Sequence record: LC494302.1 | Source: Escherichia phage SP27 | DNA length: 64,000 nucleotides | Reading direction: 5' to 3' (one strand) | Shown here: positions 1-64,000 of the stretch, one piece after another | Numbering within the stretch: position 1 is the first letter of the stretch | Layout: every line of letters starts with the position of its first letter | Notes under the pieces: model-generated | Databases searched by the model: none | What the model saw: only the letters and a program-made list of their open reading frames with translations | Told to the model about the DNA's origin: nothing | Program-made: the position numbers and the translations under genes

Positions 1-1
1 T

Positions 2-361
2 TGCATTACATTAAAAACACCTGTTAGTATTGTAATTAAAAAAAATAAAGATGATGAATTGACATTATCTATTGGTCGTGATAAAATCATTTTAAGTAAT
101 TTGTCTGAAGAAGAATTCTTTCAAAGAAGTACTATTATCGATATGAAAGATTTCACATATGAATCATTGGTTGAACTCAATACACGTTTTAACGATATTC
201 AGGAACGATTGCGACCAATTCTTCGTATCGAAGAAGAAGCCTGGATTGAAAGTATTAGGAAGATGCAAGAAATGTTGAAAGAAAATATTAACAATCTGGG
301 TAAAGCTACAATGGAATTTGGTAAAACTTTTAAACTGAACTTTTCAAAGGATCGTAAATGA
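2..361 (+). CDS. FQxST-motif family protein, 5' end cut by window edge
   Basis: Frame open from nt 2; motif SEEEFFQRSTII shared with paralogs; ATGA overlap with next gene. Confidence 0.6.
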   Translation, partial: CITLKTPVSIVIKKNKDDELTLSIGRDKIILSNLSEEEFFQRSTIIDMKDFTYESLVELNTRFNDIQERLRPILRIEEEAWIESIRKMQEMLKENINNLGKATMEFGKTFKLNFSKDRK

Positions 362-813
362 AAATTGATAATTTGATTCATGTTTTAGGATCTTTACATA
401 AAATATTATCACATCTACATGAGATAAAGAAACTGGGATTTAACATCTCAAATTCAATTGAAACTACATTTAAATATCAATCAATTACTGGTGATGGTTA
501 TTACATAATCGAATATACTTATGAAACCGATCCAGACTTCTATCCTCTTACGTTGAGAATTTATCCAACAAATCCGAGAGGAATTCACGACATATCATCA
601 ATTTCACTTGATCCAGATGGTGAAACGAGTATTGAATACAATAATGATTCAAAACCAGAATTTTACATTGATGATATTAAAATGATGTTCAACGATGAAT
701 ATGTTTTCCAACAAAGTACTGTGCATGATGTTGGAAGTACTAATGGACAATTTTGGAATACATGTTATTATCATATGATTGAAATTTGTAAATTATTAAA
801 AGGCGATGATTAA
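358..813 (+). CDS. FQxST-motif family protein
   Basis: 151-aa ORF, ATGA coupling; C-terminal NDEYVFQQSTVHD motif. Confidence 0.7.
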   Translation: MKIDNLIHVLGSLHKILSHLHEIKKLGFNISNSIETTFKYQSITGDGYYIIEYTYETDPDFYPLTLRIYPTNPRGIHDISSISLDPDGETSIEYNNDSKPEFYIDDIKMMFNDEYVFQQSTVHDVGSTNGQFWNTCYYHMIEICKLLKGDD

Positions 814-1196
814 TGAAATACAGCATTGAAGTACATTACACTACAGGGGACACTGAAACTGAAGATTCAGTTACCAATACATTGGATGTTCAATGGGAAT
901 CAAAGGATGAGGCAGTTGTAGCATTACAGTCTTTGAAAGAGCATTGGGTATTCTTTAAGAAACTCGATGATGCATATAGTAACGAACGTGCGACAATAAT
1001 CGATGAAGCCAAACATAAAGAATGGTTTGATCCAATGTCATGTGAATTCTCTTTCTTTGTAAAAATTGGAGATGAAAAAATTCCAGTACGTACACCGTGG
1101 AACGGCTACTTTGAAACTCTTCATAATGCACGAGTTGTCGCTGTTGATAATCCTGAACAAATCGATTTCGATTCATTGGACTGGAAAAAACTATGA
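813..1196 (+). CDS. hypothetical protein
   Basis: 127-aa ORF, TAATG coupling to upstream gene. Confidence 0.65.
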   Translation: MKYSIEVHYTTGDTETEDSVTNTLDVQWESKDEAVVALQSLKEHWVFFKKLDDAYSNERATIIDEAKHKEWFDPMSCEFSFFVKIGDEKIPVRTPWNGYFETLHNARVVAVDNPEQIDFDSLDWKKL

Positions 1197-1636
1197 CAGT
1201 ACTGCACCAATTGAAGAAGGTTAAGCATCCAGTTGTATATGAGGACTGGAAACGTCAGAAGCTGATGGGTGATTTTTATTTCCCAAAATCTAAAGTACTA
1301 GCAACGTCAAAAGCTATATACTTGAAATATAAGGATGAAGATTGTTTGTGTATTCAAATGGGATTCCATCCTAAAGTTGGTTTGTTTACAACAAATCAAA
1401 CATTTTATAAATTTAGAATTCAAAAAGATACATTTAGTATTCATATCGAAAAGCATGATGTACAAGATACAATTTATCGTGTGGAAAGTGAGCCTTTGAA
1501 TCTTGTTGAGATTCCGTACAATAATTTAGAAGAAATGTACTTTCAGCAGTTGACAATACAAGAAGACTTTGGTATGATAGGACTTCAAGAGTTAGAGATG
1601 ATTAAACAAATTCGTGATATCTACTTTAAGGAGTAA
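1193..1636 (+). CDS. FQxST-motif family protein
   Basis: 147-aa ORF, ATGA coupling; motif LEEMYFQQLTIQED. Confidence 0.7.
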   Translation: MTVLHQLKKVKHPVVYEDWKRQKLMGDFYFPKSKVLATSKAIYLKYKDEDCLCIQMGFHPKVGLFTTNQTFYKFRIQKDTFSIHIEKHDVQDTIYRVESEPLNLVEIPYNNLEEMYFQQLTIQEDFGMIGLQELEMIKQIRDIYFKE

Positions 1637-1638
1637 CT

Positions 1639-1782
1639 ATGCCAGTACGTAACAGTACTTCACGCTTTACGCTTCAACAGAAAGCAGATCTTTTGAATAT
1701 GGCAAACAAAGATTCTAATTTTCACTATCTAGTACTCGGTGGTTCAGTTGAAAAGATTGACCTACGTGAGTGTATGAAATAA
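1639..1782 (+). CDS. small hypothetical protein (47 aa)
   Basis: ATG 5 nt after AAGGAG; fills gap not covered by the 60-aa ORF track. Confidence 0.5.
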   Translation: MPVRNSTSRFTLQQKADLLNMANKDSNFHYLVLGGSVEKIDLRECMK

Positions 1783-1796
1783 CAAAAGGGGCTAAA

Positions 1797-1967
1797 ATGA
1801 GTTTACGTGAATCATGGGAACAATTTAAAGAAGAGATTGGTTATCGTGGTGTTAAGATTGAACCAATCAATCGTACTGAAAGCATCAAAGCTAGTACTAA
1901 TGGTACTACCTATGATCGTTATGATGAAAAGTATGGTTTACATTCTAAACCAAAGGATACTGAGTAA
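1797..1967 (+). CDS. small hypothetical protein (56 aa)
   Basis: Internal ATG of tracked ORF 1770..1967, preceded by AAGGGG. Confidence 0.5.
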   Translation: MSLRESWEQFKEEIGYRGVKIEPINRTESIKASTNGTTYDRYDEKYGLHSKPKDTE

Positions 1968-2110
1968 TGGTGTATACTAATATTTTTACTGGTATTATGC
2001 GTAAATTTATTAATGGTACTGGATACGTATCTAATGACAACGGTAGTACATGGGTAAAAAATAATACGTCTGAATCTTTAGTAAAAAGTCTTCCGTATTA
2101 TAAAGCTTGA
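1967..2110 (+). CDS. small hypothetical protein (47 aa)
   Basis: TAATG coupling; own translation MVYTNIFTGIMRKF...; below track threshold. Confidence 0.45.
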   Translation: MVYTNIFTGIMRKFINGTGYVSNDNGSTWVKNNTSESLVKSLPYYKA

Positions 2111-2135
2111 CACATGAAAATGGAGTATGTATAAT
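2107..2135 (+). promoter_or_regulatory. sigma70-like early promoter
   Basis: TTGACA-17 nt-TATAAT, 33 nt upstream of gene 2168. Confidence 0.6.
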
Positions 2136-2167
2136 ACTCCTATATTAATTAAACGAGGATATACGAA

Positions 2168-2740
2168 ATGGCTGGTGTTGATAAAATTTGTGAATTCAGT
2201 TCAGATTATGAAGGTTACGAAATGTACAAGTCCAAGCGTAATCACATCCAAGTACTGTCAAAGTACCGTAAAGAATTCAGAGGCCACAAAGCAACATTGT
2301 ATGTTTTTGAGAATGGATATTCTGAAGTTTTCACAAGTGGTGGGTACAGTACAGCTAACATGGCACATATCAACCCAAACCCAACTGAAGATGATTGGAA
2401 TAGTGGTAACGCTTTTCGTATTTCAATTTTGAATAAAATGAATCGTTACGACCGTTATTGTACATTCTTTGAAAATATTTCAGAATACAAGCAAGCATTA
2501 AAGAAATATAATCAACGCTTACTAATGAATTATGATTACATTCTTCATGTGCCAACTGTTCCAGGTCAGGTTAATGGTCTGTATACGAATAGTACACATG
2601 ATTTAACTGCGGTGAAGCGTCGCCTCAAACGTATGTTGGGTTGTCGTAATTTAACAATCAAGGTTGTGCGTAATGAATCAATGTATAACTTTTTAGATGT
2701 ACTACACTACACATTGAAGGATAATAATGGAAACGATTAA
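2168..2740 (+). CDS. hypothetical protein
   Basis: 190-aa ORF, GAGGA SD; overlapping ORF 2127..2432 judged spurious. Confidence 0.7.
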   Translation: MAGVDKICEFSSDYEGYEMYKSKRNHIQVLSKYRKEFRGHKATLYVFENGYSEVFTSGGYSTANMAHINPNPTEDDWNSGNAFRISILNKMNRYDRYCTFFENISEYKQALKKYNQRLLMNYDYILHVPTVPGQVNGLYTNSTHDLTAVKRRLKRMLGCRNLTIKVVRNESMYNFLDVLHYTLKDNNGND

Positions 2741-2924
2741 GTTTATGTTTGAGGTGTTTGTTGCATTCATCTTATGTGCTGTGTCTATTACTATTGCTTT
2801 AATCCCAGTAATCGTTTACCAAGTTAATGGTGGGACAGATCCAACAATTGATATTTTACTTCGTTGTTTCGGGTTTTTTATATGGTTGGCGATGTTTATG
2901 TACTACATGCATCTTGAGGATTGA
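2727..2924 (+). CDS. small membrane protein
   Basis: 65 aa with two hydrophobic helices. Confidence 0.6.
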   Translation: METIKFMFEVFVAFILCAVSITIALIPVIVYQVNGGTDPTIDILLRCFGFFIWLAMFMYYMHLED

Positions 2925-3757
2925 TTATGTCATTAGAAAAAATAATCATTTCTGAATTCCGAAAGTATATCATGGATTGTGATAGAGATGTACAGCGTAA
3001 GTTCAATGAGTACCTTGACAAATATCCGTATTTGATGTTTAATCCGTTTGAAACTGATGATGATTTATATCTTGGTTTTTACATAGGATTTACTCAACGA
3101 ATTCTTCATAAAGATGAAATGAAACAATCTGAGATTTGGGTAGAAACTGACTCATCCGAGTCTAATGTTTTTTATCTTTATACATATTATGCCGAAATTG
3201 TTAGAGATACGACACCTGATGGTTGTCTATTTGTACAATCTTCTGATATTGAAAGAATATATATCGAACCTGTATCTTTAGATATGGTTGCACAGCTTCC
3301 AACTATCCAACAGTTAGGTGCAGACGAATTAACTTATTCTGTATTTGAATATCTAGGTAGAGATGATTTGACTCAAGAAATTGATAAAATGGTTTCTAAA
3401 TATACTTCATCACTTATTTCGAATGGTAAACTTAAATTAGAACTAATTTTTGAAGATACTAGTATTAATCCAGTAAGAGGGGTTACAATTGGAAAAGTTA
3501 CCATACGTGTTGTTTACGATAATGAAGTACTAGGATATATTTCAAAACGTGGACATGATTTATGTATAATTAGTACATTCGTTATTTCTCGTAAAAAATG
3601 GAATGATTTAATGCAAAAAATCGTGGACGGCAGTAAAATTCGTGATATAATATGTAATGACATGGTAATTATGAATCCTGATGTTGACTGTGATGTATAT
3701 TTTCCAGTTCCTGGATTTACACGAGAAAACTTTAGTAAATTGAAGGATACGAAATGA
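2921..3757 (+). CDS. hypothetical protein
   Basis: 278-aa ORF, ATGA-type overlap. Confidence 0.7.
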   Translation: MIMSLEKIIISEFRKYIMDCDRDVQRKFNEYLDKYPYLMFNPFETDDDLYLGFYIGFTQRILHKDEMKQSEIWVETDSSESNVFYLYTYYAEIVRDTTPDGCLFVQSSDIERIYIEPVSLDMVAQLPTIQQLGADELTYSVFEYLGRDDLTQEIDKMVSKYTSSLISNGKLKLELIFEDTSINPVRGVTIGKVTIRVVYDNEVLGYISKRGHDLCIISTFVISRKKWNDLMQKIVDGSKIRDIICNDMVIMNPDVDCDVYFPVPGFTRENFSKLKDTK

Positions 3758-4044
3758 AAATTTTAGAAGTCTTGCTAGAAAAAGATGCATCTGGTACTCT
3801 TTATGTTGGTAATGAGTTCAGTCCAGATCCAATTGATATGTTACAGAGAATCCAAACACTGACTCAAAACATCTCGGTTAAAAAACCGTTTCAGAAAGAA
3901 TTGGAAATCTTTTGTGATAAAGATATTGAACAGCATGATAATGTGATTTCAGATATTAAAAGTCTATTGACAAAAAATGGTTATGTAGAGTATAATCCTC
4001 CTATCGTAATCGTTATTCCAGACTTCATGAAAGGAACAATCTAA
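3754..4044 (+). CDS. hypothetical protein
   Basis: 96-aa ORF, ATGA coupling. Confidence 0.65.
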   Translation: MKILEVLLEKDASGTLYVGNEFSPDPIDMLQRIQTLTQNISVKKPFQKELEIFCDKDIEQHDNVISDIKSLLTKNGYVEYNPPIVIVIPDFMKGTI

Positions 4045-4313
4045 TGACTAAAGACGAAATGAAATCTCACTTAAGCGAACTGAAGAAAGAACGTAAACTA
4101 GTACGTTTAGACTGGGATATCCTTAACAGGAAAGATGAGCAATCATATGCTAACTGGAGTTCTGATAAAGTACGAAATGACCGTTCTAAAGAAGATGCAA
4201 AGCAATTCATGGCATTATCGAAGCGACTATCATCTTTGAACAGTGAAATTACTGGCCTTCAGAAAGAGATCATTTCCATTCTTAAAGCGGAGATTGAATC
4301 ACTCTATGAATAA
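4044..4313 (+). CDS. hypothetical protein (charged, coiled-coil-like)
   Basis: 89-aa ORF, TAATG coupling, K/E-rich. Confidence 0.65.
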   Translation: MTKDEMKSHLSELKKERKLVRLDWDILNRKDEQSYANWSSDKVRNDRSKEDAKQFMALSKRLSSLNSEITGLQKEIISILKAEIESLYE

Positions 4314-4602
4314 ACATGAAGTAATTCATTTTGATGATAAGATCTATATTCCAAATATTGATAGTACTGAAACATATTACCTAATCAATAAGATTATGGC
4401 TGAAACAAATACGTGTTGTCGTCAACAGCCAGGAAAATATGAGTTCAGTCAGACTATTGGTTATTACCGATATGATATGTTAGAATCATTTACAATTGAT
4501 AAGTCTAAAGTTATTGACATTCTTGTACAGAATGGATATAATGAAGAACGTGTAAATAATACAGATTTACCAGTTTCAAAAATTGTTCTTTCTAATAATT
4601 AA
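4306..4602 (+). CDS. hypothetical protein
   Basis: Tracked ORF 4243..4602 trimmed to ATG 4306 (MNKHEV...) to limit overlap with upstream gene. Confidence 0.55.
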   Translation: MNKHEVIHFDDKIYIPNIDSTETYYLINKIMAETNTCCRQQPGKYEFSQTIGYYRYDMLESFTIDKSKVIDILVQNGYNEERVNNTDLPVSKIVLSNN

Positions 4603-4605
4603 ACA

Positions 4606-4634
4606 TTGGACAAGAACAGATATTGTGATATAAT
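4606..4634 (+). promoter_or_regulatory. sigma70-like promoter with extended -10
   Basis: TTGGAC-17 nt-TATAAT with TGA just upstream of the -10. Confidence 0.55.
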
Positions 4635-4717
4635 GTTTGTTATCGGCAGATATTAAAATGCAAACCATTCCTCAATGATGAGGGTTTTTCATAAAAAAGA
4701 AATAAAAGGGTATTAAA

Positions 4718-4927
4718 ATGGCTAAAGAAACTAACGCACAAGTACTAGATATCACCGACTTCGACCGCACTGTGAACTACATTCAATTCCAGATTCATCA
4801 AGCAGAAGAAGCTCTAGCAGTATTCCACGGTACTGGTGCAAGGCCAATCCGTTTTGCTCACTTGATTGCATGGAAGAAAAGTCTTCAAGAAGAACTATCT
4901 GAACTGCGTAAAGCAAATCGTAAGTAA
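4718..4927 (+). CDS. hypothetical protein
   Basis: 69-aa ORF between promoter 4606 and terminator 4939. Confidence 0.65.
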   Translation: MAKETNAQVLDITDFDRTVNYIQFQIHQAEEALAVFHGTGARPIRFAHLIAWKKSLQEELSELRKANRK

Positions 4928-4938
4928 TTTATCTTACC

Positions 4939-4966
4939 GCCTCATCATTTTTGATGGGGCATTTTA
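4939..4966 (+). terminator. intrinsic terminator
   Basis: 9-bp stem GCCTCATCA/TGATGGGGC (one G-U), TTTT loop, then ATTTTA. Confidence 0.6.
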
Positions 4967-4992
4967 ATCATATAAAGTAAGAGGATTTATAA

Positions 4993-5499
4993 ATGAGTGT
5001 TGAATATTGGTTTTTGTTTGTGTGTATTGGTACACTTGCATTAATCACCATTGGATTGATTTTCAATACCATGATTAGTGGAAGTAAGTACTTTAAGACA
5101 TTCCAACTTTTAATGTCTGCTATGCCATATAGTGCTGATGCCGAAAAAACAATTTCTCTAATTTTAGATAAGTTCGATGCAAATCTTTTGGTGGCTAAAA
5201 TTTCAGCATGTGATACAAATATTTCATTCTACTCGGTAGACACGGATCTAGATGGAATTGATACACAATACTCAAATCCAGTAGTTGCTGAAATTTTCAT
5301 TGGTTCAAAATATTATGCCTATGGATATGTAAGAAAATATTATTCAGAAGCAAAAGCTGAGTTGACGAAGAAGCGACCATCAATAAAAACTTTAAAACGC
5401 ATCATTGCGTTGGAAAAATCACTTCGTGGTCAAACAAGCGTTAATGAGCCACCATCAGTGATTAAATCCAAAAAAAGTAATGTTGTGGAGTTGGAGTAA
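4993..5499 (+). CDS. membrane-anchored hypothetical protein
   Basis: 168 aa, N-terminal TM helix, GAGGA SD. Confidence 0.65.
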   Translation: MSVEYWFLFVCIGTLALITIGLIFNTMISGSKYFKTFQLLMSAMPYSADAEKTISLILDKFDANLLVAKISACDTNISFYSVDTDLDGIDTQYSNPVVAEIFIGSKYYAYGYVRKYYSEAKAELTKKRPSIKTLKRIIALEKSLRGQTSVNEPPSVIKSKKSNVVELE

Positions 5500-5789
5500 T
5501 GGAACCAGAAAAATCAAGAAAAATTCTTATTGATGTCCAAACTAAATTACTAGATATTATGGAAATCATCAATGAGTTACCACAGGGTTATCAGTACAAA
5601 GTTCGTGAAATGTTATCTTGTGCCGAAACCGTTGTTTCTATGTACGATGATATTCAACATGGTATTATCCCTGATATTCTCAAAGATGACGTAAATATTA
5701 ACACTGAGGTAAAAGAAACTAAATTAGAATCAGAAACAGTATCTAATAAAAAAGTTCTAGACCTTAGTGGTATAAAAATTAATATCTAA
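5499..5789 (+). CDS. hypothetical protein
   Basis: 96-aa ORF, TAATG coupling. Confidence 0.6.
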   Translation: MEPEKSRKILIDVQTKLLDIMEIINELPQGYQYKVREMLSCAETVVSMYDDIQHGIIPDILKDDVNINTEVKETKLESETVSNKKVLDLSGIKINI

Positions 5790-5811
5790 AAAACATCCAA
5801 TAGGAGAAGTA

Positions 5812-5961
5812 ATGAGTAATCAAAAAATCGACTTAGTAGTAAAACTTCAAGAGATTCAAGCACTAGCTAAAGACCTTGATAACACACGTGCATCAGTAGT
5901 TGATTCACTATGTGCAACAATCCTGACTGTTTTTACAGATTACGAAAAGAAATCTGATTAA
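5812..5961 (+). CDS. small hypothetical protein (49 aa)
   Basis: AGGAGA SD, ATG 5812; own translation MSNQKIDLVVKLQE... Confidence 0.5.
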   Translation: MSNQKIDLVVKLQEIQALAKDLDNTRASVVDSLCATILTVFTDYEKKSD

Positions 5962-5975
5962 ACGTTACTTTGTAA

Positions 5976-6004
5976 ATACCCAGTACTTGACTGGGTATTT
6001 TTTT
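5976..6004 (+). terminator. intrinsic terminator
   Basis: ATACCCAGT/ACTGGGTAT 9-bp stem, then T7; loop region contains GTACTTGAC. Confidence 0.65.
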
Positions 6005-6015
6005 AAGGAAATAAA

Positions 6016-6408
6016 ATGACTGAATCAGAACTACACGAAATGATAGATTTCATTTATGAAATGGTACAAGATAAAAATAACATCAATACAATTGCATCAG
6101 GCCCAAGACAAATTGGTAACCAAATAACATATTCTTTGTCCTTATGGTTACACCCGTGCATTAAGGTTGATTGTTTGTATTTCCGTCCTGATATTGATGC
6201 TTATTATTTTGTCAATCATGATGCATTAATGAAACCACATAATCGTCCAGTTGATGATACCTTTGTGACACACCCATTTTACCTGGCTGATTCCGAAGAA
6301 GATGAGTTTCAAAAGAACACAACGTTAAGCCCAGGTGAAATTTGCATCCCTTACGTACTTAAAGATAAAATGAATCACATCACAGAAGTTATGAAAACAT
6401 GCTGGTAG
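6016..6408 (+). CDS. FQxST-family protein (divergent)
   Basis: 130 aa; motif DSEEDEFQKNTTLS about 35 aa from C-terminus. Confidence 0.65.
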   Translation: MTESELHEMIDFIYEMVQDKNNINTIASGPRQIGNQITYSLSLWLHPCIKVDCLYFRPDIDAYYFVNHDALMKPHNRPVDDTFVTHPFYLADSEEDEFQKNTTLSPGEICIPYVLKDKMNHITEVMKTCW

Positions 6409-6456
6409 ATGCAATGAAACTCTGATATAATACAAATAATGATAATAAGAGGATAT

Positions 6457-6675
6457 ATGAAATTTATTGATTTTGATATTTCTAAGGCCAAAGAATTATT
6501 TGTAAGAAATGAAGTTTATGATATCATGTTACATAACGGCACTGTACAAGAAGATGTTGTGTTGTTTTCGTTTGATGGTGAAAATCTCGAAACTATATAT
6601 AAATTCAGCAACTTAGATGGTGACTTTTGGGAAACCAGTGCTGTTAAAATGTATAGAATTAAAAAGGAGCATTAA
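6457..6675 (+). CDS. hypothetical protein
   Basis: Tracked ORF trimmed to ATG 6457 behind AAGAGGA; extended -10 TGATATAAT at 6423-6431. Confidence 0.55.
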   Translation: MKFIDFDISKAKELFVRNEVYDIMLHNGTVQEDVVLFSFDGENLETIYKFSNLDGDFWETSAVKMYRIKKEH

Positions 6676-6676
6676 C

Positions 6677-7165
6677 ATGCCAATTCGTGGTGTACCAGAA
6701 CCATTAATGGAAGTTATTAAGCATGTTCGCATTGGAGATCGAGAAGTTAATCTTCGCCGTAATAACATTTATTACTTTAAAACTTCAGAAATGAGTTCTG
6801 TACAGATTGTCATTGGTACATCTATTAAGATTACTCGTGTACTTGATGGTAGTACTGATTTCGTTGAATATAATGTACTTACTAACAAAGTAATACACAC
6901 ATATAAATGGAGTGGGTATAAAACTATTAAGTATGAGTTTGATGTTGCTAGAACTGAAGAAGAACGATTTATGTTAAGTACTATCAATCCAGCAAACTAC
7001 CCTGACCTTGATACATTTTTGCTAATTTTAAAACTGTATAATGAAGCAAATGGGAAAGCGAAGGAGTATGATAGAATTATGTATGAACGCAAAAAAGAAC
7101 GTGCTCAGAAAAGTTATGATCTTTATGATAACCCATATGTAAAATATAATAAGGGGAGAAAATGA
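6677..7165 (+). CDS. hypothetical protein
   Basis: Tracked ORF trimmed to ATG 6677 behind AAGGAG. Confidence 0.65.
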   Translation: MPIRGVPEPLMEVIKHVRIGDREVNLRRNNIYYFKTSEMSSVQIVIGTSIKITRVLDGSTDFVEYNVLTNKVIHTYKWSGYKTIKYEFDVARTEEERFMLSTINPANYPDLDTFLLILKLYNEANGKAKEYDRIMYERKKERAQKSYDLYDNPYVKYNKGRK

Positions 7166-7566
7166 ATAACGAAGTTCAAATTATCATAACTCCACCTATA
7201 CAAAGTCTTGATGTATCTATTAGTGATTTTTTAGAAAAATATTATGAATGGTTTAATAATGATAATACCATTTATAATCATTCATTACCAGATGGTTTCG
7301 TGGAGCTTATCGAATTAAATTCAAAATCACTATACTTCTGTGTTGAATACAATGATTATATGACAGATGAAGATTATCGCTTTCGTTGTACATTGTATCC
7401 GAATTATTTTTCAATAGGTTATAAAGATTACCAGTACTGTACCACTAACTATAGTGTTGAGGAAGAATTTCAGTACAATTTACTTTATCCTGATTTAGAT
7501 TATACGATTGCAGTACTGTTGACTAAAATCATGGATTTTTATAAAGATAAATATAATGCAGCCTAA
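7162..7566 (+). CDS. FQxST-family protein (divergent)
   Basis: 134 aa, ATGA coupling; motif SVEEEFQYNLLYPD. Confidence 0.65.
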   Translation: MNNEVQIIITPPIQSLDVSISDFLEKYYEWFNNDNTIYNHSLPDGFVELIELNSKSLYFCVEYNDYMTDEDYRFRCTLYPNYFSIGYKDYQYCTTNYSVEEEFQYNLLYPDLDYTIAVLLTKIMDFYKDKYNAA

Positions 7567-7741
7567 GACATTTGATGAGTGGTTTAATCTACACTATAAT
7601 ATAAATGCAGCAGATATATACTATTTTAAGCTTGAATTGTATATATCATTGCGTAACCCAATTGAGTACTATAACAACATTATCAATTGTGATGATTTTG
7701 GTACATATTTTAGTATAGCCGTTATGGATATTAAGAGATGA
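7556..7741 (+). CDS. hypothetical protein
   Basis: 61-aa ORF overlapping neighbours by a few nt. Confidence 0.5.
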   Translation: MQPKTFDEWFNLHYNINAADIYYFKLELYISLRNPIEYYNNIINCDDFGTYFSIAVMDIKR

Positions 7742-7917
7742 CACATGAAGAATGGATGGCAATGATGAAAAAACGTTATGACCAGTTTGGAAATGGATTT
7801 ATTGATGGTCATTTCGATATTTTACGAGACAAATATAAGTTCGAATCATATGTACTAGATGAGAATGGAAATCGTTGGTTCATCTATGAGCTTGCGGTTA
7901 GAGACAAAAAAATATAA
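7738..7917 (+). CDS. MTHEEW-family small protein (59 aa)
   Basis: Own translation MTHEEWMAMMKKRYDQFGNGF...WFIYELAVRDKKI; paralog of 7996, 8515, 9503, 9664. Confidence 0.6.
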   Translation: MTHEEWMAMMKKRYDQFGNGFIDGHFDILRDKYKFESYVLDENGNRWFIYELAVRDKKI

Positions 7918-7919
7918 TA

Positions 7920-7995
7920 ACCTTTTCCATTGTCCATTGCAATGCTTTCTTTACAGAAGAATAAATGAAACACTTAATTGAACTGGATACATAAA
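7920..7995 (+). pseudogene. remnant of a paralog of gene 8298..8513 (3' end only)
   Basis: Aligns to the last ~70 nt of 8298..8513 but has an in-frame TAA and no 5' part. Confidence 0.45.
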
Positions 7996-8172
7996 ATGAC
8001 ACATGAAGAATGGATAGAGTCACTAAAATATAAACATGATCATTTTGGATTTGGTATACGCCAAGGCCATTATGATGTTTTGAACGATAAAAAAACGTTC
8101 GAATCATTGGTTTTGGACGAAGATTCCAACCACTGGTTCATCTACGAGCTTGCTATTAGAGATAAAAAATAG
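7996..8172 (+). CDS. MTHEEW-family small protein
   Basis: Tracked ORF trimmed to MTHEEWIESL...; start context conserved with 8515. Confidence 0.65.
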   Translation: MTHEEWIESLKYKHDHFGFGIRQGHYDVLNDKKTFESLVLDEDSNHWFIYELAIRDKK

Positions 8173-8177
8173 TAAGA

Positions 8178-8513
<336 letters not shown>

Positions 8514-8514
8514 A

Positions 8515-8697
8515 ATGACACACGAAGAATGGATGTCCAAACAGCATAAAGAACATGACTGCTTTGGGAATGGCATTCGTCAGGTACATTATGATATATT
8601 AAGAGATGAAAATCTTTTCAGGTCATATGTTTTGGATACCAGAAAACCCTGGTTTATATGCGAACTGGCATTTAGAAAGTCAAATAATCAAAACTAA
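8515..8697 (+). CDS. MTHEEW-family small protein
   Basis: Tracked ORF trimmed to MTHEEWMSKQ... Confidence 0.65.
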   Translation: MTHEEWMSKQHKEHDCFGNGIRQVHYDILRDENLFRSYVLDTRKPWFICELAFRKSNNQN

Positions 8698-8713
8698 ACA
8701 AGGAATACAAAAA

Positions 8714-8932
8714 ATGGAAACAACTTTATTTGAAGTTATTCAATCATTAAAACCTGAAGATGAGGTTCAAGTACTACTACATGGTTATCGTGTAAAAGGT
8801 ACTGTGGTTTTAGTCAATGATACAACATTGGTTATTACAGAAACAAACCCATATGATAGTAATCAACTTGCCAATATCCATATCGATATCACTGGAATTA
8901 TTGGTGTCGGTGTATCTAAAACACTTGCATAA
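8714..8932 (+). CDS. hypothetical protein
   Basis: Tracked ORF 8606..8932 trimmed to ATG 8714 (METTLFEV) behind AAGGAA. Confidence 0.55.
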   Translation: METTLFEVIQSLKPEDEVQVLLHGYRVKGTVVLVNDTTLVITETNPYDSNQLANIHIDITGIIGVGVSKTLA

Positions 8933-8985
8933 ATCATTAATTCATTATATAATGATTATCACTGGTTCTAGATGAGGATAATATT

Positions 8986-9258
8986 ATGCATTTTGAAAAA
9001 TTCAACGTAAATCGTAACACACGCATTGAAGTTCTTTATGAAACTCAAGACACCATTAGTATTCGTACAAGTAGTGGGGATGTATATCATGACTGTACGA
9101 TTGGCTGGGAACAGGGAAGAACGCGTAGTGCAGTATTTGATAATTATCGCTTTTATCAAGGAGACACTACGATTTGGCCTGAATACGTAGAAGATATTGC
9201 GTTTGAAGATGAACATAAAGATGAATTTATCAAATTTAATCCTCAAACTGAATCATAA
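8986..9258 (+). CDS. hypothetical protein
   Basis: 90-aa ORF, GAGGA SD. Confidence 0.6.
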   Translation: MHFEKFNVNRNTRIEVLYETQDTISIRTSSGDVYHDCTIGWEQGRTRSAVFDNYRFYQGDTTIWPEYVEDIAFEDEHKDEFIKFNPQTES

Positions 9259-9262
9259 ATAA

Positions 9263-9391
<129 letters not shown>

Positions 9392-9395
9392 AAAT

Positions 9396-9497
<102 letters not shown>

Positions 9498-9502
9498 AAA
9501 CC

Positions 9503-9663
9503 ATGACGCATGAAGAATGGATGAATGACATTAATTTTAGATATGCAGGTTTCGGTAACTGGAGAAAGTATCATTGGGAAATCATGTCAGACCCAGCAGA
9601 ATACGATAAACTTATAAACCATGAAGCGTATCCGTGGTTCTTTATTGAAATAATGGTACGAAC

Positions 9664-9667
<4 letters not shown>
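9503..9667 (+). CDS. MTHEEW-family small protein (54 aa)
   Basis: Own translation MTHEEWMNDINFRYAGFGNW...PWFFIEIMVRT. Confidence 0.6.
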
Positions 9668-9829
<162 letters not shown>

Positions 9830-9837
9830 AAAAAAAG

Positions 9838-10247
<410 letters not shown>

Positions 10248-10251
<4 letters not shown>

Positions 10252-10275
10252 CTAAATAATTCAGTACTGAGGATA
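10248..10275 (+). promoter_or_regulatory. degenerate copy of the 9839/10318 promoter
   Basis: TTGACTAAATAATTCAGTACTG conserved, -10 replaced by GAGGATATT; followed by a 9-codon mini-ORF. Confidence 0.35.
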
Positions 10276-10308
10276 TTAATATGTTTAAAGATGAACGTCC
10301 AGATTTGT

Positions 10309-10346
<38 letters not shown>

Positions 10347-10349
10347 GAA

Positions 10350-10691
10350 TTCCACAATCAGACGTATATGGTGTAAGTTACGTCGATGCAATCCAGAACA
10401 AGATCTCTGGTACTCTAGGAAGTGGTGAATGTTAACCTAGACGGGTTTGATAATTGGACGATAGGCAATTATTACTTGACTAGCAGGTTGAAACTAGAGG
10501 TGACAGTCCTTCACCAAACTGGAAAACCGGATGGACTTTTATTTAAAAGGGTAAGGCGTGGAAATATGTTTACAGAAGTTGCTTTTAGTAGCCTGTACGC
10601 CCCACGTCAAGGTAGCCGAAAGGCAAGTTAAAACGGATGGTTATAAAGCTGAATTAACAGCGGCGTTTAAAAGCGTCACCATCCATTTTTT
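10350..10691 (+). ncRNA. candidate structured RNA (alternative: 69-aa GTG-start ORF 10422..10631)
   Basis: GC-elevated, between promoter 10318 and hairpin GGATGGT..ACCATCC+T7; several stems incl. GCC-GAAA-GGC; no good SD for the ORF. Confidence 0.3.
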
Positions 10692-10708
10692 TAATTAAAG
10701 TTGGTGAT

Positions 10709-11473
<765 letters not shown>

Positions 11474-11491
11474 TTCACATGATATAGGGTG

Positions 11492-12161
<670 letters not shown>

Positions 12162-12180
12162 AGAGGTACTTCGAGTATGC

Positions 12181-12304
<124 letters not shown>

Positions 12305-12307
12305 ATA

Positions 12308-12394
<87 letters not shown>

Positions 12395-12449
12395 GACTGC
12401 CAAACAGCTTGAAGTACTTTGTAGTGCTGCACCTATGCCGACACTTGGC

Positions 12450-12550
<101 letters not shown>

Positions 12551-12562
12551 TATCTTACTTCT

Positions 12563-12652
<90 letters not shown>

Positions 12653-12658
12653 TACACT

Positions 12659-13084
12659 ATGAAATACAACATTGTTAAAATGGTGAACTATGTATTAAAA
12701 AACAACGCATGGTCACTGCATGATGTACAATTAGAAGATATTGGTGAAGTTAGAGTATTTTGCTATGATCCAGATTTGAATCAAACCACAGATTTGAGTA
12801 AATGTTTTAATATTTTTCTTGGTTATGAATTCAATAATCATTTTTATTCATTTGATGTGTATTTTGAAAAAGTTATATTCAGAAGTTATGAATGTGATAA
12901 TGAAGATTATGATTATGATGATGAATCAATTGAATTGAATGTTAACGATATTGATACTGAAGAAAAATTCTTCCAGTACTGCCTCCTTAACGACATATTA
13001 GGATTAACATTTGAGGACATTAAAGCTATACTTAAAGTTCAAAAGTTGATTCCAGAAGAGGTACTAAATCCATTAAATGACTAG
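12659..13084 (+). CDS. FQxST-motif family protein (very acidic)
   Basis: 141 aa; motif DTEEKFFQYCLLND. Confidence 0.7.
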   Translation: MKYNIVKMVNYVLKNNAWSLHDVQLEDIGEVRVFCYDPDLNQTTDLSKCFNIFLGYEFNNHFYSFDVYFEKVIFRSYECDNEDYDYDDESIELNVNDIDTEEKFFQYCLLNDILGLTFEDIKAILKVQKLIPEEVLNPLND

Positions 13085-13442
13085 TCTAATAGTACGTATA
13101 ATGCAAGATGTTTGTAATAACCTTTATACAGGCAATTTTGACGATCCGAACATAAAAATATTATGTTATGATGGTTTTACAATGGTACATCCATCCTATT
13201 CAAATAATATCTACGTAGCATATACAGGTGAAAATCTATTATATCAATTTGATATATATAGTACAATGACAAAGATAATTTTGGATGCCTCTAAACCAGC
13301 AATCTTTATTGCTTCTCATGATTACCATTACACTGAAGAATCACTATTTCAGTACTCAATGATTAATGACATTGGTGGGTTGACATTGGATGAGGTTAAT
13401 GCTATACTAGCTGTCTCACGTTTGGTTAAAACCCACAATTAG
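13077..13442 (+). CDS. FQxST-motif family protein
   Basis: 121 aa; motif YTEESLFQYSMIND; tail aligns with 12659 paralog. Confidence 0.7.
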   Translation: MTSLIVRIMQDVCNNLYTGNFDDPNIKILCYDGFTMVHPSYSNNIYVAYTGENLLYQFDIYSTMTKIILDASKPAIFIASHDYHYTEESLFQYSMINDIGGLTLDEVNAILAVSRLVKTHN

Positions 13443-13451
13443 GAGATTCAT

Positions 13452-13643
13452 ATGTTCTGGAATTTATTATGCTTGTTTGGTCGTACATTGGTTCTTGCTA
13501 TTATTCATACACCTGGTATTCGTAATTATGTTTCTTATGAATTTAAGAAAAATTATCACAACAATACTGAAGTTCGTACAACTAAGATGTGCAAAGACTT
13601 CAAGGTAGATGTTCCACCATTCAAGAAGTACGAGGATGAATAA
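13452..13643 (+). CDS. hypothetical protein
   Basis: 63-aa ORF, AGGAGA SD. Confidence 0.6.
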   Translation: MFWNLLCLFGRTLVLAIIHTPGIRNYVSYEFKKNYHNNTEVRTTKMCKDFKVDVPPFKKYEDE

Positions 13644-13927
13644 TGGAATTCATTGTTGCACCTGATGAACTTAAAACATTCACGTTCAGAGATAATAACA
13701 ATTATCCTTATACAAATCATTCATTGAATTCATTACATGTTATTGCAATCATTGCATCTGAATACAGGGATAATCCATGTATTGATTTTAAAACCACTGA
13801 TGGCGAATATACATGGGTGTTCCCAAAAGATAAATATAGTTATCAAGGGGCAGTAGAAATTCGTGACTCGATTCTAAAACAAATCGAAGATGGAAATACT
13901 CATCCTAAACTAAACACTCAGTACTGA
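13643..13927 (+). CDS. hypothetical protein
   Basis: 94-aa ORF, TAATG coupling. Confidence 0.6.
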   Translation: MEFIVAPDELKTFTFRDNNNYPYTNHSLNSLHVIAIIASEYRDNPCIDFKTTDGEYTWVFPKDKYSYQGAVEIRDSILKQIEDGNTHPKLNTQY

Positions 13928-13930
13928 AAT

Positions 13931-13985
13931 CGTTTAACCCGATAGCTTCTAGTCAGTACTGATTCCTCCTTATGTATAGAAGCTA
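13931..13985 (+). terminator. long hairpin terminator
   Basis: 11-bp perfect arms GATAGCTTCTA/TAGAAGCTATC, loop contains CAGTACTG, then T6. Confidence 0.55.
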
Positions 13986-14116
13986 TCACTTTTTTACGTA
14001 TAATGATATTACCCTCAAATTCATTATATTCGTTACCCTCTAACAGTATCTTTTTATTCCTCTTGGATGCTGTAATTTAGAAGTTGACTTTTTAACTTCT
14101 ACTGTGTTATACTTAA

Positions 14117-14143
14117 GGCTGATTCGATGAATCGGCCTTTTTT
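14117..14143 (+). terminator. intrinsic terminator
   Basis: GGCTGATTC/GAATCGGCC 9-bp stem then T6. Confidence 0.65.
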
Positions 14144-14161
14144 CTTATATAGGTGAATGCA

Positions 14162-14581
14162 ATGAGTTATTTGTTTACTTTAATTGATAAGTATGTTGAC
14201 ATTGTATACCGTCAAGTTTGTAGTGATACGTTTGAAACAAAAAACCCAATTAGAGATGGCATTTTTGATGTTGTCGTTGGATCATTTTTGAATGGATACA
14301 CAGAGACATTATACAACAGTAATAATATTTTTATTTCAGTTCAATCCAGACATACATCAGACTATGCTGTTAGCATTGATATTTGGGAAAATAATATAGA
14401 AATAGATATAACGGAACATACTAACATTCATGTTGATGATACATTTAATCAATTAACTGAAGAAATGTACTTGCAGTTGAATTTTGTACATGATCTTACA
14501 AATATCAGTTATGATACATTAAGGAAAATATGTTTTCTTAGTGGGGTGATCCGTAGTAATATGAGTAAGGATAGGAAGTGA
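14162..14581 (+). CDS. FQxST-family protein (divergent)
   Basis: Tracked GTG ORF trimmed to ATG 14162 behind AGGTGA; motif LTEEMYLQLNFVHD. Confidence 0.65.
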   Translation: MSYLFTLIDKYVDIVYRQVCSDTFETKNPIRDGIFDVVVGSFLNGYTETLYNSNNIFISVQSRHTSDYAVSIDIWENNIEIDITEHTNIHVDDTFNQLTEEMYLQLNFVHDLTNISYDTLRKICFLSGVIRSNMSKDRK

Positions 14582-14582
14582 A

Positions 14583-14999
14583 ATGTTAAAAATTCCACCT
14601 AAGTCGTTAACACATCTTATTGAATGTGGTGTAATATTTTCCGAAGGTGATACCTCATCATACACATTGGTCGATGAACCTTATAATTTTTCATACCAAT
14701 CTTATAAAAATAATTCTAAAATTTCTTGTAGATATGCTGAAAACATATTAATAGATGTTTCGTTACATAATGTTCCGAAATTTTACATTGATATCTTTGG
14801 TGATTCTTTGACAATTCGAACATATGATTATTTTATTAATAAAGACCTCTTGAGTCTTCCAATTGAACATGATACTATAGATTCAGAGATGTTCTTTCAA
14901 CTATCAACAGTTTACGATTTACAGGGTTTAACTGTTGAGCAGTTGAATGGAATATTTGAGATTTCACGAAACATACGAAGCAGGAATAAAAATGTCTAA
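14583..14999 (+). CDS. FQxST-motif family protein
   Basis: 138 aa; motif IDSEMFFQLSTVYD. Confidence 0.7.
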   Translation: MLKIPPKSLTHLIECGVIFSEGDTSSYTLVDEPYNFSYQSYKNNSKISCRYAENILIDVSLHNVPKFYIDIFGDSLTIRTYDYFINKDLLSLPIEHDTIDSEMFFQLSTVYDLQGLTVEQLNGIFEISRNIRSRNKNV

Positions 15000-15393
15000 T
15001 ATTTTAAATGAAAAAACAGTTGATGTTGTTATTGGTGTTCTTAACACCGCAACTTCATTTCAGAAGAAACACAGTGTTGTATACTTTGGTGAAGATTGTT
15101 GGCTGAACTATACTAATAATTCGTTTATAATTCGTGTAGAGGCTGATGATATTGGATTAACCGTTCAGGTAGGATGTGCCAAAACTGACAAACAAATCAC
15201 TGTCATTGTTGATAAACTTACGTCTTCTTTTTATGATAGTATAGATGATTGTGAACACTATAGTTCAACATTTTATGATACAGAAGAAGAACATTTTATG
15301 GAAAGTACTGTTCAAGAGTTAGCTATTCCATATAAGCTAATGAAAGCCGTGAGTGATTTAATTTTAAAATATAAAAAAAATAGGAGTTACTAA
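14992..15393 (+). CDS. FQxST-motif family protein
   Basis: Tracked ORF trimmed to ATG 14992 (MSNILNEK); motif DTEEEHFMESTVQE. Confidence 0.7.
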   Translation: MSNILNEKTVDVVIGVLNTATSFQKKHSVVYFGEDCWLNYTNNSFIIRVEADDIGLTVQVGCAKTDKQITVIVDKLTSSFYDSIDDCEHYSSTFYDTEEEHFMESTVQELAIPYKLMKAVSDLILKYKKNRSY

Positions 15394-15839
15394 TGCAATT
15401 TAATGGTAAAGTTTCCAAAGTAGGTTTGGTTTTTGAAAACTGTGAATTTGTTGATATTGATGTAAAGAATGTTTTATGGATGCATATTGCTGATGAGAAG
15501 ACTCTTTGTAGCCGTTTTTCAAACGGACTGACAATTAGTACTGTTATCGGTGAGTTCGGTATTGCATTACGCAGCAATACACCATCGGATTTCATGGACA
15601 ACTCTACACTGTTAGACCGTTTAAAAATGCGTGACGTTACACACGTTTATCTATATGATACTAACGGTGTTGAACAGCGTTATGTAGTTGAATGGGCTAA
15701 TTATAACCTTAGTGATCAATATTCAGTAAACCAGCGTGTTCAAATCACCCCTGGTGGTAATATTGTGTTTGTTAGTTCAACTGGTAAATTAATCAGTGTA
15801 GATGATAAAAACATTGACCTATTCACAGCATATAACTAA
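15393..15839 (+). CDS. hypothetical protein
   Basis: 148-aa ORF, TAATG coupling. Confidence 0.65.
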   Translation: MQFNGKVSKVGLVFENCEFVDIDVKNVLWMHIADEKTLCSRFSNGLTISTVIGEFGIALRSNTPSDFMDNSTLLDRLKMRDVTHVYLYDTNGVEQRYVVEWANYNLSDQYSVNQRVQITPGGNIVFVSSTGKLISVDDKNIDLFTAYN

Positions 15840-15850
15840 TACGAGCTTCC

Positions 15851-16270
15851 ATGAAAACAATCAAAATTCATTTCAAAGACACTTGGACAGAAGTAAGTAC
15901 TGGTAATATTCAGGATATTTTATATAGTACTGAAACTATTCATGTTTATGATGAAGAGACTGCTTCCGAGCAGTTAAAAGTTTTGCATCGTAGTGTTGGT
16001 GTGCACACTGAATATGGCATTAAACATACTCGTGAATTACTTAATACTAATCACATTGAAACCCGTAAAGCAAACTTATCAAAAGAAGAAATGTTCGATT
16101 TCATCCTGAACCATAAAGTTCATATTGAGCCTGATGGGTCTATATGGGAGAACACTGCTGGACAAAAAGTGCTGAAAAAATATCATGTTTCAATTGATAA
16201 TGTAAAAATGTCAGGGTATGATTTGGAAGATGCAATTAATGAATATGTATCTAGGCAGAGGGCAAATTGA
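15851..16270 (+). CDS. hypothetical protein
   Basis: 139-aa ORF in gene train. Confidence 0.65.
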   Translation: MKTIKIHFKDTWTEVSTGNIQDILYSTETIHVYDEETASEQLKVLHRSVGVHTEYGIKHTRELLNTNHIETRKANLSKEEMFDFILNHKVHIEPDGSIWENTAGQKVLKKYHVSIDNVKMSGYDLEDAINEYVSRQRAN

Positions 16271-16641
16271 TGAGCTTGATAACATTTACAATTATTTGTT
16301 GCATTACTATTGTACTTTGTCGCCTGATTCATGTATACTCATATCATAAAGCGTTGCGAATCGAACAAGAGATTTACAACGAAAACCGAGAACCAGAACC
16401 AGTCAAGAAGCCACCATCACCTTATGGGTTGAAACGTGAGATGCATTCTCAAAGTAAAAAGTGGGGTTATGCAATTACTAAAAATGGCTACATCTATACT
16501 GCAAGTAATGGTTATTTTCAAATTCACCACGAATTAGAAGTGGCAGTTCAAATTTTGTGGGAGATGGAGGACATTGGTGGTTATGAGCGTACTAAGTTTG
16601 AATTCATATCAAATGATCCAGGAACTTCACGAGAAACATGA
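16270..16641 (+). CDS. membrane-anchored hypothetical protein
   Basis: ATG 16270 overlaps upstream TGA; N-terminal TM helix. Confidence 0.6.
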   Translation: MSLITFTIICCITIVLCRLIHVYSYHKALRIEQEIYNENREPEPVKKPPSPYGLKREMHSQSKKWGYAITKNGYIYTASNGYFQIHHELEVAVQILWEMEDIGGYERTKFEFISNDPGTSRET

Positions 16642-16675
16642 TATAATTGTTGATGTGGAGAAGAAGGAAGTCGTT

Positions 16676-16786
16676 ATGAAAAAGCAAGCATATAGAATTT
16701 TAGAAGACTTCCATCTAAAAGCATTTATAATGAAGTTCTGTACAGATGAACATCTTACCGGACGAGTAATACGTAAGGAGTTGTAA
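16676..16786 (+). CDS. small hypothetical protein (36 aa)
   Basis: ATG behind AAGGAAG; extended -10 TGATATAAT at ~16639; the long tracked ORF overlaps the upstream gene. Confidence 0.35.
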   Translation: MKKQAYRILEDFHLKAFIMKFCTDEHLTGRVIRKEL

Positions 16787-17128
16787 ATGAACTTAAGTTC
16801 AACAATTCAGTACTTGAGCAGTAACTTCGAGAAAATTATTTCTCGCGGTGGGATGATTGTACACCCAGAAACAGAGGAAATGTACATCATTGGATTTGAT
16901 AAAAATTCTTATGATCAAGTACTTGTAATTTCCAAGTTAGAAAGTTATAATGAAGTTGTTCAGTTTTGCTGTACCGAATTTGGTATCTATATTAAAGACG
17001 CTGAAACTAATACAATTTCGCATTATTTTTACCACACACTGATGGGTACTAAAGACTTCGGCTTGAAGTTCGATGATTTAGTACAATGTCACTATATGTT
17101 TAAAACCTTCCCAGCTAGTGGGCATTAA
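16787..17128 (+). CDS. hypothetical protein
   Basis: 113-aa ORF, AAGGAG SD. Confidence 0.6.
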   Translation: MNLSSTIQYLSSNFEKIISRGGMIVHPETEEMYIIGFDKNSYDQVLVISKLESYNEVVQFCCTEFGIYIKDAETNTISHYFYHTLMGTKDFGLKFDDLVQCHYMFKTFPASGH

Positions 17129-17141
17129 GGAGTATATCAAT

Positions 17142-17930
17142 ATGAGCAACATTTTCTTCAAAACTATTTCTTTCAAAAAAGCATCTTACTCCTACGCCTA
17201 CGTTGATGGTAAAGTGCTTAATATTGTACTGGATGGTGTTGACGTACCAGTTGAATTTAAAACACATGAAGAAGCAGTTGAAGGTGCTAAAGAATTGAAT
17301 TCAATTCTTAATGGTGAAGTAAGTCAAAAACAACATGTAAAATCTGATTTAGATGTACTTTTGGAAAAAATCAAAACTGGTGAAGTATTAGAAATTTTAG
17401 ACAACTGTAATGAAAAACTTCGTAATGTAGTTAATAATGTTCGTGACCAGATTCAAGAAAAAGCACTAGAGCAAGCATTCAAACATGTATCCAAGAATGC
17501 TGAATCTCGTATTGACGGTATGGTTAAAAATCTTGATGATGTACTATCTCATCTCTTTACTAAAGAATACGAACAAGAAGTTGAAGAAGAACCAGTAAAA
17601 GAAACTAAAAAAGAAAAACGTAGCTTTGGCTCAGGTGATGATGTGTTTGGTTTTACGAATGTCAGAACAAGTGCAGATGAACCAAAAGAAATTAGTGAGA
17701 TGCTCATTGGTGACATGACAACTAAGCAGCTTCGTAATGAAATTGACAAGTTTGTAACTAGTTGTATCAAATCAGAACGTGCACAAAGTATGTTTAAAAG
17801 CATTAGTGAGAACTTTGGTCCAGAAGCAACTGAGCAGGCACTAACTGCATTTAAAGAATTGATTTATAATGTAGCCATTAGCAATCCAGATAAAACACTT
17901 GAAGAAGTTCTACGTGACAATTTCAAATAA
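17142..17930 (+). CDS. hypothetical acidic coiled-coil-like protein
   Basis: Trimmed to ATG 17142 behind AAGGAG; 262 aa. Confidence 0.65.
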   Translation: MSNIFFKTISFKKASYSYAYVDGKVLNIVLDGVDVPVEFKTHEEAVEGAKELNSILNGEVSQKQHVKSDLDVLLEKIKTGEVLEILDNCNEKLRNVVNNVRDQIQEKALEQAFKHVSKNAESRIDGMVKNLDDVLSHLFTKEYEQEVEEEPVKETKKEKRSFGSGDDVFGFTNVRTSADEPKEISEMLIGDMTTKQLRNEIDKFVTSCIKSERAQSMFKSISENFGPEATEQALTAFKELIYNVAISNPDKTLEEVLRDNFK

Positions 17931-17945
17931 TTAGATAAAATTAAA

Positions 17946-17971
17946 GCCACTACAATGTAGTGGCTTTTTTT
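17946..17971. terminator. terminator between convergent genes
   Basis: GCCACTAC-AAT-GTAGTGGC then T7 on plus strand. Confidence 0.65.
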
Positions 17972-17972
17972 A

Positions 17973-19127
17973 TTATGCGTTGTAACCAACTATTACGACT
18001 GAGCAGTCAAGCGGTTCTACTACTTTAAGAATTACATTATCATCTTCATCCACTTGTATTTCACTATGAACTACATGATTGTCTGAAGAATATAATTGAA
18101 CTTGTGGTAGTGCTTTACCATGTTCAGTTACTGGAACTGAGATAGAGTACATAGAGTCTTCACCGAGAACCCACTCACTTAAAGTATATTCTTTATGGAA
18201 AGGAGTAGTATGCAGTGTTTTTCCGATTATACTCAAAGAAACAGGTAAATTATCAGTTTGATACACAGTAATATTACCTTCTGCGTCTACAGAAAGATCT
18301 ACACCAACTTGATATAAGTCACCACTGTATGCTTGAAGTGCTAAGTACTGTCCACGATCATGAACATCAAATGGAACAACCGCAGAAAATACACCTTCCG
18401 AAACAGGTTCAAATTGGGATAGAAGAACTGATGTAACAAAATCAATATCCTCACCACTTTCAAGAACATCAAATTCCACCACTTTAGTGTTATAATATGG
18501 AGAAGTGAGCGTAGCAGTACCTTTCCCTGATTGTGTGATAACATCAACTGGAATTGTAAATGCATCATTAACAAATTGGGTAGTAAAGTATTCTGTCCCG
18601 TCTGGTAATACGATTGTTATTACCATACCGTTAGTATCAATTTCTGAACCAGTGTTGAATAATTTACCACTAATTGAGTCATTACCAACAAATACTGGTG
18701 AAATGAGAATATTATCTATATCACGATCTATAATACCACATTCAGGTGTATACATATGATACAAGGTTTGTGAACTACCTAAAATTGTTTTATGTAGCAT
18801 AAATTTATATACAAATCCAGTATCAGTTTCTTGTGGCTCTTCAGAATATCCACGAACAAAGAAACAATTTTTATTAATTTCACTTAATAGTTGGTCATTA
18901 GTTTTATTGTAATTTAATATATAACCTTTATTATCTTTAGTTGTTATTTGTACTTTACGATATATTATATTAGTTCTTGGATCAACTAAATCATATAATC
19001 TATGGCTTCTTTGGCGATAGATTCTAATATTTTTTAGTCTAGTTCCATCGTTGAGGATTGCACCATCAACAACATAACCACATTCACCAAACTTATAGCG
19101 TCCAGCCGCAGCAATTGACCTTGACAT
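17973..19127 (-). CDS. beta-rich hypothetical protein, likely late/structural
   Basis: 384-aa ORF, only minus gene in the left 49 kb; GGAGGG SD and late-type promoter upstream. Confidence 0.75.
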   Translation of the reverse strand: MSRSIAAAGRYKFGECGYVVDGAILNDGTRLKNIRIYRQRSHRLYDLVDPRTNIIYRKVQITTKDNKGYILNYNKTNDQLLSEINKNCFFVRGYSEEPQETDTGFVYKFMLHKTILGSSQTLYHMYTPECGIIDRDIDNILISPVFVGNDSISGKLFNTGSEIDTNGMVITIVLPDGTEYFTTQFVNDAFTIPVDVITQSGKGTATLTSPYYNTKVVEFDVLESGEDIDFVTSVLLSQFEPVSEGVFSAVVPFDVHDRGQYLALQAYSGDLYQVGVDLSVDAEGNITVYQTDNLPVSLSIIGKTLHTTPFHKEYTLSEWVLGEDSMYSISVPVTEHGKALPQVQLYSSDNHVVHSEIQVDEDDNVILKVVEPLDCSVVIVGYNA

Positions 19128-19140
19128 TTATCCCTCCATT

Positions 19141-19170
19141 GGTATAATTATTATAACGTATTTATTATGC
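19141..19170 (-). promoter_or_regulatory. late-type promoter candidate
   Basis: Minus strand reads GCATAATAAATACGTTATAATAATTATACC; resembles T4 late TATAAATA and the RCC1-array cassette promoter. Confidence 0.45.
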
Positions 19171-19187
19171 ATATCCAAAAAATGAGC

Positions 19188-19216
19188 TTGACTGGTGTAT
19201 GATTTGGTGTTATCAT
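19188..19216 (+). promoter_or_regulatory. sigma70-like early promoter
   Basis: TTGACT-17 nt-TATCAT. Confidence 0.6.
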
Positions 19217-19243
19217 GTAGTGAATGAATAATGAGGTGTTTTT

Positions 19244-19828
19244 ATGAATGTTATTGATAATAGATTAGTACTGAAAAATGGAAAAATGACTGTTAAGTTA
19301 TATAAAGATGAAGCTGATTCTTTTATGGCAAAAGCGATTGAAAAATCAGAACGATATAAACTTTTGGCTCCAGCAAGTAAATCGCCATATGGTTTTAATC
19401 ATGCACATAGTCATTTTGTTGGTATGGTGTGTGAGCACGCATCTTTAGTACTTTTTAATGAAATTGAAAACAATACTGGTATTAAACTTAATATCGATCC
19501 AGCATTCCAAAATGAAGCACGTGACGGTGAATGTGATATTAAGGTAAACAACCTTCGTATTGAAGTAAAAGGTATCAAGTATAAATCATGGACTGACTTT
19601 GGACCATGTGTTAGTACTCGACAGTTAAAAAATATCCAGAAAAAAGCTGACGTAATACTATGGGTATTGTATAATGAGAAAAAACAAGAGTTCACGTTTG
19701 AGGGATTCAACTATGTAAAAGATATTAGTTCTATCCCAGTTATCCTCACTGGTGTACCAGGGCGACCAATGATTGAAAATCACCCAGTACTCGGTATTAT
19801 GAAACCACTACAGGAGTTACCATTGTGA
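19244..19828 (+). CDS. hypothetical protein with possible PD-(D/E)XK nuclease motif
   Basis: 194 aa; GECDIKVNNLRIEVKG fits D..(D/E)xK spacing; function tentative. Confidence 0.6.
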   Translation: MNVIDNRLVLKNGKMTVKLYKDEADSFMAKAIEKSERYKLLAPASKSPYGFNHAHSHFVGMVCEHASLVLFNEIENNTGIKLNIDPAFQNEARDGECDIKVNNLRIEVKGIKYKSWTDFGPCVSTRQLKNIQKKADVILWVLYNEKKQEFTFEGFNYVKDISSIPVILTGVPGRPMIENHPVLGIMKPLQELPL

Positions 19829-20052
19829 TTACTGCAACTGTATATCAAGATATCAATGAAGAATTTCATTCTAAAATTGCGTTCTTATCATTTCCTGTAC
19901 TCCCAGTAGTTGGGTCAACGTTGAATCTTACCATTTGTGGGTTTGAGAAATATTATAAAGTTCTAGATATTGAGTACTGTGCTGATGTATATTCATGTAA
20001 TAGTGAAATTGCAATTCCAGTATCAATCGATATTATTGTAAAAGAGGTTTGA
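19825..20052 (+). CDS. hypothetical protein
   Basis: 75 aa, GTGA overlap start, CAGGAG 8 nt upstream. Confidence 0.55.
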   Translation: MITATVYQDINEEFHSKIAFLSFPVLPVVGSTLNLTICGFEKYYKVLDIEYCADVYSCNSEIAIPVSIDIIVKEV

Positions 20053-20054
20053 TT

Positions 20055-20510
20055 ATGTTTAAGAATTTTATGGTTATCGTAGCAGTACTGTTTGGTACAT
20101 CATGTTTTATTTCCCCAGTACACGCAGAAGAACAACGTCAAACTATTAAAACTATTGGGACTGGTAAAACTCCCCCTAAACGTACTGCTGACGAATACAT
20201 GCCTGAAATGCGTGAACGTTATCGTCAGACATACAGGGAAAAACATGCTAATGATAAACCCATCAAGAAGCATAAATGGGAAGTTGTTAAATCTCCTTCA
20301 TTTTGTGCTGGATATGCTAAAGTAAAGATTGAGCAGCACAAAAACCAGTACTATAAAGATATGTATTACTTCTATGACTCCAGAATTTCTGACACAGATA
20401 TGATGGCAGGGAAGGTTGATAAAGAAGAATTTCTACAAGGCTATGATATGATGGACGATGACAAAATCATGGAATGCGTTGAAGTGTATGAAAAATACAG
20501 AGGCTTCTGA
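20055..20510 (+). CDS. secreted hypothetical protein
   Basis: ATG 20055 behind AGAGG; signal peptide ...FISPVHA-EEQ. Confidence 0.65.
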   Translation: MFKNFMVIVAVLFGTSCFISPVHAEEQRQTIKTIGTGKTPPKRTADEYMPEMRERYRQTYREKHANDKPIKKHKWEVVKSPSFCAGYAKVKIEQHKNQYYKDMYYFYDSRISDTDMMAGKVDKEEFLQGYDMMDDDKIMECVEVYEKYRGF

Positions 20511-20986
20511 TGTTAACAATAGTGTTGTTGGTAAGTCCATTTGTGTATTTTGTGCTGTATAATATTTTTAGTAATGCTAATCATTTTAAATATGCACAAA
20601 CAATTGCAAAGCATGAAGGTTTTTGGAATTTTTTCCCAGCATTACTATGCTCATATCTATACCATGAACGCTATTTCATTTTTCCTGAATATAAAAATTA
20701 TGGTTATGATTCTAAAGTAAATGGTATAATTGAGTACTGTATAAGAAATTATCTTAATAATAATGATAACGTCCAAGTAAGAATAGGAAATGGTAATATA
20801 TCAAGAATAGTTTTCATACCTGATATACAAGATCCAATATACTTATATCCATATGATTATAGTATTAGTGTAGGTTGTTCGATACATGGTAGTAAATCTA
20901 TGTACGATTACTTTATCTTACCACCAACACAAATTAGATTAATAGAAAAATATTTGAGGGAAAAGTTTGACAACAAAGATTCTTAG
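20510..20986 (+). CDS. membrane-anchored hypothetical protein
   Basis: 158 aa, TGATG coupling, N-terminal TM. Confidence 0.6.
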   Translation: MLTIVLLVSPFVYFVLYNIFSNANHFKYAQTIAKHEGFWNFFPALLCSYLYHERYFIFPEYKNYGYDSKVNGIIEYCIRNYLNNNDNVQVRIGNGNISRIVFIPDIQDPIYLYPYDYSISVGCSIHGSKSMYDYFILPPTQIRLIEKYLREKFDNKDS

Positions 20987-21027
20987 TATTATAATTAACA
21001 CACCAAGTAACCCAAGGGGGATGGAAA

Positions 21028-21486
21028 ATGGATGTATTAGCTACAAATTTCAAACGTAATGTTGAAGAGCGTGAAGGTTATTTTAGTATTAGTGAAGTTG
21101 TCGATGACAATTTTAAACAATACATTTTTAATAGTGCAATTAAATTAAAATGCACAAAAGATTCACCTGATCGTAGCTTTACTAAATGGATTGCGTATTG
21201 GGAAGATTCACCAGTTGCAATTGAAATGACTGTGATTACAACAGTACTTGAAACTGGTTACATCAAAGCCATTATAGTTGATAAGAAAGTCCGTACTCTT
21301 GATGAAATTAATCCATATCCAGCCCGAAATTCTAAAGTTTTTGGTGTATTGGTTGATGGTAAATTTATGATAGAAAAAGATGCAAAGGAATATGTAATTA
21401 ATAAACTTCAAACTACAGCAGAAAAAAAAGAAGTAGTGGATCAAAACTCAGTTGATGCAATCAAAAAAGCATGGGGACTAAAGTGA
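21028..21486 (+). CDS. hypothetical protein
   Basis: 152 aa, AAGGGGGA SD. Confidence 0.65.
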   Translation: MDVLATNFKRNVEEREGYFSISEVVDDNFKQYIFNSAIKLKCTKDSPDRSFTKWIAYWEDSPVAIEMTVITTVLETGYIKAIIVDKKVRTLDEINPYPARNSKVFGVLVDGKFMIEKDAKEYVINKLQTTAEKKEVVDQNSVDAIKKAWGLK

Positions 21487-21487
21487 T

Positions 21488-21910
21488 ATGTTCACACTAA
21501 GTAATGCAAAATATCTTTTTCTTATTGGTATTATTGGTTGGGTTATGGCTCCAGTGCTAAATGCACTGGGGTTTTCCGATGAACATAAACTTGTAAATGT
21601 TTCAGGTTTAATTCAGGGTATTTCATGGTATACATTAATTACATTTTCAGTGTGCATCAATACATTTGCCCGTGATTATCGACGTTTGTTATATCTGAAA
21701 GTATTTGGAACTACACGATATAGTTTTGTTTACACTTTCATTTTATTACCGTGCATGTTATATGCATTTGTATTTGATTACTATACATATCTATGGGTAT
21801 GTGGAACTATGTTTGTTATGTTGGAATACATCAGAACTGTTCAAAACTCATATGCCGATGAGTTTCATGATCTAGAAGTTAAACGAAAATTAACGGAGCT
21901 AAACAAATGA
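21488..21910 (+). CDS. multi-pass membrane protein
   Basis: 140 aa with ~4 hydrophobic helices. Confidence 0.65.
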   Translation: MFTLSNAKYLFLIGIIGWVMAPVLNALGFSDEHKLVNVSGLIQGISWYTLITFSVCINTFARDYRRLLYLKVFGTTRYSFVYTFILLPCMLYAFVFDYYTYLWVCGTMFVMLEYIRTVQNSYADEFHDLEVKRKLTELNK

Positions 21911-22332
21911 GAGGCTATAATAAGATTTGTATTTTTGTATTTTTAGTTTGTGCATTCAATTCGTTTGGTTACTACTGTACAGAAAATAATATTTCATATG
22001 GTTTAAATCCTTTGTGGTTTACAATTTCCAATGTAGCACAAATTGGTATTGCTCTTATGTCTGCACTTATGTTCTGTCCAATTGTCACTATGGATACGGA
22101 TCATGAAAGGCTTGGATTTCTCCGTGATACTGGAGACGAACCTTACAGTAGATTGATTGTGTTGTATCCATTTATTGTTATTTTAGGTACTAACATCCAA
22201 CTTGGGTCATTATCTAATAGTGTTACATCAGCAGCTATTGCTATATTTGCATTCACATTTTTTATGGTACACAAATCAGTACTTAATTGGTATATCACAA
22301 AAATGGCAGAAGAAGGTACTAAAAATACTTGA
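21907..22332 (+). CDS. multi-pass membrane protein
   Basis: 141 aa, ATGA coupling, ~4 hydrophobic helices. Confidence 0.65.
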   Translation: MRGYNKICIFVFLVCAFNSFGYYCTENNISYGLNPLWFTISNVAQIGIALMSALMFCPIVTMDTDHERLGFLRDTGDEPYSRLIVLYPFIVILGTNIQLGSLSNSVTSAAIAIFAFTFFMVHKSVLNWYITKMAEEGTKNT

Positions 22333-22357
22333 CATAATTTAGTATGTTATATATAAT
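22329..22357 (+). promoter_or_regulatory. sigma70-like early promoter
   Basis: TTGACA-17 nt-TATAAT overlapping stop of 21907..22332. Confidence 0.65.
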
Positions 22358-22391
22358 TATTTTGTTAAAAACAAATTAGAGTAAGGAACTT

Positions 22392-22643
22392 ATGAACATC
22401 GATACGGTCAAAGAACTTAGTGCTGCACTAATTAAGAATGAAGAAGTTTGTGAAGAACTTCGCAGTACTATCAAAGTTGAGTACGCACGACTCCAAGGTA
22501 TGCTTCAAGAATCAGAATGGGTAGTAACTAAATCTATCGAAGCAATCTATAAGGATATCGAATCCCTTTTCAACAAGAAAAGTAAGATTGAATCTGATTC
22601 ATATAACAAACGTAAAGAGTTATCTACTGCACTTGGTATCTAA
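22392..22643 (+). CDS. hypothetical protein
   Basis: 83 aa, AAGGAA SD. Confidence 0.65.
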   Translation: MNIDTVKELSAALIKNEEVCEELRSTIKVEYARLQGMLQESEWVVTKSIEAIYKDIESLFNKKSKIESDSYNKRKELSTALGI

Positions 22644-22649
22644 AAGTAT

Positions 22650-22678
22650 TTGACATAACAAATAATATGGAGTACAAT
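22650..22678 (+). promoter_or_regulatory. sigma70-like early promoter
   Basis: TTGACA-17 nt-TACAAT. Confidence 0.65.
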
Positions 22679-22717
22679 GTGCTCCTAATTTAATTATCAG
22701 CTAGAAAGGAAAACATT

Positions 22718-22978
22718 ATGAAATCTATTCTCGTTGCAGTTAACCTAGTTGCTTCCCCATCTTTCAACTTCAAACAAGTGGTTGCTGATAATCTGAAGAA
22801 GATCTGTCCAAACGCTGAATTAACTTTCTGTGTGTTTGATTCAGAAAAAGTAACTAAAGTTGATCTAAACTATCTTTTGAACGAAGTAAAAAGCGTTTCT
22901 GGTGAAAGTAACTTAAAAGTTCTTCATGATATTGCTGATGATTATGATGATACACTTGTAATTTCGGAGAAATTCTAA
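22718..22978 (+). CDS. hypothetical protein
   Basis: 86 aa, AAAGGAAA SD. Confidence 0.65.
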   Translation: MKSILVAVNLVASPSFNFKQVVADNLKKICPNAELTFCVFDSEKVTKVDLNYLLNEVKSVSGESNLKVLHDIADDYDDTLVISEKF

Positions 22979-22983
22979 ATAAA

Positions 22984-23403
22984 ATGTTTAGATTTCTTCA
23001 GTACTTAATCATTAAATTTTTTGGCTATTATACGATTGAAGGCAAAGCTACACTCGCACATAGAATCTTTGTAGCATTATGTACGGGTGATTATGACGTA
23101 TTGAATAAGTACTGTAAATCTAAAGCATGTATTGATATAATGGCACTTCGTATCTATGAGTGCCGTTCCAATAGATACAATTTTTACCAATACAGATTTG
23201 ATGAAAAAGAATTTGATAGCATCAAAATGCTTAAGAATTTATGTAACAATAAAAAGAATATGCATATATCAGAATTTGTTGCTTTGTATTTTTATTTAAA
23301 AAGTTCATTGTATATGAACACAATGCAAAGATTCGATACTAGAATTAATGTATTCACCGATAAAGAATTTTATATATACGATAAATTCTTAGATAAGGTT
23401 TAA
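22984..23403 (+). CDS. hypothetical protein
   Basis: 139-aa ORF, weak SD. Confidence 0.55.
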   Translation: MFRFLQYLIIKFFGYYTIEGKATLAHRIFVALCTGDYDVLNKYCKSKACIDIMALRIYECRSNRYNFYQYRFDEKEFDSIKMLKNLCNNKKNMHISEFVALYFYLKSSLYMNTMQRFDTRINVFTDKEFYIYDKFLDKV

Positions 23404-23404
23404 T

Positions 23405-23902
23405 ATGACAACTGTTTATATTGATAAACGATTAAATTTATTGATTACCGATTCTAGAGTTACGTCAACTATACCACGAAACTTATTTGGTTTTTTCCCA
23501 CTAAGACCAAAATATCAATATGGAGTTGTTAATCAAAAAACTTTATATGTACATGACCGTTTATTCAGTGCTAGTGGGGTAGTAAGTGAAATTGATAAAG
23601 TACTGGATTGGTTAATTAATAAAGTACCAGTTATACCTGACAGAAAGTTAAGTTGCCATTGTGTGCTTCTTTCTAAAGATTATGTTATTCATATGATTTT
23701 AACTAAAGGAAAGTTTATTAAAAAACTTGAATATCTACATGAAGACTACACTTTCTTTATGGGAAGTGGTGGAGAATACATGCTAGATGCTGCTATTCAT
23801 GAAGAACATACAACTTTATATGATAAAGTGTTTAGTACTTTCATGGATGTGCACAACCATGATTGCTTCACAGATGATAATATTAATGTATATCGATTTT
23901 GA
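23405..23902 (+). CDS. possible HslV/proteasome-beta-like Ntn hydrolase
   Basis: Starts MTT (Thr after Met), later FMGSGGEYM resembles HslV GSGG motif; similar size (165 aa); weak by-eye similarity only. Confidence 0.5.
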   Translation: MTTVYIDKRLNLLITDSRVTSTIPRNLFGFFPLRPKYQYGVVNQKTLYVHDRLFSASGVVSEIDKVLDWLINKVPVIPDRKLSCHCVLLSKDYVIHMILTKGKFIKKLEYLHEDYTFFMGSGGEYMLDAAIHEEHTTLYDKVFSTFMDVHNHDCFTDDNINVYRF

Positions 23903-23923
23903 TTTCGTCATTAGGAGATGTAA

Positions 23924-24889
23924 GTGAAAAAGCTTGATTTAAATACAATTGCCGAAGAAGTTCTGGATGAATGTTTTGCTAATGAAGAAGTCAACACACT
24001 AGAAGCCTTAGATTTCGTTGAAGATAAAGATGATAATGAAGGTAAAGTACAAAGCAGTTTCAAATATAATATTACACTTAAGCGACCACCAAATGTTTCC
24101 AATGAAGATCTAATTCGTGATATTCAAGCTGGTATCAATGTAAAGAAAAACACTGAACTGTTAGTTCGTTACAATTATGGACTGATTATTGATGTAGCAA
24201 GTAAATGTACTTGTTATATCCCATTTGAAGATAAGATTTCATATGGTGTTGAGGGGTTCATGAGAGCACTAAAAACCTTTGATCTTAATAAGAATGTTAA
24301 GTTCATTACCTATGCTTCTTCTAGTATTTACATGACAGTCTATAACGAAAGTTCTGACGCTAACTATATGGTACACTTCCCACGTTATATGAGTGTTCAT
24401 AAGATCAAAGTAAAAAGATTCTGCCAGGAATATATGCGTAAACATGGTGTTCGCCCAACACCTGAAATAATCTCAGAGGGTACTGGGATTGAGATTCAGC
24501 ATGTTAATAATTGTTTATTATTTCAAAGCGAATACACTTCACTGGATGCACCATTAGACGGTGTTACAGATGGTACATTAGGTGACATTATTCATTCACC
24601 TGCTTCTGATTTTAACCTCAATGTTGATAGTATCCGTGCACCTTTACGTTATGCTATCAATGAACTGACTAACGAATTGAGTACTAAAGAACGTGAGATT
24701 ATCCAGCGTGTTCATGGTCTAGGTGAATATGAACCTGAAACGCTTCGTGAGATTGCTGATAATGGTTTTGTTGATGATAATGGAAAATATGTTAAATCCC
24801 GTTCATCAATACACCGAAAGTACAGTGAAGCTATGCAAAAGCTTAAGAAGTTAGTACTTGCAAAAGGGTACGAATACGAAGATTTCTAA
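23924..24889 (+). CDS. sigma-70 family RNA polymerase sigma factor
   Basis: 321 aa; region-2-like YNYGLIIDVASK...EGFMRALKTFD...FITYASSSIY, region-4-like LSTKEREIIQRVHGLG...TLREIAD; GTG start behind AGGAG. Confidence 0.8.
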   Translation: MKKLDLNTIAEEVLDECFANEEVNTLEALDFVEDKDDNEGKVQSSFKYNITLKRPPNVSNEDLIRDIQAGINVKKNTELLVRYNYGLIIDVASKCTCYIPFEDKISYGVEGFMRALKTFDLNKNVKFITYASSSIYMTVYNESSDANYMVHFPRYMSVHKIKVKRFCQEYMRKHGVRPTPEIISEGTGIEIQHVNNCLLFQSEYTSLDAPLDGVTDGTLGDIIHSPASDFNLNVDSIRAPLRYAINELTNELSTKEREIIQRVHGLGEYEPETLREIADNGFVDDNGKYVKSRSSIHRKYSEAMQKLKKLVLAKGYEYEDF

Positions 24890-24897
24890 AGAACAAG

Positions 24898-24923
24898 GGT
24901 TGGCTTATGCCAACCTTTTTTTT
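24898..24923 (+). terminator. intrinsic terminator of sigma gene
   Basis: GGTTGGC-TTAT-GCCAACC then T8. Confidence 0.75.
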
Positions 24924-24944
24924 ATGGGATGAAGTAAAAGTTTG

Positions 24945-24953
24945 TGATATAAT
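24945..24953 (+). promoter_or_regulatory. extended -10 promoter candidate
   Basis: TGATATAAT, no clear -35; precedes ORF-free structured region. Confidence 0.4.
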
Positions 24954-24959
24954 TATCTT

Positions 24960-25445
24960 GTACAATTCTGTTGGCATGATATTCATGTACCTGATCCACT
25001 CGAAAACGTAGAGGGCAGTTGAGCAGTCCGACAGTGCGAACAGCAAAAGAAACCCGTTAGATGTGGGCATAGTTTGAACCCCTCACGGCAATGCGGCTGT
25101 ATAAAGAACCACGTTAGGATAGCTGGTGGTTCCTTGATAGACATATAAGGATAACACCTTACGAATTATCTAAGGGAGAGTTATCGAATTTTGTACAGGA
25201 AAGTTGCGTCCAAAATTTGAGTACTCACATTAAGTATTTGATTGCATAGATACTTAATGAAGATACACTATGTTTAAAAGTGTAGACCGTCATATGAAAC
25301 TGAAGTAGAGAGAAACAGGATGACCCGCTTTCGCACTCGTTATGAGTAATCTTCAATGCAATAGCTCTGATACCATCAGCGTCAAATTTCCCTCCTTGTG
25401 GGGGGAAGAAAAATCCCTTCCTCAAATCCCGTCAATATTAAAAGT
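24960..25445 (+). ncRNA. candidate large structured RNA (about 480 nt, class unknown; strand uncertain)
   Basis: Stops in all plus frames, GC higher than flanks, many nested stems (GAACCAC/GTGGTTC, GATAAC[CCTTA..TAAGG]GTTATC, TAAGTAT/ATACTTA, TTCCCTCC/GGGGGGAA). Confidence 0.35.
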
Positions 25446-25447
25446 CC

Positions 25448-25476
25448 TTGACAGTTATTAATCATTCGCGTAGAAT
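25448..25476 (+). promoter_or_regulatory. sigma70-like promoter
   Basis: TTGACA-17 nt-TAGAAT; drives 25541-26767 operon. Confidence 0.65.
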
Positions 25477-25540
25477 ACGTAGTATTAGAAGCGAACAGAC
25501 ATCTCGAAGAGATGGATGATTAACCATTAAGGAATATCAA

Positions 25541-25750
25541 ATGAATTCAGTAATCTTTTTAGTAGTCGCTTTCTCTGTTAATTCCGGTGTACAAATAACC
25601 CCAATGAATTCCATGAATCAATGCATAGCAGTACGTGATAGTACATACGAACAAGTAAACAAAGATATTTGGATTACAGTTAGTAAAGAACAAATGTGGT
25701 GTTACAATAGTAATACTAACACAAAGCTTATTGTAGGACAAACTCAATGA
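25541..25750 (+). CDS. small secreted/anchored protein
   Basis: 69 aa, AAGGAA SD, hydrophobic N-terminus. Confidence 0.55.
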   Translation: MNSVIFLVVAFSVNSGVQITPMNSMNQCIAVRDSTYEQVNKDIWITVSKEQMWCYNSNTNTKLIVGQTQ

Positions 25751-25977
25751 GTTATGGCGTTCGTTTTGAGATTCGTTCTATTGTCATCAATGCAGAGAAA
25801 CAAGTATCGTTGGATGGTGATATACGTGAAATTTATCTATCATGTATCCGTGCGAAATCTGAAGCAGATGCCTTAGTACAAATGTATAGTTTTAACTTTT
25901 CAAATGGATTCTATTTGGTACGAGTTATTGAAGTGAAAAAAGTACTTATTGGTTGTAGCATAGAAGGATTAATGTAA
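25747..25977 (+). CDS. small protein, SExDAL family
   Basis: ATGA coupling; IRAKSEADALVQMY resembles 30024 IRALSEVDALFKLF. Confidence 0.55.
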   Translation: MSYGVRFEIRSIVINAEKQVSLDGDIREIYLSCIRAKSEADALVQMYSFNFSNGFYLVRVIEVKKVLIGCSIEGLM

Positions 25978-25978
25978 A

Positions 25979-26767
25979 ATGAGCACTATAGATGAACTGA
26001 TTCGACGGAATTCAAAATATTACCAACCATCAGAAATTGTAGGTAACATTACCAAATCAGAGTTTGGTCCAAATACTCGAAAACTCATTCATGTAATGTC
26101 ACGTGATGGCTTTAAATGTGATTGTTGCGGTGAATCTAATGTAGTATTCACTTTACACAAGCACAGTACTAAAGATCGTTATAAATTCAGACCTTATGTA
26201 CTTAAAGGGAAACGCCTTGTACGCATGACGTTAGACCATAATGTACTGGACTGTCTTCAGGGCGGTAATGATAAAGAGAACATGACTGCACTGTGTGAAG
26301 ATTGTAACGCATTACGCCAGCATAAGTTTGCTGAATACAGTGAGTTTAAACACTGGTATCATAACGCGGATCGTTCAATCGAGCCTGACGTTAACTACTG
26401 CTTCATTGAGTACATTAAGAATGCCAAAGATACATACATTCTTAAATCAATGTCACCTATTACCGTGTTTCCTGAGAACCTATTCACTACATTAAAGAAT
26501 AGTTTTATTGTAGGTGATATTGATGCATTCAAGTATTTTGACAAAGGTGCAAAACATTTTGAAATTCAATGTCTTAGTACTGCACTATGTGAACTCATTA
26601 AAATTTACATAAAAGAGTATTTGGGTATTGACAATGTACGTGTACCAGAGTATACTTTTTCTATTGAATTCGATTGTGAATCAATCAAAGAGTTTGGAAT
26701 TCTTTTCAATAAACAAATAGAACTTGCAATTCAAAACGAAATCAAGTACTATACTACTAACATTTAA
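25979..26767 (+). CDS. HNH endonuclease (free-standing)
   Basis: CDCCG...TLDHNVLDCLQGGNDKENMTALCEDCNALRQ = Cys pairs plus H-N-N of the beta-beta-alpha-Me fold in the N-terminal half. Confidence 0.8.
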   Translation: MSTIDELIRRNSKYYQPSEIVGNITKSEFGPNTRKLIHVMSRDGFKCDCCGESNVVFTLHKHSTKDRYKFRPYVLKGKRLVRMTLDHNVLDCLQGGNDKENMTALCEDCNALRQHKFAEYSEFKHWYHNADRSIEPDVNYCFIEYIKNAKDTYILKSMSPITVFPENLFTTLKNSFIVGDIDAFKYFDKGAKHFEIQCLSTALCELIKIYIKEYLGIDNVRVPEYTFSIEFDCESIKEFGILFNKQIELAIQNEIKYYTTNI

Positions 26768-26782
26768 TCAGAGGAAATTATC

Positions 26783-26965
26783 ATGCAAATTATCATTCTT
26801 ATCGTTGGCATCATGCTGGGTGTTTACGGTCACTCCTGGATGAACGAGAAGTTTCCTAATACGCGTCCTGAGTATTGCAGTTCTAATGTATTCCAGAATG
26901 GTGAGAAACCAAAGGAAAGCATTGGTAAAAAGCTGGATAAAGTACTTGATGTGATCAATGAATAA
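26783..26965 (+). CDS. small membrane-anchored protein
   Basis: 60 aa, AGAGGAAA SD, N-terminal TM. Confidence 0.55.
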   Translation: MQIIILIVGIMLGVYGHSWMNEKFPNTRPEYCSSNVFQNGEKPKESIGKKLDKVLDVINE

Positions 26966-26975
26966 GGGCCATAAA

Positions 26976-27176
26976 ATGTTTAAACCGAATTCCAATGTTG
27001 GTAAGAAAGTTCAATTACTTGAAGATGTATCCACCATGAGTGGAATTTTCCCAAGAGGTCACATCATGACTATTATTGCCGAAACATCCCGTGGGTGGGA
27101 TTTGGAAGATGCTGATGGTAATCGCATCCTTGAGGCTGGATTCTATGGTCATCGTGAATATAAAATCGTTGATTAA
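26976..27176 (+). CDS. hypothetical protein
   Basis: Trimmed to ATG 26976 behind AAGGG; 26958 also possible. Confidence 0.55.
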   Translation: MFKPNSNVGKKVQLLEDVSTMSGIFPRGHIMTIIAETSRGWDLEDADGNRILEAGFYGHREYKIVD

Positions 27177-27185
27177 GGATACAAC

Positions 27186-27269
27186 ATGACTTTAGAGATT
27201 GTCTTTGGTATTGTTAGCTTAGTCGTCTGTGTGGGTTGGTTTGGGTATCTGATGATTTTTAGTGATTAA
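27186..27269 (+). CDS. 27-aa hydrophobic peptide
   Basis: AAGGA SD; own translation MTLEIVFGIVSLVVCVGWFGYLMIFSD. Confidence 0.45.
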   Translation: MTLEIVFGIVSLVVCVGWFGYLMIFSD

Positions 27270-27272
27270 TAC

Positions 27273-27300
27273 TTGACATAAGATATCAGTACTGTATAAT
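27273..27300 (+). promoter_or_regulatory. early promoter with CAGTACTG dyad in spacer
   Basis: TTGACA-taagataTCAGTACTG-TATAAT. Confidence 0.65.
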
Positions 27301-27345
27301 GTTTATATCAAACGAAATCCACTTTAACAAATGATAGGAAATATT

Positions 27346-27624
27346 ATGTCTTTTTCTAAAGAAGAACGTGACCTTATTAAAAAAGCAATTTGGTTTTATG
27401 CTAATGAAGGGAAGTGCGATGAAGAAAAAGCACGTGAACTGTGTAATATTCTTGAGAAGAAACAAGAACTGAAAGTGTATCGTATCCGTGATTTGGATGA
27501 AGGGGATCGTATTGTCCTAGCTGAAACAAAAGAAGAAGCAGAACAAATCTTCACTGATAAAAACGAAAATCCACATTGGATGGAAGAAGTCTGTGATGTT
27601 AAAAAAGGTACTTATATCGATTGA
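27346..27624 (+). CDS. hypothetical acidic protein
   Basis: Trimmed to ATG 27346 behind AGGAAA. Confidence 0.6.
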   Translation: MSFSKEERDLIKKAIWFYANEGKCDEEKARELCNILEKKQELKVYRIRDLDEGDRIVLAETKEEAEQIFTDKNENPHWMEEVCDVKKGTYID

Positions 27625-27649
27625 CAGTACTGAATAATAGCAGTATTAT
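27621..27649 (+). promoter_or_regulatory. promoter with GTACTGAAT abutting -35
   Basis: TTGACA-GTACTGAATaatagcag-TATTAT; overlaps stop of 27346..27624. Confidence 0.55.
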
Positions 27650-27662
27650 GTTTTATATAAAA

Positions 27663-27722
27663 GGGAATGCAGTGAAAGGAAAGACAGCATAATCGTACTC
27701 GTCACTGCGTTCCCGCCCTTTT
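27663..27722 (+). terminator. 13-bp hairpin plus T-run, just downstream of promoter 27621
   Basis: GGGAATGCAGTGA/TCACTGCGTTCCC (one G-U), 26-nt loop, then GCCCTTTT. Confidence 0.55.
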
Positions 27723-27743
27723 AAATTAAATGAGGAATTAACT

Positions 27744-28052
27744 ATGTTTCAAACTAACACTCAAGGTTTTGTAATCATCGATTTGAATCAAAACAGCGGT
27801 TATTGGATGAAACCTACTGACGCATGTATGCAGTTTGATTTTTTAGGTTACAGGATTAGTGTAAGTACTGGTGCTTCTGTACTGAGAGGTGGTTGTATCG
27901 TTGAACATCTGGTAACTGATCCAGAAGGTCGTGAGTATGAAATCGCAGGTTCAGTACAAGATGCCATTATGTTTGTATGTCAGCGTGAAATGAATGGTTC
28001 GAATTCAAATGCACTGACTCATGCTCTTTCTCAAGAAGTGGAGGTTCGTTAA
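27744..28052 (+). CDS. hypothetical protein
   Basis: 102 aa, GAGGAA SD. Confidence 0.65.
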   Translation: MFQTNTQGFVIIDLNQNSGYWMKPTDACMQFDFLGYRISVSTGASVLRGGCIVEHLVTDPEGREYEIAGSVQDAIMFVCQREMNGSNSNALTHALSQEVEVR

Positions 28053-28297
28053 TGAAATACATTGTAGCAGTACTCGTCGCATTTCTACTCACTGCATGTG
28101 ATGCTTCTACCAAAGAACGTACAAGTGATTTTGTTCTACCTGCTGAATTAAAAGAAGCAGGGTGTAAGATTTATCGTATGCAACAAGATGGTGCTGGTGC
28201 AACTTTATACACTGTGTACTGTCCTAATGCAAATACAAGTACTGGATACACTAGCGGTAAAACACGAATCAACACTTCCGTAATTCATGGAGAATAA
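28052..28297 (+). CDS. lipoprotein
   Basis: Signal peptide with lipobox LLTAC; TAATG coupling. Confidence 0.7.
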   Translation: MKYIVAVLVAFLLTACDASTKERTSDFVLPAELKEAGCKIYRMQQDGAGATLYTVYCPNANTSTGYTSGKTRINTSVIHGE

Positions 28298-28299
28298 CA

Positions 28300-28668
28300 A
28301 TGAGCCTTGATACAACACGTGCAGCAGATTTATTAACTCGTCTGAATGATGAAGAATATCTTGCTGAGATAAAGTACAAGCTTGACAAACTTGTTCGAAG
28401 TGCTGAAGTAATTGAAGTTGAAGGTCACTTACCGATGGATCAATACCATAGGTTCAAGGAAGATATGGTTTATTATCCTAATGAAATTTGGATTGAGTGG
28501 CAACATTGGACTAACAAAACTCTTCGCATTGAAGGGTATTGTGTGAAGTATGAAAGTTCACCTGGTGATGTTACAAAAACTCTATCAATTTGGTGTACAA
28601 AAACAAATGAACTCGTTGAGGTGAATTTGAATTATATGAATGGATTCCGTTGGGGTGATGTTAAATGA
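28300..28668 (+). CDS. hypothetical protein
   Basis: 122 aa, GGAGA SD. Confidence 0.65.
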   Translation: MSLDTTRAADLLTRLNDEEYLAEIKYKLDKLVRSAEVIEVEGHLPMDQYHRFKEDMVYYPNEIWIEWQHWTNKTLRIEGYCVKYESSPGDVTKTLSIWCTKTNELVEVNLNYMNGFRWGDVK

Positions 28669-28940
28669 TTAAAAAACTCTTGACTGGAATCATTGTGTGC
28701 AGTACAATGTTTCTTACAGCATGTAATGATGACGGCAGGTTTAGTGCAAAAGACTTAGTTCGTCAGGATTGTACATTCACAGGTAAGTCTTTTATTAACG
28801 AGTATGAAATATGTACACAATCAGGTCGTATCTGTGGTGGTTGGGAAAAACGTCAGGAGCGATTGTATGTATATGAATGCCCTGGACATCACAACAAAGT
28901 ACTAAGCACACACAAACTTGTTTATGATAAGGTTGAATAA
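28665..28940 (+). CDS. lipoprotein
   Basis: Signal peptide with lipobox FLTAC; ATGA coupling. Confidence 0.7.
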   Translation: MIKKLLTGIIVCSTMFLTACNDDGRFSAKDLVRQDCTFTGKSFINEYEICTQSGRICGGWEKRQERLYVYECPGHHNKVLSTHKLVYDKVE

Positions 28941-29155
28941 TGACTACCAATGAAATGATGCAGGTTATTTGGGATAAAGGTTGTGATATTAAAATCACTA
29001 GTACTGATGTTCGTGTATTCAAAACTGAATATATGGAGTACTTGGACCTTGATACTTATAATAATATTGTATCAATTGAACACAAAGGTGCAGTACTGGA
29101 AACCATTGACGTAGTACTCAAGAAAGCTACCGACCTATTAGGAGTGGCAGTGTGA
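28940..29155 (+). CDS. hypothetical protein
   Basis: 71 aa, TAATG coupling. Confidence 0.6.
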   Translation: MTTNEMMQVIWDKGCDIKITSTDVRVFKTEYMEYLDLDTYNNIVSIEHKGAVLETIDVVLKKATDLLGVAV

Positions 29156-29298
29156 ATAACAAAGAGTGGGAAGATTACCGCAAGAAGTGCAGGGAGTTTG
29201 ATAAAGAACTTACTGGTACAGTGAATGCAGTAATGTGGGTATCTGTAATTATTGCAGTTCTTGCGTTGGGTGCTATTATTATTAATAAATTATTCTAA
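29152..29298 (+). CDS. 48-aa C-terminally anchored membrane peptide
   Basis: GTGA overlap start, GGAG 7 nt upstream; own translation ...VMWVSVIIAVLALGAIIINKLF. Confidence 0.45.
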   Translation: MNNKEWEDYRKKCREFDKELTGTVNAVMWVSVIIAVLALGAIIINKLF

Positions 29299-29308
29299 GG
29301 CGAATATC

Positions 29309-29509
29309 ATGTTTACTTTATATCTCGCAGTAGTTCTCACCAATGGTGAAATCACTCGTACTATTGGTGAAGGTGTATATAAAACACCAGACCAGTGCTA
29401 CTCTGCCACTCATTGGCCTCGCGATAGTGGGGATGAAACTCGCACTGAATTCAAATGCATGAAAGTAAAAGGTGATTTTGTTAACCTTAAGGTTATCGAG
29501 GCGAAATAA
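29309..29509 (+). CDS. small secreted/anchored protein
   Basis: Tracked ORF trimmed to ATG 29309 (MFTLYLAVV...). Confidence 0.5.
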   Translation: MFTLYLAVVLTNGEITRTIGEGVYKTPDQCYSATHWPRDSGDETRTEFKCMKVKGDFVNLKVIEAK

Positions 29510-30027
29510 TGGATATTAATGAGTTGTTGAAATTAGTGTTTAATCGTGAACGCCGCGATACAAGACCAATTGAATATCAAGATGTGATACGCATTGAAAC
29601 TGATTTCTGTTATGGTAAAACAACTCATGACCTTTTGAATCTCTCTGGAAAACGCTATGCTGATGTTTGTTTTTCAGAGAGAAGTGATGGTTCAGAAATA
29701 ACGAGTACTGATATTGTTTGTTACGCACGCAGTGCTGATAAATCTTATGAAATAGAACTTATATATTCCCCTAGTTCTAAAACAAATCATCACCGCCATA
29801 TTTTATATGATGTTTATACACCACCTGGTATTGCTGAATATTTTGTTATTGATTATAGTACTGAAGAAAATGTGTTTCAACAAAGTTTGATTCATAACTT
29901 TGAGGTGAATGATCCATTAGTACCAAAGTTGTTCAAACTACTTGACACCATAGATGTTGATTTTGAATTTGTTATGTGCATTAGAACTTCTTTATTCAAT
30001 GAATTCATGGAACTTTTTAATATATGA
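29509..30027 (+). CDS. FQxST-motif family protein
   Basis: 172 aa; motif STEENVFQQSLIHN. Confidence 0.7.
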   Translation: MDINELLKLVFNRERRDTRPIEYQDVIRIETDFCYGKTTHDLLNLSGKRYADVCFSERSDGSEITSTDIVCYARSADKSYEIELIYSPSSKTNHHRHILYDVYTPPGIAEYFVIDYSTEENVFQQSLIHNFEVNDPLVPKLFKLLDTIDVDFEFVMCIRTSLFNEFMELFNI

Positions 30028-30245
30028 ATAGATACTATGTTGTGTATGAACACGTCTCTGAATTTAATAACATACGCGGGTTTTCCAGAGTAGTCACCAA
30101 GATGGATGTATTCATTCGTGCTCTTAGTGAAGTAGATGCACTGTTTAAATTGTTTGATGAAATTACAAAGTATAACACACCTAAAACACACCGCTATGTG
30201 GAAACTGTACATAGCATTATGCTAACTGAAAGTGATGAGGAATGA
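30024..30245 (+). CDS. small protein, SExDAL family
   Basis: 73 aa, ATGA coupling; IRALSEVDALFKLF. Confidence 0.55.
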   Translation: MNRYYVVYEHVSEFNNIRGFSRVVTKMDVFIRALSEVDALFKLFDEITKYNTPKTHRYVETVHSIMLTESDEE

Positions 30246-30248
30246 TAA

Positions 30249-30467
30249 ATGAATTTATATCTAGTTGAAGGTTTAGTACAAGTCTATAAACCAGAAGGTG
30301 AAGGTCAACGTTTTTCACACGTAGAAGAATTTAAGTACGTTGTACAGGCTGATGGTCAGTACGATGCGGAAATTCAAGTAGATGAATCATTCCGTAAGAA
30401 AAATGAAATTGGTAAATTTCAATACCAGAACTTACAATATAAAGTATGGCCTAGTATAAATGACTAA
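30249..30467 (+). CDS. small protein, SExDAL-like
   Basis: 72 aa, GAGGAA SD; VQADGQYDAEIQV. Confidence 0.55.
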   Translation: MNLYLVEGLVQVYKPEGEGQRFSHVEEFKYVVQADGQYDAEIQVDESFRKKNEIGKFQYQNLQYKVWPSIND

Positions 30468-30675
30468 GATGTGGTGGTGTCATGGTGTATATAACGTGTA
30501 TGTAAATGGTAGATATAAAATGTCTAGTACCTATGCAAGACGTGTTAATGCGAACAACCAAGTTGATGCTGCTTGTGAGATCATTGAGTGGTATGCTGAG
30601 TTCAATGCACCTGACTATATGTACGAAATAGTTACAATAAATGTTGTACAAATCGATACATCTTTGATACAATAA
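30460..30675 (+). CDS. small protein, SExDAL-like
   Basis: 71 aa, 8-nt overlap, weak SD; NANNQVDAACEII. Confidence 0.45.
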   Translation: MTKMWWCHGVYNVYVNGRYKMSSTYARRVNANNQVDAACEIIEWYAEFNAPDYMYEIVTINVVQIDTSLIQ

Positions 30676-30708
30676 CCACATCAAAAAAAATTGCATCTGA
30701 GGATACTT

Positions 30709-31371
30709 ATGTTAGTTAATCTTAATTTCATCACTTCACCTGACTGGGCATTACGTGGAGTTTCTTTAAACTTCAAGGAAACTATGTTTGACTACATTGG
30801 TGAGTGTACATTGGTAAATGCAACTTTTGATCCAAATCATCCGTTTTGGGCTGAAATTCATGATCCAAATGTAAACAACAATACATCTGTTATGACTATT
30901 GTCCAGACTAAACATGCAGGTATCCTTGCAGGTTATCGACCTGCACATGCAATTGAACACTTCACTGATTACGATGTCGTGGATGAATACCCAATGATCC
31001 ATGAAGATGGAAGTCTATACACATCTGAAGACTTCCGTGCTATCTTTAATAGTACTGATGATATTCTACCAAGTGGACGTCCACGTCCTGAGTCTTATCT
31101 TATGCATCCATCTTATGGTGTAGCAGATACGCTTGAACAGATTATGAATAAGTACAAGAACCTAATTGAAGGTCCAGAAGAAATTGTCCTGTGCTATCAC
31201 CCAGTACTGAAGTCTGAACAACCAAAGGATGGTGGATGGCGTTGGCATAAGAATGGTGAGTATATCGGTACTAAACGAAGTAAAGAACGTTTTGAGTACT
31301 TGTGTGATGAGCCAGATGTTGATGTGGTTTTGTGTTATAATTTTATTAAGGTGAAAAAGAAATGTATCTAG
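30709..31371 (+). CDS. hypothetical protein
   Basis: Tracked TTG ORF trimmed to ATG 30709 behind TGAGGA. Confidence 0.65.
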   Translation: MLVNLNFITSPDWALRGVSLNFKETMFDYIGECTLVNATFDPNHPFWAEIHDPNVNNNTSVMTIVQTKHAGILAGYRPAHAIEHFTDYDVVDEYPMIHEDGSLYTSEDFRAIFNSTDDILPSGRPRPESYLMHPSYGVADTLEQIMNKYKNLIEGPEEIVLCYHPVLKSEQPKDGGWRWHKNGEYIGTKRSKERFEYLCDEPDVDVVLCYNFIKVKKKCI

Positions 31372-31604
31372 TACTAAGTTTTGTTGTTGCACTATTGTTT
31401 ATGTTCTATCCTACACTAGTGGCATTAGCCACTAGACGAACGATGGTAGATCTCACTACTGTATTCTTGCTAAACGTGGCATTAGTACTGGTGTCTATTA
31501 TCATTCCAGTGAGCTTTACAGTTATTGATATTATTTCGGTATTACTCTTCGTGTTAAGTTATCTTATGCTTATTGAAGAAACAAATGTTGACAAACGTTC
31601 GTAG
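31362..31604 (+). CDS. small membrane protein
   Basis: 80 aa, 2-3 TM helices. Confidence 0.6.
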   Translation: MYLVLSFVVALLFMFYPTLVALATRRTMVDLTTVFLLNVALVLVSIIIPVSFTVIDIISVLLFVLSYLMLIEETNVDKRS

Positions 31605-31615
31605 TACTGTATAAT
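31588..31615 (+). promoter_or_regulatory. early promoter with TAGTACTG in spacer
   Basis: TTGACA-16 nt-TATAAT embedded in 3' end of 31362..31604. Confidence 0.6.
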
Positions 31616-31661
31616 GGTTCCTGTAGTCTGAAACTTAACACTTAAACTTGAGGTAAAAAAT

Positions 31662-31988
31662 ATGCTATCAGTACTAATTTCAATTCCGTCTTTAATTCTG
31701 ATTTGGCTTCTGGTTTACGAATGCTTTATTACTGATGATAATGATAAAAAAGAGTTCTCTGAGTTGTTTATGCTTGATTCGCCGATTGTGCGTATTTTCT
31801 ATACAGTCGTTGTGGTTTCAGTAATTGTATGGGTTTTGAGTTTTATCTTCCCACTCGGTGCAGTAGTTAAAACTTTGGATTTAGTTGAGAACTTTGTTGC
31901 AATTATGTGGCTAATCAAAGCACTATTTGCAGGAAATGTTAAAATTTGGATTGATATTATCAAATTCAAGTTCACGAATAAGATGTAA
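31662..31988 (+). CDS. membrane protein
   Basis: 108 aa, GAGG SD, 3 TM helices. Confidence 0.65.
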   Translation: MLSVLISIPSLILIWLLVYECFITDDNDKKEFSELFMLDSPIVRIFYTVVVVSVIVWVLSFIFPLGAVVKTLDLVENFVAIMWLIKALFAGNVKIWIDIIKFKFTNKM

Positions 31989-32012
31989 CAGTGAAAATAT
32001 CTCTATAGTATT

Positions 32013-32049
32013 AAATACTTCTGTACATATATATAGTACAGAAGTATTT
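32013..32049. terminator. 37-bp near-perfect palindrome / hairpin
   Basis: AAATACTTCTGTAC-atatatata-GTACAGAAGTATTT; weak T-run follows. Confidence 0.5.
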
Positions 32050-32066
32050 CTCGTTAGAGGTTTGTT

Positions 32067-32426
32067 ATGAAGAGTTATATAAAATTAATAGCACTTGTGT
32101 GTGCATTATTTTCATGTTTTAGTTATGGTGCAGCAGCAGAAACATATTGTCGTAGTACTAAGGGAACGTGGCATGTATTGACTAACGACCCTAGAAATGG
32201 TAAAAATATAGTTGTTGATGGTGTGATTTATCGTTTTAAAGTAGAAAGTATTATCGGTAATAAAAAAATCTCGACTTATAGAGATGATTCTGGTACATTA
32301 GCAAACGTAATATTAATTGTAGACCCAAGAACTGGTAATGGTGATATCTATATAGTAATTTACTTGGACTCATCGGTACGCCGTGACCTAGATATAGATA
32401 AATTGAACTTACACTGTGAAATATAG
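32067..32426 (+). CDS. secreted protein (paralog of 32818)
   Basis: Signal peptide ...FSYG-AAAE; shares DG..Y.F core with 32818. Confidence 0.65.
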   Translation: MKSYIKLIALVCALFSCFSYGAAAETYCRSTKGTWHVLTNDPRNGKNIVVDGVIYRFKVESIIGNKKISTYRDDSGTLANVILIVDPRTGNGDIYIVIYLDSSVRRDLDIDKLNLHCEI

Positions 32427-32437
32427 GACTTAAAAAA

Positions 32438-32815
32438 ATGGTAAACACTATTTTACTTTTGTTGTTGAATATTCCAATTATTCTGTCTTTTTTAATTTCT
32501 ATTTTTATGGCAGGATATTGTTTAGTTGCAGTAATTCATTTCATTTTAACAAACAAATATGTCCTAATTTCTAAGCTTGATTCTATTTTTGCTTGCGATT
32601 CGATTGCTTATAACTTGTGGTTAATTTGTTCTTGCATTATGGGAGTAACTTTCCTTCTGTATGTATTTGATGTCCTTGACCAAAAGTTCGTATACATCAG
32701 TACTGGATTGGCTCTTTATCCTGCTACGTGGTACTTGATTTACGTTGGTGATATATGGTATAGTACTTATAAAGAATATCAGTACAAGAAATCACTTAAC
32801 GTTGGAGGAAAATAA
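32438..32815 (+). CDS. multi-pass membrane protein
   Basis: 125 aa, 3-4 TM helices. Confidence 0.65.
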   Translation: MVNTILLLLLNIPIILSFLISIFMAGYCLVAVIHFILTNKYVLISKLDSIFACDSIAYNLWLICSCIMGVTFLLYVFDVLDQKFVYISTGLALYPATWYLIYVGDIWYSTYKEYQYKKSLNVGGK

Positions 32816-32817
32816 TC

Positions 32818-33192
32818 ATGAAAATTATTTTATTTTTTGTATGTATGTTAATGTGTGGATTGTCATATGCTGAACCATTGGAAGGTTTAGTTTGTACAGA
32901 TGGTAATATTAAACATATCTATCAAGGTGATAGTGACGATCGAGATATTGTATATATTGATGGACAATCATATACGTTTGTTAAAGAGCATACAGTAGGC
33001 GACATTAGCTTCACTGAGTTTTCTAACGACACAGACCCTAACTTCTTAGCGTTTATTGAAGTAGATGTATATGAAGATAGTAATGGCACACAATATGCTA
33101 AATTAGTTATGATGCGTCGTGGTGCTAAAGAAACTAGTTTTGGTGGCTTGTGTAAATATAAGGATTGGTATTATGTTGATTTATCAAAGTGA
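32818..33192 (+). CDS. secreted protein (paralog of 32067)
   Basis: Signal peptide ...GLSYA-EPLE; GGAGGA SD. Confidence 0.65.
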   Translation: MKIILFFVCMLMCGLSYAEPLEGLVCTDGNIKHIYQGDSDDRDIVYIDGQSYTFVKEHTVGDISFTEFSNDTDPNFLAFIEVDVYEDSNGTQYAKLVMMRRGAKETSFGGLCKYKDWYYVDLSK

Positions 33193-33364
33193 TAATATTC
33201 GTGTTATGCAGCATCCCTACTTACAAATCTTTGATGTGCAGCAGTATATGGAAGGTGATGACCCAAGAACCTATGGTCGTAAGTATGATTACTTCACTGT
33301 AAAGCAGTGTAAAAATATTAACGAAGTACGACAATTAGTTCAAGAACTTCAAAACAAAGGTTGA
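33173..33364 (+). CDS. hypothetical protein
   Basis: Tracked GTG ORF trimmed to ATG 33173 behind AAGGA; stop TGA lies in the TTGAC of the next cassette. Confidence 0.5.
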   Translation: MLIYQSDNIRVMQHPYLQIFDVQQYMEGDDPRTYGRKYDYFTVKQCKNINEVRQLVQELQNKG

Positions 33365-33390
33365 CTTCGGTCAGCCTTTTTTGTTATAAT
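33359..33390 (+). promoter_or_regulatory. fused terminator/early-promoter cassette (-35 inside hairpin)
   Basis: GGTTGAC-TTCG-GTCAGCC, T6, then TATAAT 18 nt after TTGACT. Confidence 0.7.
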
Positions 33391-33418
33391 TCTCTTAATA
33401 AATTAGAGGATTTTAATT

Positions 33419-33859
33419 ATGTATGTATATCGTTTTGAACTTAAATTTAGTTACATTGAACCTAACTTAGATCCTGCACGAACTGTAGGTCCGTTTGCAC
33501 GGTATTCAACCAGATACAGTACTAAAAATGGATTTGACCGTTTGCTTATGACTACACCTTCTCAATTCCAACCTGAACCAACTGAGGATGGGATCTATTC
33601 AATCAAAAGTGGATGGGTATTTGGCTGTCAAAGTTTGAAAGATTTGTTCAGATTCTTCACTATGGACTTGGGTAAATTGCATCGTGCTGGGTTTGCTATA
33701 TCTGTATATGAAGTTCCAGACCACCATGTAGACATTGGTCGTAATCAGGTTCAGTACTATTGCGGTAGTGCTAAATTAGTTCGTATCATGTCAGTTAAGG
33801 AAGCAAAGGATGAGTTCCGACAAAGTAAAAGAGAAACACATGAGGTAATATATGGATAA
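33419..33859 (+). CDS. hypothetical protein
   Basis: 146 aa, AGAGGA SD. Confidence 0.65.
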   Translation: MYVYRFELKFSYIEPNLDPARTVGPFARYSTRYSTKNGFDRLLMTTPSQFQPEPTEDGIYSIKSGWVFGCQSLKDLFRFFTMDLGKLHRAGFAISVYEVPDHHVDIGRNQVQYYCGSAKLVRIMSVKEAKDEFRQSKRETHEVIYG

Positions 33860-34196
33860 AACTCAAATAGAATTAAAGAAATTTGTTTCATTCTATCTTC
33901 CTGATGACCCACGTAATTCACAAAAAGATATTGAATATTATAATATCCTATCTAAACAGTTAATGAGAAAGTTTCAACAGTGTTTAACTATATTCAATAC
34001 AGATGGAAGACGTAGATACCGAATCGTTTCAATGAATGATGAAAACGCAAATTTCTTTGATTACGATGTAGTTTTTAGAGCATATAATGATGATCGTATA
34101 AAATTAAATTATGATCAAATTATACTTGACCTGAATGTTATATGTGTTATAATCACTCACGTAGCCGAACTTAATGGTTTTAAAGAATGGTATTGA
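33852..34196 (+). CDS. hypothetical protein
   Basis: 114 aa, GAGG SD, 8-nt overlap. Confidence 0.6.
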   Translation: MDKTQIELKKFVSFYLPDDPRNSQKDIEYYNILSKQLMRKFQQCLTIFNTDGRRRYRIVSMNDENANFFDYDVVFRAYNDDRIKLNYDQIILDLNVICVIITHVAELNGFKEWY

Positions 34197-34210
34197 ATAG
34201 AGGATAACAT

Positions 34211-34477
34211 ATGAAGCTTAAATTACAATATAATGGATTTACTTTACGTAATGATACTGAATTTATTAATCGTTCTCCTGGTGCTGAACTGTTTTTACGA
34301 GAGATGAACATTCCTTTCATCATTACTACAGTGGGCGACCGTGAAGTTCTACAATATGCAGAGCATCCGATTATTGATGTTCCTTGGTACTCTGAGCATA
34401 TGTACATGGATATGGCACGTCGCTACAACTGTAAGTTCGTAGTTGAAGGTGATAAAATTACAGTCGAATTTAAATAA
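34211..34477 (+). CDS. hypothetical protein
   Basis: 88 aa, AGAGGA SD. Confidence 0.6.
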   Translation: MKLKLQYNGFTLRNDTEFINRSPGAELFLREMNIPFIITTVGDREVLQYAEHPIIDVPWYSEHMYMDMARRYNCKFVVEGDKITVEFK

Positions 34478-34489
34478 GGTAAATTAAAA

Positions 34490-34783
34490 ATGATCAGTAC
34501 TTCAGTTAATGAAAGCATCGTCGCTGACGTAGAAATGGTTAAAGAATGTGCAGATGAAACTCTTCGTGATATGTACATTAATGATTTAATTACTGAATAC
34601 GGTAGTCGTGGTGTACACGAATTTATTCGTTTAAGTGGAGAGTTGATGAAAAATCGAATTCGTATGAAGCTTAACGTACATCCAAAAGCATGGGCATTTA
34701 CATTAAAATACGCAGAAGATATTGTTAATTTGCGTCGAACTGAAGTATATGAACGTTTGCACAATGGTATGTTAGATAAATGA
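34490..34783 (+). CDS. hypothetical protein
   Basis: 97 aa, AAGG SD; antisense ORF 34423..34764 judged spurious. Confidence 0.6.
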   Translation: MISTSVNESIVADVEMVKECADETLRDMYINDLITEYGSRGVHEFIRLSGELMKNRIRMKLNVHPKAWAFTLKYAEDIVNLRRTEVYERLHNGMLDK

Positions 34784-34792
34784 TTGTAAAAT

Positions 34793-34819
34793 AGGAATTC
34801 TTAAATGAATTCCTTTTTG
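34793..34819 (+). terminator. intrinsic terminator
   Basis: AGGAATTC-TTAAAT-GAATTCCT then T5. Confidence 0.65.
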
Positions 34820-34835
34820 TTTATAAGGTATAGTA

Positions 34836-35057
34836 ATGAAATATATAGTACTTGTACTGATATTATTCAGTACTGTTGTAAGTGCTAAACAAAAAGAATA
34901 TGTTAAATGTATAAATTATGAAGAGAAATATGTTGAAACATATAAAAAAAGTATAATTAAAAACGTTTCGATTACTAACAGAGCAACAATCATTGTACTT
35001 AAAAATGGGTTAATTATGCTATATAAACCACACGTTAAATGTGAAATTATTAATTGA
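34836..35057 (+). CDS. small secreted protein
   Basis: Signal peptide ...STVVSA-KQKE. Confidence 0.6.
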   Translation: MKYIVLVLILFSTVVSAKQKEYVKCINYEEKYVETYKKSIIKNVSITNRATIIVLKNGLIMLYKPHVKCEIIN

Positions 35058-35064
35058 GGAAATT

Positions 35065-35637
35065 ATGAATCGTAAAGGTCGTTTTAAAGTATCAAAAAAG
35101 AACAAAAGTTCTAGGTTTAAACCTATTGTTTTAACAGTTAAATCTAACAAAGATTTAACTGCACTTAGTAAAAAGATAATTTCATCTAAGATTGAAGTAT
35201 CATACGTAAATTCATTAAAATATATGAATGTCAAACCACTGGACCAACTCATTTCACTTATATTTGAACGTAATGATTTTGAGATATCAGTAGATGATTA
35301 TAGAGCCTATAATGCTGGTTTCATTAATGTTACTTGTAATAAAAAACTAACTGAGTTGGAAAATTTGTCATGTATAATAAATCTAGATAAAGGTGTTGTG
35401 AAGTACCATTTTGTACATTTCACTAATATCAATAATGGAATGGGTGTACAATCCAGACCTATAGTGCCTACGTGTGATGTTACTAAATTAGCAAAGCTCA
35501 ATGATGAAGAATATTTTCAAGAAAGCATTGTAACTGAGCATTTAGATGATATAATAGCTACTTACAAAGAATGCATATGGGTGTTGAATGCTATAAAACC
35601 TAAATTGTGTTTAATGAATATTGTTCGTGATTTATGA
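35065..35637 (+). CDS. FQxST-motif family protein
   Basis: Trimmed to ATG 35065 behind TGAGGAA; motif NDEEYFQESIVTEH. Confidence 0.7.
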   Translation: MNRKGRFKVSKKNKSSRFKPIVLTVKSNKDLTALSKKIISSKIEVSYVNSLKYMNVKPLDQLISLIFERNDFEISVDDYRAYNAGFINVTCNKKLTELENLSCIINLDKGVVKYHFVHFTNINNGMGVQSRPIVPTCDVTKLAKLNDEEYFQESIVTEHLDDIIATYKECIWVLNAIKPKLCLMNIVRDL

Positions 35638-35650
35638 ATGGGGAATCGTA

Positions 35651-36094
35651 ATGAGTTGGGTAAATGTTAATAGTATTGAACTTAACGAACAAGATATTTT
35701 TGCATTTGTAAATTTAACTAATAACACAGTACTAAAAGGGCGTTTGTTCAGTGCTAGTGATGGGTACAAATGGATCTCTTTGATGGATGATAGTGGTGTG
35801 ATTTATAATGTAATGCAATTACCCCAATGGGTATATAGTAACACTGCTGACGATGTTCTTACCGCAGTTATGCGTGAGTTTGAAAAACTCCCAGGTGGTG
35901 ATATCAAAAACAAAGTTTTTAATGCAGAACGTAAAAATTATACAGCACAGCAGTTGGAATCCGTTGCCATTGCTGCTTATCAAGCTGCTATTAAGAAGCC
36001 AGAGTGCGTTATTCTTAAGTATGTACCAGACTTAAAACTTACGTTGGAAGACATGGATGCATTCATTTTTACATCTGAACTTGATCAGTACTAA
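35651..36094 (+). CDS. hypothetical protein
   Basis: Trimmed to ATG 35651 (MSWVNVNS...). Confidence 0.65.
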   Translation: MSWVNVNSIELNEQDIFAFVNLTNNTVLKGRLFSASDGYKWISLMDDSGVIYNVMQLPQWVYSNTADDVLTAVMREFEKLPGGDIKNKVFNAERKNYTAQQLESVAIAAYQAAIKKPECVILKYVPDLKLTLEDMDAFIFTSELDQY

Positions 36095-36102
36095 TTTAAC
36101 TT

Positions 36103-36131
36103 TGGGACAACCATTCTTATTATGATATAAT
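36103..36131 (+). promoter_or_regulatory. sigma70-like promoter with extended -10
   Basis: TGGGAC-17 nt-TATAAT preceded by TGA. Confidence 0.55.
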
Positions 36132-36210
36132 GTTTTATGTCATTCGATATAAATGACAAACGGAACTATAAATATTATAGTAAAATTTATCTCTTATAGG
36201 AGTTATAAAA

Positions 36211-36594
36211 ATGGTTGATAAATGGAATAAGAAAGATCCATCACATGATGTTGATATTTCTGGTCTAGACAATGCACATAAGCACAAGTATCTAGATTCA
36301 CTAGGTCTTCTAAAACCAGACCAAAGTCTTGCACATGATCGTCCATCCCGTGAAAAAGCATTTAGCCTAGAATCACTAGGTCATGAGCTTAATCGTGTGT
36401 TTGAGGATCACCCAATCTATGTACGTGATATTATCGAGAAACTTAAAGTAACTCCTAAAGAGCACTTTAAAGCAACTGTACACTCTGCATTCCGTGCATT
36501 ACATGAATCTCTAAAGAAAACTCACAATCTTCGTAAAATTCATGATGAAATCGTGAATGCAATCGAAAGTGAAAAACATAAGTTCAAGAAGTAA
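36211..36594 (+). CDS. hypothetical protein (paralog of N-part of 36840)
   Basis: 127 aa; KYLDSLGLLKPDQ and ...IIEKLKVTPKEHFKATV align with 36840. Confidence 0.65.
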   Translation: MVDKWNKKDPSHDVDISGLDNAHKHKYLDSLGLLKPDQSLAHDRPSREKAFSLESLGHELNRVFEDHPIYVRDIIEKLKVTPKEHFKATVHSAFRALHESLKKTHNLRKIHDEIVNAIESEKHKFKK

Positions 36595-36600
36595 TAAAAA

Positions 36601-36633
36601 GGGTTGACTAAGGTCAGCCCTTTGTTGTATCAT
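36601..36633 (+). promoter_or_regulatory. fused terminator/early-promoter cassette
   Basis: GGGTTGAC-TAAG-GTCAGCCC, TTTGTTG, TATCAT 18 nt after TTGACT. Confidence 0.65.
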
Positions 36634-36662
36634 AACTTCTCAATATAACTGAGGTATCATAT

Positions 36663-36776
36663 ATGCAAGGTTTAAAATTTGTAGTTGCTGCACTCATCGC
36701 CGCAGTACTGGTTGGTGGTGTATTCTATGTAGTGGATCAAAAAGTAAATCCACCTGCACAAGAACAATCTAAGTAA
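36663..36776 (+). CDS. 37-aa single-TM peptide
   Basis: GAGG SD; own translation MQGLKFVVAALIAAVLVGGVFYVVDQKVNPPAQEQSK. Confidence 0.5.
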   Translation: MQGLKFVVAALIAAVLVGGVFYVVDQKVNPPAQEQSK

Positions 36777-36784
36777 CAAAATAA

Positions 36785-36822
36785 GGTTGACTTCGGTCAG
36801 CCTTTTCTTTATACTATAAATA
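36785..36822 (+). promoter_or_regulatory. fused terminator/early-promoter cassette plus TATAAATA late-type box
   Basis: GGTTGAC-TTCG-GTCAGCC, TTGACT-17-TATACT, then TATAAATA at 36815-36822. Confidence 0.6.
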
Positions 36823-36839
36823 TAGACATAGAGAAAAAA

Positions 36840-38117
36840 ATGAAATCTATGGAGAGAAATCAAATGCCAAGTAATTTTACTGATAAAAATGGTGGTAACA
36901 TGGCTGGTCACTCTGATAAATGGAGTGAACGCAACCGCCGTCCAAATAGTTATCAAGCAGGTCAAGGTTCACGTGGATCACGTAACCAAGGAACTGGTCT
37001 AGCTGGTAAAGCAAACGCAGAAGCAGGTGAAGTTAAGAGTACTGAGAACATGACTGAGCTAGAAAAGCTACGTTATGTTAATTCATTGGGACTTCTTAAT
37101 GCTACACAAAAACAACGCCTAGCTGATATGGAACGTGAAGAAAAAGAAAAGTCTGCTCCTGCGAAAGAAGAACCAAAACAAGAAGCACCAAAGGCGGTTA
37201 ACCCTGTCAAAGAACTGTCTGATAAGTTAGGTAAGATTTTTGCTAATAAACCACAACTTATCCAAGGTATTGTGAAAGAATTGCAATCTGTACCTAAAGA
37301 AGAATTAAAAGTCAAAGCACAAGCTGTGCTTGATGCAATGAGTGGAAATACCAGTACTGAACCAACTGAAGTATTCAGTACTATAATGCGTGCACTTGAA
37401 GGTACGCAACAAGGTGATGTGCCTGCACAAGAGGAAGTAAGTCTTGAAAGCGTACTTAAAACATTTGATAGTATTGGTAAAGAAGACCGTGCTAATGCTC
37501 AACAAGTTAAGAATGTACTAGCTAAGTTAGAAAACCGTCTGGAAGGTAAAGACGATAAGATTAAATTAGTATCTGATGCAGTTAACGATGCACTTAAATC
37601 TTATGTACAAGGTGAAAAGAGTCGTTTTGTAACTGCAATGGATGCTGCATTCAATACTATGAAAAAGTATGAAGCTGATCATGGTGAGAAGGTTACACGA
37701 GATGGTTATCTGATGCGTGATGATGAAGAAGGTGCAGTAGAACAGAACGATGTTCATTCAGACGAAGAAATTGATGACATGGAAGCTGAACTGTCACAAG
37801 ACCGCCAAATGACTGAAAAATCCCATAACGAACTACAGAAATTAATGCAATGGGTTGCAGATGTTGGTGAAAAAGCTGGTGCTGATAAGAAGAGTATAAA
37901 TCGAAATCTTAGTTGGATTAAAGATAAAGTTGGTAACAACGCTCGTAAACTACAAAAAGCGTGGACTGATGTAGTGAATGGTGCTGTTGATATTGATGTT
38001 GAATCCGGTGAGGCATATGATTATGCATTGACTACACTTGATGACTCTTTCCGTGATTACGAAAATGGAAATGTAACTCCTTGGGAAAAGGACATCATGA
38101 GCAAATACGGTAAATGA
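36840..38117 (+). CDS. large charged hypothetical protein (start may be 36864)
   Basis: 425 aa, K/E/D-rich; N-part paralogous to 36211..36594; antisense ORFs judged spurious. Confidence 0.7.
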   Translation: MKSMERNQMPSNFTDKNGGNMAGHSDKWSERNRRPNSYQAGQGSRGSRNQGTGLAGKANAEAGEVKSTENMTELEKLRYVNSLGLLNATQKQRLADMEREEKEKSAPAKEEPKQEAPKAVNPVKELSDKLGKIFANKPQLIQGIVKELQSVPKEELKVKAQAVLDAMSGNTSTEPTEVFSTIMRALEGTQQGDVPAQEEVSLESVLKTFDSIGKEDRANAQQVKNVLAKLENRLEGKDDKIKLVSDAVNDALKSYVQGEKSRFVTAMDAAFNTMKKYEADHGEKVTRDGYLMRDDEEGAVEQNDVHSDEEIDDMEAELSQDRQMTEKSHNELQKLMQWVADVGEKAGADKKSINRNLSWIKDKVGNNARKLQKAWTDVVNGAVDIDVESGEAYDYALTTLDDSFRDYENGNVTPWEKDIMSKYGK

Positions 38118-38127
38118 TAAAACAAAA

Positions 38128-38159
38128 GGTTGACTTCGGTCAGCCTTTTTTTGTAAATA
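38128..38159 (+). promoter_or_regulatory. fused terminator/promoter cassette (weak -10, TAAATA)
   Basis: GGTTGAC-TTCG-GTCAGCC, T7, then GTAAATAC. Confidence 0.55.
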
Positions 38160-38188
38160 CAAAAGAGGAATTAAGAAGAGGGATTACA

Positions 38189-38440
38189 ATGAAAAAATAT
38201 ATTATATTTGGAATTGTATTATTTTCCAGTACTGCTTATGGTGCAGATTATCATTGCTCCGTAGCAAGGCAGGATTTCAGAAATGGGGAGTTCTATACTA
38301 CCTCATACACAAAAGGAATAATACACGACACCGACAGAACTATTGGATTTAATGCGTTTGACAACAAAGATTCATATACTTCAGGTATACTATCTGAGCG
38401 TAAGACTGATGTAATGGGAATAGAAAAAGAGTTTCGGTGA
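38189..38440 (+). CDS. small secreted protein
   Basis: Trimmed to ATG 38189 behind AGAGGGA; signal peptide ...SSTAYG-ADYH. Confidence 0.6.
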   Translation: MKKYIIFGIVLFSSTAYGADYHCSVARQDFRNGEFYTTSYTKGIIHDTDRTIGFNAFDNKDSYTSGILSERKTDVMGIEKEFR

Positions 38441-38450
38441 TTCCGTGGCA

Positions 38451-38774
38451 ATGTGTAATGACATTGAAAGTACTAAAACAATTTATTATAATAATGAACG
38501 TAACTATCGTTTTCATAATTTAACCACAAATAAAAGTTTACTATTTTACAATTGTAAAGAAGTAATACTCCCATCAGACAATAGCTGTACTCCAACTAAT
38601 CAACCCCCAGCACAATGTAATACTCCCTCTGAACCTGATAAAAATAAAAAAGACAAAGATAAAGATAAAAAAGAAGACAAAAAACCTTTAAAAGATAAAA
38701 AGAAAGATAAAAAACCTAATCCGTTTAAAAATAATAAACCAGCACAACCCGATATGACGTGTAAAATAAAATAA
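38451..38774 (+). CDS. hypothetical protein with K/D-rich low-complexity tail
   Basis: ATG 38451; no clear SD; PDKNKKDKDKDKKEDKKPLKDKKKDKK tract. Confidence 0.45.
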   Translation: MCNDIESTKTIYYNNERNYRFHNLTTNKSLLFYNCKEVILPSDNSCTPTNQPPAQCNTPSEPDKNKKDKDKDKKEDKKPLKDKKKDKKPNPFKNNKPAQPDMTCKIK

Positions 38775-38783
38775 GGATATATA

Positions 38784-39203
38784 ATGAAAAAGATTTTTTT
38801 AAGTATTATTTTAGTACTTTTTAGTTTTAATGTATATGCAGCAGATGCTAAACAGGTTGCTAATACAGTAAAAGATGTTATAGTAGACAATGCTCCTACC
38901 TTAGAGGAAATTGGGGTAAAAACTTGTGATATAGTAATATATAATTTAGTTAATGATGAACGAGTTATGTTGAATACGTATGAACAAGTAGTCCCATTGG
39001 TTGAATCTGGTGATGCTTTTAGCTTTACATATAAAGTTAAATTAACAGGAGGGGTTGAAGTTAATCTTGACATTGATACCGCTTCAGTACTAAAAGATAA
39101 ACTAGGATATGTGTTCAATCGTATTCGTGAAGAAGGTCATCTTAAGTATGTTTATGAAAGTAAAATACTAAAACGTGCAATAGTTATAGAAAACTGTAAA
39201 TGA
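38784..39203 (+). CDS. secreted protein
   Basis: AAGGA SD; signal peptide ...SFNVYA-ADAK; antisense 172-aa ORF judged spurious. Confidence 0.65.
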   Translation: MKKIFLSIILVLFSFNVYAADAKQVANTVKDVIVDNAPTLEEIGVKTCDIVIYNLVNDERVMLNTYEQVVPLVESGDAFSFTYKVKLTGGVEVNLDIDTASVLKDKLGYVFNRIREEGHLKYVYESKILKRAIVIENCK

Positions 39204-39212
39204 TAATAAAAG

Positions 39213-39244
39213 GGTTGACTTCGGTCAGCCTTTTTTGTTATGAT
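39213..39244 (+). promoter_or_regulatory. fused terminator/early-promoter cassette
   Basis: GGTTGAC-TTCG-GTCAGCC, T6, TATGAT 18 nt after TTGACT. Confidence 0.65.
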
Positions 39245-39272
39245 GTTGATATTAACTACAGAGGATAAAGTA

Positions 39273-39914
39273 ATGACTAAGCAAGAAATATTCAAAACTT
39301 TAATTGACATTTTGCGTCCATCAAAAACTCGTTGTGCGATGGAGTTTGATATTCCTTATGCTGAACGCGTAATCTTTCCACAAGTTAAAGCTGCTGGACT
39401 TACTTTGCTTGGAATGGGGATGTACTCTGTAGTAGTTGAACATAAAAACTATCCTGGACGAGCATTTAAAGTAACCACTTCACGCTGGGATGGTTTTCGT
39501 GCTTATGCAAAGTACTGCATTGAAAACGCAGGAACCAAGTTTCTTCCAGTGATCTACAGTGCCAACGAACAAGGAAACTTTGGATGGTATGAGATGGACA
39601 AGTACTATCCTATAATTAAACAAAAAAATAATTATGATGACTTTGTTAGTACTAAAATTGGAGATTTATATTCTTATGCACATGCTGGTCAGTACGCTAC
39701 TTCAGTGAATGATATGCGTGGAAATTCTGAAGAGATTGCTATTGCGACGGTCGCTGCTAACATCATGAAAGAGTTTCACGGGCGTTTTGTACCAGACATT
39801 CATTCAAGTAATGTAATGATGGATAAAGATGGGAATGTATTCATTACTGATCCTCTTTCGTGTGATGTGCGTAGAGAAATACCAATTACTGAAGAAGATC
39901 CAGTTTTTTATTGA
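39273..39914 (+). CDS. protein-kinase-like fold protein (APH/LPS-kinase type)
   Basis: Trimmed to ATG 39273 (downstream of cassette -10); RAFKV lysine, catalytic DIHSSNVMMDKDGNVFITDP resembles D-L-H-x-G-N ... I-D. Confidence 0.6.
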   Translation: MTKQEIFKTLIDILRPSKTRCAMEFDIPYAERVIFPQVKAAGLTLLGMGMYSVVVEHKNYPGRAFKVTTSRWDGFRAYAKYCIENAGTKFLPVIYSANEQGNFGWYEMDKYYPIIKQKNNYDDFVSTKIGDLYSYAHAGQYATSVNDMRGNSEEIAIATVAANIMKEFHGRFVPDIHSSNVMMDKDGNVFITDPLSCDVRREIPITEEDPVFY

Positions 39915-39939
39915 CAGAACTGATGTTCTGATGTATTCT
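39911..39939 (+). promoter_or_regulatory. sigma70-like promoter
   Basis: TTGACA-17 nt-TATTCT overlapping stop of 39273..39914. Confidence 0.5.
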
Positions 39940-39975
39940 TAATAAACCATAAAAATTGCGGTAAAGGATAAAATC

Positions 39976-40257
39976 ATGCGTTCATTTGAAAACTTAATAG
40001 GTAAGCATCTTTTATCTGAAATTGATGCAGACGTTAAAGAATTATCCAAATCAAAAAGTTACATTCATTTGGATGAACTATTTGTTAAGTACGGTGAGAT
40101 TGGTTTTAAGTCATTATTTGTTTTTACTATGAAAGTACATAGTTTAAAGTACTTCGATTTGAGTGCTAAAGATGGTGAACCGAATCTATATTACATGTAT
40201 TACCTTAAGAACAAAGATGAAGCTAATACATTACTCTCTGAATATATATTGGGGTAA
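39976..40257 (+). CDS. hypothetical protein
   Basis: 93 aa, AAGGA SD. Confidence 0.6.
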   Translation: MRSFENLIGKHLLSEIDADVKELSKSKSYIHLDELFVKYGEIGFKSLFVFTMKVHSLKYFDLSAKDGEPNLYYMYYLKNKDEANTLLSEYILG

Positions 40258-40259
40258 AA

Positions 40260-40598
40260 ATGGAACAATATTTTGAATTAATAAACAAAGTATCATTTTA
40301 TGTAGTATCTTTGGTTTGGGTGTATTATATGTTTTGCTACATTATTGCATTCTTCCGATACACTACTTTATATGAACGTATCTACTATGATGCCCCAATT
40401 TCATTCTTGATGTTTTGTGCATGTACGTGGGGAATATTAGAAGTACTGATATGTGGGTATAGTACTGATGAATTAAATCTGGTATCGGTCTTGACTGGGT
40501 TTTCATTTGTTGTTATGATAGCTGCCGTTCCAGTATGGTTGTTCTTTGGACTAGTTCATCGCATTGATATATGGCGTTCTAATATCCCTGAAAAGTAA
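40260..40598 (+). CDS. small multi-pass membrane protein, family TM-R.N.P (member 1)
   Basis: 112 aa, ~3-4 TM; C-terminus RSNIPEK. Confidence 0.7.
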   Translation: MEQYFELINKVSFYVVSLVWVYYMFCYIIAFFRYTTLYERIYYDAPISFLMFCACTWGILEVLICGYSTDELNLVSVLTGFSFVVMIAAVPVWLFFGLVHRIDIWRSNIPEK

Positions 40599-40607
40599 GG
40601 ATTGGTA

Positions 40608-40949
40608 ATGATTTATTACACTAACATGTTTGCCTATGCTGTTGCTTGCATTTACATTGTTTACTTCTTATTTGGTGGAGTACTGTGCTTCTTTAAGTAC
40701 AAAACGTTGTTCAACCGAATGTACCCAAATCATCCAATTGTAGTTGTACTTTTGATTCTTTCAGTTTCTCAAATAATCGTTGAAACTACAATGGGTATCA
40801 GTAGTGTACATTATAGTTTTGGTACTATAGTAATTATTACTATGCTTATTGCATACATTTTAGTACTTGGATATGGTATCTTTGGTAATATTGGTATGAA
40901 AATGTATCATCGAATTAAAACATTACGTGATAATCTACCGGAGCGTTGA
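40608..40949 (+). CDS. small multi-pass membrane protein, same family (member 2)
   Basis: ATG 40608 behind AAGGAT; C-terminus RDNLPER. Confidence 0.7.
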   Translation: MIYYTNMFAYAVACIYIVYFLFGGVLCFFKYKTLFNRMYPNHPIVVVLLILSVSQIIVETTMGISSVHYSFGTIVIITMLIAYILVLGYGIFGNIGMKMYHRIKTLRDNLPER

Positions 40950-40950
40950 T

Positions 40951-41295
40951 ATGTATAATTTGAACCTAATCTCATATATTATAACAACACTGTTTACATT
41001 CTATGCCTTTGTTGGTATAATCCTACTGTACTTTAAATTTTATAAAGTGTTTAACCGTTTCTATCCTTCAATGGAGAATGAGTTTTTCTTTGTGTTGTAC
41101 GTATGTTACACATTCATGGCTACATGTTTCACTGTAGTCGATGGTGTCATCGGCATTAAAACTGCTGCACCAAATGGTAGTACGCTGGTTGCATTTATTC
41201 TTACCGGATTCCTTGCAACTTATATTGCCTTCATTGCAACATGGTCAGTGGTTGAATTTCTCTTGCGACTACGAAAGAATATGCCGAATCGATAG
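40951..41295 (+). CDS. small multi-pass membrane protein, same family (member 3)
   Basis: ATG 40951 behind GGAG; C-terminus RKNMPNR. Confidence 0.7.
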   Translation: MYNLNLISYIITTLFTFYAFVGIILLYFKFYKVFNRFYPSMENEFFFVLYVCYTFMATCFTVVDGVIGIKTAAPNGSTLVAFILTGFLATYIAFIATWSVVEFLLRLRKNMPNR

Positions 41296-41304
41296 GAGAC
41301 ATAT

Positions 41305-41559
41305 ATGTTTGCATTGCGTAACAAAAACACTAAAGAAATATTATGTTTAGATACCGTATGGGATTGTGCGGGATCAACTACAGTTCTTGAAGAAGGAACT
41401 GGATATTGCGTGTTTGTTGTACATGATAGGAATGAACTCGAATTATTACTTGCTGAGTTCAATGCTGGTGGTAATCCTAACAGTACTGAATACCCTGAGA
41501 TTATCAATCCAGCACCACCAGGCTCTTATGAAATTCTACAACTGTGGGAGTTGAAGTAA
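41305..41559 (+). CDS. hypothetical protein (paralog of 43431)
   Basis: 84 aa, AGGAGA SD; MFALRNKN.. versus MYALYNKE.. Confidence 0.6.
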   Translation: MFALRNKNTKEILCLDTVWDCAGSTTVLEEGTGYCVFVVHDRNELELLLAEFNAGGNPNSTEYPEIINPAPPGSYEILQLWELK

Positions 41560-41939
41560 TGCGTCAAATGCACAAAGTAACCGAGCTAAACAAGCGTCTG
41601 GTTAAACAATCAATGTTCGAGGATAAAGAGTCTTATTATAACTTTAAACGTGCAGTAGAGGCTGCTATCCACATTCAGAAGCTTAAAGAACGTGGTTGTA
41701 TTATTCTGGAAAATGGTTCGGAAGTTGTAACGGATGACTTTAGTGTAGCGTTTGATGTTTCACCTGACGGGACGCTATCAATGCCCCGCTTAGGAACTGG
41801 AAACATGACTGTTTGGGTTGGCTTCACTATGGGGAATGTACCTGGTACTGTGTACGTAGATGATGCGGAATTGAAAGACAGTTTCAAAAACTTATCGTAC
41901 CTTGAACCACAATACGCACATGAAATGAATTTATTTTGA
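41559..41939 (+). CDS. hypothetical protein
   Basis: Trimmed to ATG 41559 (TAATG coupling, GGGAG SD). Confidence 0.6.
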   Translation: MRQMHKVTELNKRLVKQSMFEDKESYYNFKRAVEAAIHIQKLKERGCIILENGSEVVTDDFSVAFDVSPDGTLSMPRLGTGNMTVWVGFTMGNVPGTVYVDDAELKDSFKNLSYLEPQYAHEMNLF

Positions 41940-41940
41940 G

Positions 41941-41998
41941 TTGACAAACACATTCAGTACTGTATAATGTTTATCAAGGGGATGAACTTCTCATCCCC
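41941..41998 (+). promoter_or_regulatory. early promoter with CAGTACTG dyad followed by stem-loop
   Basis: TTGACA-aacacatTCAGTACTG-TATAAT, then GGGGATGA-ACTTC-TCATCCCC. Confidence 0.6.
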
Positions 41999-42015
41999 AC
42001 AATCGAGGAATTGTC

Positions 42016-42570
42016 ATGATTACTTTTAAGAAAACTGCTAACCACATCCATGAAATCTACATTAACGGTCACAAAGCTGGCCTTCTTCGTTTACTCGCCC
42101 ATCACCCTGATGCTACCGTATCTGATAATGAACCTAAAGATTGGCGTGTCTTTTTCTTTGGAAAGTACAGTGATTTTCAAGTATCAAACCTGAAGAACAT
42201 TCGTTCAGTATGCACGTTAACTGAAATTAAAGAAAAGTTAGCACAAGCATTGAAAACTAATCCAGATGGTGTTCTTCCACCTGATAACTTTGTAGAGAAA
42301 GGTTATGCCTTAGCTCATTTCAAAGATGGTACTATTCAATCTATCAGTACTGAATATGAATATCATTGGACTGAGTACTTCACTTATGGTTCGAGTAATA
42401 CATTGATGGATTCACGTAGTAAATTGGAAGAAGTACTGACTCGTATGAATGAACGCGAGCGTCAGTTATATGACAAACCAGAAATGTGGAGTTCAACTTA
42501 CATTGACCGTATTGACTATGTTATTATGACTCCAATCTTTGACACTGCTTACTATGATTCTTTGAAATAA
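42016..42570 (+). CDS. hypothetical protein
   Basis: 184 aa, GAGGAA SD. Confidence 0.65.
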   Translation: MITFKKTANHIHEIYINGHKAGLLRLLAHHPDATVSDNEPKDWRVFFFGKYSDFQVSNLKNIRSVCTLTEIKEKLAQALKTNPDGVLPPDNFVEKGYALAHFKDGTIQSISTEYEYHWTEYFTYGSSNTLMDSRSKLEEVLTRMNERERQLYDKPEMWSSTYIDRIDYVIMTPIFDTAYYDSLK

Positions 42571-42581
42571 GGATAACTTAT

Positions 42582-42758
42582 ATGAAACTACGTACTCGTA
42601 ATCGACTGATGGATGCACTGTACCATGAACAGCTTTCACTGAATGAAGTGAAGCGTCAGTTAATGTACACATATCAGTTTCCCGCTCGCATTGCAAAACA
42701 ACGTGCTAAAGAATTGCTGAAAGAAGCAATAGAGTACTGGGAATCTGATTCGTACTAA
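42582..42758 (+). CDS. 58-aa helical basic protein (possible DNA binder)
   Basis: AAGGATA SD; own translation MKLRTRNRLMDALYHEQLSLNEVKRQL...; function speculative. Confidence 0.5.
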   Translation: MKLRTRNRLMDALYHEQLSLNEVKRQLMYTYQFPARIAKQRAKELLKEAIEYWESDSY

Positions 42759-42797
42759 TATTACGTGATATGTCACGTTAATTAAGTGAGGCGATAA

Positions 42798-43049
42798 ATG
42801 AAAATATTATTAGTTCTAATACTACTAATAGTTTTACCATTTACTTTAGTATCCCCTGGACTTGCATGGAATGTATTTGTGTACTTAGTATGTACTATTG
42901 TAGTAAATGGTATCTTGTTCTTAGTTCTATTCATAAATGGAATAGGACACGGTGGAGGATGGACCAGTACTGCTGATATCGTACATAAAACCACTATGTC
43001 TTTATTTGTAATGTGGAATTTGTTCTGGACTTGGTTTGTGTTCTTCTAA
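42798..43049 (+). CDS. small membrane protein
   Basis: 83 aa, 3 TM helices, GTGAGG SD. Confidence 0.6.
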   Translation: MKILLVLILLIVLPFTLVSPGLAWNVFVYLVCTIVVNGILFLVLFINGIGHGGGWTSTADIVHKTTMSLFVMWNLFWTWFVFF

Positions 43050-43057
43050 TTAAAAAT

Positions 43058-43429
43058 ATGAATATAGATTTGAAAGGTGCAACCCGAACTGTTATCCTCA
43101 TTGGGGAATACGCTATCAAGATTCCAACCTTCAAAAGCTGGAAGTTATTCCTAACTGGAATGATAGCTAACCTCAATGAACGTTCATGGATGCAGTACTC
43201 CAATCGTAGTGATAGTGGTATCTGCCCTACTTTGTGGTCATCATGTACAGGACTAGTAACTGTACAGAAACGTTGTAAGCCAGTTCAACATAGGGGTTTA
43301 TTTTGGGTGGAGTTGTGTGCTTTAGCATTGAATTCAGAGTTAAGTACTGACTTCTTTTATTCAGATGCGAAGCCAGAAAACTTTGGTTATCTGAATGGTA
43401 AGTTAGTTAAACTTGATTATGGAGATTAA
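43058..43429 (+). CDS. minimal protein-kinase-like protein (123 aa)
   Basis: Trimmed to ATG 43058; YAIKIP lysine, catalytic DAKPENFG, DYG (DFG-like) at extreme C-terminus. Confidence 0.6.
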   Translation: MNIDLKGATRTVILIGEYAIKIPTFKSWKLFLTGMIANLNERSWMQYSNRSDSGICPTLWSSCTGLVTVQKRCKPVQHRGLFWVELCALALNSELSTDFFYSDAKPENFGYLNGKLVKLDYGD

Positions 43430-43430
43430 G

Positions 43431-43700
43431 ATGTACGCACTGTATAATAAAGAAAAGAAACGATTTGCTAAGGTTGAAATTTCGATTGATACCTTTGATA
43501 TGTTGGAGTACTGTATTGTGACGGACCTATATGCTAACTTGTATTACGTTCTTGATGACGTATCAGTACTGCAACGATTGCTTGAGAATTCCAAAAGTCA
43601 ATGCCAGGGCATCCATGATGGTTCATCTTATGAAACACCTGAGTGTTCCTACGGCTATCTGGACGGGTATGAGATTGTGAAGTTGGGGATTGTTGAATAA
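43431..43700 (+). CDS. hypothetical protein (paralog of 41305)
   Basis: Trimmed to ATG 43431 behind TGGAGA. Confidence 0.55.
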   Translation: MYALYNKEKKRFAKVEISIDTFDMLEYCIVTDLYANLYYVLDDVSVLQRLLENSKSQCQGIHDGSSYETPECSYGYLDGYEIVKLGIVE

Positions 43701-43706
43701 AGAAAA

Positions 43707-43739
43707 GGGTTGACTACGGTCAGCCCTTTTTGCTATAAT
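43707..43739 (+). promoter_or_regulatory. fused terminator/early-promoter cassette
   Basis: GGGTTGAC-TACG-GTCAGCCC, T5, TATAAT 18 nt after TTGACT. Confidence 0.7.
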
Positions 43740-43767
43740 CATTTCATCGAAACGAGAGGATGAATAC

Positions 43768-44283
43768 ATGACACGCATTAACTTAGTACACGTTAAAGAA
43801 CTTGCTGACCAACATCTGATGGCTGAATATCGTGAACTCCCACGTGTATTTGGTGCTGTACAAAAACACGTTCAAGCACGTAAGCGTGTACGTGATTTCA
43901 AAATTAACAGTACTTATCTGTTAGGTTCAGGTCATGTGACATTCTTTTACGACAAGTTGCTGTACTTACAGAAGCGTCATATCGATATTGTTAACGAATG
44001 TTTGCGTCGTGGTATGAAGATTCAAAACACTGAAGTAAACGACATTAGCGGCTTCCCTGCTGAGTTTTGTAATGACTACGTACCAACGGAGTCAGAGATT
44101 AAAATGTCTCGTGATCGTTTGATTGAGAAGCTCCAGATGAAGCCTACGTGGTATAAGTTTACTGATGTTGAATGTCCACAGTACGTTAAAGATATGCAGA
44201 ACGTAAGTAGTAAGAACGAATCTAGTACTGATATGTTCGACGAAATTGAAGAACAAATCAAAGATGAAATGAATAATTATTAA
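43768..44283 (+). CDS. denV: pyrimidine dimer DNA glycosylase (T4 endonuclease V homolog)
   Basis: [30 protein letters not shown]...KRVRDFKI...[10 protein letters not shown] nearly identical to my recollection of T4 EndoV; extra acidic ~35-aa tail. Confidence 0.93.
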
Positions 44284-44289
44284 AGGAAA

Positions 44290-44310
44290 GGGTTGACTTC
44301 GGTTACACAA
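44290..44310 (+). promoter_or_regulatory. degenerate copy of the hairpin/promoter cassette
   Basis: GGGTTGACTTCGGTTAC: left arm and loop kept, right arm and T-run lost. Confidence 0.35.
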
Positions 44311-44321
44311 AGGAACATAAC

Positions 44322-44516
44322 ATGTTATTAGTATATTCAACGCGTTTCTGGATTTCTTTTATTGTACTATCGCTAATCGGCTTCGGTTTGAGTATACTCT
44401 TTTCGTGGGATGAATTGGGTACATGGTATTATGAAGTCCCGTGGTACATGAAGATAGCTCCTTGTTATGCGGCATTGTTCGTGTCATTCCTTATTGTTGT
44501 CTTCAGCGAGGATTAG
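44322..44516 (+). CDS. small membrane protein
   Basis: 64 aa; PWYMKI segment resembles 46911 member (PWYMKV). Confidence 0.55.
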   Translation: MLLVYSTRFWISFIVLSLIGFGLSILFSWDELGTWYYEVPWYMKIAPCYAALFVSFLIVVFSED

Positions 44517-44567
44517 TTGATGTAGTATGTGCTACACCAAAGTATTTGGATATTTTAGATATAAACA

Positions 44568-44596
44568 TTGACACCTGTTATATCTTTCTGTATTAT
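44568..44596 (+). promoter_or_regulatory. sigma70-like early promoter
   Basis: TTGACA-17 nt-TATTAT. Confidence 0.6.
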
Positions 44597-44622
44597 GTAC
44601 ATCACCAAATGAGGAATACAAC

Positions 44623-44982
44623 ATGGCATCTTTAAGTGAAATCGCAGAATACAACCCACTAACAATCTCAACAATTCAACGTACAAAAACTTTTTATTTC
44701 CGTCCTGCTGATGGATGGAAACGTGGAATGAATGGTGACTATCGAGTACTGGAAGATTCACTAATCGAGCGTATCAACTCTGAACTACAGAAGTATGAAG
44801 GTGTTAAAGTTGTGCGTTCAACTTCTCGTTATTTTGAGTACTACATTGAGTCTTCAACTGTAAATGAAAACTCATCATTATCGGTGGACAACACTGATAT
44901 TCTTCGTAATGCAGTTGGTATGTTATGCAACATTGCAGAAGAAATGGGATTAACTATTAGTACTATGAGTGAGTTGGAATAA
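44623..44982 (+). CDS. hypothetical protein
   Basis: 119 aa, GAGGAA SD. Confidence 0.65.
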   Translation: MASLSEIAEYNPLTISTIQRTKTFYFRPADGWKRGMNGDYRVLEDSLIERINSELQKYEGVKVVRSTSRYFEYYIESSTVNENSSLSVDNTDILRNAVGMLCNIAEEMGLTISTMSELE

Positions 44983-44988
44983 CATAAA

Positions 44989-45021
44989 GGGTTGACTTCG
45001 GTCAGCCCTTTTTGCTATAAT
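44989..45021 (+). promoter_or_regulatory. fused terminator/early-promoter cassette
   Basis: GGGTTGAC-TTCG-GTCAGCCC, T5, TATAAT; almost identical to 43707 copy. Confidence 0.7.
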
Positions 45022-45049
45022 TATTTCATCAACTGAAGAGGGTAAAGAA

Positions 45050-45820
45050 ATGACCAGAGAAGCACGCAGCATTCAAATTCAGAAAAACTTCAACTCCATG
45101 ATGGTTGCTCTTGAGTGTTTGCTCGATGATAGCAGTACTGTAAAAAGTATGGTTGTCAGTGGTGCTCCTGGTGTTGGTAAGACTTACACCTTGTCCCAAC
45201 GTCTCCAGAAGGCTCATGACGCAGCAGAATGGAACGTAGCTACTATCAGTGGTAAGATGACTACACTGGCTCTGTACGAAGTTCTGTACAAGAATCGTCA
45301 CAGCACCAACGTGTTAGTACTGGATGATATGGACAGCATCTTTGATTCTGAAGACGGTATGAACCTGCTCAAAGCTGTTTTGGATAGTGGTAAGCGTACT
45401 GTATCTTATATGACTAGCTCTAAGTACTTGAGCACTAACGGCATTCCTAATAGCTTTGATTTTAATGGTCGCATCGTATTCATTACTAACAAAGATTTAG
45501 CGTTAGATGCTAAAGCTAAAACTAAAATGTCTGCTCATTATGCTGCTCTTATGTCTCGTTCTGTGTACGTGGATTTACAGATTCAGACTAAAAGTGATAT
45601 CATGATTCATATTGAAAATGTAATGACTAAGACTAATATCCTTGCATCTAAAGGTGTTAACAGTAACGGTAGTAAAGCAATTCTGAACTGGATGTTAAAA
45701 CATGAAGATAATCTTCGTGCACCATCCCTGCGTATGCCTTTGTTGATTTCAGCAGTATATAACAACAATCCGTATGATTGGGAAGAACAATGTGAAAACT
45801 TGTTCCTTGAGAAAATCTAA
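45050..45820 (+). CDS. P-loop AAA-type ATPase
   Basis: Walker A GAPGVGKT, Walker B VLVLDDMD; 256 aa. Confidence 0.8.
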   Translation: MTREARSIQIQKNFNSMMVALECLLDDSSTVKSMVVSGAPGVGKTYTLSQRLQKAHDAAEWNVATISGKMTTLALYEVLYKNRHSTNVLVLDDMDSIFDSEDGMNLLKAVLDSGKRTVSYMTSSKYLSTNGIPNSFDFNGRIVFITNKDLALDAKAKTKMSAHYAALMSRSVYVDLQIQTKSDIMIHIENVMTKTNILASKGVNSNGSKAILNWMLKHEDNLRAPSLRMPLLISAVYNNNPYDWEEQCENLFLEKI

Positions 45821-45829
45821 TTACATATG

Positions 45830-45858
45830 TTGACAGTACTACCATAGTGTAGTACTAT
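45830..45858 (+). promoter_or_regulatory. promoter with two AGTACT boxes
   Basis: TTGACA-GTACTaccatagtgtAG-TACTAT. Confidence 0.55.
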
Positions 45859-45887
45859 AACTTAATATTCACCACCGGAGATACGAT

Positions 45888-46229
45888 ATGCTTGAGTTTT
45901 TTAATTCAGATACAATGCTTGGTATCACGCTAATTTACATGTTTGTATTCTTGTTTTATCATTCAATTGTAATTAGTCTTTGGTATTTTAAAAGGAAAGT
46001 TGTTTTTAAATTGTATTCGTATGATAATGTACTCTTAGTAGTATATAGCATTATACAAGGTGGGTTTATTTTATTTGGTGTGATGACATATGTGATTTAC
46101 ATGTTACAAATTGATAATACACCACACATTACACAATATGTTGTGTTTTCAGGACTAATCGTCTGGTTATTGGTGTGTACTCTGTATTTTATTATTAAAG
46201 CTCGTGATAACTTTAAATGGGGATTCTAA
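45888..46229 (+). CDS. small multi-pass membrane protein, TM family (member 4)
   Basis: 113 aa; MLEFFNSDTM.. start near-identical to next gene; WYFKRK after TM1. Confidence 0.7.
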   Translation: MLEFFNSDTMLGITLIYMFVFLFYHSIVISLWYFKRKVVFKLYSYDNVLLVVYSIIQGGFILFGVMTYVIYMLQIDNTPHITQYVVFSGLIVWLLVCTLYFIIKARDNFKWGF

Positions 46230-46567
46230 TGTTAGAATTTTTTAAATCAGATACAATGATTAGTATTACTTTGATTTATCTGTTTGGTTTTTTCTTTTAT
46301 CATGCACTAGTTGTAGTACTATGGTATTTTAAAAAGAAAATTGTTTTTAAACTGTATCCAGTGAGGAATTCATCACTAGTTCTTTACACACTTGTTCAAG
46401 GTTTGTTTGCAATTGTTGGTCTTATGGCACACTTAATTTATTGTGCCAATCCTCACTTGAACTCAATCTCACAATATATTGTATTCTTTGGGTTGTTCAT
46501 TTGGTTAGTTGTATACTTAATCCATCTCATTATTCATGGTAGAGATAAAATTCGCGGAGACTTCTAA
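46229..46567 (+). CDS. small multi-pass membrane protein, TM family (member 5)
   Basis: TAATG coupling; MLEFFKSDTM... Confidence 0.7.
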   Translation: MLEFFKSDTMISITLIYLFGFFFYHALVVVLWYFKKKIVFKLYPVRNSSLVLYTLVQGLFAIVGLMAHLIYCANPHLNSISQYIVFFGLFIWLVVYLIHLIIHGRDKIRGDF

Positions 46568-46914
46568 TGTTTGAAGCTTATCTTGAGTTTTTAAGGAGTA
46601 GTCCAGTTGCACATTCACTTGCAGGGATTATTCTAACAACTTATGTATCATTTTGGGTAGTTATGTTTCTAGGATGGTATTTTAAACGACAATTCTATAA
46701 ACGTAATGGTGAAGATTTTATGAATTCTGTCATTAATCAATCGTTGTTTGCATCAACATTGATTGCATGTATTGTAGCAACACTCACAGGAAAGGTACTA
46801 CCAGCTTTTTCCGCAGTTTACGGCACACTTGGGATGATATGTTTAACTTTTATATTGACCATTAAAATTTGTTGTGTTATGATTGAACTTCGAAATAAGA
46901 TACCGGAGGAATGA
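46567..46914 (+). CDS. small multi-pass membrane protein, TM family (member 6)
   Basis: TAATG coupling; C-terminus LRNKIPEE links both arrays. Confidence 0.7.
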   Translation: MFEAYLEFLRSSPVAHSLAGIILTTYVSFWVVMFLGWYFKRQFYKRNGEDFMNSVINQSLFASTLIACIVATLTGKVLPAFSAVYGTLGMICLTFILTIKICCVMIELRNKIPEE

Positions 46915-47249
46915 TGGAGTACTTTATTGATTTACTGCCGTGGTATATGAAAGTTAGTACCATGTACTATATTATTAGTGCTGGATTCTACTTTCTGATG
47001 TGGTTCTTTAAACGACCAATTTCAGTATTCATCGCTGATAACATGTTGCAATTAAAATTACACGCATGGTTTGGTATGGCGATGATTATGCCTATTATTC
47101 ACTACTCAATGATTAGTAGAGGTTTCCGTTCTAATGGTGAACCAATTGTATTAGTATTCTATTGGGGTTCAACTATTGCATATGTAAGTTTGTTGTTGTT
47201 CCCAGTCGTTCATAAGTTACGTGCTAAAGTTCCTGATGCGAGGTACTAA
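46911..47249 (+). CDS. small multi-pass membrane protein, TM family (member 7)
   Basis: ATGA coupling; C-terminus LRAKVPDARY. Confidence 0.7.
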   Translation: MMEYFIDLLPWYMKVSTMYYIISAGFYFLMWFFKRPISVFIADNMLQLKLHAWFGMAMIMPIIHYSMISRGFRSNGEPIVLVFYWGSTIAYVSLLLFPVVHKLRAKVPDARY

Positions 47250-47563
47250 TGGATATAGTAACATTGATTTACACGTTGTATTCATTCTATTTCATTATGT
47301 GTTGGGTTGGATTTTTATTTGTACTCAAGATGTTTGATTATGTTGAAAAACAGATAAAAGAATTTTGTATTCCTTTTATCGGTTCAACCATTATTAGTGT
47401 TTCTTGTGTGTATTTTTTGGTTTTTGATCCACCAGATAACACTGCAATGATTGACTTGATGTTACTACCAACAACTGTTACTTTTTTATGTAGTCTGATG
47501 CCGCCGATTAGCCGTGGACTAACAGAATTTAGACGCAATCAAAAGCGTAAACGAGGGATGTAA
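47249..47563 (+). CDS. small multi-pass membrane protein, TM family (member 8)
   Basis: TAATG coupling; basic tail RRNQKRKRGM. Confidence 0.65.
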   Translation: MDIVTLIYTLYSFYFIMCWVGFLFVLKMFDYVEKQIKEFCIPFIGSTIISVSCVYFLVFDPPDNTAMIDLMLLPTTVTFLCSLMPPISRGLTEFRRNQKRKRGM

Positions 47564-47931
47564 TGGAAATTGCTCTTATTATCTTAACTGCTATGCTGTT
47601 TATTAGTACTGTGGTTATAATTGGTAAATTCTTTTGTGTATCATTTTTAGAAACGGTATACGATGAAATTGCTGATGATTATGAATTACAAGCCGGATTT
47701 TTCATTACGTATTGGCTTAGTTTATTTTGTCTAGTCATTGCTTGGATTTTACATATCTTTAAATGGGGTATGGTAGACGGTGATCCTATTATGGCAATTA
47801 TTGTTCTAGTGTTTGGTATCCTTGGTGGTGCAGTGCATAATCTAATGGTTATCTGGCAAACTGTTCAATATGTTTTGGTTCCCTATTTCGAAAAGATGCA
47901 CAGTACAATTAAAAAACGTAAACGAGGTTAG
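47563..47931 (+). CDS. small multi-pass membrane protein, TM family (member 9)
   Basis: TAATG coupling; basic tail KKRKRG. Confidence 0.65.
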   Translation: MEIALIILTAMLFISTVVIIGKFFCVSFLETVYDEIADDYELQAGFFITYWLSLFCLVIAWILHIFKWGMVDGDPIMAIIVLVFGILGGAVHNLMVIWQTVQYVLVPYFEKMHSTIKKRKRG

Positions 47932-47932
47932 T

Positions 47933-48295
47933 ATGAACGGGATAGAATTATCTTTCGTTGGTCAATTACTAGTAATGGCGTATACATTTATCTTCTCACT
48001 GAATGCATTCGTGTGCATTGGGAAGTACTTCCATAAGCGACCATTATCAAATATATATGATGTAATCCAAAAGAGATATAGTCCAGCATATACTGTGTTG
48101 GGTACAGTATTCAATTTTGGTTTTATTGTATTAATAATTGGACTGTTCACATCCTCTTTGAATACAATAACCTTCGGTCTTATGATATGTTCATTGGTAT
48201 TAGCCGTAATTATATGTTGTTTAGTACTGCACCTTGTGGTACTATTGTATATAAAGATCTCTGAAATCCACCAACGTTTGGGTATGAGGAAATAA
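47933..48295 (+). CDS. small multi-pass membrane protein, TM family (member 10)
   Basis: Trimmed to ATG 47933 behind GAGG. Confidence 0.65.
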   Translation: MNGIELSFVGQLLVMAYTFIFSLNAFVCIGKYFHKRPLSNIYDVIQKRYSPAYTVLGTVFNFGFIVLIIGLFTSSLNTITFGLMICSLVLAVIICCLVLHLVVLLYIKISEIHQRLGMRK

Positions 48296-48296
48296 T

Positions 48297-48668
48297 ATGA
48301 GTTACCGTGAGATATTTTCCATTATTTCAATTATTATGTTCAGTACTGGAACACTGGTATGGTTATTATACTTCTTCTGTATTAATCCAGTGTATAATAT
48401 GTTATGTAATATTAAATCAAGTGCCGGATATATCACTTTTATGGTCTTTATGGGATATTATTGTCTAAGCATTTTAGGTGTTGTTTTGGTTGTTATATTT
48501 GATGTGGGACCAAATAGTGATGGTATGGAAATACATGAATTAATAACCATGTTTGGATGTATGATACCAACAGCACTACTGTTTGTAGCTACTGGTAGTG
48601 GATTGATAAAATTATATAATTATTTAAAATCCATTCATAATTCCATTCATAATAAGCGTATGTCATAA
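48297..48668 (+). CDS. small multi-pass membrane protein, TM family (member 11)
   Basis: 123 aa, AGGAAA SD. Confidence 0.65.
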   Translation: MSYREIFSIISIIMFSTGTLVWLLYFFCINPVYNMLCNIKSSAGYITFMVFMGYYCLSILGVVLVVIFDVGPNSDGMEIHELITMFGCMIPTALLFVATGSGLIKLYNYLKSIHNSIHNKRMS

Positions 48669-48675
48669 TAAAAAA

Positions 48676-48697
48676 TCCAGTACTATTAAGTACTGGA
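48676..48697 (-). terminator. hairpin acting as minus-strand terminator (A6 on plus = T6 on minus)
   Basis: TCCAGTACT-ATTA-AGTACTGGA; T-run only on minus-strand side. Confidence 0.45.
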
Positions 48698-48710
48698 TGT
48701 ATAAGGAGTT

Positions 48711-49373
48711 ATGATGAAATCAAAATTAGGTTTGTTTTATAAAAACTATTTTGTTAAACAACGTAAATTTATAAAAAAATATTTCTCTGGCGAGAAGTCT
48801 AGTCCTATAATCTTTAAAAGACCAAGTTATAATACTTACTTAGCTGGTGCTAAACAGTCTAAGAAATTTATTACTCTTTTACATAAAAACAAAATTAAAG
48901 CTTCTTATGTTGAAACGAGAAGAAACTCATCAATAACTCCTGGTGATTTTATTGAGTACGGATGTTTCAATATTAAGTACAATGATAATACATACTTTAT
49001 GGATATTGATTGTAATACATCCAATCTTTTTAACATTGTAGTAAATCCATTAAAACAATATAATGTTTATGGTGATTCTATTATCAAATTAATCAAAAAC
49101 AAAGATAGCTTTGATTTTGAAATAAATGTTTTAGATGATAATTTTGACGAAGTACCAGTAAACCCTGAAATCTGTGATATTTTAAACAGTTTAAAAGGTA
49201 GTACCTACACTATATCATCTGATTTAATGTTTCAGTACTCATTAATCCATAAAGATATTGAAAAGTATATTGAATGCTCCAGAATTTTGAATTTTCTCTA
49301 TGATGAATTTAAAAAGAGTTCTAAAATAACTGCATACACTTTGTACAATATTCCTAAAATGGTGAATCTTTAA
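48711..49373 (+). CDS. FQxST-motif family protein
   Basis: 220 aa, AAGGAG SD; motif SSDLMFQYSLIHKD; last plus-strand gene. Confidence 0.65.
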   Translation: MMKSKLGLFYKNYFVKQRKFIKKYFSGEKSSPIIFKRPSYNTYLAGAKQSKKFITLLHKNKIKASYVETRRNSSITPGDFIEYGCFNIKYNDNTYFMDIDCNTSNLFNIVVNPLKQYNVYGDSIIKLIKNKDSFDFEINVLDDNFDEVPVNPEICDILNSLKGSTYTISSDLMFQYSLIHKDIEKYIECSRILNFLYDEFKKSSKITAYTLYNIPKMVNL

Positions 49374-49777
49374 CAAATACAGTACTGGCAACTCCACCGT
49401 CTGTAATATATTGTCCAGTACTGTAAATTTGTATACCATCGGTTAAGTAAGTTCTGTATAAAGTTGCTGTAACATATACGTTATTCATATTCATCTCTAT
49501 TGGTAGTACACATTTGGTATAGGCCGACACATCTGTTTGTGTACCTATACCCAATTGACCTGCGTTATCGCCTGTGTTATTACCAGTTGCGTAAACACCC
49601 AATGAAGTTATAATATGATTAGAAAAATATGAATAACCCAAACTCTTGAGATTCTCTACTGTACAACGTACCATCTGACATAAGGGCAAAAACTGTTGTA
49701 TCAGATGAAGCTATTTTTGTTACAGAAGGTTGTATGTTCTGTTTTGATGATGTGATAATTCTTCGAAAGGGTAGCAT
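49354..49777 (-). pseudogene. collapsed RCC1-like paralog (first blade fused out of frame to last blades)
   Basis: ATG 49777 gives MLPFRRIITSS...DGTLYS then stop at 49619; other frame (49354..49689) encodes C-terminal blades GVYATGNNTGDNAGQLGIG. Confidence 0.55.
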
Positions 49778-49849
49778 TGTATCCTCCAAATGTAAATCGT
49801 TATTATATTTAGGACAAAAAAATGCCAGTACAAGGCACTGGCATAAAAT
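49778..49849 (-). promoter_or_regulatory. array cassette, diverged copy
   Basis: Minus strand: GCCAGTGCCTTGTACTGGC, T7, TAAATATAATA, GGAGGA, ATG. Confidence 0.5.
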
Positions 49850-51019
49850 CTAAGCAGAAGGCATATCCTTCATCTTAATAAATGAAAATTGTGTACCAGT
49901 ATTTGTGGTTTGATCAGTAAAATATGAATTACTACCAGCCCAGTACAATTCATTATTAACTATACAATATATAACAGAACTCGAACTCTGTGAATACACA
50001 CGACTTATATTTGATGGTTCTACTCCAGTACTGAACTGAACCGAACCCAACTGTGAACTTGGTATCACATCAGTTGGTCTACCTAAACCATTAACACCAG
50101 CCCCACCACCACATGTATATACCCCAGTACTATCAGTTGATATATTAACATAACCATTTCCAGCATTTTCAAATAGTATTTCACTGGGAACAACACCAAA
50201 TCCTGTAAGATCTATTTTCCTGAATGTAGTATAAACCGTAGAACCGCCAACACCTCTTCCACCATAATCATTAGAACCAGCCATATAGATACTATATCCA
50301 GAACTTCCTAAACATAATAACTGTACGTTGTCATATAATATTTGCATAGATATAACGTTATCAGGAATACTCAATACCGTAAAAGTAGTTAAAGAAGAAC
50401 TTCCAATATTACTACCAACCGATGTTCCACATCTGTAGTACTTACCGCCCTTTATATAATGGAATGATGAACCACCTAATTTATGTGCTCCTATTGCACT
50501 TACCTCAGTATCTATGAGAATGGGAGATACAACTTTGTTATTAACACCTAACTCAGATCTACTGTTCATACCGAACCCATATAAACGACCATCTAACATC
50601 AATATTAGTGTACTACCTGATGTACCCGCTGATGTAAATTCTATATTCTTTATCTGTGACACGTCAATACCTACAAATAATGAAGTTACTTCAGTCCAGT
50701 TAACATATGAACCACTAGCCCCAAAATATCCACCCATGTATAGTCCGGCACAATATAACTTATTATCAACCGTCTTTATTAATGTACCGGATACACACGC
50801 CCAAAAATCATCAACTTCATAGGGTACATGTACCCAACCACCTAATACATCACTATCATTCCCTGTTCCTAATTTGTAGTTCGATCCAGAACCACGCATA
50901 TACATATTCCCTGTACTATAAAGTAATCCGACATGTAATTGACTACCATCCAATTTCTTTATTTCGGGAAGAGTTGGTTTAATATTTCCGTACTTTAACA
51001 TTCTTCCAAAAGGTAACAT
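49850..51019 (-). CDS. RCC1-like repeat protein with MLPF tag
   Basis: Trimmed to MLPFGRMLKYGNIKP; blades with GSNYKLGTGN, GMNSRSELGVNN. Confidence 0.8.
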   Translation of the reverse strand: MLPFGRMLKYGNIKPTLPEIKKLDGSQLHVGLLYSTGNMYMRGSGSNYKLGTGNDSDVLGGWVHVPYEVDDFWACVSGTLIKTVDNKLYCAGLYMGGYFGASGSYVNWTEVTSLFVGIDVSQIKNIEFTSAGTSGSTLILMLDGRLYGFGMNSRSELGVNNKVVSPILIDTEVSAIGAHKLGGSSFHYIKGGKYYRCGTSVGSNIGSSSLTTFTVLSIPDNVISMQILYDNVQLLCLGSSGYSIYMAGSNDYGGRGVGGSTVYTTFRKIDLTGFGVVPSEILFENAGNGYVNISTDSTGVYTCGGGAGVNGLGRPTDVIPSSQLGSVQFSTGVEPSNISRVYSQSSSSVIYCIVNNELYWAGSNSYFTDQTTNTGTQFSFIKMKDMPSA

Positions 51020-51097
51020 AATTCCTCCTTTATTCATTATACTATATTTAATACAAATAAGAAAGCCAGTACAAAGTACTGGCATAGTTTTATAGTA
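51020..51097 (-). promoter_or_regulatory. array cassette (hairpin terminator + late-type promoter + SD)
   Basis: Minus: GCCAGTAC-TTT-GTACTGGC, TTTCTTATTTGTATTAAATATAGTATAATGAATAAAGGAGGAATT-ATG. Confidence 0.7.
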
Positions 51098-52207
51098 TTA
51101 TTTCGGCATTGTAATTGCAGACCATGAGTTCGTGGTAATAGGACCTGGTACATACAAAAAAGAACCACAAGCATAAATTTGATTATTACCATCAAATACT
51201 ATACTAAAATGTGCACATGTGTATAATGATGATTTTTCTGGGTTGTAATTATCTAAAGTTAGTGTATTGGTGAATCTACTCAAACCACCTCCCGAACCAT
51301 TTCTACCAAATTCACCAGTACTGTATATCTTTCCTTCGGTTGTTGCGTACATATTAACATATGAAGTCGCACTTGATTTTGATATTTTATGTATCTTACT
51401 ATCAATAGTAGTGGAGTTAAATGCAAATGGATATACTTGTGTGTTCGTTGTAATACCGTTACCAAGTTGACCAATATACTGCCAACCTGCGTTGTATATA
51501 TTGCTGGCTGAATAAGCAAGAGTACCAGTACTGTTACCACCAAATAGTTTAACACTTGTTAACCTGCTTACTAGTGTAGTATACTGTCCTGGACTTACGC
51601 CAAGTGAACCATACCCACTGCTCCCGCAACCGAGAAGTTCATTATTTGATGTTAATATTAATGTGTTATTCTGTGTACCCAATATATCAAGAACTGTATT
51701 AGCTCCGGTATTAATAACTGAAACAAAAGTACTCTGAGCCGTGGAATACCCACCACCGAGTGAATAGTTACCATTCATGCCTCTACCATAAACAATCGAA
51801 CCACTAGCATCAACGTAGTGCATTGTATCTGCACCAATTGATATCATTTTAATATTAGATATATGTGGAAATGAAGAAGTAACATTCAAACCACCCAACG
51901 GAATCATAGTATTTCCTGTGCCTAATTGTGTGGTAACTCCATGCATTATGAATTCTTCACCCTTGAGATAAAGAATATTGTACGCACCAGCCCATGCATC
52001 AGTAACACCTTCTGAAATTAATATCCAAGTATTTCTTGTTGCTGTATTTTCAACGTTTAACTGCAAATACGTATTAACCCCACAACCATAAAGTGAGCCA
52101 TCGCCATAGAGGACGTACAAATTATCAAGACCGCACAGTACTTTCTTTATCTTTGGAGCTTCAGGTGCAATATTTCCGTACTTAACCATTCTAGCAAAAG
52201 GTAACAT
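51098..52207 (-). CDS. RCC1-like repeat protein with MLPF tag
   Basis: MLPFARMVKYGNIAP; GSSGYGSLGV, IGQLGNGI; SD directly after upstream stop (no cassette). Confidence 0.8.
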   Translation of the reverse strand: MLPFARMVKYGNIAPEAPKIKKVLCGLDNLYVLYGDGSLYGCGVNTYLQLNVENTATRNTWILISEGVTDAWAGAYNILYLKGEEFIMHGVTTQLGTGNTMIPLGGLNVTSSFPHISNIKMISIGADTMHYVDASGSIVYGRGMNGNYSLGGGYSTAQSTFVSVINTGANTVLDILGTQNNTLILTSNNELLGCGSSGYGSLGVSPGQYTTLVSRLTSVKLFGGNSTGTLAYSASNIYNAGWQYIGQLGNGITTNTQVYPFAFNSTTIDSKIHKISKSSATSYVNMYATTEGKIYSTGEFGRNGSGGGLSRFTNTLTLDNYNPEKSSLYTCAHFSIVFDGNNQIYACGSFLYVPGPITTNSWSAITMPK

Positions 52208-52217
52208 AAATTCCTCC

Positions 52218-53397
52218 TTAAATTTGTGGCAATTGGTATTCAGTTAAAGTCCATGTACCAACAACTGTCCCTACTGGAGACATACCAGTGTAGTATAATT
52301 TCCCATTCACATATGCAAATAATGCATTGTCATTCGCAGCAACCAACGATGTTGACGGATCATAAACTACAGAATTTGGAAATTGTGCTTGGACGAAAAT
52401 TGAAGCATTATTAGATGAATTGTTACCAAGCTGTCCATAATTATTATACCCTGTTCCAAAAATACGACTTCCATTTCTATATAATAATCCCCTAGGATTT
52501 TGTGAATATGTTTGTATAAATTCAAAATCGGAAACATTAGTTAATTGTAAATAAGTACTTTGTGGCGTTAAAGATATCTTATTAGTATTAGATAGAACAC
52601 CATTTCCTAATTGTCCGTGAATTTTGTGACCCTACACCATATAGCGGATAAGTATTATCTACATTAAGAACTATACCCAACATATTGTTATATGAAATTA
52701 TATCAACGGGGTACTGGCCTGTAGGAAAACTATACTTTGTCCAACTCGTCAAAGTATCAGTAGCAGAACCAGTTAACAATGTACCAGTACTAGTTTTACC
52801 ACATCGCCATACTGAATTATCATTTTTAATTATCCAAGTCGGACTATTGAAAAATGAACTAACCTTTTTAACATTAATATTAACCTGTGTAAATGATGTA
52901 AGTGTAGATGAACTACTACCCAACTCATAGGTCGAATTATCACCTATTGCGTAAAGAACACTATCATTTGTTAGTAAAAACATATTACGAACATTTGGAT
53001 ATATCTCCTTGATATTATCCACATTAAAACCTGAAAAATAAGACGTACAATCAACAAATGTAGTACTTTGAACTGCACTAGATGTACCAGTCCAAAGGTT
53101 CCAACCTGCATAATAAAATTTATTATCATTGGTCTGAACTAAGCTATATGAAGCATTCCTTGTGCACCAAAAATTTTTCACATTTTGCATTAAGCGAACC
53201 CATTTGGTCTGTGTCGTTGTATTTCCAAGACCGAATATACCAGCATTGTTACCGCCAATACCCCACAAATCACCGTTCTTATACAGAATCATCAATGTGT
53301 TGTTGGTAAAAGCCGATGGTGCTTGCATTTTAATTACACTAGATTCATATATAGGTGCTATATTCCCGTACTTAACCATTCTTGCAAAAGGTAACAT
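52218..53397 (-). pseudogene. RCC1-like paralog interrupted by a +1 frameshift
   Basis: Frame A MLPFARMVKYGNIAP... stops at 52588; +1 frame continues HGQLGNG...GYNNYGQLGNNS... to TAA 52218; shift near A4 run 52622-52625. Confidence 0.6.
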
Positions 53398-53505
53398 AAA
53401 TCCCTCCTTTATTCATTATACTATATTTAATACAAAAAGAAATGCCAGTATCAAGTACTGGCATTATGTTAATTAATAGTGTCTTTCTAAACACATTTCG
53501 TGCCT
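53398..53505 (-). promoter_or_regulatory. array cassette (longer copy)
   Basis: Same hairpin/promoter/SD plus ~37 extra nt after upstream stop. Confidence 0.7.
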
Positions 53506-54681
53506 TTATTCAGGTAGTACCAATTTCTTCATTGTAACTTGTTGTGTACCTGGACTCTGTTCCTGAAACATAGACCCGTTACCACACCAGTACACCTCAT
53601 TAGTCCCCACTAACGCGTATAACACACCAGAACCACCTTGTACTGAAAATGCATTAACATCTGGTGCAACATCCATATCCTCATATTGTACCTGGTGGTA
53701 ATAAGATCTTTCTGATGCAGTAGTAACAGGCCAACCAAGAGGAACACCACTACCACATGTATAAAGTTTACCATTCTGTGTCATTGCCATTATAAAATAA
53801 TTCAAACTGTGATTGTTCATCGACCCAGCATCTGGTATAATACCACTAATTTCGGGAGTAGCACTAAATGGACTCATTGTAACCTTCGTGTCTCCATACC
53901 CAATTCCTAAACAATAATCAGTGTTTATCCCAGCAGTATATACTCTAATATTACCCTTATTCGATGTAAGTACTGAAGTCGTCAAATTAGTACATGAAAT
54001 ACCAATAACTGTTCCAGATATATCAGTACTTACTGTAAATGTGGATAGTTTAGATGCACTTGTACCTAGGTTATAACTTGCGTTATTACCACATCTGTAA
54101 TATTGACCATTTTTAACATAATGTAAAGCACCACCAAAGTGTGTACCAGCAATCATAGTAACACCAGTATCAATCTTAATCGGTGTCGCTTTTGCACCAG
54201 AAACACCCAGTTCACCTCCAGTATTACTACCTATCCCGTATAAATCACCATTGCTTAACATAATTAATAAAGTACCATTTGAAGCGACAGTCTCAGTAGA
54301 AGCTATATCTTGAACTGTAGTAAGGCTTGGTATTGTAGACAATATTGATGTAATATTTGTCCATCCTGGAACAGGCGATTTGACCACACCAAGGTATCCC
54401 ATTTGTCCTGCTAAGTAAAATTCTCCTTCAGTCGTAAGTATAATGGTCCCTGCGGATAAACACCAAACATTAGCAACTTTATATGGACACTGTATCCATC
54501 CATTTTGTAAATACGCAGTACTATCATTTCCTAGCCTATATTGTGCACCATTACCACGTAGATATAAATTGCCACTATCGAACAACATACCCACATGTGT
54601 TGTAGATGTAGCAATCTTCAGTACACCCGAAGGTGCTGGTTTAACATTCCCGTACTTAACCATTCTTGCAAAAGGTAACAT
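53506..54681 (-). CDS. RCC1-like repeat protein with MLPF tag
   Basis: MLPFARMVKYGNVKP; GSNTGGELGVSG. Confidence 0.8.
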   Translation of the reverse strand: MLPFARMVKYGNVKPAPSGVLKIATSTTHVGMLFDSGNLYLRGNGAQYRLGNDSTAYLQNGWIQCPYKVANVWCLSAGTIILTTEGEFYLAGQMGYLGVVKSPVPGWTNITSILSTIPSLTTVQDIASTETVASNGTLLIMLSNGDLYGIGSNTGGELGVSGAKATPIKIDTGVTMIAGTHFGGALHYVKNGQYYRCGNNASYNLGTSASKLSTFTVSTDISGTVIGISCTNLTTSVLTSNKGNIRVYTAGINTDYCLGIGYGDTKVTMSPFSATPEISGIIPDAGSMNNHSLNYFIMAMTQNGKLYTCGSGVPLGWPVTTASERSYYHQVQYEDMDVAPDVNAFSVQGGSGVLYALVGTNEVYWCGNGSMFQEQSPGTQQVTMKKLVLPE

Positions 54682-54753
54682 AAATTCCTCCTTTATTCAT
54701 TATACTATATTTAATACAAAAAGAAATGCCAGTACTTGAGTACTGGCTTTATG
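54682..54753 (-). promoter_or_regulatory. array cassette
   Basis: GCCAGTACT-CA-AGTACTGGC hairpin, conserved promoter/SD block. Confidence 0.7.
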
Positions 54754-55905
54754 TCAATAAACATCCCAAGGTAATGGTGTCTTTCTAAACCCATACCTAG
54801 TTGCGTTCTGCCCATCTCCGGCAATGTATCTACCGGTCCCACACTGATATAATTCAGTACTGCTACATATCGCACCACCAATAGTACCACTACACCACTG
54901 TGTTATATTAGAATATAATATTGGTAAATCACTACATTTGGTATATAATGCAACAGTGGCAGCCCCGCTCGGACCACCAAACACACTTCGGTTCGAACCC
55001 GTGTAATATATGCCATCTGGACTCATAAATGCAGATGTATAAGTTGTACTGCAATCCACTGGACTTCTTATATTATTAAGATCGCTTGGGTATGCTCTAG
55101 CACCATATGTGTATACATTACCAGCAGTAGTAATACCATTACCTAACTGACCATCATTTTGTCCACCACATGTAACCAACGATGCAGTACCGGAAACAAT
55201 TGCAGTAGCATTATACGAAGTACCTATAGCAATAGAAGCACCCGCCCTTTGGGATGGGGTAGGAACTGCGGCTGCGTTCCCCTGACCTAATTCACCATTG
55301 ACATTTCTTCCCCATCCATATACCGAGGTGGTATCTAATTGACATAGTACTGTACCATAACTAAACGTATATCGTATATCTTTCACAGCCGATGGTAAAC
55401 CACTAACTTTAGTTGCAACACTAATAACTCCAGAAACACCAGTAACTCCAGCGTTTGCGTTCATATTACGTCCATATGCGTATAAAGAACCATCAGCAGT
55501 TTTAATATGCATCATGCCATCTGTGCAATATAATGCATCGATGCTATCCACTACAACCGCTCCCATACTAGACGTTATATCGTTCCACCCAAGCGTTGTA
55601 GTACTAGAAATTAAGTTATTTCCGGCGTAAAGTATTCTATTATCATTTGTAACAACTACAGTATAATTGGTAGTAACGCCAATTAATCTAACATTCTCAT
55701 GTATCTTAGACCACATTCCTATTGAATTTGTGTTAGCGTCCAGAAATCCCAACTGACCAGCGGTATTATATCCAATACCCCACACATCACCTTCACTGTC
55801 CAATAACACTTCATGTGAAAAGCCAATCTTAAAATCTTTTATTGTAGGAACTACTGGAACTGGTGCAATATTCCCGTACTTAACCATTCTTCCAAAAGGT
55901 AACAT
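54754..55905 (-). CDS. RCC1-like repeat protein with MLPF tag
   Basis: MLPFGRMVKYGNIAP; GYNTAGQLG, WGRNVNGELGQGN, GQNDGQLGNG. Confidence 0.85.
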   Translation of the reverse strand: MLPFGRMVKYGNIAPVPVVPTIKDFKIGFSHEVLLDSEGDVWGIGYNTAGQLGFLDANTNSIGMWSKIHENVRLIGVTTNYTVVVTNDNRILYAGNNLISSTTTLGWNDITSSMGAVVVDSIDALYCTDGMMHIKTADGSLYAYGRNMNANAGVTGVSGVISVATKVSGLPSAVKDIRYTFSYGTVLCQLDTTSVYGWGRNVNGELGQGNAAAVPTPSQRAGASIAIGTSYNATAIVSGTASLVTCGGQNDGQLGNGITTAGNVYTYGARAYPSDLNNIRSPVDCSTTYTSAFMSPDGIYYTGSNRSVFGGPSGAATVALYTKCSDLPILYSNITQWCSGTIGGAICSSTELYQCGTGRYIAGDGQNATRYGFRKTPLPWDVY

Positions 55906-55977
55906 AATTCCCCTCCTTATTCATTATACTATATTTAATACAAATAAGAAAGCCAGTATCAAGTACTGGCCTATATT
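55906..55977 (-). promoter_or_regulatory. array cassette
   Basis: Conserved hairpin/promoter/SD block. Confidence 0.7.
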
Positions 55978-56715
55978 TTAGACTGAATTGTTAGGATAAT
56001 ATCTCCCACGTCCCCATATTATTCGCACAGCACCACCACCAGCAGCCGTATAAGAAAAATTATCCCATATACTACCACCACCACCATACATCTTACCAGC
56101 ACCACCACTACCAGCACCACCATTATATGAACCATCGTATCTACCGCCAATACCATTAGCACCTTGAACAATGATACCAGTACCACCACCCGTACCAATG
56201 AACGAGGTATTATAGAATGCACCACCACCACCGCCGCCGCCAGCACCATTTTCACCAGTGATTGCATCTCCGTTACCACCTTTACCAGTGTAGCCACCAG
56301 CACCACCACCAATGACTGCACCACCACTTACACCAGCGTTGCCCCCATTACCACCACCATCATTAATAGCGTTAGCAGCTTTCCCACCTAGTCCACCAAC
56401 CCTATATTCACCAGTGAAGCTAACACATAGTTTTTCAGTTCCACGATATAAACCGTTTTCAACTGCTGTAGTAGTGTTGGGATGTGTAAGAGAAACACTT
56501 AAGTACTCACCACTAGTAACCGGAATATTATTACGCCACGATAAGCCGCCACCAGCACCACGTTGACCACCCGGCGAAATAACACATACTGATATTTCGG
56601 TAACGCCAGCAGGAACTGTAAATTGTGTTGTTCCTATTGTCGTGATTAATTGTTCACCATCTGGCTTATATTCAATTTTATTCCCGTACTTTACCATTCT
56701 TCCAAAAGGTAACAT
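55978..56715 (-). CDS. glycine-rich protein carrying the same MLPF tag
   Basis: Trimmed to MLPFGRMVKYGNK; FTVPAGVTEISV..., long GGxGG tracts, ends GGGAVRIIWGRG...; no RCC1 blades. Confidence 0.75.
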   Translation of the reverse strand: MLPFGRMVKYGNKIEYKPDGEQLITTIGTTQFTVPAGVTEISVCVISPGGQRGAGGGLSWRNNIPVTSGEYLSVSLTHPNTTTAVENGLYRGTEKLCVSFTGEYRVGGLGGKAANAINDGGGNGGNAGVSGGAVIGGGAGGYTGKGGNGDAITGENGAGGGGGGGAFYNTSFIGTGGGTGIIVQGANGIGGRYDGSYNGGAGSGGAGKMYGGGGSIWDNFSYTAAGGGAVRIIWGRGRYYPNNSV

Positions 56716-56786
56716 ACTTCCTCCTTTATTCATTATACTATATTTAATACAAATAAGAAAGCCAGTACTCAGTACTGGCTATTATA
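56716..56786 (-). promoter_or_regulatory. array cassette
   Basis: Conserved hairpin/promoter/SD block. Confidence 0.7.
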
Positions 56787-57974
56787 TTATAATTGTCGGG
56801 GTGTATCTAGTACATATCTAGTTGTACTAGGACCACCATCATCATAAGTTCCGGTTGAATATATATTTTTCATATCAGTTAGAAATGTACGATATGAACC
56901 TCTATATATTTTTATTTTATCATACATAGAATATGTTATTTGTGTAGGCATTGGACATGCAGTAAACTTACCAACAGTTGCACTAGTACCAATACCCAAT
57001 GAACCAGCATAACTACTGGCATTTAAACCAGTTGCATATACACCAGTACTCGTAATTAGTATACTAGATTGTGGTGGGTATCCAGTATGAATTGAATACA
57101 AAGTACCGGGTGGTAACGTCGTACTGTTATTTCCTAAAACTCCATTAACAGAGCTAGATGTAGTGTTATTTCCCCATGCCCCATTATTAGCTAACCCACC
57201 GACAAGGAACTGACGTGCTCCTGTATTTGGATTTTCAACTAAAGCACTTACTGCACCAGTTGAGCATCCTGTGTATTGTAACGTTTTTGTGTATGTTGTA
57301 TTTGGTTGATATAAAGTATATTGATTATATGAAGTCCATGTAGTCGCGGAACTTATACCGGATGTAACACCACCAATATATAAATTATTTTGTTTATCAA
57401 ACAACAATACACAGTTATTTGTTGACTGTATTTGTGCAATATCAACATTAGGTGTGACCGCTTTTACAAATGAACCATCGGTTATTTCATAAGTAGTTCC
57501 CGTTCCATCGGCGAATTGTCTAGCACTGTTCCACCCTGTACTCCATATTGTATTATTGTCCATTAAGAAAGTAAACCACGTAGTACCTCCATACATCTGT
57601 TTAATTGAAGTACTTGAACTTTGTGTGTACAAATTTTGAATATATTGGTTATAACTTAAAAACGTAGTAGTACTAGTTGATAAACCAATATGACTACCAT
57701 ATCCACAGTAATAATAATTTGAGTCATTGTCTTTTACTAATAAAGTTCCTTGTGTAAGCCAGCAATCGTTAACGTTTTCTCTAATTAATGTCCATGATTT
57801 TAATGCAGTGTTGTTTCCTCTACCGAATTTCCCAAAACTATTATTCCCACGTGCATATAGTTGACCATCCGTATACAGAACCACAACATCTAAATCAGTT
57901 GGGATTATTTTCTTAATTTGAAGTGGTACTGGGGCAATATTCCCATAATTCATCATTCTTGCAAAAGGTAACAT
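56787..57974 (-). CDS. RCC1-like repeat protein with MLPF tag
   Basis: MLPFARMMNYGNIAP; GNNSFGKFGRGN, GWNSARQF. Confidence 0.8.
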   Translation of the reverse strand: MLPFARMMNYGNIAPVPLQIKKIIPTDLDVVVLYTDGQLYARGNNSFGKFGRGNNTALKSWTLIRENVNDCWLTQGTLLVKDNDSNYYYCGYGSHIGLSTSTTTFLSYNQYIQNLYTQSSSTSIKQMYGGTTWFTFLMDNNTIWSTGWNSARQFADGTGTTYEITDGSFVKAVTPNVDIAQIQSTNNCVLLFDKQNNLYIGGVTSGISSATTWTSYNQYTLYQPNTTYTKTLQYTGCSTGAVSALVENPNTGARQFLVGGLANNGAWGNNTTSSSVNGVLGNNSTTLPPGTLYSIHTGYPPQSSILITSTGVYATGLNASSYAGSLGIGTSATVGKFTACPMPTQITYSMYDKIKIYRGSYRTFLTDMKNIYSTGTYDDGGPSTTRYVLDTPRQL

Positions 57975-58045
57975 AAATTCCTCCTTTATTCATTATACTA
58001 TATTTAATACAAATAAGAAAGCCAGTATCAAGTACTGGCATTAAA
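57975..58045 (-). promoter_or_regulatory. array cassette
   Basis: Conserved hairpin/promoter/SD block. Confidence 0.7.
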
Positions 58046-59194
58046 TCATTGTATAAATGACATATCAACTTCTGTATAACTAAGAATGTTTTGTCCAGCA
58101 ATTCCCCCCATTACTACCATAGCATACCCACAATAATATAATTGCTCAGTGTCCGTAAGTATAAGTGAACCAGATGGAGTGCGTACCAAATTACACGAAC
58201 TATTAAACGAAGTATACGAAGGAGTATATGAGTACTGATTAATATTATTACCAACACCTAATTGACCAAATCCATTCGACCCAGATGCGTATAGAACTTC
58301 ATCACCTTTAGCTATATGTGATGCCATGTTACTAACACACGTATATAGAGTATAAACTCCTGAACTCAATAATGTCGGAGTTTTGTATTGTATATCGGTA
58401 GATGAAGAAGTACCACCTGTGCCAAATTCGTTCCCGTATTGTGCACCGAACTGTTTACCACAAGCGTACAAATTATTATCCGATTTAATAAAAAATGTAC
58501 TTTGATAACTTACATCAAAATCTATAACATCCGAAGCAATCATCGTCACCCCAGTAATAGAAGTTTGATTACCTGTACCTAACTGATAGTAATAGTTAAA
58601 ACCACAACCCCATAAAGTATTATCTTCTTTTAGGTATATGTTACCAACTGCCTTTTTAACCGAAGTTATAGTATCTACCCTTTTGAATGTGTTAAAAGAA
58701 TTAATGTTTGTACCATCACCAAATGATGATAGGTTCGAGTTATTGTTAACTCCACAACAATACAACGTACCATCGTTTGTTATCAAATTCACCTTCATAT
58801 CATTAAAACTACTCATGTATTTTATATCAGAAACATTAATACCACCTGATGTTATCCACGTAGTACAGTCCGTCCACAAAGTTTTTGTATCAGTTACACC
58901 AGTGAATGCCTTCGTGTTACCAGTGATAAAAACTTTTCCAGTACCTTTCTCTTCATACAATTGACAACTACTACTGTTATCTTCCAATAGAACTCGTTTA
59001 ACATTCTCCGCACAAAGAATAAATTTACTCGATGCTACACCTGTACCAGTACCCCAATTCGTCGAAGAAGATGCATACAACTTATTAGTATAAGTATCAT
59101 GAAGATACATAGAATCACTTGAATATATTTTAAAACGCCTATCCTTACCAGGGGCAATATTCCCATAATTCATCATTCTTACAAAAGGTAACAT
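58046..59194 (-). CDS. RCC1-like repeat protein with MLPF tag
   Basis: MLPFVRMMNYGNIAP; GFNYYYQLGTGN, GSNGFGQLGVGN. Confidence 0.8.
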   Translation of the reverse strand: MLPFVRMMNYGNIAPGKDRRFKIYSSDSMYLHDTYTNKLYASSSTNWGTGTGVASSKFILCAENVKRVLLEDNSSSCQLYEEKGTGKVFITGNTKAFTGVTDTKTLWTDCTTWITSGGINVSDIKYMSSFNDMKVNLITNDGTLYCCGVNNNSNLSSFGDGTNINSFNTFKRVDTITSVKKAVGNIYLKEDNTLWGCGFNYYYQLGTGNQTSITGVTMIASDVIDFDVSYQSTFFIKSDNNLYACGKQFGAQYGNEFGTGGTSSSTDIQYKTPTLLSSGVYTLYTCVSNMASHIAKGDEVLYASGSNGFGQLGVGNNINQYSYTPSYTSFNSSCNLVRTPSGSLILTDTEQLYYCGYAMVVMGGIAGQNILSYTEVDMSFIQ

Positions 59195-59265
59195 ATTTCC
59201 CTCCTTTATTCATTATACTATATTTAATACAAATAAGAAAGCCAGTACAGTGTACTGGCATTATA
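59195..59265 (-). promoter_or_regulatory. array cassette
   Basis: Conserved hairpin/promoter/SD block. Confidence 0.7.
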
Positions 59266-60405
59266 TTATTTCCACGGTAGAAGTGAATCAGGAACCCTTG
59301 TTGGTACAGTAGTTGAAGACATTCCAGTAAGATTGGGTACACCACATGTGTATAAATTATTATATTCGTCAACTAACATCGTATAAGAATAGCTCTTACA
59401 AAAACTACTAAGATTACTACCTTCTAATGCAGTAAGATCCATTTCAGCGAATGATGTTATATACATATCAGTTGTACCAATACCACATTGACCATTTGAA
59501 TTAAGGCCACATGAAAATAACTTATTATTATTATTAATTATACAGGATGGTCCGGTAAGGTTTGTCCCAAGCTCACCCACCAACTCCACTTCTCCTTGGA
59601 ATGATAAATTTGGAATTAATGTACTCATTGGGGCTACTGACCTATTTCCTGTACCTGCTTGTCCATAGTCGTTAATAGATGCAACTTTAACATTACCATC
59701 ATTAAGAAATATATAAGAAGTTTCATTTGTATTGACTGCTTTAATTGCATTACTAATCGAAGTATCTTGTGTAAATGTGAGCAAGTTTTGTGTCGTCGTT
59801 CCTGATACAAACGTTCTACCTGCATACCAATATGAACCATCATTTAGTACTAATCCAGTACTATATATTGCACAACCAGCACTGATAACATTTTCTATTG
59901 TACTATAGGTGAATCGTGAAACGCTTGAAGTTGATCCATTCCCAAAAACACCACCAGTACCAGCACCACAGTAGAACCACTTTCCATTTTTTAAAAATAC
60001 ACGCATACACGAAGATATCACAACACTATCAATATCATCTGCACTGACACCGAAATCAGTAAAGTTCTGTGTTATATCAACCCAAACGCCGTTAGTGTTT
60101 GAAGATAGTATTGGAATAACAGTACGTCTACCAGTGTACCAAATAGTACCATCTTTCTTTATAGCAATTGTTCCTTGTACCCCACCCCAATATCGTGTAA
60201 CATTTGAGTTGACAAGAGTCCATTCAGTTGAAGAGTCCAATGAACCATTACCACTTTGTCCATATGCTGAAGAACCAAACCAATATAGATTGCCATTTGT
60301 GTGTAAATAAAATTTGGCATCAGCAGAACATTGTAACCTGTTTTTAGGTAGAATCAGTTCAGGTGCGATATTCCCGTACTTAACCATTCTTGCAAAAGGT
60401 AACAT
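59266..60405 (-). CDS. RCC1-like repeat protein with MLPF tag
   Basis: Tracked ORF reads through the cassette; trimmed to MLPFARMVKYGNIAP at 60405; GLNSNGQCGIGT, NDYGQAGTGN. Confidence 0.8.
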   Translation of the reverse strand: MLPFARMVKYGNIAPELILPKNRLQCSADAKFYLHTNGNLYWFGSSAYGQSGNGSLDSSTEWTLVNSNVTRYWGGVQGTIAIKKDGTIWYTGRRTVIPILSSNTNGVWVDITQNFTDFGVSADDIDSVVISSCMRVFLKNGKWFYCGAGTGGVFGNGSTSSVSRFTYSTIENVISAGCAIYSTGLVLNDGSYWYAGRTFVSGTTTQNLLTFTQDTSISNAIKAVNTNETSYIFLNDGNVKVASINDYGQAGTGNRSVAPMSTLIPNLSFQGEVELVGELGTNLTGPSCIINNNNKLFSCGLNSNGQCGIGTTDMYITSFAEMDLTALEGSNLSSFCKSYSYTMLVDEYNNLYTCGVPNLTGMSSTTVPTRVPDSLLPWK

Positions 60406-60475
60406 ATTCCCTCCTTTATTTGTTATACTATATTTAATACAAATAAGAAAGCCAGTACTCTGTACTGGCATTATG
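60406..60475 (-). promoter_or_regulatory. array cassette
   Basis: Conserved hairpin/promoter/SD block. Confidence 0.7.
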
Positions 60476-61585
60476 TTATTTTGGTAAATCAATTTTAGTA
60501 AAGACTGCAACATCCTCGATTGCACCTGGAATGGCGTAATACGATCCAGTACTATACACATCTCCATTTTTGGTTAATATCGATGTCAAACCATCACTAA
60601 AAAGAACATCCCTAATCTCACTAACTTCAACGGGTAATTGTAAATTGGTAGCACTATATATAGCACCAGTTTGAGAATTGTTTAATCCCAAACCACGGTT
60701 CGCCCCAACACCCTTCTGATATGTACTAGTAATTACCATTTGTGTAGCAGTATTTAAGGCAGGTGAATTCGTCATAAACAACGGAGAACTATTAGGCAAA
60801 GTACTTAAAGGAACTGCACGGAATGTAGTCGTACCTGAACTAAGAAAGTTTGGAGTTTGACCACATACGAAATATGATGTACCATTATAGTAATTTAATG
60901 CATTACCACCAATGGCTGCATCGATTACACCAGAACTACGCAATCCCCAAGTGTTAATTTGTGTTTGGTTCCCCGTACCATGCTGCCCACTACTATTCCA
61001 TCCAGAACTATATAGCTTATTATCTAATGTAAGATACATACTATCATTCGCATTGGTCATTACTTTACGAACGTTCGTAGCACATTGAGTTAATGTGTAA
61101 ATTGATGATGAACCAATACCCAAAGAACCACGATATCCATTATCTCCTGCACCATAGAGTACTGAATTAGTGCTAAGTACAAATATTAAACCATTTGTAC
61201 ATACAATATTAGCAATTTCACTTACTGGTATAGCATTGGTAAACCAATTAGTTCTTTCAACTAATACAGTACTGTAAGAAGTAGTTGTAGAAGATGAGAA
61301 CCAGTACGTTTGACCTGATGTCCATATCGTATTATCATTTTTAATAATAACAAGTGTACGATCACCCACGAAAAAATTAGAAACATCTGCACTTACTAAT
61401 GTCCACGAAGACACCGTGTTGGTATTACCATTTCCAGATTCACCACCTTGATTTCTACCTATGTAATATAAATCATGTGAATCAGTCAATAAGAATTGGC
61501 CTTGGGTAGAAGCACCAACTTTAATTATTTTTTTAGGACCAGGGACAATATTTCCATACATAATCATTCTTCCAAAAGGTAACAT
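60476..61585 (-). CDS. RCC1-like repeat protein with MLPF tag
   Basis: Trimmed to MLPFGRMIMYGNIVP; GRNQGGESGNGN, GWNSSGQHGTGN; SD directly after upstream stop. Confidence 0.8.
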   Translation of the reverse strand: MLPFGRMIMYGNIVPGPKKIIKVGASTQGQFLLTDSHDLYYIGRNQGGESGNGNTNTVSSWTLVSADVSNFFVGDRTLVIIKNDNTIWTSGQTYWFSSSTTTSYSTVLVERTNWFTNAIPVSEIANIVCTNGLIFVLSTNSVLYGAGDNGYRGSLGIGSSSIYTLTQCATNVRKVMTNANDSMYLTLDNKLYSSGWNSSGQHGTGNQTQINTWGLRSSGVIDAAIGGNALNYYNGTSYFVCGQTPNFLSSGTTTFRAVPLSTLPNSSPLFMTNSPALNTATQMVITSTYQKGVGANRGLGLNNSQTGAIYSATNLQLPVEVSEIRDVLFSDGLTSILTKNGDVYSTGSYYAIPGAIEDVAVFTKIDLPK

Positions 61586-61593
61586 ATTCCCTC

Positions 61594-62796
61594 CTATTGT
61601 TGCCATAACTGCGATGGCATTAATGTTAGTGTAGTAATACTATAAGTGCCATCTGGCAATCTACCACCATTTCCATTCCAGCCACCACATGCATATAATT
61701 TATAATCTTTAGTAATTATTATGGTTCTGCTCCAATCTTTAGATGCCATAAGAACATTGTCATAACCACTACTTATTGCACTAAGATTAAAAATATTCCA
61801 AGTTCTAACTAATGTATTAGTTCCATTACCTTCTTGACCATATGAGTTAGCACCACTACTTCTAACATATGGTGCGTATTGTGCCATAGGTGCACCAATT
61901 GATGCATTTCCCATATTACTTGGACAAATAAAAGTACTGTACTTACTTACATCAACCGTGACCGATGTGTTCCTAATTGGTGTTAGCTGATTTACCGATG
62001 TAGTCGTACCATTACCAGCTTGTCCAGAACTGTTAGCCCCGCTATAATATACAGACCCACCAGTAGTAAACCACCAAGTAACATCGTATGTAGTACTAAT
62101 ATGTTCTACATTACTAATCACGAATTTGTTCAAATATACAACAGAACTACCACCACATCCACTTTCACCAAAGTTATCCTTACCACAAAACCATGCATCT
62201 TTATTTGATTTGATATAGTGCGTTCCTTGTAATGAACATGCCATATGTGTAACTTCACCCATATTAGTCATAACTGTGAGTGTAGGGATGGAATTTTTAT
62301 TCCCAGAGCCACATTCACCATTAGTATTTCTTCCACACGCAATTACTCTACCATCGGTTAATAATATTCTAGTACTTTCACCTATATATACACTCTTGAT
62401 CATATTAGCCATAACACCTATTTTATTAAATGCAACAGTAACATCAGTCCATGTTGTCAAATAACCATTAACAGGTGTTGCATCTCCATAATCAGAAAAT
62501 GCACCAACCGACCCAGTGTAGTATATTTTATTATCCAAATCAATCATCAATGAACCTTGAACACCAAGCCAAAAGGCTGCACAGTTCCTTGCAAGTACTG
62601 TAAATGACGAAACTGCTGCTGAATTCCCAAGACCAAATTGATAAAAGTTATTACTACCATAACCATATAAAGTATTAGTTGGGTTATGGAGATACATACA
62701 GTTTGTATAATGTTGTTGTAAAACATCTGAGAACTCTACAGGTTCTGGACCTGGTGCAATATTTGCGTACTTAACCATTCTTCCAAAAGGTAACAT
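61594..62796 (-). CDS. RCC1-like repeat protein with MLPF tag
   Basis: MLPFGRMVKYANIAP; GRNTNGECGSGN, GANSSGQAGNGT, GANSYGQEGNGT. Confidence 0.85.
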   Translation of the reverse strand: MLPFGRMVKYANIAPGPEPVEFSDVLQQHYTNCMYLHNPTNTLYGYGSNNFYQFGLGNSAAVSSFTVLARNCAAFWLGVQGSLMIDLDNKIYYTGSVGAFSDYGDATPVNGYLTTWTDVTVAFNKIGVMANMIKSVYIGESTRILLTDGRVIACGRNTNGECGSGNKNSIPTLTVMTNMGEVTHMACSLQGTHYIKSNKDAWFCGKDNFGESGCGGSSVVYLNKFVISNVEHISTTYDVTWWFTTGGSVYYSGANSSGQAGNGTTTSVNQLTPIRNTSVTVDVSKYSTFICPSNMGNASIGAPMAQYAPYVRSSGANSYGQEGNGTNTLVRTWNIFNLSAISSGYDNVLMASKDWSRTIIITKDYKLYACGGWNGNGGRLPDGTYSITTLTLMPSQLWQQ

Positions 62797-62867
62797 ATTT
62801 CCCTCCTTTATTCATTATACTATATTTAATACAAAAAGAAATGCCAGTATCAAGTACTGGCATAATA
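62797..62867 (-). promoter_or_regulatory. array cassette
   Basis: Conserved hairpin/promoter/SD block. Confidence 0.7.
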
Positions 62868-64000
62868 TTATCGGTTAAATTTAAAATCTGTTATGTGTGT
62901 CCATGTATGATTTAATGGGGTACTCATTGGTGTAAAGCCAGCAGGGTCTGACAAAGCTGTACCACGTGCGTACATAAATTGATTGCCAGTACAATCCATT
63001 ATAGCATAAGAACGTGTTGCTGTGCCACATTTGAACCCAACTGCACTACTTGGGGTCGGTAATACTTCAAATGTAGGTGCATTTGAACTACCACCCCCAT
63101 CTTTTGTTCCAGCTATGTACAGAACTCCATTAGTATCAATGATTAAGTTAGTCCAATATGCTTGTTCTCGACCAGCATAAAAATATGTTAAATCACCGGG
63201 TACAAATGGTAACGTTCCTTTATATATTGTGGTATTAACATTCACTGGTGCACCAGCTACACCCCATGAACTCATATAGTTTCTCCCACTTGCGTAGAAT
63301 GTAGTTCCTTTACCGTAAAGTATTAATGTTGCTTGACTTGTTCGCATTGCATTATATTCAAACTCAGGATCATCAGTAGCGTCCTTAAAAATCTGTGTCC
63401 ATGTTGTTATATTGCCAGTAGTTGTAACACCCATTTGATAATAATAATTATCACCAGTAGCATAGAATTCTTTAGGGCCAGTTTGTACAATTGCATTCCC
63501 ATTAGTTAACCAAAAATCTAATGTATTAGTCTTGATCTTGGTTGGTGTGTAATTCGCCACGGTATTTCCTTTTCCGAAATAACCATTAGCGTTATTTCCA
63601 TGACCCCATAAATCACCATTAGTTGTGCGTAGGAATAATGTACCAGTATTGAATCCAACTTTTTCTATAGTACTTATGTCAATACCAACAGTCGTGTACT
63701 TCGTTGTAAAATCTTGAAAAGTACTCCAATAATTAGATGAACCATTAAACATGGTTTGTCTACCAGTGTACTTCACTTTATTATCGTTAGTGATAAGTAA
63801 TGTCCCCCACACTGACGCGAACATTAACTTAACATTTTCCATAACAAAGTATGGCTTACCGTATGCTGACGCGGTAGTGTTTAAACCTAATAGTTGTCCA
63901 TCATTACTACAACCCCATACTTCGCCGTTATCCAAAAGCATCAACATAGTAGGTTTGCCGGATGATACATCCAAAAAGAAATCTTTTGGTGTTGGTACAC
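62868..64000 (-). CDS. RCC1-like repeat protein, 5' end beyond window
   Basis: Frame stays open to nt 64000; WGCSNDGQLLG, GHGNNANGYFGKGN. Confidence 0.7.
   Translation of the reverse strand, partial: VPTPKDFFLDVSSGKPTMLMLLDNGEVWGCSNDGQLLGLNTTASAYGKPYFVMENVKLMFASVWGTLLITNDNKVKYTGRQTMFNGSSNYWSTFQDFTTKYTTVGIDISTIEKVGFNTGTLFLRTTNGDLWGHGNNANGYFGKGNTVANYTPTKIKTNTLDFWLTNGNAIVQTGPKEFYATGDNYYYQMGVTTTGNITTWTQIFKDATDDPEFEYNAMRTSQATLILYGKGTTFYASGRNYMSSWGVAGAPVNVNTTIYKGTLPFVPGDLTYFYAGREQAYWTNLIIDTNGVLYIAGTKDGGGSSNAPTFEVLPTPSSAVGFKCGTATRSYAIMDCTGNQFMYARGTALSDPAGFTPMSTPLNHTWTHITDFKFNR

Follow-up and report, generated by a model that had tools for sequence, protein, structure and literature searches.

RNAs with as many covariation-supported helices and pseudoknots as the one described here are rare, and such large RNAs have historically been ribozymes, core cellular machines, or RNA-only assemblies (GOLLD, ROOL, OLE). 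Both GOLLD and ROOL have been seen by cryo-EM to form RNA-only multimers (PMC12286853). Among phages, PA5oct, a distant relative of the Rak2-like group, has four ncRNAs (ncRNA001-004), of which ncRNA002 is 451 nt long (PMC7318152), and ICP1 has an ncRNA of ~800 nt that was seen by RNA-seq (PMC7567579). Here, we analyze a 64,000-nucleotide stretch of DNA from Escherichia phage SP27 (sequence record LC494302.1; hereafter, the window), in which a first-pass annotation had proposed a large structured RNA of unknown class that follows an extended -10 promoter. Comparison with homologues indicates that a non-coding RNA gene spans positions 24945-25435 (+) and that its family is previously undescribed, and we consider it virtually certain that this is a genuine family of + strand structured ncRNAs. 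Beyond that first reading of the window, the RNA proves to be a multi-copy family that is also found outside phages.

Results

A predicted ORF-free transcription unit follows the sigma factor gene

As the first-pass annotation had stated, the sigma factor gene is followed by a terminator (24895-24918) and, just after it, by the extended -10 promoter TGATATAAT (24945-24953). From the sequence, a transcription unit with predicted ends at 24945 and 25435 (+) can be drawn that consists of this promoter, a core RNA of ~426 nt and a conserved 3' hairpin module, with transcription expected to start at about 24960. The region was also correctly described as free of ORFs, as the longest + strand ORFs within 24945-25476 are ≤39 aa, and as ending before a consensus promoter (TTGACA-17-TAGAAT, 25448-25476). 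The elevated GC content noted for the region applies to 24900-25199 (0.43-0.45) and 25300-25499 (0.415), compared to 0.30-0.37 in the flanks, but not to the middle (25100-25299), where it is 0.335. Inspection of the sequence together with a terminator and promoter scan found no terminator between the RNA and the promoter at 25448, and the window copy could therefore also be co-transcribed with the downstream operon.

The RNA belongs to a multi-copy family of jumbo phages and chromosomal islands

The family comprises 116 unique full-length members in 28 clusters, and in at least 70 deposited jumbo-phage genomes the RNA occupies 400-700-bp gaps that appear 'empty' or are mis-annotated. Several deposited records have spurious short hypothetical ORFs annotated across the RNA region. 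For the comparison of paralogues we used the genome of slurp01, a Rak2-like jumbo phage of the genus Asteriusvirus, which has four copies at 29.5, 135.4, 188.0, and 266.8 kb, all on the + strand and with unrelated neighbors. Up to five copies are present in CBB and metagenomic jumbo contigs, and likewise in other Rak2-like genera, while one diverged copy was found in Klebsiella phage K64-1. Judged by these sequences, Rak2-like jumbo phages keep four to five anciently diverged paralogues. Of the 24 genome-scan loci, 16 proved to be chance matches, as did some of the metagenome loci; the pattern-scan loci L040, L043, L044, L057, L058, L062, and L066 are chance matches as well and lie outside the family.

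The promoter motif recurs across most of the family: TGnTAnnnT is found upstream of the RNA in 97 of 102 members with enough flanking sequence, at a distance of 7-15 nt from the first conserved base, and at the equivalent position in paralogue 4 a promoter tool flagged TG-TATAAT. In about half of the family, a hairpin and U-run resembling an intrinsic terminator lie between the core and the 3' module. Many members thus have a terminator-like hairpin ahead of a conserved module that itself looks like RNA, which could reflect leaky termination, processing, or the existence of two isoforms.

Compensatory changes support 19 helices

To assess covariation, 44 non-redundant homologues, each <93% identical, were aligned with MAFFT, which is blind to structure. 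Numbering by the window copy, the features are:

24945..24953 (+): extended -10 promoter TGATATAAT, read from the sequence, with its TGnTAnnnT motif across the family
24960..25385 (+): core structured RNA, 426 nt, first row of the alignment (nhmmer E-value ≤1e-110), ending in the family-invariant ...CAGCGUCAA
24968..25034 (+): P-A, CUGUUGG (24968-74) with CCGACAG (25028-34), enclosing the 5' domain; 96.7% paired, 6/7 pairs compensatory
24975..24987 (+): P-A1, variable hairpin CAUGA/UCAUG; 4/4 pairs covary, GNRA cap in many homologues
24991..25018 (+): P-B, hairpin of CUG..CC.CUC with GAGGGCAG; 89.7% paired, 6/8 pairs covary
25002-10 (+): conserved 9-nt loop of P-B, GAAAACGUA; an invariant UGAG follows P-B
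25024..25036 (+): PK5, 2 bp (25024-25 with 25035-36), crossing the 3' strand of P-A; 100% paired (UA 24, AU 11, CG 9)
25040..25100 (+): P-C, ACAGC with GCUGU, enclosing P-D; 100% paired
within 25040..25100 (+): conserved internal loops of P-C, AAAAGAAAC and CAAUGCG
25054-57 / 25085-88 (+): P-D, CCGU with ACGG, plus a distal GGG/CCC; 100% paired
25091..25144 (+): PK3, AUG (25091-93) with CAU (25142-44, within GAUAGACAUAU); 100% paired (GC 34, AU 10)
25106..25132 (+): P-E, hairpin of GAACCAC with GUGGUUC; 7/7 pairs covary
25117..25171 (+): PK4, P-E loop GGAU (25117-20) with AUCU (25168-71), upstream of UAAGGGAG; 77.9% paired in the MAFFT alignment
25146..25161 (+): P-F, hairpin of UAAG(G) with (C)CUUA, pairs 25146-49/25158-61; 94.9% paired, AU->GC in 11 sequences
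25171..25178 (+): UAAGGGAG, purine-rich and Shine-Dalgarno-like; AAGGGA invariant in 44/44 (alignment columns A213-A218)
25187..25217 (+): movable module, stem AAUUUUG/CAAAAUU with loop UACAGGAAAGUUGCGUC, read from the sequence and alignments
25229..25258 (+): P-G, 11-bp hairpin with 8-nt loop GAUUGCAU; 93.5% paired, 10/11 pairs covary
25241..25362 (+): PK2, 7-bp long-range pseudoknot of the P-G loop AUUGCAU (25241-47) with the 3' tail AUGCAAU (25356-62); 92.2% paired
25264..25284 (+): P-H, hairpin of UACACU with AGUGUA; its 3 aligned pairs are 100% paired and 3/3 covary
25285..25355 (+): 3' core, a pseudoknotted three-way junction with an invariant GACCGU
25289-93 / 25320-24 (+): P-I, GUCAU with AUGAC, crossing P-M and P-L; 100% paired, 44/44
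25301-05 / 25351-55 (+): P-M, UGAAG with CUUCA; 100% paired, 44/44
25308-12 / 25328-32 (+): P-L, GAGAG with CUUUC; 100% paired, 44/44
25335-38 / 25344-47 (+): P-J, ACUC with GAGU, part of the 3' core
25367..25385 (+): P-K, terminal hairpin CUGAU ACC AUCAG, then CGUCAA; hairpin in all members, register varies
25388..25435 (+): 3' module, hairpin UUCCCUCC/GGGGGGAA (25388-95/25400-07) and a second CCCGUCAA (25428-35)

The alignment supports 19 helices with 89 pairs, five of the helices being pseudoknot or tertiary pairings. Across the 44 sequences, 95.1% of the cells at these pairs are paired, compared to 35-40% in shifted controls, so that by comparison of homologues the structure goes overwhelmingly beyond chance. 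Compensatory changes, with both sides altered, occur in 73/89 pairs and in all five crossing or tertiary pairings, and the covariation score is 0.559 versus 0.06-0.09 for slid controls. None of 500 shuffles reached the observed values, a statistic that overstates independence because the aligned sequences are related as paralogues and orthologues; the slid controls, together with the variety of pair types seen, offset this kinship in part only. The fold of a single sequence is not significantly stable relative to shuffles (MFE z-score of -1.09 for the + strand and -1.87 for the - strand), so thermodynamics alone would have missed the RNA.

PK2 occurs in at least nine different complementary loop/tail combinations, with 6/7 pairs covarying, and K64-1 adds another (CUUGAAU/AUUCAAG); P-L is found as GAGAG/CUUUC, GGGAG/CUUCC, AGAAG/CUUCU, ACUGG/CCAGU, and GGAAG/CUUCC; and PK3 becomes ACA with UGU in paralogue 3. 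By hand inspection, PK4 has complementary 4-5-mers in subfamilies that MAFFT misaligns. Peripheral parts also vary, with the P-D extension replaced by CCG-UUCG-CGG in L011 and L017, and the movable module placed inside P-J, or at both sites, in other members, as read from the alignments. Unpaired elements are conserved as well: GUCA within the CGUCAA after P-K is invariant in the alignment, and the AAGGGA of UAAGGGAG is also present in the island and K64-1 copies. On reading the family sequences, neither a conserved start codon nor an ORF was seen to follow UAAGGGAG.

Most of the helices that had been read from the window sequence reappear in this map. The pairings CATGA/TCATG (P-A1), GAACCAC/GTGGTTC (P-E), TAAGTAT/ATACTTA (P-G), ACACT/AGTGT (P-H), ACTC/GAGT (P-J), and TTCCCTCC/GGGGGGAA (3' hairpin) each have covarying or conserved counterparts among the homologues that support them. 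CTGAT/ATCAG (P-K) forms a hairpin in every copy, though in varying register. The nested GATAAC[CCTTA..TAAGG]GTTATC did not hold up, as CCUUA pairs with an upstream UAAGG (P-F) and GATAAC/GTTATC exists only in the window copy.

The conserved unit behaves as a + strand RNA and shows no coding signal

The alignment has columns dominated by G·U (GU 27, UG 30), and the P-G pair with UG 30 marks the + strand. Similarly, the hairpin of the 3' module, which is present in 90/102 members (the second CGUCAR in 84/102), has a wobble bias of 92 G·U versus 24 A·C, indicating that the module is RNA on the + strand. Together, the G·U-dominated columns and the wobble bias place the RNA on that strand. Coding signal is absent, with no 3-periodicity, gap lengths modulo 3 of 690/247/223 for classes 1/2/0, and a median longest stop-free stretch in the family of 51-61 aa. 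These results bear on two further readings, a DNA-level element (a site for protein binding, recombination, or packaging) or a coding gene in decay, which could draw on the near-palindrome in the 3' module and on the short hypothetical ORFs in some records. The compensatory changes preserve pairing rather than sequence, the wobble signals are strand-specific, and the homologues show neither codon periodicity nor indels in multiples of three. Such explanations are largely refuted, and we assign them a negligible probability, the lowest of those considered here.

We then compared the RNA with described classes. Rfam 15 at gathering thresholds identified only tRNAs in the window, and scans of three paralogues at E ≤ 10 returned only noise matches of 12-22 bits, consistent with the unknown class first proposed. 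Neither GOLLD, ROOL, OLE, raiA, HEARO, nor any other Rfam 15 family gave a covariance-model match near its gathering score. A group I intron was rejected, as the RNA is intergenic, has a putative promoter of its own, and matches neither Intron_gpI nor another Rfam family. RNase P RNA and tmRNA were rejected because the covariation-supported topology lacks a terminal helix and there was no Rfam or ARAGORN match; early resemblances to RNase P and hammerhead RNAs, in a few A/G-rich stretches, were dropped when covariation established another topology and the positions in question turned out to vary. A guide RNA (omega/reRNA of IscB/TnpB or IS110 bridge RNA) was rejected as no IscB, TnpB, or IS110-type gene is adjacent: the neighbors are a sigma factor gene and small ORFs in the phage of the window, and swapped integrases and cI/cro in the islands. 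A type III toxin-antitoxin RNA (ToxI-like) was rejected as the sequence reads without internal tandem repeats and no downstream ORF is conserved. Full-text literature searches, including the CBB, UE-S1, and Sharanji papers and a 2026 preprint, found no published description of the RNA.

Neighboring genes are not conserved

The position of the window copy near an HNH endonuclease gene, which had been singled out as notable, is incidental. Different genes flank the three other slurp01 paralogues as well as the copies found in other genera and in islands, and the 262-aa ORF in question has no Pfam match. This speaks to a ribozyme, group I-like or of another self-splicing or mobile kind, that would be linked to that endonuclease, an idea suggested by the size of the RNA, a pseudoknotted core like that of catalytic introns, the HNH-like ORF two genes downstream, and the CGUCAR repeat, which could in principle mark junctions. 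Given that no Rfam intron or ribozyme matches at E ≤ 10, that the RNA has a putative promoter of its own and lacks an exon context, and that HNH is absent beside all other copies, we consider such a ribozyme very improbable.

A cis-acting leader, either a riboswitch-like sensor or a processive antiterminator, would instead control read-through into the downstream operon, in the window the small ORFs and the HNH-like gene. The window copy indeed lacks a terminator before the next genes, and in many members a terminator lies directly 3' of the core, as in riboswitch expression platforms. However, copy 4 of slurp01 and those in the islands face genes that run toward them from the opposite strand, downstream operons carry their own consensus promoters, no downstream gene family is conserved among the copies, and the conserved core shares no sequence with the terminator stem, all of which make a leader improbable. 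The arrangement at copy 4 and in the islands suggests instead an RNA that would act in trans.

Islands share the RNA but not proteins with the phages

The chromosomes of Serratia, Enterobacter, Buttiauxella, Silvania, and E. coli also carry full-length homologues, each in a small integrative island with one copy, beside a cI/cro pair. The island integrases are tyrosine or serine recombinases of several unrelated types, swapped around a conserved RNA-cI-cro module. In a tblastn search of all island ORFs against the slurp01 genome, the only shared protein was one DUF4326 protein in one island. The remaining matches were spurious ORFs over the RNA itself. One 286-aa island protein is hypothetical, without domains, and restricted to Enterobacteriaceae.

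These islands raise the idea that the RNA serves as a handle in phage-island conflict or partnership, with the phage copies carrying the primary function and the island copy mimicking them as a decoy (defense) or an exploitation signal. It would fit the occurrence of the same RNA in Rak2-like phages and int-RNA-cI-cro islands of the same host range, the clustering of island RNAs at ≥78% identity with one copy from a 349-kb jumbo-phage contig, the swapping of integrases around the conserved module, and defense cargo such as the Kiwa gene KwaB in island L114. Against it, there is no evidence that Rak2-like phages induce or package the islands, proteins are not shared, and the idea accounts for why islands possess the RNA but not for how the RNA acts. 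We therefore regard it as unlikely, though it is the least unlikely of the alternatives.

The 3' module and the spacing of the copies could, in turn, suggest a replication-origin primer of the ColE1 RNA II or T4 oriF/oriG R-loop type. Such an RNA would stay hybridized at the G/C-rich 3' module and, after processing by phage RNase H and polymerase, serve as a primer for DNA synthesis; the four to five dispersed copies would be origins of the jumbo genome, and the island copy would let a helper phage replicate the island. The four co-oriented copies in slurp01 are spread fairly evenly over 348 kb; a conserved C-run/G-run element lies just 3' of the core in an AT-rich genome, and no part of the slurp01 genome other than the four RNA loci has the module; slurp01 also has genes for RNase HI and a Pol I-like protein; and no recognizable replication genes were found in the islands examined. 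ColE1 RNA II also requires a defined fold. On the other hand, cumulative GC skew has no inflection at copies 1-3 and tracks only the direction of transcription and gene orientation, the core and the G/C module frequently have a terminator between them, neither iterons nor an evident unwinding element could be seen, and the 3' hairpin behaves as RNA rather than as a DNA site. Moreover, five pseudoknots and invariant joiners far exceed the needs of priming. An origin primer is thus unlikely, slightly more so than the conflict handle.

Discussion

We propose that host sigma-70 RNA polymerase initiates at the extended -10 promoter to produce an RNA of 430-480 nt, which would fold into a compact, multi-domain structure. 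Its 5' domain would be formed by P-A, P-A1, and P-B and its central domain by P-C, P-D, P-E, and P-F, with the movable hairpin module next; in the 3' domain, a three-way junction would be locked by a pseudoknot, and four further long-range pairings would tie the domains together. The RNA would end with the conserved C-run/G-run hairpin and the repeated CGUCAR motif. It would act in trans as a folded molecule, rather than as a leader, DNA site, or antisense RNA, and candidate roles are a ribozyme, a scaffold for a host-encoded partner (RNP), or an RNA-only assembly of the GOLLD/ROOL type. As the RNA is common to phages and islands whereas no protein is, any partner is probably host-encoded, if there is one at all. 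We put forward this trans-acting mechanism, with a host factor or with RNA only, tentatively; the explanation as a whole, which blends the ncRNA family with the mechanism, is probably correct.

The presence of the RNA in both multi-copy virulent jumbo phages and small integrative islands points to horizontal exchange, and this shared occurrence suggests a role in the interplay of phage and host or of phage and satellite. More speculatively, the RNA may represent a new class of large RNAs, catalytic or self-assembling and about as complex as RNase P RNA or ROOL/GOLLD; giant phages would deploy four to five specialized versions of it early in infection, and satellite-like chromosomal islands would have captured it to sense, block, or exploit those phages. 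We consider this rather doubtful, but if true, it would reveal an RNA-level currency in phage-satellite-host conflicts. Since the RNA is carried by culturable E. coli phages (121Q, PBECO4, slurp01, phAPEC6, G17), its role is directly testable.

Compared with RNase P RNA, group I introns, and tmRNA, the jumbo-phage RNA is of similar size class, has several pseudoknots and GNRA-capped peripheral hairpins, and shows swapped or replaced peripheral modules (here, P-D by a UUCG tetraloop), but it has no pairing between its 5' and 3' ends and no P4-type or P3/P7-type arrangement. Like ColE1 RNA II and the T4 origin transcripts, it is a promoter-driven RNA of several hundred nucleotides with a fold that may be important and a G/C-rich element after it, and like the T4 origins it exists in several copies per genome. 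In contrast to these, there is no homology, no equivalent of the antisense RNA I was seen, and the core and the G/C element are often split by a terminator. The ncRNAs of PA5oct and ICP1, which are strongly transcribed, likewise derive from ORF-free intergenic regions of large virulent phages; they are known from expression, without a structural model, whereas the present family is known from a structural model. PA5oct ncRNA001 and ncRNA002 were considered as expressed homologues and rejected, as their sequences have none of the invariant motifs of the family.

GOLLD and ROOL (RF01998, RF03087) differ from the jumbo-phage RNA in that Rfam scans found no sequence or structure match between them, and in their origin, Lactobacillales and rumen or lake samples there as opposed to Enterobacterales jumbo phages here. 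The jumbo-phage RNA also has four to five diverged paralogues per genome and lacks a tRNA neighborhood, as a tRNA scan, carried out for this comparison, found none near the other copies or the islands. Nevertheless, all of these are large, highly structured ncRNAs, independently transcribed in the case of GOLLD and ROOL and probably so here, in which many unpaired nucleotides are conserved and which phages and prophage-like elements carry, and by analogy with GOLLD and ROOL it is a possibility that the jumbo-phage RNA, too, forms RNA-only multimers.

Locus, promoter and flanking genes

The 651 bases around the RNA (+ strand, 24945-25435; core 24960-25385) are 100% identical to Escherichia phage vB_Eco_slurp01 (LT603033.1, Asteriusvirus; the window is approximately 4507-68506 of that record) and at least 99% identical to 121Q, PBECO4, phAPEC6, G17 and others, all Rak2-like jumbo phages of ~350 kb. 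The first-pass annotation described this region accurately. As it proposed, an extended -10 promoter follows the sigma-gene terminator, the longest + strand ORF up to the next promoter is at most 39 aa, and that consensus promoter bounds the region on its 3' side. The elevated GC content that it reported holds for 24900-25199 (0.43-0.45) and 25300-25499 (0.415) and not for the middle, and the HNH gene singled out as a notable neighbour is an HNH-like ORF that lies downstream in the window copy only and has no Pfam match.

Features flanking the RNA
23924-24889, sigma-70-family gene (Pfam Sigma70_r2/r3/r4)
24895-24918, strong terminator of the sigma-70-family gene
24945-24953, + strand, extended -10 promoter TGATATAAT
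25448-25476, consensus promoter TTGACA-17-TAGAAT
25979-26767, HNH-like ORF, two genes 3' of the RNA

Nearly every family member (97/102) carries TGnTAnnnT 45-60 nt 5' of the first conserved helix, often with GGGACA or GGAACA at about -35. In slurp01 paralogue 2 (L004:17840-17925, record ~135.35 kb), a terminator-like hairpin and T-run (GGTGACA..TGTCGCC TTTTTTTT) separates the TGATATAAT promoter from the first RNA helix. Six tRNA genes are clustered on the + strand at 9302-12641, ~13 kb upstream of the RNA; no tRNA or tmRNA was found in or near the RNA loci.

The RNA is multi-copy in Rak2-like jumbo phages

Using blastn against deposited phages, the core (~24990-25441) was found at ~70% identity in jumbo phages of Erwinia, Serratia, Pectobacterium, Cronobacter, Yersinia, Salmonella, Klebsiella and Xanthomonas, at three to five places per genome. 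The rest of the slurp01 genome holds three further copies (135.4, 188.0 and 266.8 kb), all on the + strand in gaps between unrelated genes, the fourth copy being surrounded by minus-strand genes. True matches in IMG/VR pattern scans were all on Rak2-like contigs of 350-370 kb or their fragments, with at most five per genome; matches elsewhere were rejected as chance. After metagenome and genome collections were scanned and filtered by nhmmer, the family numbered 116 unique full-length sequences, grouped into 28 clusters at 78% identity. Klebsiella phage K64-1 (Alcyoneusvirus) carries a diverged full-length copy with new compensatory variants of helix P-L and pseudoknot PK2.

The UE-S1 orthologue of the window copy (L001:4073-4230), annotated in GenBank only as 'repeat_region', has the copy-4 version of the 5' domain (same P-A, P-A1 and P-B sequence) and is copy-1-like beyond it, which looks like gene conversion between paralogues. 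Separately, slurp01 76123-78315 (L003:8124-10316) is a 2.2-kb stretch without annotated genes that contains perfect tandem repeats (60 nt x 3.3 at L003:8315-8510; 53 nt x 2.6 at 10062-10201); Rfam gave no match to it.

Covariation supports an elaborate fold

The heavy base-pairing originally proposed was not borne out by thermodynamics and was upheld by comparison with homologues. The MFE of 24960-25385 is -105 kcal/mol versus -97.8 +/- 6.6 for shuffles (z = -1.09; reverse strand, z = -1.87). In an alignment of the four slurp01 copies, near-invariant blocks are separated by stems that differ in sequence and keep their complementarity. We tested helices derived by hand on a MAFFT alignment, made without structural information, of 44 members less than 93% identical, against controls in which partners were slid by 1-3 columns. 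The first set (12 helices, 65 pairs) had 95.9% paired cells versus 36-44% in slid controls, with both-side changes at 51 pairs and a covariation score of 0.530 versus 0.07-0.09. Adding pairings from a mutual-information scan and inspection gave a final model of 19 helices and 89 pairs, which is 95.1% paired (slid controls, 35-40%), with both-side changes at 73 pairs and a score of 0.559 (0.06-0.09). Across 500 shuffles, no observed measure was attained. Because the alignment consists of interrelated paralogues and orthologues, such counts should not be read as probabilities; the fold rests more firmly on the slid controls and on how many different pair types occur.

Helices and crossing pairings (+ strand)
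24968-74/25028-34, P-A
24975-79/24983-87, P-A1
24991-25001/25011-18, P-B, loop GAAAACGUA
25040-44/25096-100, P-C, paired in 44/44
25054-57/25085-88, P-D, paired in 44/44
25106-12/25126-32, P-E
25146-49/25158-61, P-F
25229-39/25248-58, P-G
25264-69/25279-84, P-H
25301-05/25351-55, P-M, paired in 44/44
25308-12/25328-32, P-L, paired in 44/44
25335-38/25344-47, P-J
25367-71/25375-79, P-K
25289-93/25320-24, P-I, crossing, paired in 44/44
25241-47/25356-62, PK2, crossing, P-G loop with 3' tail, 7 bp
25091-93/25142-44, PK3, crossing
25117-20/25168-71, PK4, crossing, P-E loop with joiner 5' of UAAGGGAG
25024-25/25035-36, PK5, crossing, 2 bp across P-A

In this model the 3' strand of P-I lies inside the P-L loop, locking the 3' three-way junction. 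PK2 occurs in at least nine complementary variants (e.g. AUUGCAU/AUGCAAU, GUCGAAU/AUUCGAC, UUCAUGU/ACAUGAA), and P-L appears as GAGAG/CUUUC, GGGAG/CUUCC, AGAAG/CUUCU, ACUGG/CCAGU and GGAAG/CUUCC. Two members have CCG-UUCG-CGG in place of the P-D extension, GNRA loops cap the variable hairpins, and a hairpin module with loop GUACAAnnAAGnUnCGUC is found mid-RNA, within P-J or at both sites, depending on the member; all three are typical RNA signatures. Columns dominated by G·U pairs (GU 27, UG 30) fix the assignment to the + strand. The nested GATAAC(CCTTA..TAAGG)GTTATC helix of the first-pass annotation is not conserved, the partner of CCUUA being an upstream UAAGG. Downstream, UAAGGGAG (25171-25178) is invariant, apparently unpaired and Shine-Dalgarno-like; its AAGGGAG is potentially complementary to the 16S anti-Shine-Dalgarno, and a reading of the sequences showed no conserved start codon after it. 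There is no coding signal in the family, and a DNA site or dead gene is a highly improbable account of the locus.

A conserved module follows the core

The core ends in an invariant ...CAKCGUCAR, followed in about half of members by an intrinsic-terminator-like hairpin and U-run. Next comes a conserved module, an 8-10-bp hairpin with a C-run and G-run (90/102) and then CAAAUCYCGUCAR (84/102), which within slurp01 occurs at the four RNA loci only. Of the mismatches in its hairpin, read on the + strand, 92 are G·U and 24 are A·C, which marks it as an RNA hairpin and part of a + strand transcript. The window copy lacks a terminator-like hairpin between core and module, and its RNA could read through into the next operon. 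The 5' arm of its module hairpin (25388-25397) is UUCCCUCCUU, with an anti-SD-like CCUCC.

Beyond the module, many members (e.g. L015, L027, L041) have more conserved sequence, GAAUUGAGUU..CAGUACAAACGAAGUG..., and small hairpins with ACGAAGU loops; a Serratia island (L092:3560-3690, - strand) has a second -10-like TACTATAAT. It may belong to the next promoter, as upstream elements, or encode a small companion RNA.

Single copies reside in chromosomal islands

A genome scan revealed full-length homologues (nhmmer E 1e-85 to 1e-96) in chromosomes or MAGs of Serratia fonticola, Serratia sp., Silvania, Enterobacter chinensis, Buttiauxella and other Enterobacteriaceae. In S. fonticola the RNA adjoins a large serine recombinase and two ParB/RepB-like genes, beside duplicated rof and tilS; the tandem rof genes at the island edge (L092:4775-5490; proteins 97.7% identical) suggest integration at or near rof with rof duplication. 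The commoner islands have the order integrase, RNA, cI-like repressor (S24 + HTH, convergent with the RNA), cro-like gene, a hypothetical, Enterobacteriaceae-only 286-aa protein, a 138-aa LprI-like protein, invertase and cargo. The integrases of these islands vary, some being tyrosine integrases and others serine recombinases of several unrelated kinds, and the RNA-cI-cro module is conserved. One island carries Kiwa defence genes as cargo (L114:13083-14625; KwaB domain protein and adjacent ORF). Among complete E. coli genomes, 2 of 5426 have the RNA; in LR-29-1 it lies in a ~10-kb island adjoining ffs.

One copy from a jumbo-phage contig of 349 kb falls into the same cluster as the island RNAs. 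Compared with slurp01, island ORFs have no homologue except one DUF4326 protein of the LR-29-1 island (L219:14997-15590), which shares 41% identity across 109 aa with a small ORF that slurp01 carries between nrdD and its activase (L005:7999-8316); it is the only protein common to an island and slurp01.

A new class of structured RNA

These findings show, as the first-pass suggestion of a large structured RNA of unknown class had anticipated, that structured RNA genes on the + strand, preceded by putative promoters of their own, make up a new family. Rak2-like phages carry several copies of it and small integrative islands one. No Rfam 15 family gave a meaningful score, even at E = 10, to the window copy, paralogue 3 or one divergent paralogue. 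Full-text literature search found no published description, and papers on CBB, UE-S1 and Sharanji and one 2026 preprint give no account of it. RNA-seq has revealed ncRNAs in the distant relative PA5oct (PMC7318152), and their sequences show no relationship to the family; several GenBank records place spurious hypothetical ORFs or 'repeat_region' over the RNA. On these grounds we rate it a new class; the general category of large ornate phage-borne ncRNAs of unknown function has precedents.

Since genes converge on the RNA at several copies and its neighbours are not conserved, the RNA would act in trans as a folded molecule, and a cis-acting leader seems improbable. As phages and islands share no protein, the DUF4326 protein aside, it may need either no protein or a host protein. 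A phage-satellite decoy or handle, compatible with the main reading, is an outside possibility; an origin primer RNA is slightly less probable still. GC skew was uninformative as to origin. An intron-like mobile ribozyme is very unlikely.

We tentatively favour a mechanism of the ribozyme, RNP-scaffold or RNA-only-assembly class, which the family matches in complexity; assemblies of RNA alone have recently been seen for GOLLD and ROOL (PMC12286853).

Follow-up and report, generated by a model that had tools for sequence, protein, structure and literature searches.

The same short sequence recurs between genes in one part of the genome of Escherichia phage SP27 (record LC494302.1), an Asteriusvirus (121Q/PBECO4/phAPEC6-like jumbo coliphage), which raises the question of whether it ends the transcription unit upstream, starts the one downstream, or marks the places at which genes are gained and lost. 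In the window, i.e. the whole stretch of 64,000 nt that was analysed, TTGAC-N4-GTCAGCC is present in exactly seven copies, all on the + strand and between 33.3 and 45.0 kb. A search with TTGACNNNNGTCAGCC, tolerating at most one mismatch, returned seven matches (33361, 36604, 36787, 38130, 39215, 43710 and 44992), none of which contains a mismatch, whereas shuffles averaged 0.14 matches and never gave more than 1. These are the seven intact copies listed by a first-pass annotation, whose coordinates refer to the GG or GGG just upstream of TTGAC. Cassettes 1 to 7, as they are called here, all have the orientation of the genes, and their repetition (seven copies in 11.7 kb of an ORFan-rich region) is as in the promoter-early-stem-loop (PeSL) class, which is concentrated in hyperplastic, ORFan-rich regions. 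The genes in the flanked modules are restricted to the clade, and most of them have no Pfam hit. In the 121Q genome the strict motif occurs eight times in total, seven of them within the corresponding early region. Rfam covariance models at gathering score gave no match on the cassettes, the only matches in the window being six tRNAs (9302-12641). We consider it probable (about 80%) that the cassettes are composite regulatory units of the nt-1/KVP40 PeSL kind, which would mediate module exchange in the early, ORFan-rich region of Asteriusvirus.

Each unit of about 70 bp consists, in this order, of an A-tract, a hairpin, a run of five to seven Ts and a -10 hexamer. In all seven copies the stem measures 8-13 bp, TTGAC forms its 5′ arm and the T-run follows the hairpin. 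The hairpins were predicted at 33356-33379 (cassette 1, 33350-33390; loop TTCG, T6; -14.0 kcal/mol), 36598-36623 (cassette 2, 36593-36633; GGGTTGAC-TAAG-GTCAGCCC; -17.3 kcal/mol), 36783-36804 (cassette 3, 36776-36815; TTCG; -12.4 kcal/mol), 38124-38149 (cassette 4, 38119-38159; TTCG, T7; -14.3 kcal/mol), 39208-39235 (cassette 5, 39204-39244; TTCG; -14.8 kcal/mol), 43702-43731 (cassette 6, 43699-43739; GGGTTGAC-TACG-GTCAGCCC; -19.7 kcal/mol) and 44986-45011 (cassette 7, 44981-45021; GGGTTGAC-TTCG-GTCAGCCC; -18.3 kcal/mol). Their z-scores range from -4.0 to -5.9, and none of 200 shuffles was as stable as any of the seven. The first-pass annotation was right on the loops (five copies with TTCG, one with TAAG at 36604 and one with TACG at 43710) and on the single G-U pair per stem (3′ arm GTCAGCC, 7/7), but its joint extension of both arms in the longer stems breaks down in cassette 5 (39215), where the third G is opposite T, not C. 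A stable stem-loop within or next to a promoter, as putative terminator or attenuator, is also a PeSL feature, and the evidence supports hairpin plus T-run as a candidate intrinsic terminator of the upstream unit.

The other half of the cassette resembles a promoter. A -10 hexamer is located 17-18 nt past TTGACT in six of the seven copies: TATAAT in cassettes 1 (33385-33390; -35 TTGACT at 33361-33366), 6 (43734-43739; -35 at 43710-43715) and 7 (45016-45021; -35 at 44992-44997), TATCAT in cassette 2 (36628-36633; -35 at 36604-36609), TATACT in cassette 3 (36810-36815; -35 at 36787-36792) and TATGAT in cassette 5 (39239-39244; -35 at 39215-39220). TGn directly precedes it in four copies (TGT in cassettes 1 and 5, TGC in 6 and 7). 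The spacer is 18 nt in five copies, one nucleotide above the optimum, and 17 nt at 36787. The exception, cassette 4 (TTGACT at 38130-38135), shows TAAATA at 38154-38159, identical in E9.1, 121Q, SD-15 and fEgEco12; since this hexamer is unusable as a -10, the copy is to be read as terminator-like only, and not every copy would be bifunctional. The initial description of a single unit with TATAAT at an 18-nt spacer, serving as both terminator and promoter, was therefore too uniform: TATAAT holds for three copies and the spacer for five, and the double role stands at the sequence and comparative level except at 38130.

Immediately 5′ of TTGAC lies an A-rich run (consensus AAAAAAAGGG), and the upstream genes have their stop codons 0-15 nt before TTGAC or, in one case, inside it: the TGA at 33362-33364 falls within TTGAC of cassette 1, as had been noted. 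The distance from TTGAC to the ATG is 58-59 nt in six of seven copies, and in all seven a GAGG-type Shine-Dalgarno is present, with the ATG 24-29 nt past the -10. The start codons are located at 33419, 36663 (a 37-aa ORF), 36840 (425 aa, virion structural protein by annotation in relatives), 38189, 39273 (protein kinase by annotation in relatives), 43768 (endonuclease V/pyrimidine-dimer glycosylase; leader CATTTCATCGAAACGAGAGG) and 45050 (AAA-type ATPase; leader TATTTCATCAACTGAAGAGGG). A sigma70-like early promoter, an AT-rich upstream segment with a stop codon, and a Shine-Dalgarno with start codon, all of them features of PeSLs, can be recognised here, which supports the cassette as a putative sigma70-type early promoter with its -35 inside the 5′ arm of the hairpin.

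The promoter look of TTGAC and an AT-rich hexamer could nevertheless be accidental, the cassettes being plain intrinsic terminators and the downstream genes being transcribed by read-through or from other promoters. In the CBB paper identical hairpins are given only as terminators (Torf39, 515, 518, 520), outside its RpoD-like promoters, a cassette match in GAP32 carries the annotation "terminator", cassette 4 lacks a -10, and chance -10-like hexamers are frequent in AT-rich phage DNA. However, among 167 distinct cassette instances pooled from IMG/VR, six relatives and nt-1, a -10-like hexamer was present at a spacer of 17-18 in 152 (91%; 69 at 17 and 81 at 18), with TGn in 107 of these, whereas the same test at control offsets was positive in 9-27%. 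The 5′ arm is moreover invariably TTGAC across the copies of the six relatives, whereas the 3′ arm and the loop vary, and A-tract, constant distance to the ATG and Shine-Dalgarno make up a complete promoter-leader unit; PeSLs of the same layout are active promoters in RB49/phi1 (PMC2839356). We regard plain terminators as an unlikely explanation.

The pooled instances also bear on whether the hairpin acts as RNA at all. The near-palindrome GGTTGAC/GTCAGCC, a 7-bp inverted repeat around a 4-bp centre with endonuclease genes nearby, might be a DNA site for a protein (a repressor/operator, nuclease or recombinase target), although this is very unlikely. The palindrome is imperfect and pairs only in + strand RNA, both through its G-U pair and through the stem variants of the six relatives, which are only A<->G changes in the 3′ arm opposite U. 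The pair extending the stem covaries through G-C (121 of 167), A-T (31) and T-A (4), next to G-T (10) and one mismatch (Fisher p = 8e-26). Non-TTCG loops (n=92) are enriched for the RNA-stabilising GNRA (23) and UNCG (6) classes, for which about 3% and 1.6% are expected, and the T-run after every copy and the common orientation with the genes likewise argue against a protein site. The pooled comparison shows that both the stem and the placement of the -10 are under selection.

In the composite-unit reading, transcription from upstream would yield a GC-clamped hairpin of 8-13 bp, mostly C(UUCG)G-capped and followed by U5-7, which may act as an intrinsic terminator or attenuator and as a 3′-end stabiliser for the preceding gene(s). 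In double-stranded DNA the host sigma70 RNA polymerase would read four promoter elements from the same bases: the UP-like A-tract, the -35 TTGACT (5′ arm and the base that opens the loop), 17-18 nt of spacer (3′ arm plus T-run), and TGn with the -10 hexamer. Transcription would start about 7 nt past the -10, with a leader of about 22 nt carrying the GAGG Shine-Dalgarno up to the ATG. With terminator and promoter in one unit, each module would therefore be insulated and have its own promoter. No Asteriusvirus transcriptome was found in the literature searched.

Indel junctions among the relatives coincide with the cassettes. Between 30 and 48 kb, with junctions classified manually in six relatives, indel endpoints fell on 7 of the 8 junctions with a cassette and on 6 of the 36 that have none (Fisher p = 3e-4), in line with the breakpoints predicted by the first-pass annotation; indel or replacement endpoints inside the cassettes are again typical of PeSLs. 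The slot between cassettes 2 and 3 (36604/36787) holds 0, 1 or 3 ORFs in relatives. Cassettes 4 and 5 bound, on the left and right, a module of three genes, which is missing from UE-S1 and ph0011. At cassette 6, three phages (E9.1, fEgEco12 and ph0011) carry insertions placed exactly at 43701/43708. The slot at 44992 has four different contents in four phages, and in relatives two copies of cassette 7 enclose 0.24-2.2 kb in which the genes differ. Modules of 1-3 genes, as originally proposed, do not describe two of the units, which comprise 8 genes (33361 to 36604) and about 13 genes (39215 to 43710). HNH endonuclease genes adjoin cassettes in fEgEco12 (g570) and ph0011 (a similar ORF), with a remnant of about 80 bp in E9.1, and the E9.1 insertion at 44992 contains an HNH gene.

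An eighth, incomplete copy (44287-44303, + strand; AAAGGGTTGACTTCGGT), first reported as a decayed cassette at 44290, does retain A-tract, 5′ arm (TTGAC at 44293-44297) and loop, but unrelated sequence stands in place of its 3′ arm, T-run and -10, and it has no stable fold (-1.7 kcal/mol, a value equalled by 169 of 200 shuffles). At this site ph0011 and fEgEco12 have an intact cassette and lack window positions 44304-44986, their homology stopping after 44303; the half cassette is a junction scar.

It could be argued that the cassettes are real terminator/promoters but passive landmarks, the indels arising by illegitimate recombination or homing endonucleases and only those that end at regulatory boundaries surviving selection. 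The HNH genes directly adjoining cassettes would suit this, a clean exchange between two cassettes does not account for the junction at 44303, and roughly half of the region's indel loci lie away from cassettes (34.5/35.0, 42.76/43.05, 44.17/44.61 and 46.0/46.2 kb, plus two intragenic ones), which makes the cassettes one route among several. Yet relatives without a module have a single intact cassette, its left flank from one copy and its right flank from the other, with no base lost or duplicated (slots 36604/36787, 38130/39215 and 44992), the signature of crossing-over within a repeat, and four events have both ends inside cassettes, which is improbable if ends are chosen independently. Passive landmarks seem to us an improbable account, even though selection could favour indels ending at regulatory boundaries whatever the mechanism. 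Under the preferred reading, the units of 35-78 bp are direct repeats, and homologous recombination between them, within one genome or between co-infecting relatives, would therefore delete, insert or swap the flanked modules. Cassettes 5, 6 and 7 have in common an extended + strand repeat of 78 nt from stop codon to ATG (39200-39277, 43695-43772 and 44977-45054; 68-82% identity), likely the homology length available for recombination. Termination, initiation and the mechanism of recombination are what we infer from sequence.

Several known systems share parts of this design. T4 early "uber" promoters likewise combine a UP-like A-tract, -35, TGn and -10 for unmodified host sigma70 polymerase (Hinton 2010, PMC2988021). 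They are not generally inside a terminator hairpin, and their -35 consensus is GTTTAC, not TTGAC. C(UUCG)G hairpins in T4 intercistronic regions have the same extra-stable, C-G-closed UUCG tetraloop at the 3′ ends of phage transcription units, but were reportedly described (Tuerk et al., PNAS, 1988) as elements of RNA stability and termination, with no promoter inside them. Lambdoid "morons" are also small autonomously transcribed units between resident genes, but they lack a repeated bounding cassette and their GC content departs from that of the phage (PMC1524935), whereas the modules described here are bounded by copies of one sequence and are phage-like in composition.

The PeSLs of RB49/phi1 are composite sigma70 early promoters and stem-loop terminators that are AT-rich in their upstream part and lie between one gene's stop codon and the ATG that follows; through recombination among the copies, ORFans are lost or gained (PMC2839356). 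Their promoter activity, terminator activity and mini-circles have been demonstrated experimentally (PMC2839356), whereas the present cassettes are putative promoters and terminators. The RB49 stems differ in being polyG/polyC and in mostly occupying the interval from -35 to -10 or covering the -10 (PMC2839356). One RB49/phi1 crossover was mapped in the loop (PMC2839356), similar to the break seen here after 44303, just past the loop and where the 3′ arm begins. The fusion of promoter and stem, initially taken as a difference from PeSLs, is not one, as one of the five subclasses of Arbiol et al. 2010 (PMC2839356) already has its stem-loop over the -35 box.

The resemblance to PeSLs proposed in the first pass is borne out by nt-1/KVP40, where Comeau, Arbiol & Krisch 2014 (PMC4122927) described AAAGGGTTGAC-N4-GTCAGCCCTTTTT. 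These share A3-4 G3 [TTGAC/TTGC..-loop-..GTCAG] C3 T3-7, a -10 located 17-18 nt past the -35 and then leader, Shine-Dalgarno and ATG, and they likewise cluster in ORFan-rich regions, occur in association with indels and have degraded "1/2" copies among them (PMC4122927). In the window the copies have the form AAAGG(G)TTGAC-N4-GTCAGCC(C)TTTTT, as in the nt-1/KVP40 subtype (A3-4 G3-loop-C3 T3-4, with the -35 right after G3). Direct inspection of the nt-1 intergenic regions ORF109/110, 128/129, 129/130 and 364/365 revealed the same form; the PeSLs of ORF109/110 (AAAAAGGGTTGACAGATGTCAGCCCTTTTTTGTATCAT) and ORF364/365 (AAAAGGGTTGACAGTAGTCAGCCCTTTTTTTGTATCAT) match in layout and almost in sequence (PMC4122927), with CATCGAAAC.. 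and CATCAACT.. as shared variants of the leader. The present copies all have TTGACT as their -35 and mostly UUCG as their loop, whereas nt-1 also has TTGC.. stems and Mot-box (PmSL) versions. No PeSL-type description was found in the literature searched for RaK2/121Q-like jumbo phages, the group for which the CBB paper has these hairpins as terminators only. The architecture, already described in T4-like phages, is not new; the novelty, as far as that literature goes, is the host clade, a RaK2/121Q-like jumbo myovirus (Asteriusvirus) as opposed to the Straboviridae nt-1 and KVP40.

A search of the window for the pattern TTGACNNNNGTCAGCC, with up to one mismatch allowed, returned seven matches, all exact and all on the + strand, against a mean of 0.14 in dinucleotide-shuffled sequences. 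These cassettes, with their TTGAC at 33361, 36604, 36787, 38130, 39215, 43710 and 44992, share one layout: an A-rich run, GG(G)TTGAC, a four-nucleotide loop (TTCG in five cassettes, TAAG and TACG in one each), GTCAGCC(C) and a run of five to seven T. The first-pass annotation had described these contexts, and reading the copies one by one bore them out. Predicted RNA folds of the seven lie between -12.4 and -19.7 kcal/mol (z-scores between -4.0 and -5.9). In cassette 33361, the TTGAC contains the stop codon of the upstream ORF (33362-33364). The next ATG follows TTGAC at a distance of 58-59 nt in six cassettes and 53 nt in one; this near-constancy indicates that the cassette fills the interval between stop codon and start codon as a unit of fixed length, about 70 nt. 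A -10-like hexamer lies 17-18 nt past TTGACT in six of the seven cassettes, four times preceded by TGn; the claim that each copy supplies a -10 therefore fails for cassette 38130, which carries TAAATA and no usable -10, and the hexamer itself, given as TATAAT, is literally so in three copies only and differs in the others. Likewise, the flanked units had been described as holding one to three genes, but two of them hold eight and about 13. An additional half cassette at 44287-44303 retains the A-tract, the 5′ arm and the loop (TTGAC at 44293-44297) and gave no fold.

Longest-ORF calls place two gene starts, at 38114 and 39240, upstream of or within cassettes, and the same starts are annotated in some relatives (E9.1, 8114..8440; 121Q gene 205, 9473..10147). 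The ATGs at 38189 and 39273, each preceded by a Shine-Dalgarno sequence, are the likelier true starts, so that annotations of the 38114/39240 type probably over-extend genes across a terminator. Start codons called 5′ of the hairpin are probable annotation errors that the cassettes help to flag.

Selection on the two halves of the cassette was examined in a pooled set of 167 distinct instances, obtained from two IMG/VR pattern scans, six relatives and phage nt-1 with the pattern GGTTGAC-N4-GTC[AG][AG]CC followed by a T-run; the -10 was left unconstrained in both scans. A -10-like hexamer (at least 4/6 matches, with A2 and T6 required) was present at spacer 17 (69 instances) or 18 (81 instances) in 152 of the 167 (91%), with TGn in 107 of those 152, while the same test at other offsets gave 9-27%. 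The base 5′ of GG covaries with the base 3′ of CC (G-C 121, A-T 31, T-A 4, G-T 10, mismatch 1; Fisher p = 8e-26), and the 92 loops other than TTCG comprise 23 GNRA and six UNCG loops, far more than expected by chance. TTGAC is invariant throughout the cassettes of the six relatives, whose stems vary solely to GTCAACC and GTCGGCC; these A-G exchanges opposite U keep the pairing in the + strand RNA and would give C-A mismatches in the other strand. Taken together, the -10 statistics, the covariation and the variants indicate that the hairpin is genuine at the RNA level, on the coding strand, and that the 5′ arm houses the -35 of a genuine promoter, whose activity we infer from these patterns. 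A reading as a DNA palindrome or operator was rejected on this strand asymmetry and on the RNA-type loop and pair statistics. A mobile element (MITE or transposon) was set aside on transposase annotation and the repeats of the window: no transposase gene is annotated in the compared regions of the relatives, and no other repeat structure stood out among the latter. When the window and three related loci were scanned against Rfam, no family matched on the cassettes. The -35/-10 annotated on a cassette in the fHe-Yen9-03 record, which puts the -35 at TTCGGT, 10 nt from the -10, was disregarded.

The positional behaviour of the cassettes was studied by aligning the 30-48 kb part of the window to UE-S1, E9.1, 121Q, SD-15_S21 (SD-15), ph0011 and fEgEco12, with the junctions inspected base by base. 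Cassettes 36604 and 36787 enclose a slot of variable content: a 37-aa ORF is present in the window as well as in E9.1, 121Q and SD-15, fEgEco12 has three ORFs, and UE-S1 and ph0011 have none, their single cassette combining the left flank of one copy with the right flank of the other. The same two phages lack the three-gene module 38130-39215 and have one chimeric cassette in its place. At 44992, where the window has one cassette, two copies bracket 2.2 kb (a hypothetical gene, an HNH gene and an endonuclease) in E9.1, a different 2.1 kb in 121Q and one 88-aa ORF in SD-15. In ph0011 and fEgEco12, an intact cassette lies directly 3′ of endonuclease V and the sequence corresponding to 44304-44986 is missing, which identifies the half cassette of the window as the left junction of an insertion; its break point lies immediately past the loop, where the 3′ arm begins. 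Exactly between the stop codon at 43700 and cassette 43710, upstream of endonuclease V, fEgEco12 carries an inserted HNH gene (L006 14165-14578), ph0011 the same gene (L005 11983-12396) plus 3.4 kb including a Dam-type methylase, and E9.1 only its last ~80 bp (L002 13382-13461), annotated as a 41-aa ORF; the window has no HNH gene there. The free-standing HNH gene records a gain and loss of a homing-type gene beside a cassette.

Across the 45 genes of 30-48 kb, with indels in the six relatives classified by hand, indel endpoints fall at seven of the eight cassette junctions and at six of the 36 other junctions (Fisher p = 3e-4), in agreement with the coincidence of module breakpoints and cassettes that the first-pass annotation had anticipated. 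Indels away from cassettes occur at 34.5/35.0, 42.76/43.05, 44.17/44.61 and 46.0/46.2 kb, in addition to two intragenic ones. The indel at 46.0/46.2 kb lies between the tandem paralogues 45888-46016 and 46229-46357 (129 nt, 78% identity), of which E9.1 and fEgEco12 have one gene fewer, an arrangement suggesting that the paralogues, and not a cassette, were the site of unequal recombination.

By megablast, the region matches Asteriusvirus jumbo coliphages (E9.1, phAPEC6, 121Q, PBECO4 and others) at 97-98% identity, followed by a second tier at 87-91%. The + strand from position 1 to about 49 kb, with dense small ORFs, six tRNAs and about 32 strong sigma70 promoters of the TTGAC type, has an early-region pattern, as has been proposed for the related phage CBB (PMC5259590). 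Among these promoters, those of the cassettes form a distinct class, with TTGACT instead of TTGACA and a spacer of 18 nt instead of 16-17 nt; the fold energy of the promoter segment is -14 to -21 in the cassettes and about -3 to -10 in most others, with three at -10 to -12. A second subclass (9839, 10318, 27273, 31588 and 41941, + strand) has a conserved spacer, TTGAC(A/T)..N..CAGTACTGTATAATGT; its AGTACT motif, also present in the terminator-like hairpins 48675-48698 and 49822-49844 (- strand), may point to a regulatory class of its own or to a binding site. At 14060-14150 (+), a consensus promoter, TTGACT-18-TATACT, has its -35 within a hairpin (TAGAAGTTGACTTTTTAACTTCTA) and is directly followed by a terminator-like hairpin (GGCTGATTCGATGAATCGGCC + T6), which would yield a very short transcript, possibly a small RNA. 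The hairpin ATACCCAGT-ACTTG-ACTGGGTAT TTTTTTT at 5975-6012 (+), where TTGAC spans loop and 3′ arm, shows a -35-like box and a terminator overlapping in another manner. The promoter at 39911-39939 (+), TTGACA-17-TATTCT with the spacer hairpin CAGAAC-TGAT-GTTCTG, resembles another subclass of the promoter-early stem-loop (PeSL) cassettes of T4-like phages and lies where a segment replaced in fEgEco12 has its right end, the alignment resuming at 39962.

Several other features of the window were recorded. The six tRNA genes lie at 9302-12641 (+; Rfam RF00005), the weakest (9396-9474) barely at the gathering score. A tandem series of small paralogous genes, their starts conserved, is suggested at 7735-9683 (+) by five copies of ..ATGACACATGAAGAATGGAT (repeat D10) and by 91-nt repeats at 7925/8444. 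On the - strand, 49850-63000 contains about 11 tandem paralogous genes at ~1.2 kb spacing with conserved 5′ ends (repeat families D1/D2), whose reverse complement reads AAGGAGG..ATGTTACCTTTTGC.. and leads into the N-terminus MLPF.RM..YGNI; the first of them (49853-51085) has a Pfam match to RCC1-like repeat domains. In several other jumbo-phage contigs, a conserved element ACTAACCCAyAGGGTGC is found ~20 nt past strong promoters, including some cassettes, in place of the Shine-Dalgarno sequence and ATG, for instance at L016 2020/3704/5709 (121Q ~145-149 kb), L049 8048, L057 1246 and 11286, L058 2159 and L007 2072/4996/7176, sometimes as two inverted, converging copies ~80 nt apart with promoters facing each other on either side. 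The sites of this putative small transcription unit gave no Rfam match and no tRNA by ARAGORN; being absent from the window, the element was excluded from the cassette finding.

A 51-nt cassette query matched 149 phage records, mostly from phages of Vibrio (51), Escherichia (34), Aeromonas (18), Klebsiella (10), Salmonella (9), Erwinia (8) and Yersinia (4); the Gram-positive Brochothrix accounts for another four (phage A9), and phages of Cronobacter and Serratia are represented as well. Strict counts were eight cassettes in 121Q, nine in RaK2, six in KVP40 and five in GAP32; these counts and the contig positions come from the two IMG/VR pattern scans and thus leave out GTCAACC or GTCGGCC variants of the 3′ arm. 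Such widespread near-identity may reflect horizontal spread or a forced convergence, in which few bases are free to vary once the -35, the spacer length and the terminator geometry are set. Much of the common sequence follows from geometry: when a hairpin and a U-tract have to share a spacer of 17-18 nt, the -35 must fall in the 5′ arm, and the stem is constrained to TTGAC/GTCA(A/G) clamped by GGG/CCC. Geometry gives no obvious reason for the preference for G, the G-U wobble form GTCAGCC making up 148 of 170 T-run-filtered instances and recurring across phage families, or for the shared leaders. The leader motif ATCGAAAC is present in 25 of 167 leaders, against a background of 0.0014 per 32 nt, and ATCAACT in 13 of 167; both occur in the window and in nt-1, and ATCGAAAC also in KVP40. 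The two alternative leader motifs (CATCGAAAC, CATCAACT) are common to RaK2/121Q-like jumbo phages and to KVP40/nt-1 and Aeromonas-65-type Straboviridae. As these features go beyond geometry, common descent or horizontal spread of the cassette is a possibility. Inter-family exchange of the flanked modules found no support, since tblastn of two module proteins (44623-44979 and 38784-39200) returned only Asteriusvirus and one Erwinia jumbo phage.

We consider it unlikely that the cassette is one regulatory unit across such unrelated virulent lineages as the RaK2/121Q-like phages, the KVP40/nt-1 and Aeromonas-65-type Straboviridae and Brochothrix phage A9, in all of which the identical G-U wobble is seen. 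If it were, it would be a universal recombination linker for inter-family gene traffic, and host RNA polymerase would be handed from module to module by "recycling termination" (PMC11347151). After hairpin termination, E. coli RNA polymerase can remain on the DNA and reinitiate at the nearest promoter (PMC11347151); in the cassette, RNA release is predicted 6-12 bp upstream of the -10, and it might be speculated that this arrangement passes the polymerase from one module to the next.

No description of PeSLs in Asteriusvirus or RaK2-like phages was found in the freely accessible papers searched. The supplement on CBB lists cassette hairpins as terminators Torf39, 515, 518 and 520 (PMC5259590), and the GAP32 record has a "terminator" annotated on a cassette match; in RaK2/121Q-like jumbo phages these hairpins have so far been listed solely as terminators. 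Recognizing the cassettes as PeSLs would extend PeSL-type genome plasticity, in which a regulatory cassette doubles as recombination linker, from T4-like to RaK2/121Q jumbo phages. Cassettes would then predict the positions of accessory-gene slots in therapy-candidate jumbo phages, and could serve in phage engineering as a ready 70-bp insulated expression unit.

PeSLs were defined in RB49/phi1 by Arbiol et al. 2010 as a sigma70 early promoter that combines an AT-rich upstream part with a stem-loop and lies in the gap separating a stop codon from the following ATG; that study demonstrated that they act as promoters and as terminators and that mini-circles form, and it placed one crossover in the loop (PMC2839356). 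Comeau et al. 2014 extended them to T4/PST and KVP40/nt-1, giving for nt-1 the stem A3-4G3-loop-C3T3-4 and the promoter TTGYVH-N17-TAWWAT, and also described degraded "1/2" PeSLs (PMC4122927). Read directly, the nt-1 intergenic regions ORF109/110 (TCAAAAAGGGTTGACAGATGTCAGCCCTTTTTTGTATCAT, the PeSL of Fig. 6B in PMC4122927), ORF128/129 (AAAAGGGTTGCTTCGGCAGCCCTTTTTTGTTATTCT) and ORF364/365 (AAAAGGGTTGACAGTAGTCAGCCCTTTTTTTGTATCAT) have, like the cassettes of the window, the -35 within the stem-loop, and their sequence is almost identical. The fusion of promoter and stem, by which the first-pass annotation had set the cassettes apart from PeSLs, is hence equally a property of the nt-1 elements; what stands of its interpretation is a PeSL-like terminator/promoter cassette involved in module shuffling, and the notion of a new architecture is dropped. 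The cassettes of the window agree with PeSLs in every sequence-level and comparative criterion, and we put the probability that they are PeSLs at roughly 0.8.

Follow-up and report, generated by a model that had tools for sequence, protein, structure and literature searches.

Two compact kinase-like genes of an Asteriusvirus jumbo coliphage: a T7 kinase homologue and a putative minimal phosphotransferase

Layout of the locus

The window analyzed here is a stretch of 64,000 nucleotides from Escherichia phage SP27 (LC494302.1), an Asteriusvirus jumbo coliphage with ∼98% identity to the phages 121Q, G17, and PBECO4. It contains two kinase-like open reading frames, both on the plus strand, referred to here as gene 1 and gene 2 (Table 1). 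Gene 1 is already annotated as a kinase in GenBank and has been discussed in the literature, whereas gene 2 carries the label "hypothetical" and is an unstudied member of a large phage family. No literature on gene 2 was found.

Table 1. Features of the locus, with positions in the window
Feature	Position	Strand	Description
Hairpin (terminator-like) with embedded sigma-70-type promoter (candidate)	39212..39244	+	GGGTTGACTTCGGTCAGCCT, T-run, TATGAT; 5' of gene 1
Gene 1	39273..39914	+	213 aa; T7 gp0.7 (T7K)-family kinase domain without shut-off domain, by homology
Sigma-70-type promoter (candidate)	41941..41968	+	TTGACA, 16 nt, TATAAT; 12/12 matches (scan, consensus match only)
Gene 2	43058..43429	+	123 aa; minimal protein-kinase-like core; ends 3 residues after Asp120
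ORF downstream of gene 2	43431..43700	+	89 aa; phrog_8563 match; translational coupling via TAA-G-ATG
Hairpin/promoter module closing the block (candidate)	43707..43739	+	GGGTTGACTACGGTCAGCCC, T-run, TATAAT (promoter and hairpin scans)

One pair of hairpin/promoter modules, at 39212 and 43707, bounds both genes. The hairpin motif occurs in 7 copies in the window, compared to 0 expected by chance, and the annotation of G17 places terminators at the positions of both hairpins. The putative promoter 5' of gene 1, with TTGACT and TATGAT separated by 18 nt, shows 10 of 12 consensus matches in the promoter scan, and the candidate module at the other end of the block is predicted to drive the endonuclease V (denV-like) gene. 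A sequence-only reading of this DNA had placed each kinase-like gene in a promoter module of its own. Instead, the two genes share the flanking modules, and the candidate internal promoter, a perfect consensus match, heads a five-gene unit (42016..43700), a possible sub-operon that contains gene 2. Promoter-like sites as a whole are not enriched in the window, with 26 found compared to 31 expected in shuffled sequence.

Gene 1 and the T7 kinase family

The open reading frame of gene 1 extends over 39240..39914, with an internal ATG at 39273 that gives the protein of 213 residues. The internal ATG is the likely start, because the more distant homologues nearly all comprise 211 to 237 residues and begin with MTK or MKK in the alignment, the −10 element of the putative promoter (39239..39244) overlaps the ATG at 39240, and a GAGGA sequence lies 7 nt 5' of the ATG at 39273.

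The motifs named in the sequence-only reading are all found in gene 1: LGMGMYSVVVEH, Lys66 within GRAFKV, the loop DIHSSN (residues 175 to 180, with Asp175, His177, and Asn180), and ITDP, which leads into Asp193-Pro-Leu-Ser196. The proposed assignment to the APH/LPS-kinase type was not borne out. Neither a family-model match to the APH or Kdo/WaaP kinases nor closest similarity to them was found; judged by sequence comparison, gene 1 is a direct homologue of the kinase domain of T7 gp0.7 (T7K), as is already known. BLASTP aligns residues 41 to 196 with residues 68 to 216 of gp0.7 (E value of 6e-9, 27% identity), and Lys66, DIHSSN, and ITDPLS align with RVIKV, DMHSGN, and ITDPVS of T7K. The protein also matches phrog_2828 at 8e-17. 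A tblastn search gives matches in 787 phage records; outside the jumbophage group of gene 1 itself, the matches listed are to ∼40-kb T7-like phages, and many of these records have gp0.7 or a protein kinase annotated at the match. An alignment of 22 homologues shows no variation at Lys66, Asp175, His177, Asn180, and Asp193. Most jumbophage homologues carry Gly or Ala instead of Ser196, the counterpart of Ser216 in T7K.

The shut-off/DNA-binding C-terminal domain is absent from gene 1, the chain of which ends 17 residues past the region aligned with T7K (up to residue 216 of 359). This domain is an accessory of the T7 protein and does not define the kinase domain family. In contrast to the single truncated kinase of the sequence-only reading, gene 1 too stops shortly after its DFG-equivalent residue, with a tail of 20 residues following Asp193. 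T7K has been described as a hyperpromiscuous anti-defense kinase with a kinase domain defined as residues 1 to 242, the Asp being at 213, and with a shut-off/DNA-binding C-terminal domain that directs its activity to nucleic-acid-binding proteins (PMC13645617). The same study lists a protein of jumbophage G17 as a distant T7K homologue without the shut-off domain, notes the loss of this domain from the jumbophage homologues, and reports that the Val of D-P-V is less conserved in the jumbophage homologues (PMC13645617), with which the Leu of gene 1 agrees. The Sharanji orthologue of gene 1, WNN14432.1, has been named a T7 kinase homologue (PMC11895373).

Gene 2 and its family of short kinase-like proteins

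Gene 2 contains the motifs YAIKIP (Lys21) and SDAKPENFG (Asp103 to Asn108) and closes with KLDYGD (Asp120) directly before the stop codon, in line with the earlier description of a kinase that is cut off at its DFG equivalent. This shortness is common to the whole family, which is mostly made up of phage and prophage proteins and comprises 1,206 clusters at 50% identity. The median length is 123 residues, also in 138 representatives, and the tail after the DFG-type Asp shows a median of 3 residues and a 90th percentile of 7 among 257 homologues. On these sequence data, gene 2 shares its small size with its relatives and is not a local truncation. The view of gene 2 as a shortened version of gene 1 had to be abandoned, with no sequence relationship detectable between the two families.

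The short chain could also stem from a broken or split gene, in which case gene 2 would be a truncated remnant or an N-terminal half that is completed by the downstream ORF or by frameshifting. The next ATG indeed lies only one base past the stop codon, the phrog_4301 profile has 225 positions, of which gene 2 covers only 40 to 167, and a few longer relatives exist, such as Kc263 gp027 with 267 residues and P0251 with 257. On the other hand, the median length and tail hold across hundreds of divergent clusters, and the model of the protein on its own is predicted with confidence. The extra tail of Kc263 gp027 gives no NCBIfam match and is unlike a kinase C-lobe sequence. The downstream ORF belongs to phrog_8563, of which a second copy lies in the window at 41305..41559 with no kinase adjoining it, and the ORF is unrelated to the one 3' of the homologue carried by phage G4507. 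Clustering of the neighbors at 29 loci of gene 2 homologues revealed no family common to them and hence no conserved partner gene. As the missing C-lobe, the downstream ORF was rejected because of the phrog_8563 copy elsewhere and the lack of a counterpart beside the homologues. The origin of gene 2 from a broken or split gene is largely refuted and is considered very improbable.

The residues expected for catalysis are near-invariant. Among the 257 homologues, Lys21 is kept in 256, Glu41 in all 257, and Arg10 in 254; position 103 is Asp or Glu in 252, position 108 is Asn or Ser in 251, and Asp120 is found in 254. All five catalytic positions (Lys21, Glu41, Asp/Glu103, Asn/Ser108, and Asp120) occur together in 246 homologues, and the strict K/E/D/N/D form occurs in 182. 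The commonest catalytic loop is D-x-K-P-E-N (for example, DAKPEN in 34 homologues and DVKPEN in 16), with Lys105 in 221/257 and Pro106 in 156/257 and with the His-Arg before the catalytic Asp missing. [quoted passage not shown] Of the 32 homologues without Lys105, 12 have a basic residue (Lys or Arg) at position +1 or +2, compared to 15 of 224 otherwise; the other 20 of the 32 have no replacement nearby. The loss of Lys105 together with a nearby basic residue recalls DLKPEN versus DLAARN, the switch between Ser/Thr and Tyr kinases.

Searches against Pfam, NCBIfam, and PADLOC models gave no match for gene 2; for both genes, PADLOC yields none at an E value of ≤1, and NCBIfam yields nothing meaningful. 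The Pkinase model of Pfam matches none of 97 family members, in which only sub-threshold Pfam matches were obtained, to ABC1 in 6 members and to FAM69 in 5.

The AlphaFold2 model of gene 2 (pLDDT of 93.9 and pTM of 0.83) predicts strands 1 to 5, helix C, helix E, the catalytic loop D103-A-K105-P-E-N108, strands 7 and 8, and D120-Y-G. This order of elements, an N-lobe β-sheet with helix C and then helix E through strand 8, is that of the protein kinase-like (PKL) fold. In a Foldseek search against the PDB, all top 50 matches are kinases (probability of 0.96 to 1.00), with E values of only ∼2e-3, and nearly all structure-search matches of both gene models are kinase-like. The family profile aligns the catalytic loop and DYG with HSDLKPANF...IDFG of TTK; sequence matches to solved kinases are sub-significant, with E values of 0.2 to 1 in profile and single-sequence searches. 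The earlier statement that gene 2 lacks a C-lobe holds for the activation segment, helix F, and all that follows but is too broad for helix E, the catalytic loop, strands 7 and 8, and DYG, which are kept. The chain is too short for an activation segment, APE, and helices F to I (subdomains VIII to XI), and no helix F follows strand 8 in the model, only 3 residues remaining past Asp120. No kinase core as small as gene 2 has been described to date, and an active kinase with its chain end at the DFG motif is not known to us. All kinase-like families are described as containing helix F, which stabilizes the catalytic loop (PMC1261164).

For both genes, it has to be considered that the kinase-like motifs arose by chance and that one or both proteins lack a kinase fold. 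The Pfam kinase models match neither protein, and single-sequence searches of the PDB reach E values of only ∼1 for both, as would be expected in this case. Nevertheless, the motif residues are not there by chance, because they are invariant (gene 1) or near-invariant (gene 2) in the homologues and because both proteins are predicted as confident kinase folds, that of gene 1 with an N-terminal three-helix extension. In both families they form the most conserved columns, and gene 1 matches T7 gp0.7 significantly. Neither of the two outcomes that the sequence-only reading had named as refuting it, a predicted structure with no kinase fold and a lack of motif conservation in homologues, was observed. 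At the level of fold prediction, a chance origin is already refuted and hardly deserves further credit.

Proposed functions and relation to known kinases

The explanation favored here, with an estimated probability of about 0.6, is that the two genes code for reduced enzymes of the kinase fold that are unrelated to each other, a T7K-type kinase and a minimal phosphotransferase cassette, each 3' of host-type (sigma-70-like) candidate promoters. Gene 1 would be the jumbophage form of the T7 kinase, reduced to the kinase domain alone, with a D-x-H-S-x-N loop and with D-P-L replacing DFG. By homology, its most likely activity would be the Ser/Thr phosphorylation of host proteins in the early phase of infection; with the DNA-binding shut-off domain missing, it is probably targeted differently from T7K. 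Members of the gene 2 family contain little beyond the cassette by which a Ser/Thr-type kinase binds ATP and transfers phosphate, with a five-stranded N-lobe, a phosphate-binding loop that includes the near-invariant Arg10, the Lys21-Glu41 pair, helix E, D-x-K-P-E-N, and the magnesium-binding D-Y-G. Such a protein is expected to bind Mg-ATP and to transfer phosphate. Lacking a C-lobe for regulation and substrate docking, it would be constitutively open and then either poorly selective or reliant on a substrate or host protein that completes and stabilizes the active site. The best reading of gene 2 is thus a free-standing, constitutively open minimal phosphotransferase, which probably acts as a protein Ser/Thr kinase on host proteins. 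In phages of very different background, the gene 2 homologues likewise stand by themselves. We infer early expression, protein substrates, and a role in host takeover or anti-defense.

An unlikely alternative is that gene 2 has a kinase fold but transfers no phosphate and instead, as a pseudokinase, scaffold, decoy, or sponge, binds ATP, another nucleotide, or a host protein. Helix F and the entire substrate-binding C-lobe are missing, one sub-clade has Glu/Ser for the catalytic Asp/Asn, and some members have no catalytic-loop Lys. Small phage proteins sequestering signaling nucleotides are a known anti-defense strategy, and an Acb2/Tad1-type gene is part of the module of the gene 2 homologue in an Acinetobacter prophage, a linkage that is not conserved. 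However, residues needed only for the chemistry (Asp, Lys, and Asn of the loop and Asp of DFG) are conserved like the Lys-Glu pair, and the basic residue often found near the lost loop Lys suggests selection for handling of the γ-phosphate.

It is improbable, too, that gene 2 is an active kinase with a non-protein substrate (a small molecule, nucleotide, lipid, sugar, or RNA), comparable to the aminoglycoside kinases or to ArkI, a small archaeal tRNA kinase. In the T4-like phage JS10, the homologue adjoins the RNA ligase gene rnlB, and in the T4-like phage G4507, it is located directly upstream of a tRNA cluster. Because gene 2 offers no peptide-docking platform, a small molecule or a nucleic acid would be a natural substrate. 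Yet this proximity to RNA genes does not recur from locus to locus, and gene 2 has no helical C-terminal subdomain, through which small-molecule kinases normally bind their substrates. The D-x-K-P-E-N loop, which resembles the Hanks subdomain VIb signature of Ser/Thr protein kinases more than that of small-molecule kinases, likewise argues for a protein substrate, as does TTK as the best, sub-significant, sequence-level match.

Under the favored explanation of a T7K-type kinase beside a minimal phosphotransferase, gene 1 compares most directly with T7K, whose family is PHROG 2828 and whose homologues carry PF27024. The two share the catalytic Lys, the D-x-H-S-x-N loop, I-T-D-P-(V/L)-S replacing DFG, the end of the chain or domain soon after the DFG-equivalent motif with no classical C-lobe, and a position 3' of host-type promoters, predicted in the case of gene 1. 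In contrast to T7K, gene 1 lacks the shut-off/DNA-binding C-terminal domain, shows DPL instead of DPV, and has a different N-terminal three-helix extension; the inhibitory autophosphorylation Ser of T7K is not conserved in the jumbophage homologues.

Gene 2 shares the order and spacing of the β-3 Lys, the helix C Glu, the catalytic loop (D-x-K-P-E-N in the commonest form of the family), and D-[FY]-G with Hanks-type Ser/Thr kinases, such as TTK/Mps1 and PknB. Its phosphate-binding loop is G-x-T-R instead of GxGxxG, and it has no His-Arg before the catalytic Asp, no Pfam Pkinase match, and no subdomains VIII to XI. Of the universal kinase-like core, strands 1 to 5, helix C, the linker, helix E, the catalytic loop, and strands 7 and 8 are found again in gene 2; the core closes with helix F in every family then known (PMC1261164), whereas gene 2 stops before it. 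Very small kinase folds without an activation loop are also found in OspG and NleH (PDB 4q5h and 4lrj) and in HopBF1 (6pwd). These are secreted effectors with crystallized chains of 160 to 176 residues, compared to the 123 residues of the phage-borne gene 2, which shows no detectable sequence similarity to them and is not specifically closer to them than to kinases in general. According to its entry title, the OspG structure 4q5h is a complex with an E2-ubiquitin conjugate, and OspG is an earlier example of a minimal kinase functioning in association with a protein of the host.

Genomic setting and transcription signals

The stretch 38500..44500, searched with megablast, matches 49 phage records, 20 of which reach at least 80% query coverage, the closest at ∼98% identity. 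These 20 records are Asteriusvirus jumbo coliphages of ∼350 to 370 kb, e.g., 121Q, PBECO4, G17, Sharanji, and CRJP21. The sequence-only reading had described two ORFs in this stretch, here called gene 1 and gene 2, as protein-kinase-like, the second in a minimal version. Both are found with the motifs attributed to them, and the two-kinase interpretation is supported with the corrections described below. A search of all window ORFs with both family profiles (hmmsearch) reveals no further copy of either gene.

Features of the region containing gene 1 and gene 2, with positions in the window
Feature	Position	Strand	Length	Remarks
Gene 1	39273..39914	+	213 aa	Counterparts 121Q gp205 and G17 G17_00108 (database annotation)
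Gene 2	43058..43429	+	123 aa	Counterparts 121Q gp215 and G17 G17_00098 (database annotation)
First small membrane-protein gene	40260..40598	+		Matches phrog_19285
Second small membrane-protein gene	40602..40949	+
Third small membrane-protein gene	40927..41295	+
phrog_8563 ORF, second copy	41305..41559	+		Same block as gene 2
phrog_8563 ORF downstream of gene 2	43431..43700	+		Translationally coupled to gene 2
Endonuclease V (DenV, T4)-type pyrimidine dimer DNA glycosylase gene	43768..44283	+		Directly 3' of the kinase block
Hairpin copies	33358, 36601, 36784, 38127, 39212, 43707, 44989	+	20 nt each	Motif search
Promoter TTGACA-16-TATAAT, perfect consensus	41941			Heads a five-gene unit including gene 2 (promoter scan)
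Insertion/deletion hotspot	∼44300..45050			Hairpin modules at its bounds
GC skew flip	∼50000			Positive to negative

A hairpin, GGGTTGAC-NN-CGGTCAGCCC, occurs in seven copies on the plus strand, compared to none expected by chance. At the three copies picked up by the promoter scan within the scanned stretch (39212, 43707, and 44989), the hairpin contains a TTGACT −35 hexamer, with a T-run and a TATAAT-like −10 element 3' of it. Gene 1 lies 3' of the first of these, and the second ends the block. The repeated hairpin seems to combine terminator and promoter in one cassette bounding small gene blocks, which we take to resemble the "promoter-early stem-loop" cassettes of some T4-type phages; in G17, the hairpin sites carry only a terminator annotation. 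Promoter-like sites are no more common than in shuffled sequence and all promoter calls are consensus matches only, so early expression of both genes is presumed.

Several further features surround the two genes. The DenV-type gene carries the same annotation in 121Q and G17. Compared to the adjoining hotspot of the window, G17 (positions 6300..8400 of its extracted locus, L002) and Sharanji contain ∼2 kb of extra DNA, including a 372-amino-acid ORF resembling RaK2_00499. The three tandem membrane-protein genes are paralogues of 112 to 122 amino acids with 25 to 29% identity and a common C-terminal R-x-N-x-P-E/N-K/R motif. The GC skew flip near 50 kb suggests a change of coding strand or transcription direction.

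Gene 1 and the T7 kinase

The ORF of gene 1 spans 39240..39914, with the internal start at 39273 being preferred because a GAGGA sequence sits 7 nt 5' of it, because the ATG at 39240 shares bases with the −10 hexamer of the upstream promoter, and because distant homologues in the alignment are almost all 211 to 237 amino acids long, starting with MTK or MKK. The protein contains the motifs LGMGMYSVVVEH, GRAFKV, DIHSSN, and ITDP. It matches phrog_15752 (5e-92) and phrog_2828 (8e-17), the family with T7K, the gp0.7 protein kinase of phage T7, as a member (PMC13645617). A tblastn search with gene 1 matches 787 phage records; the matches listed outside its own jumbophage group are ∼40-kb T7-like phages with 25 to 32% identity, many of them annotated as gp0.7 or protein kinase at the match site. 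Pairwise BLASTP aligns residues 41 to 196 with residues 68 to 216 of T7 gp0.7 (E value of 6e-9), pairing GRAFKV with NRVIKV, DIHSSN with DMHSGN, and ITDPLS with ITDPVS. Lys66, Asp175, His177, Asn180, and Asp193 are invariant among 22 homologues. Gene 1 ends 20 residues past Asp193 and, in contrast to T7K, has no shut-off domain, the C-terminal DNA-binding domain of that enzyme.

Homologues of gene 1 carry PF27024 in the precomputed Pfam column, and the query protein itself has no Pfam match at an E value of ≤10 and none in NCBIfam or PADLOC. Single-sequence and profile searches of PDB sequences return only subsignificant kinase matches for both genes. The annotations of 121Q and G17 label gene 1 a protein kinase. 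An earlier study placed a protein of jumbophage G17 among distant T7K homologues, the shut-off domain being lost and the Val of the DPV motif less conserved (PMC13645617), and the Sharanji orthologue, WNN14432.1, was called a T7 kinase homologue (PMC11895373). Gene 1 is therefore not new, as previous publications already point to this jumbophage T7K homologue, and homology to T7 gp0.7 describes it better than the APH/LPS-kinase type proposed from the sequence alone. Judged by this homology, gene 1 would be a T7K-type Ser/Thr kinase with host proteins as targets; with the DNA-binding domain absent, it is probably targeted differently from T7K. The protein is suited to asking whether kinase hyperpromiscuity outlasts the loss of this domain.

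The study of Sharanji lists a further "protein kinase," WNN14351.1, outside the window (PMC11895373). According to the accession numbers, ∼81 genes separate it from the orthologue of gene 1, and hence it is not gene 2 (WNN14422.1); phages of this group may therefore encode three kinase-like proteins.

The gene 2 family, its predicted fold, and its putative active site

Gene 2 shows the motifs YAIKIP, SDAKPENFG, and KLDYGD, the last followed by the stop codon. Its sole family match is phrog_4301, which has no assigned function. Pfam gives no match to gene 2 at an E value of ≤10; for 97 family members, its matches do not rise above noise. NCBIfam and PADLOC give no match for gene 2 or 97 relatives, and the precomputed Pfam column is empty for the homologues. 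An exhaustive profile search assigns 1,206 clusters (50% identity) to the family at an E value of ≤1e-3 and 639 at ≤1e-10. Homologues are found by tblastn in 122 phage records, including Asteriusvirus, the T4-like phages JS10, IME341, and G4507, jumbo phages of Erwinia, Klebsiella, Pseudomonas, Aeromonas, and Ralstonia, and Pseudomonas siphophages such as PaMx11 and NP1. Across the family as a whole, T4-like, jumbo, and siphophage genomes as well as lambdoid prophages are represented, with Escherichia, Salmonella, Pseudomonas, Aeromonas, Acinetobacter, and others as hosts. Nearly all copies are labeled "hypothetical" and a few "serine/threonine kinase" or "STE family protein kinase catalytic domain"; no literature on the family was found under minimal or truncated phage kinases, phrog_4301, or surveys of kinase-like families. 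Unannotated homologues are present in phAPEC6 (MK817115.1, 22182..22550) and SXP01 (PV593634.1, 16071..16448), and N-terminally truncated copies occur in TH47 and SD-1_S14. The "virion structural protein" label at the match in Shewanella phage SXP01 belongs to a neighboring gene overlapping by 11 nt, and a virion-protein role was rejected. Gene 2 is not a short paralogue of gene 1 (BLASTP E value of 1.7), and hhalign gives its family a probability of kinship of 1% with the gene 1 family and of 0.04% with T7 gp0.7.

The termination at the DFG equivalent, pointed out for the single gene, is a property of the whole family. The top 138 representatives have a median length of 123 amino acids (5th to 95th percentile, 112 to 154), and in a 257-sequence alignment, the DFG-type aspartate, Asp120 in gene 2, is followed by a median of 3 residues (90th percentile, 7). 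This indicates that truncation is the ancestral, selected state and not a local accident. Longer relatives do not support a lost C-lobe: the tail of Kc263 gp027 has no NCBIfam match and appears, by eye, unlike a kinase C-lobe.

The AlphaFold2 model of gene 2 (pLDDT of 93.9 and pTM of 0.83 from a 97-sequence alignment) shows strands at residues 2 to 4, 10 to 15, 18 to 23, 58 to 61, 68 to 71, 109 to 112, and 115 to 118 and helices at 28 to 43 and 79 to 92, with a short one at 97 to 101. The predicted structure corresponds to a kinase N-lobe with helix E, the catalytic loop, and strands 7 and 8. The best 50 Foldseek matches in the PDB are all kinases, namely Lpg2603 and TTK (probability of 0.96 to 1.00, query TM-score of 0.45 to 0.66, E value of ∼2e-3), and a kinase fold is highly probable. 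The family profile sdaKPeNfG...klDyG aligns to HSDLKPANF...IDFG of TTK at an E value of only 0.2 to 1; next to the structural matches, a resemblance to kinases arising by chance is scarcely credible.

Among the 257 sequences, Gly7 (252), Thr/Ser9 (247), Arg10 (254), Lys21 (256), and Glu41 (257) are conserved in the N-terminal part and Asp/Glu103 (252), Lys105 (221), Asn/Ser108 (251), Gly110 (249), and Asp120 (254) in the C-terminal part. The five catalytic positions are jointly kept in 246 of the 257, so the motif residues are conserved in this family as in that of gene 1. Where Lys105 is missing, a Lys or Arg is found 1 to 2 residues further in 12/32 homologues, compared to 15/224 of the others (Fisher's exact test, P = 9e-6, with kinship among the sequences ignored). 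This replacement pattern, reminiscent of the catalytic-loop switch between Ser/Thr and Tyr kinases, suggests selection on phosphate chemistry. Catalysis by gene 2 is reasonably probable, and a noncatalytic binder of a nucleotide or target, with which the absence of Lys105 from some homologues might be reconciled, is unlikely beside the joint retention of the catalytic positions.

Neighborhood and proposed function of gene 2

The coupled ORF downstream of gene 2, which has a paralogue in the same block (84 to 89 amino acids for the two), raises the question of a kinase completed by a second gene product. A split kinase was rejected, as the phrog_8563 ORF has the additional copy and is unrelated to that 3' of the G4507 homologue. 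No counterpart was found beside gene 2 homologues in other phages, and ORF clustering within 2.5 kb at 29 loci yields no shared neighbor family apart from the kinase. A split or broken gene, which the early stop and the coupled ORF might bring to mind, is highly improbable, the short form being common to the family. In Salmonella lambdoid prophages, Rz and terminase Nu1 flank the solitary homologue; Acinetobacter prophages carry it within the head-tail module; an Aquimarina prophage has it 5' of the terminase; and in T4-like phages, it is located in hypervariable early regions, by rnlB or a tRNA cluster. Gene 2 behaves as a self-contained accessory ("moron") gene with no encoded partner. On one Acinetobacter prophage-like contig (L045), an Acb2/Tad1-hairpin family gene (an anti-defense nucleotide sponge; 1318..1650) shares the morphogenesis-module insertion zone with the gene 2 homologue, a linkage that its sibling contigs, L046 and L047, do not preserve.

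Gene 2, the more valuable of the two genes, with gene 1 adding little new, is a minimal kinase core lacking helix F; the phage family to which it belongs is very large and has scarcely been studied. It would be a phosphotransferase that depends on Mg-ATP, and the D-x-K-P-E-N loop favors a protein Ser/Thr kinase as the most likely kind. Action on protein substrates is tentative, at somewhat less than even odds; a kinase for a nonprotein substrate, RNA included, is quite unlikely given this loop. Since it has no activation segment, the protein would be constitutively open and may be either poorly selective or dependent on a substrate or host factor to complete the active site. A bolder reading, with a probability of roughly 0.3, would make gene 2 the smallest known self-sufficient protein kinase, a ∼120-residue core without helix F distributed over well more than a thousand lineages of phages and prophages. 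On this view, it would be a Ser/Thr kinase of loose selectivity that is always active, or its host target would complete it in trans; phages would deploy it alongside the T7K-type kinase, to which it is unrelated, against host defenses or to reprogram host proteins.

T7K was recently shown to be a broad anti-defense weapon (PMC13645617). Hence, a second phage kinase family, unrelated to it and far more widespread, would be an obvious candidate for roles in host takeover or counter-defense. In the classic structural survey (PMC1261164), all kinase-like families compared have helix F as the anchor of the catalytic loop; gene 2 lacks this helix. If active, the family would redefine the minimal phosphotransfer unit, and its 123 residues and confident model make the protein convenient for crystallography, NMR, and design. 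OspG is completed by a bound E2-ubiquitin conjugate, and by analogy, binding of a substrate or host factor might complete gene 2.
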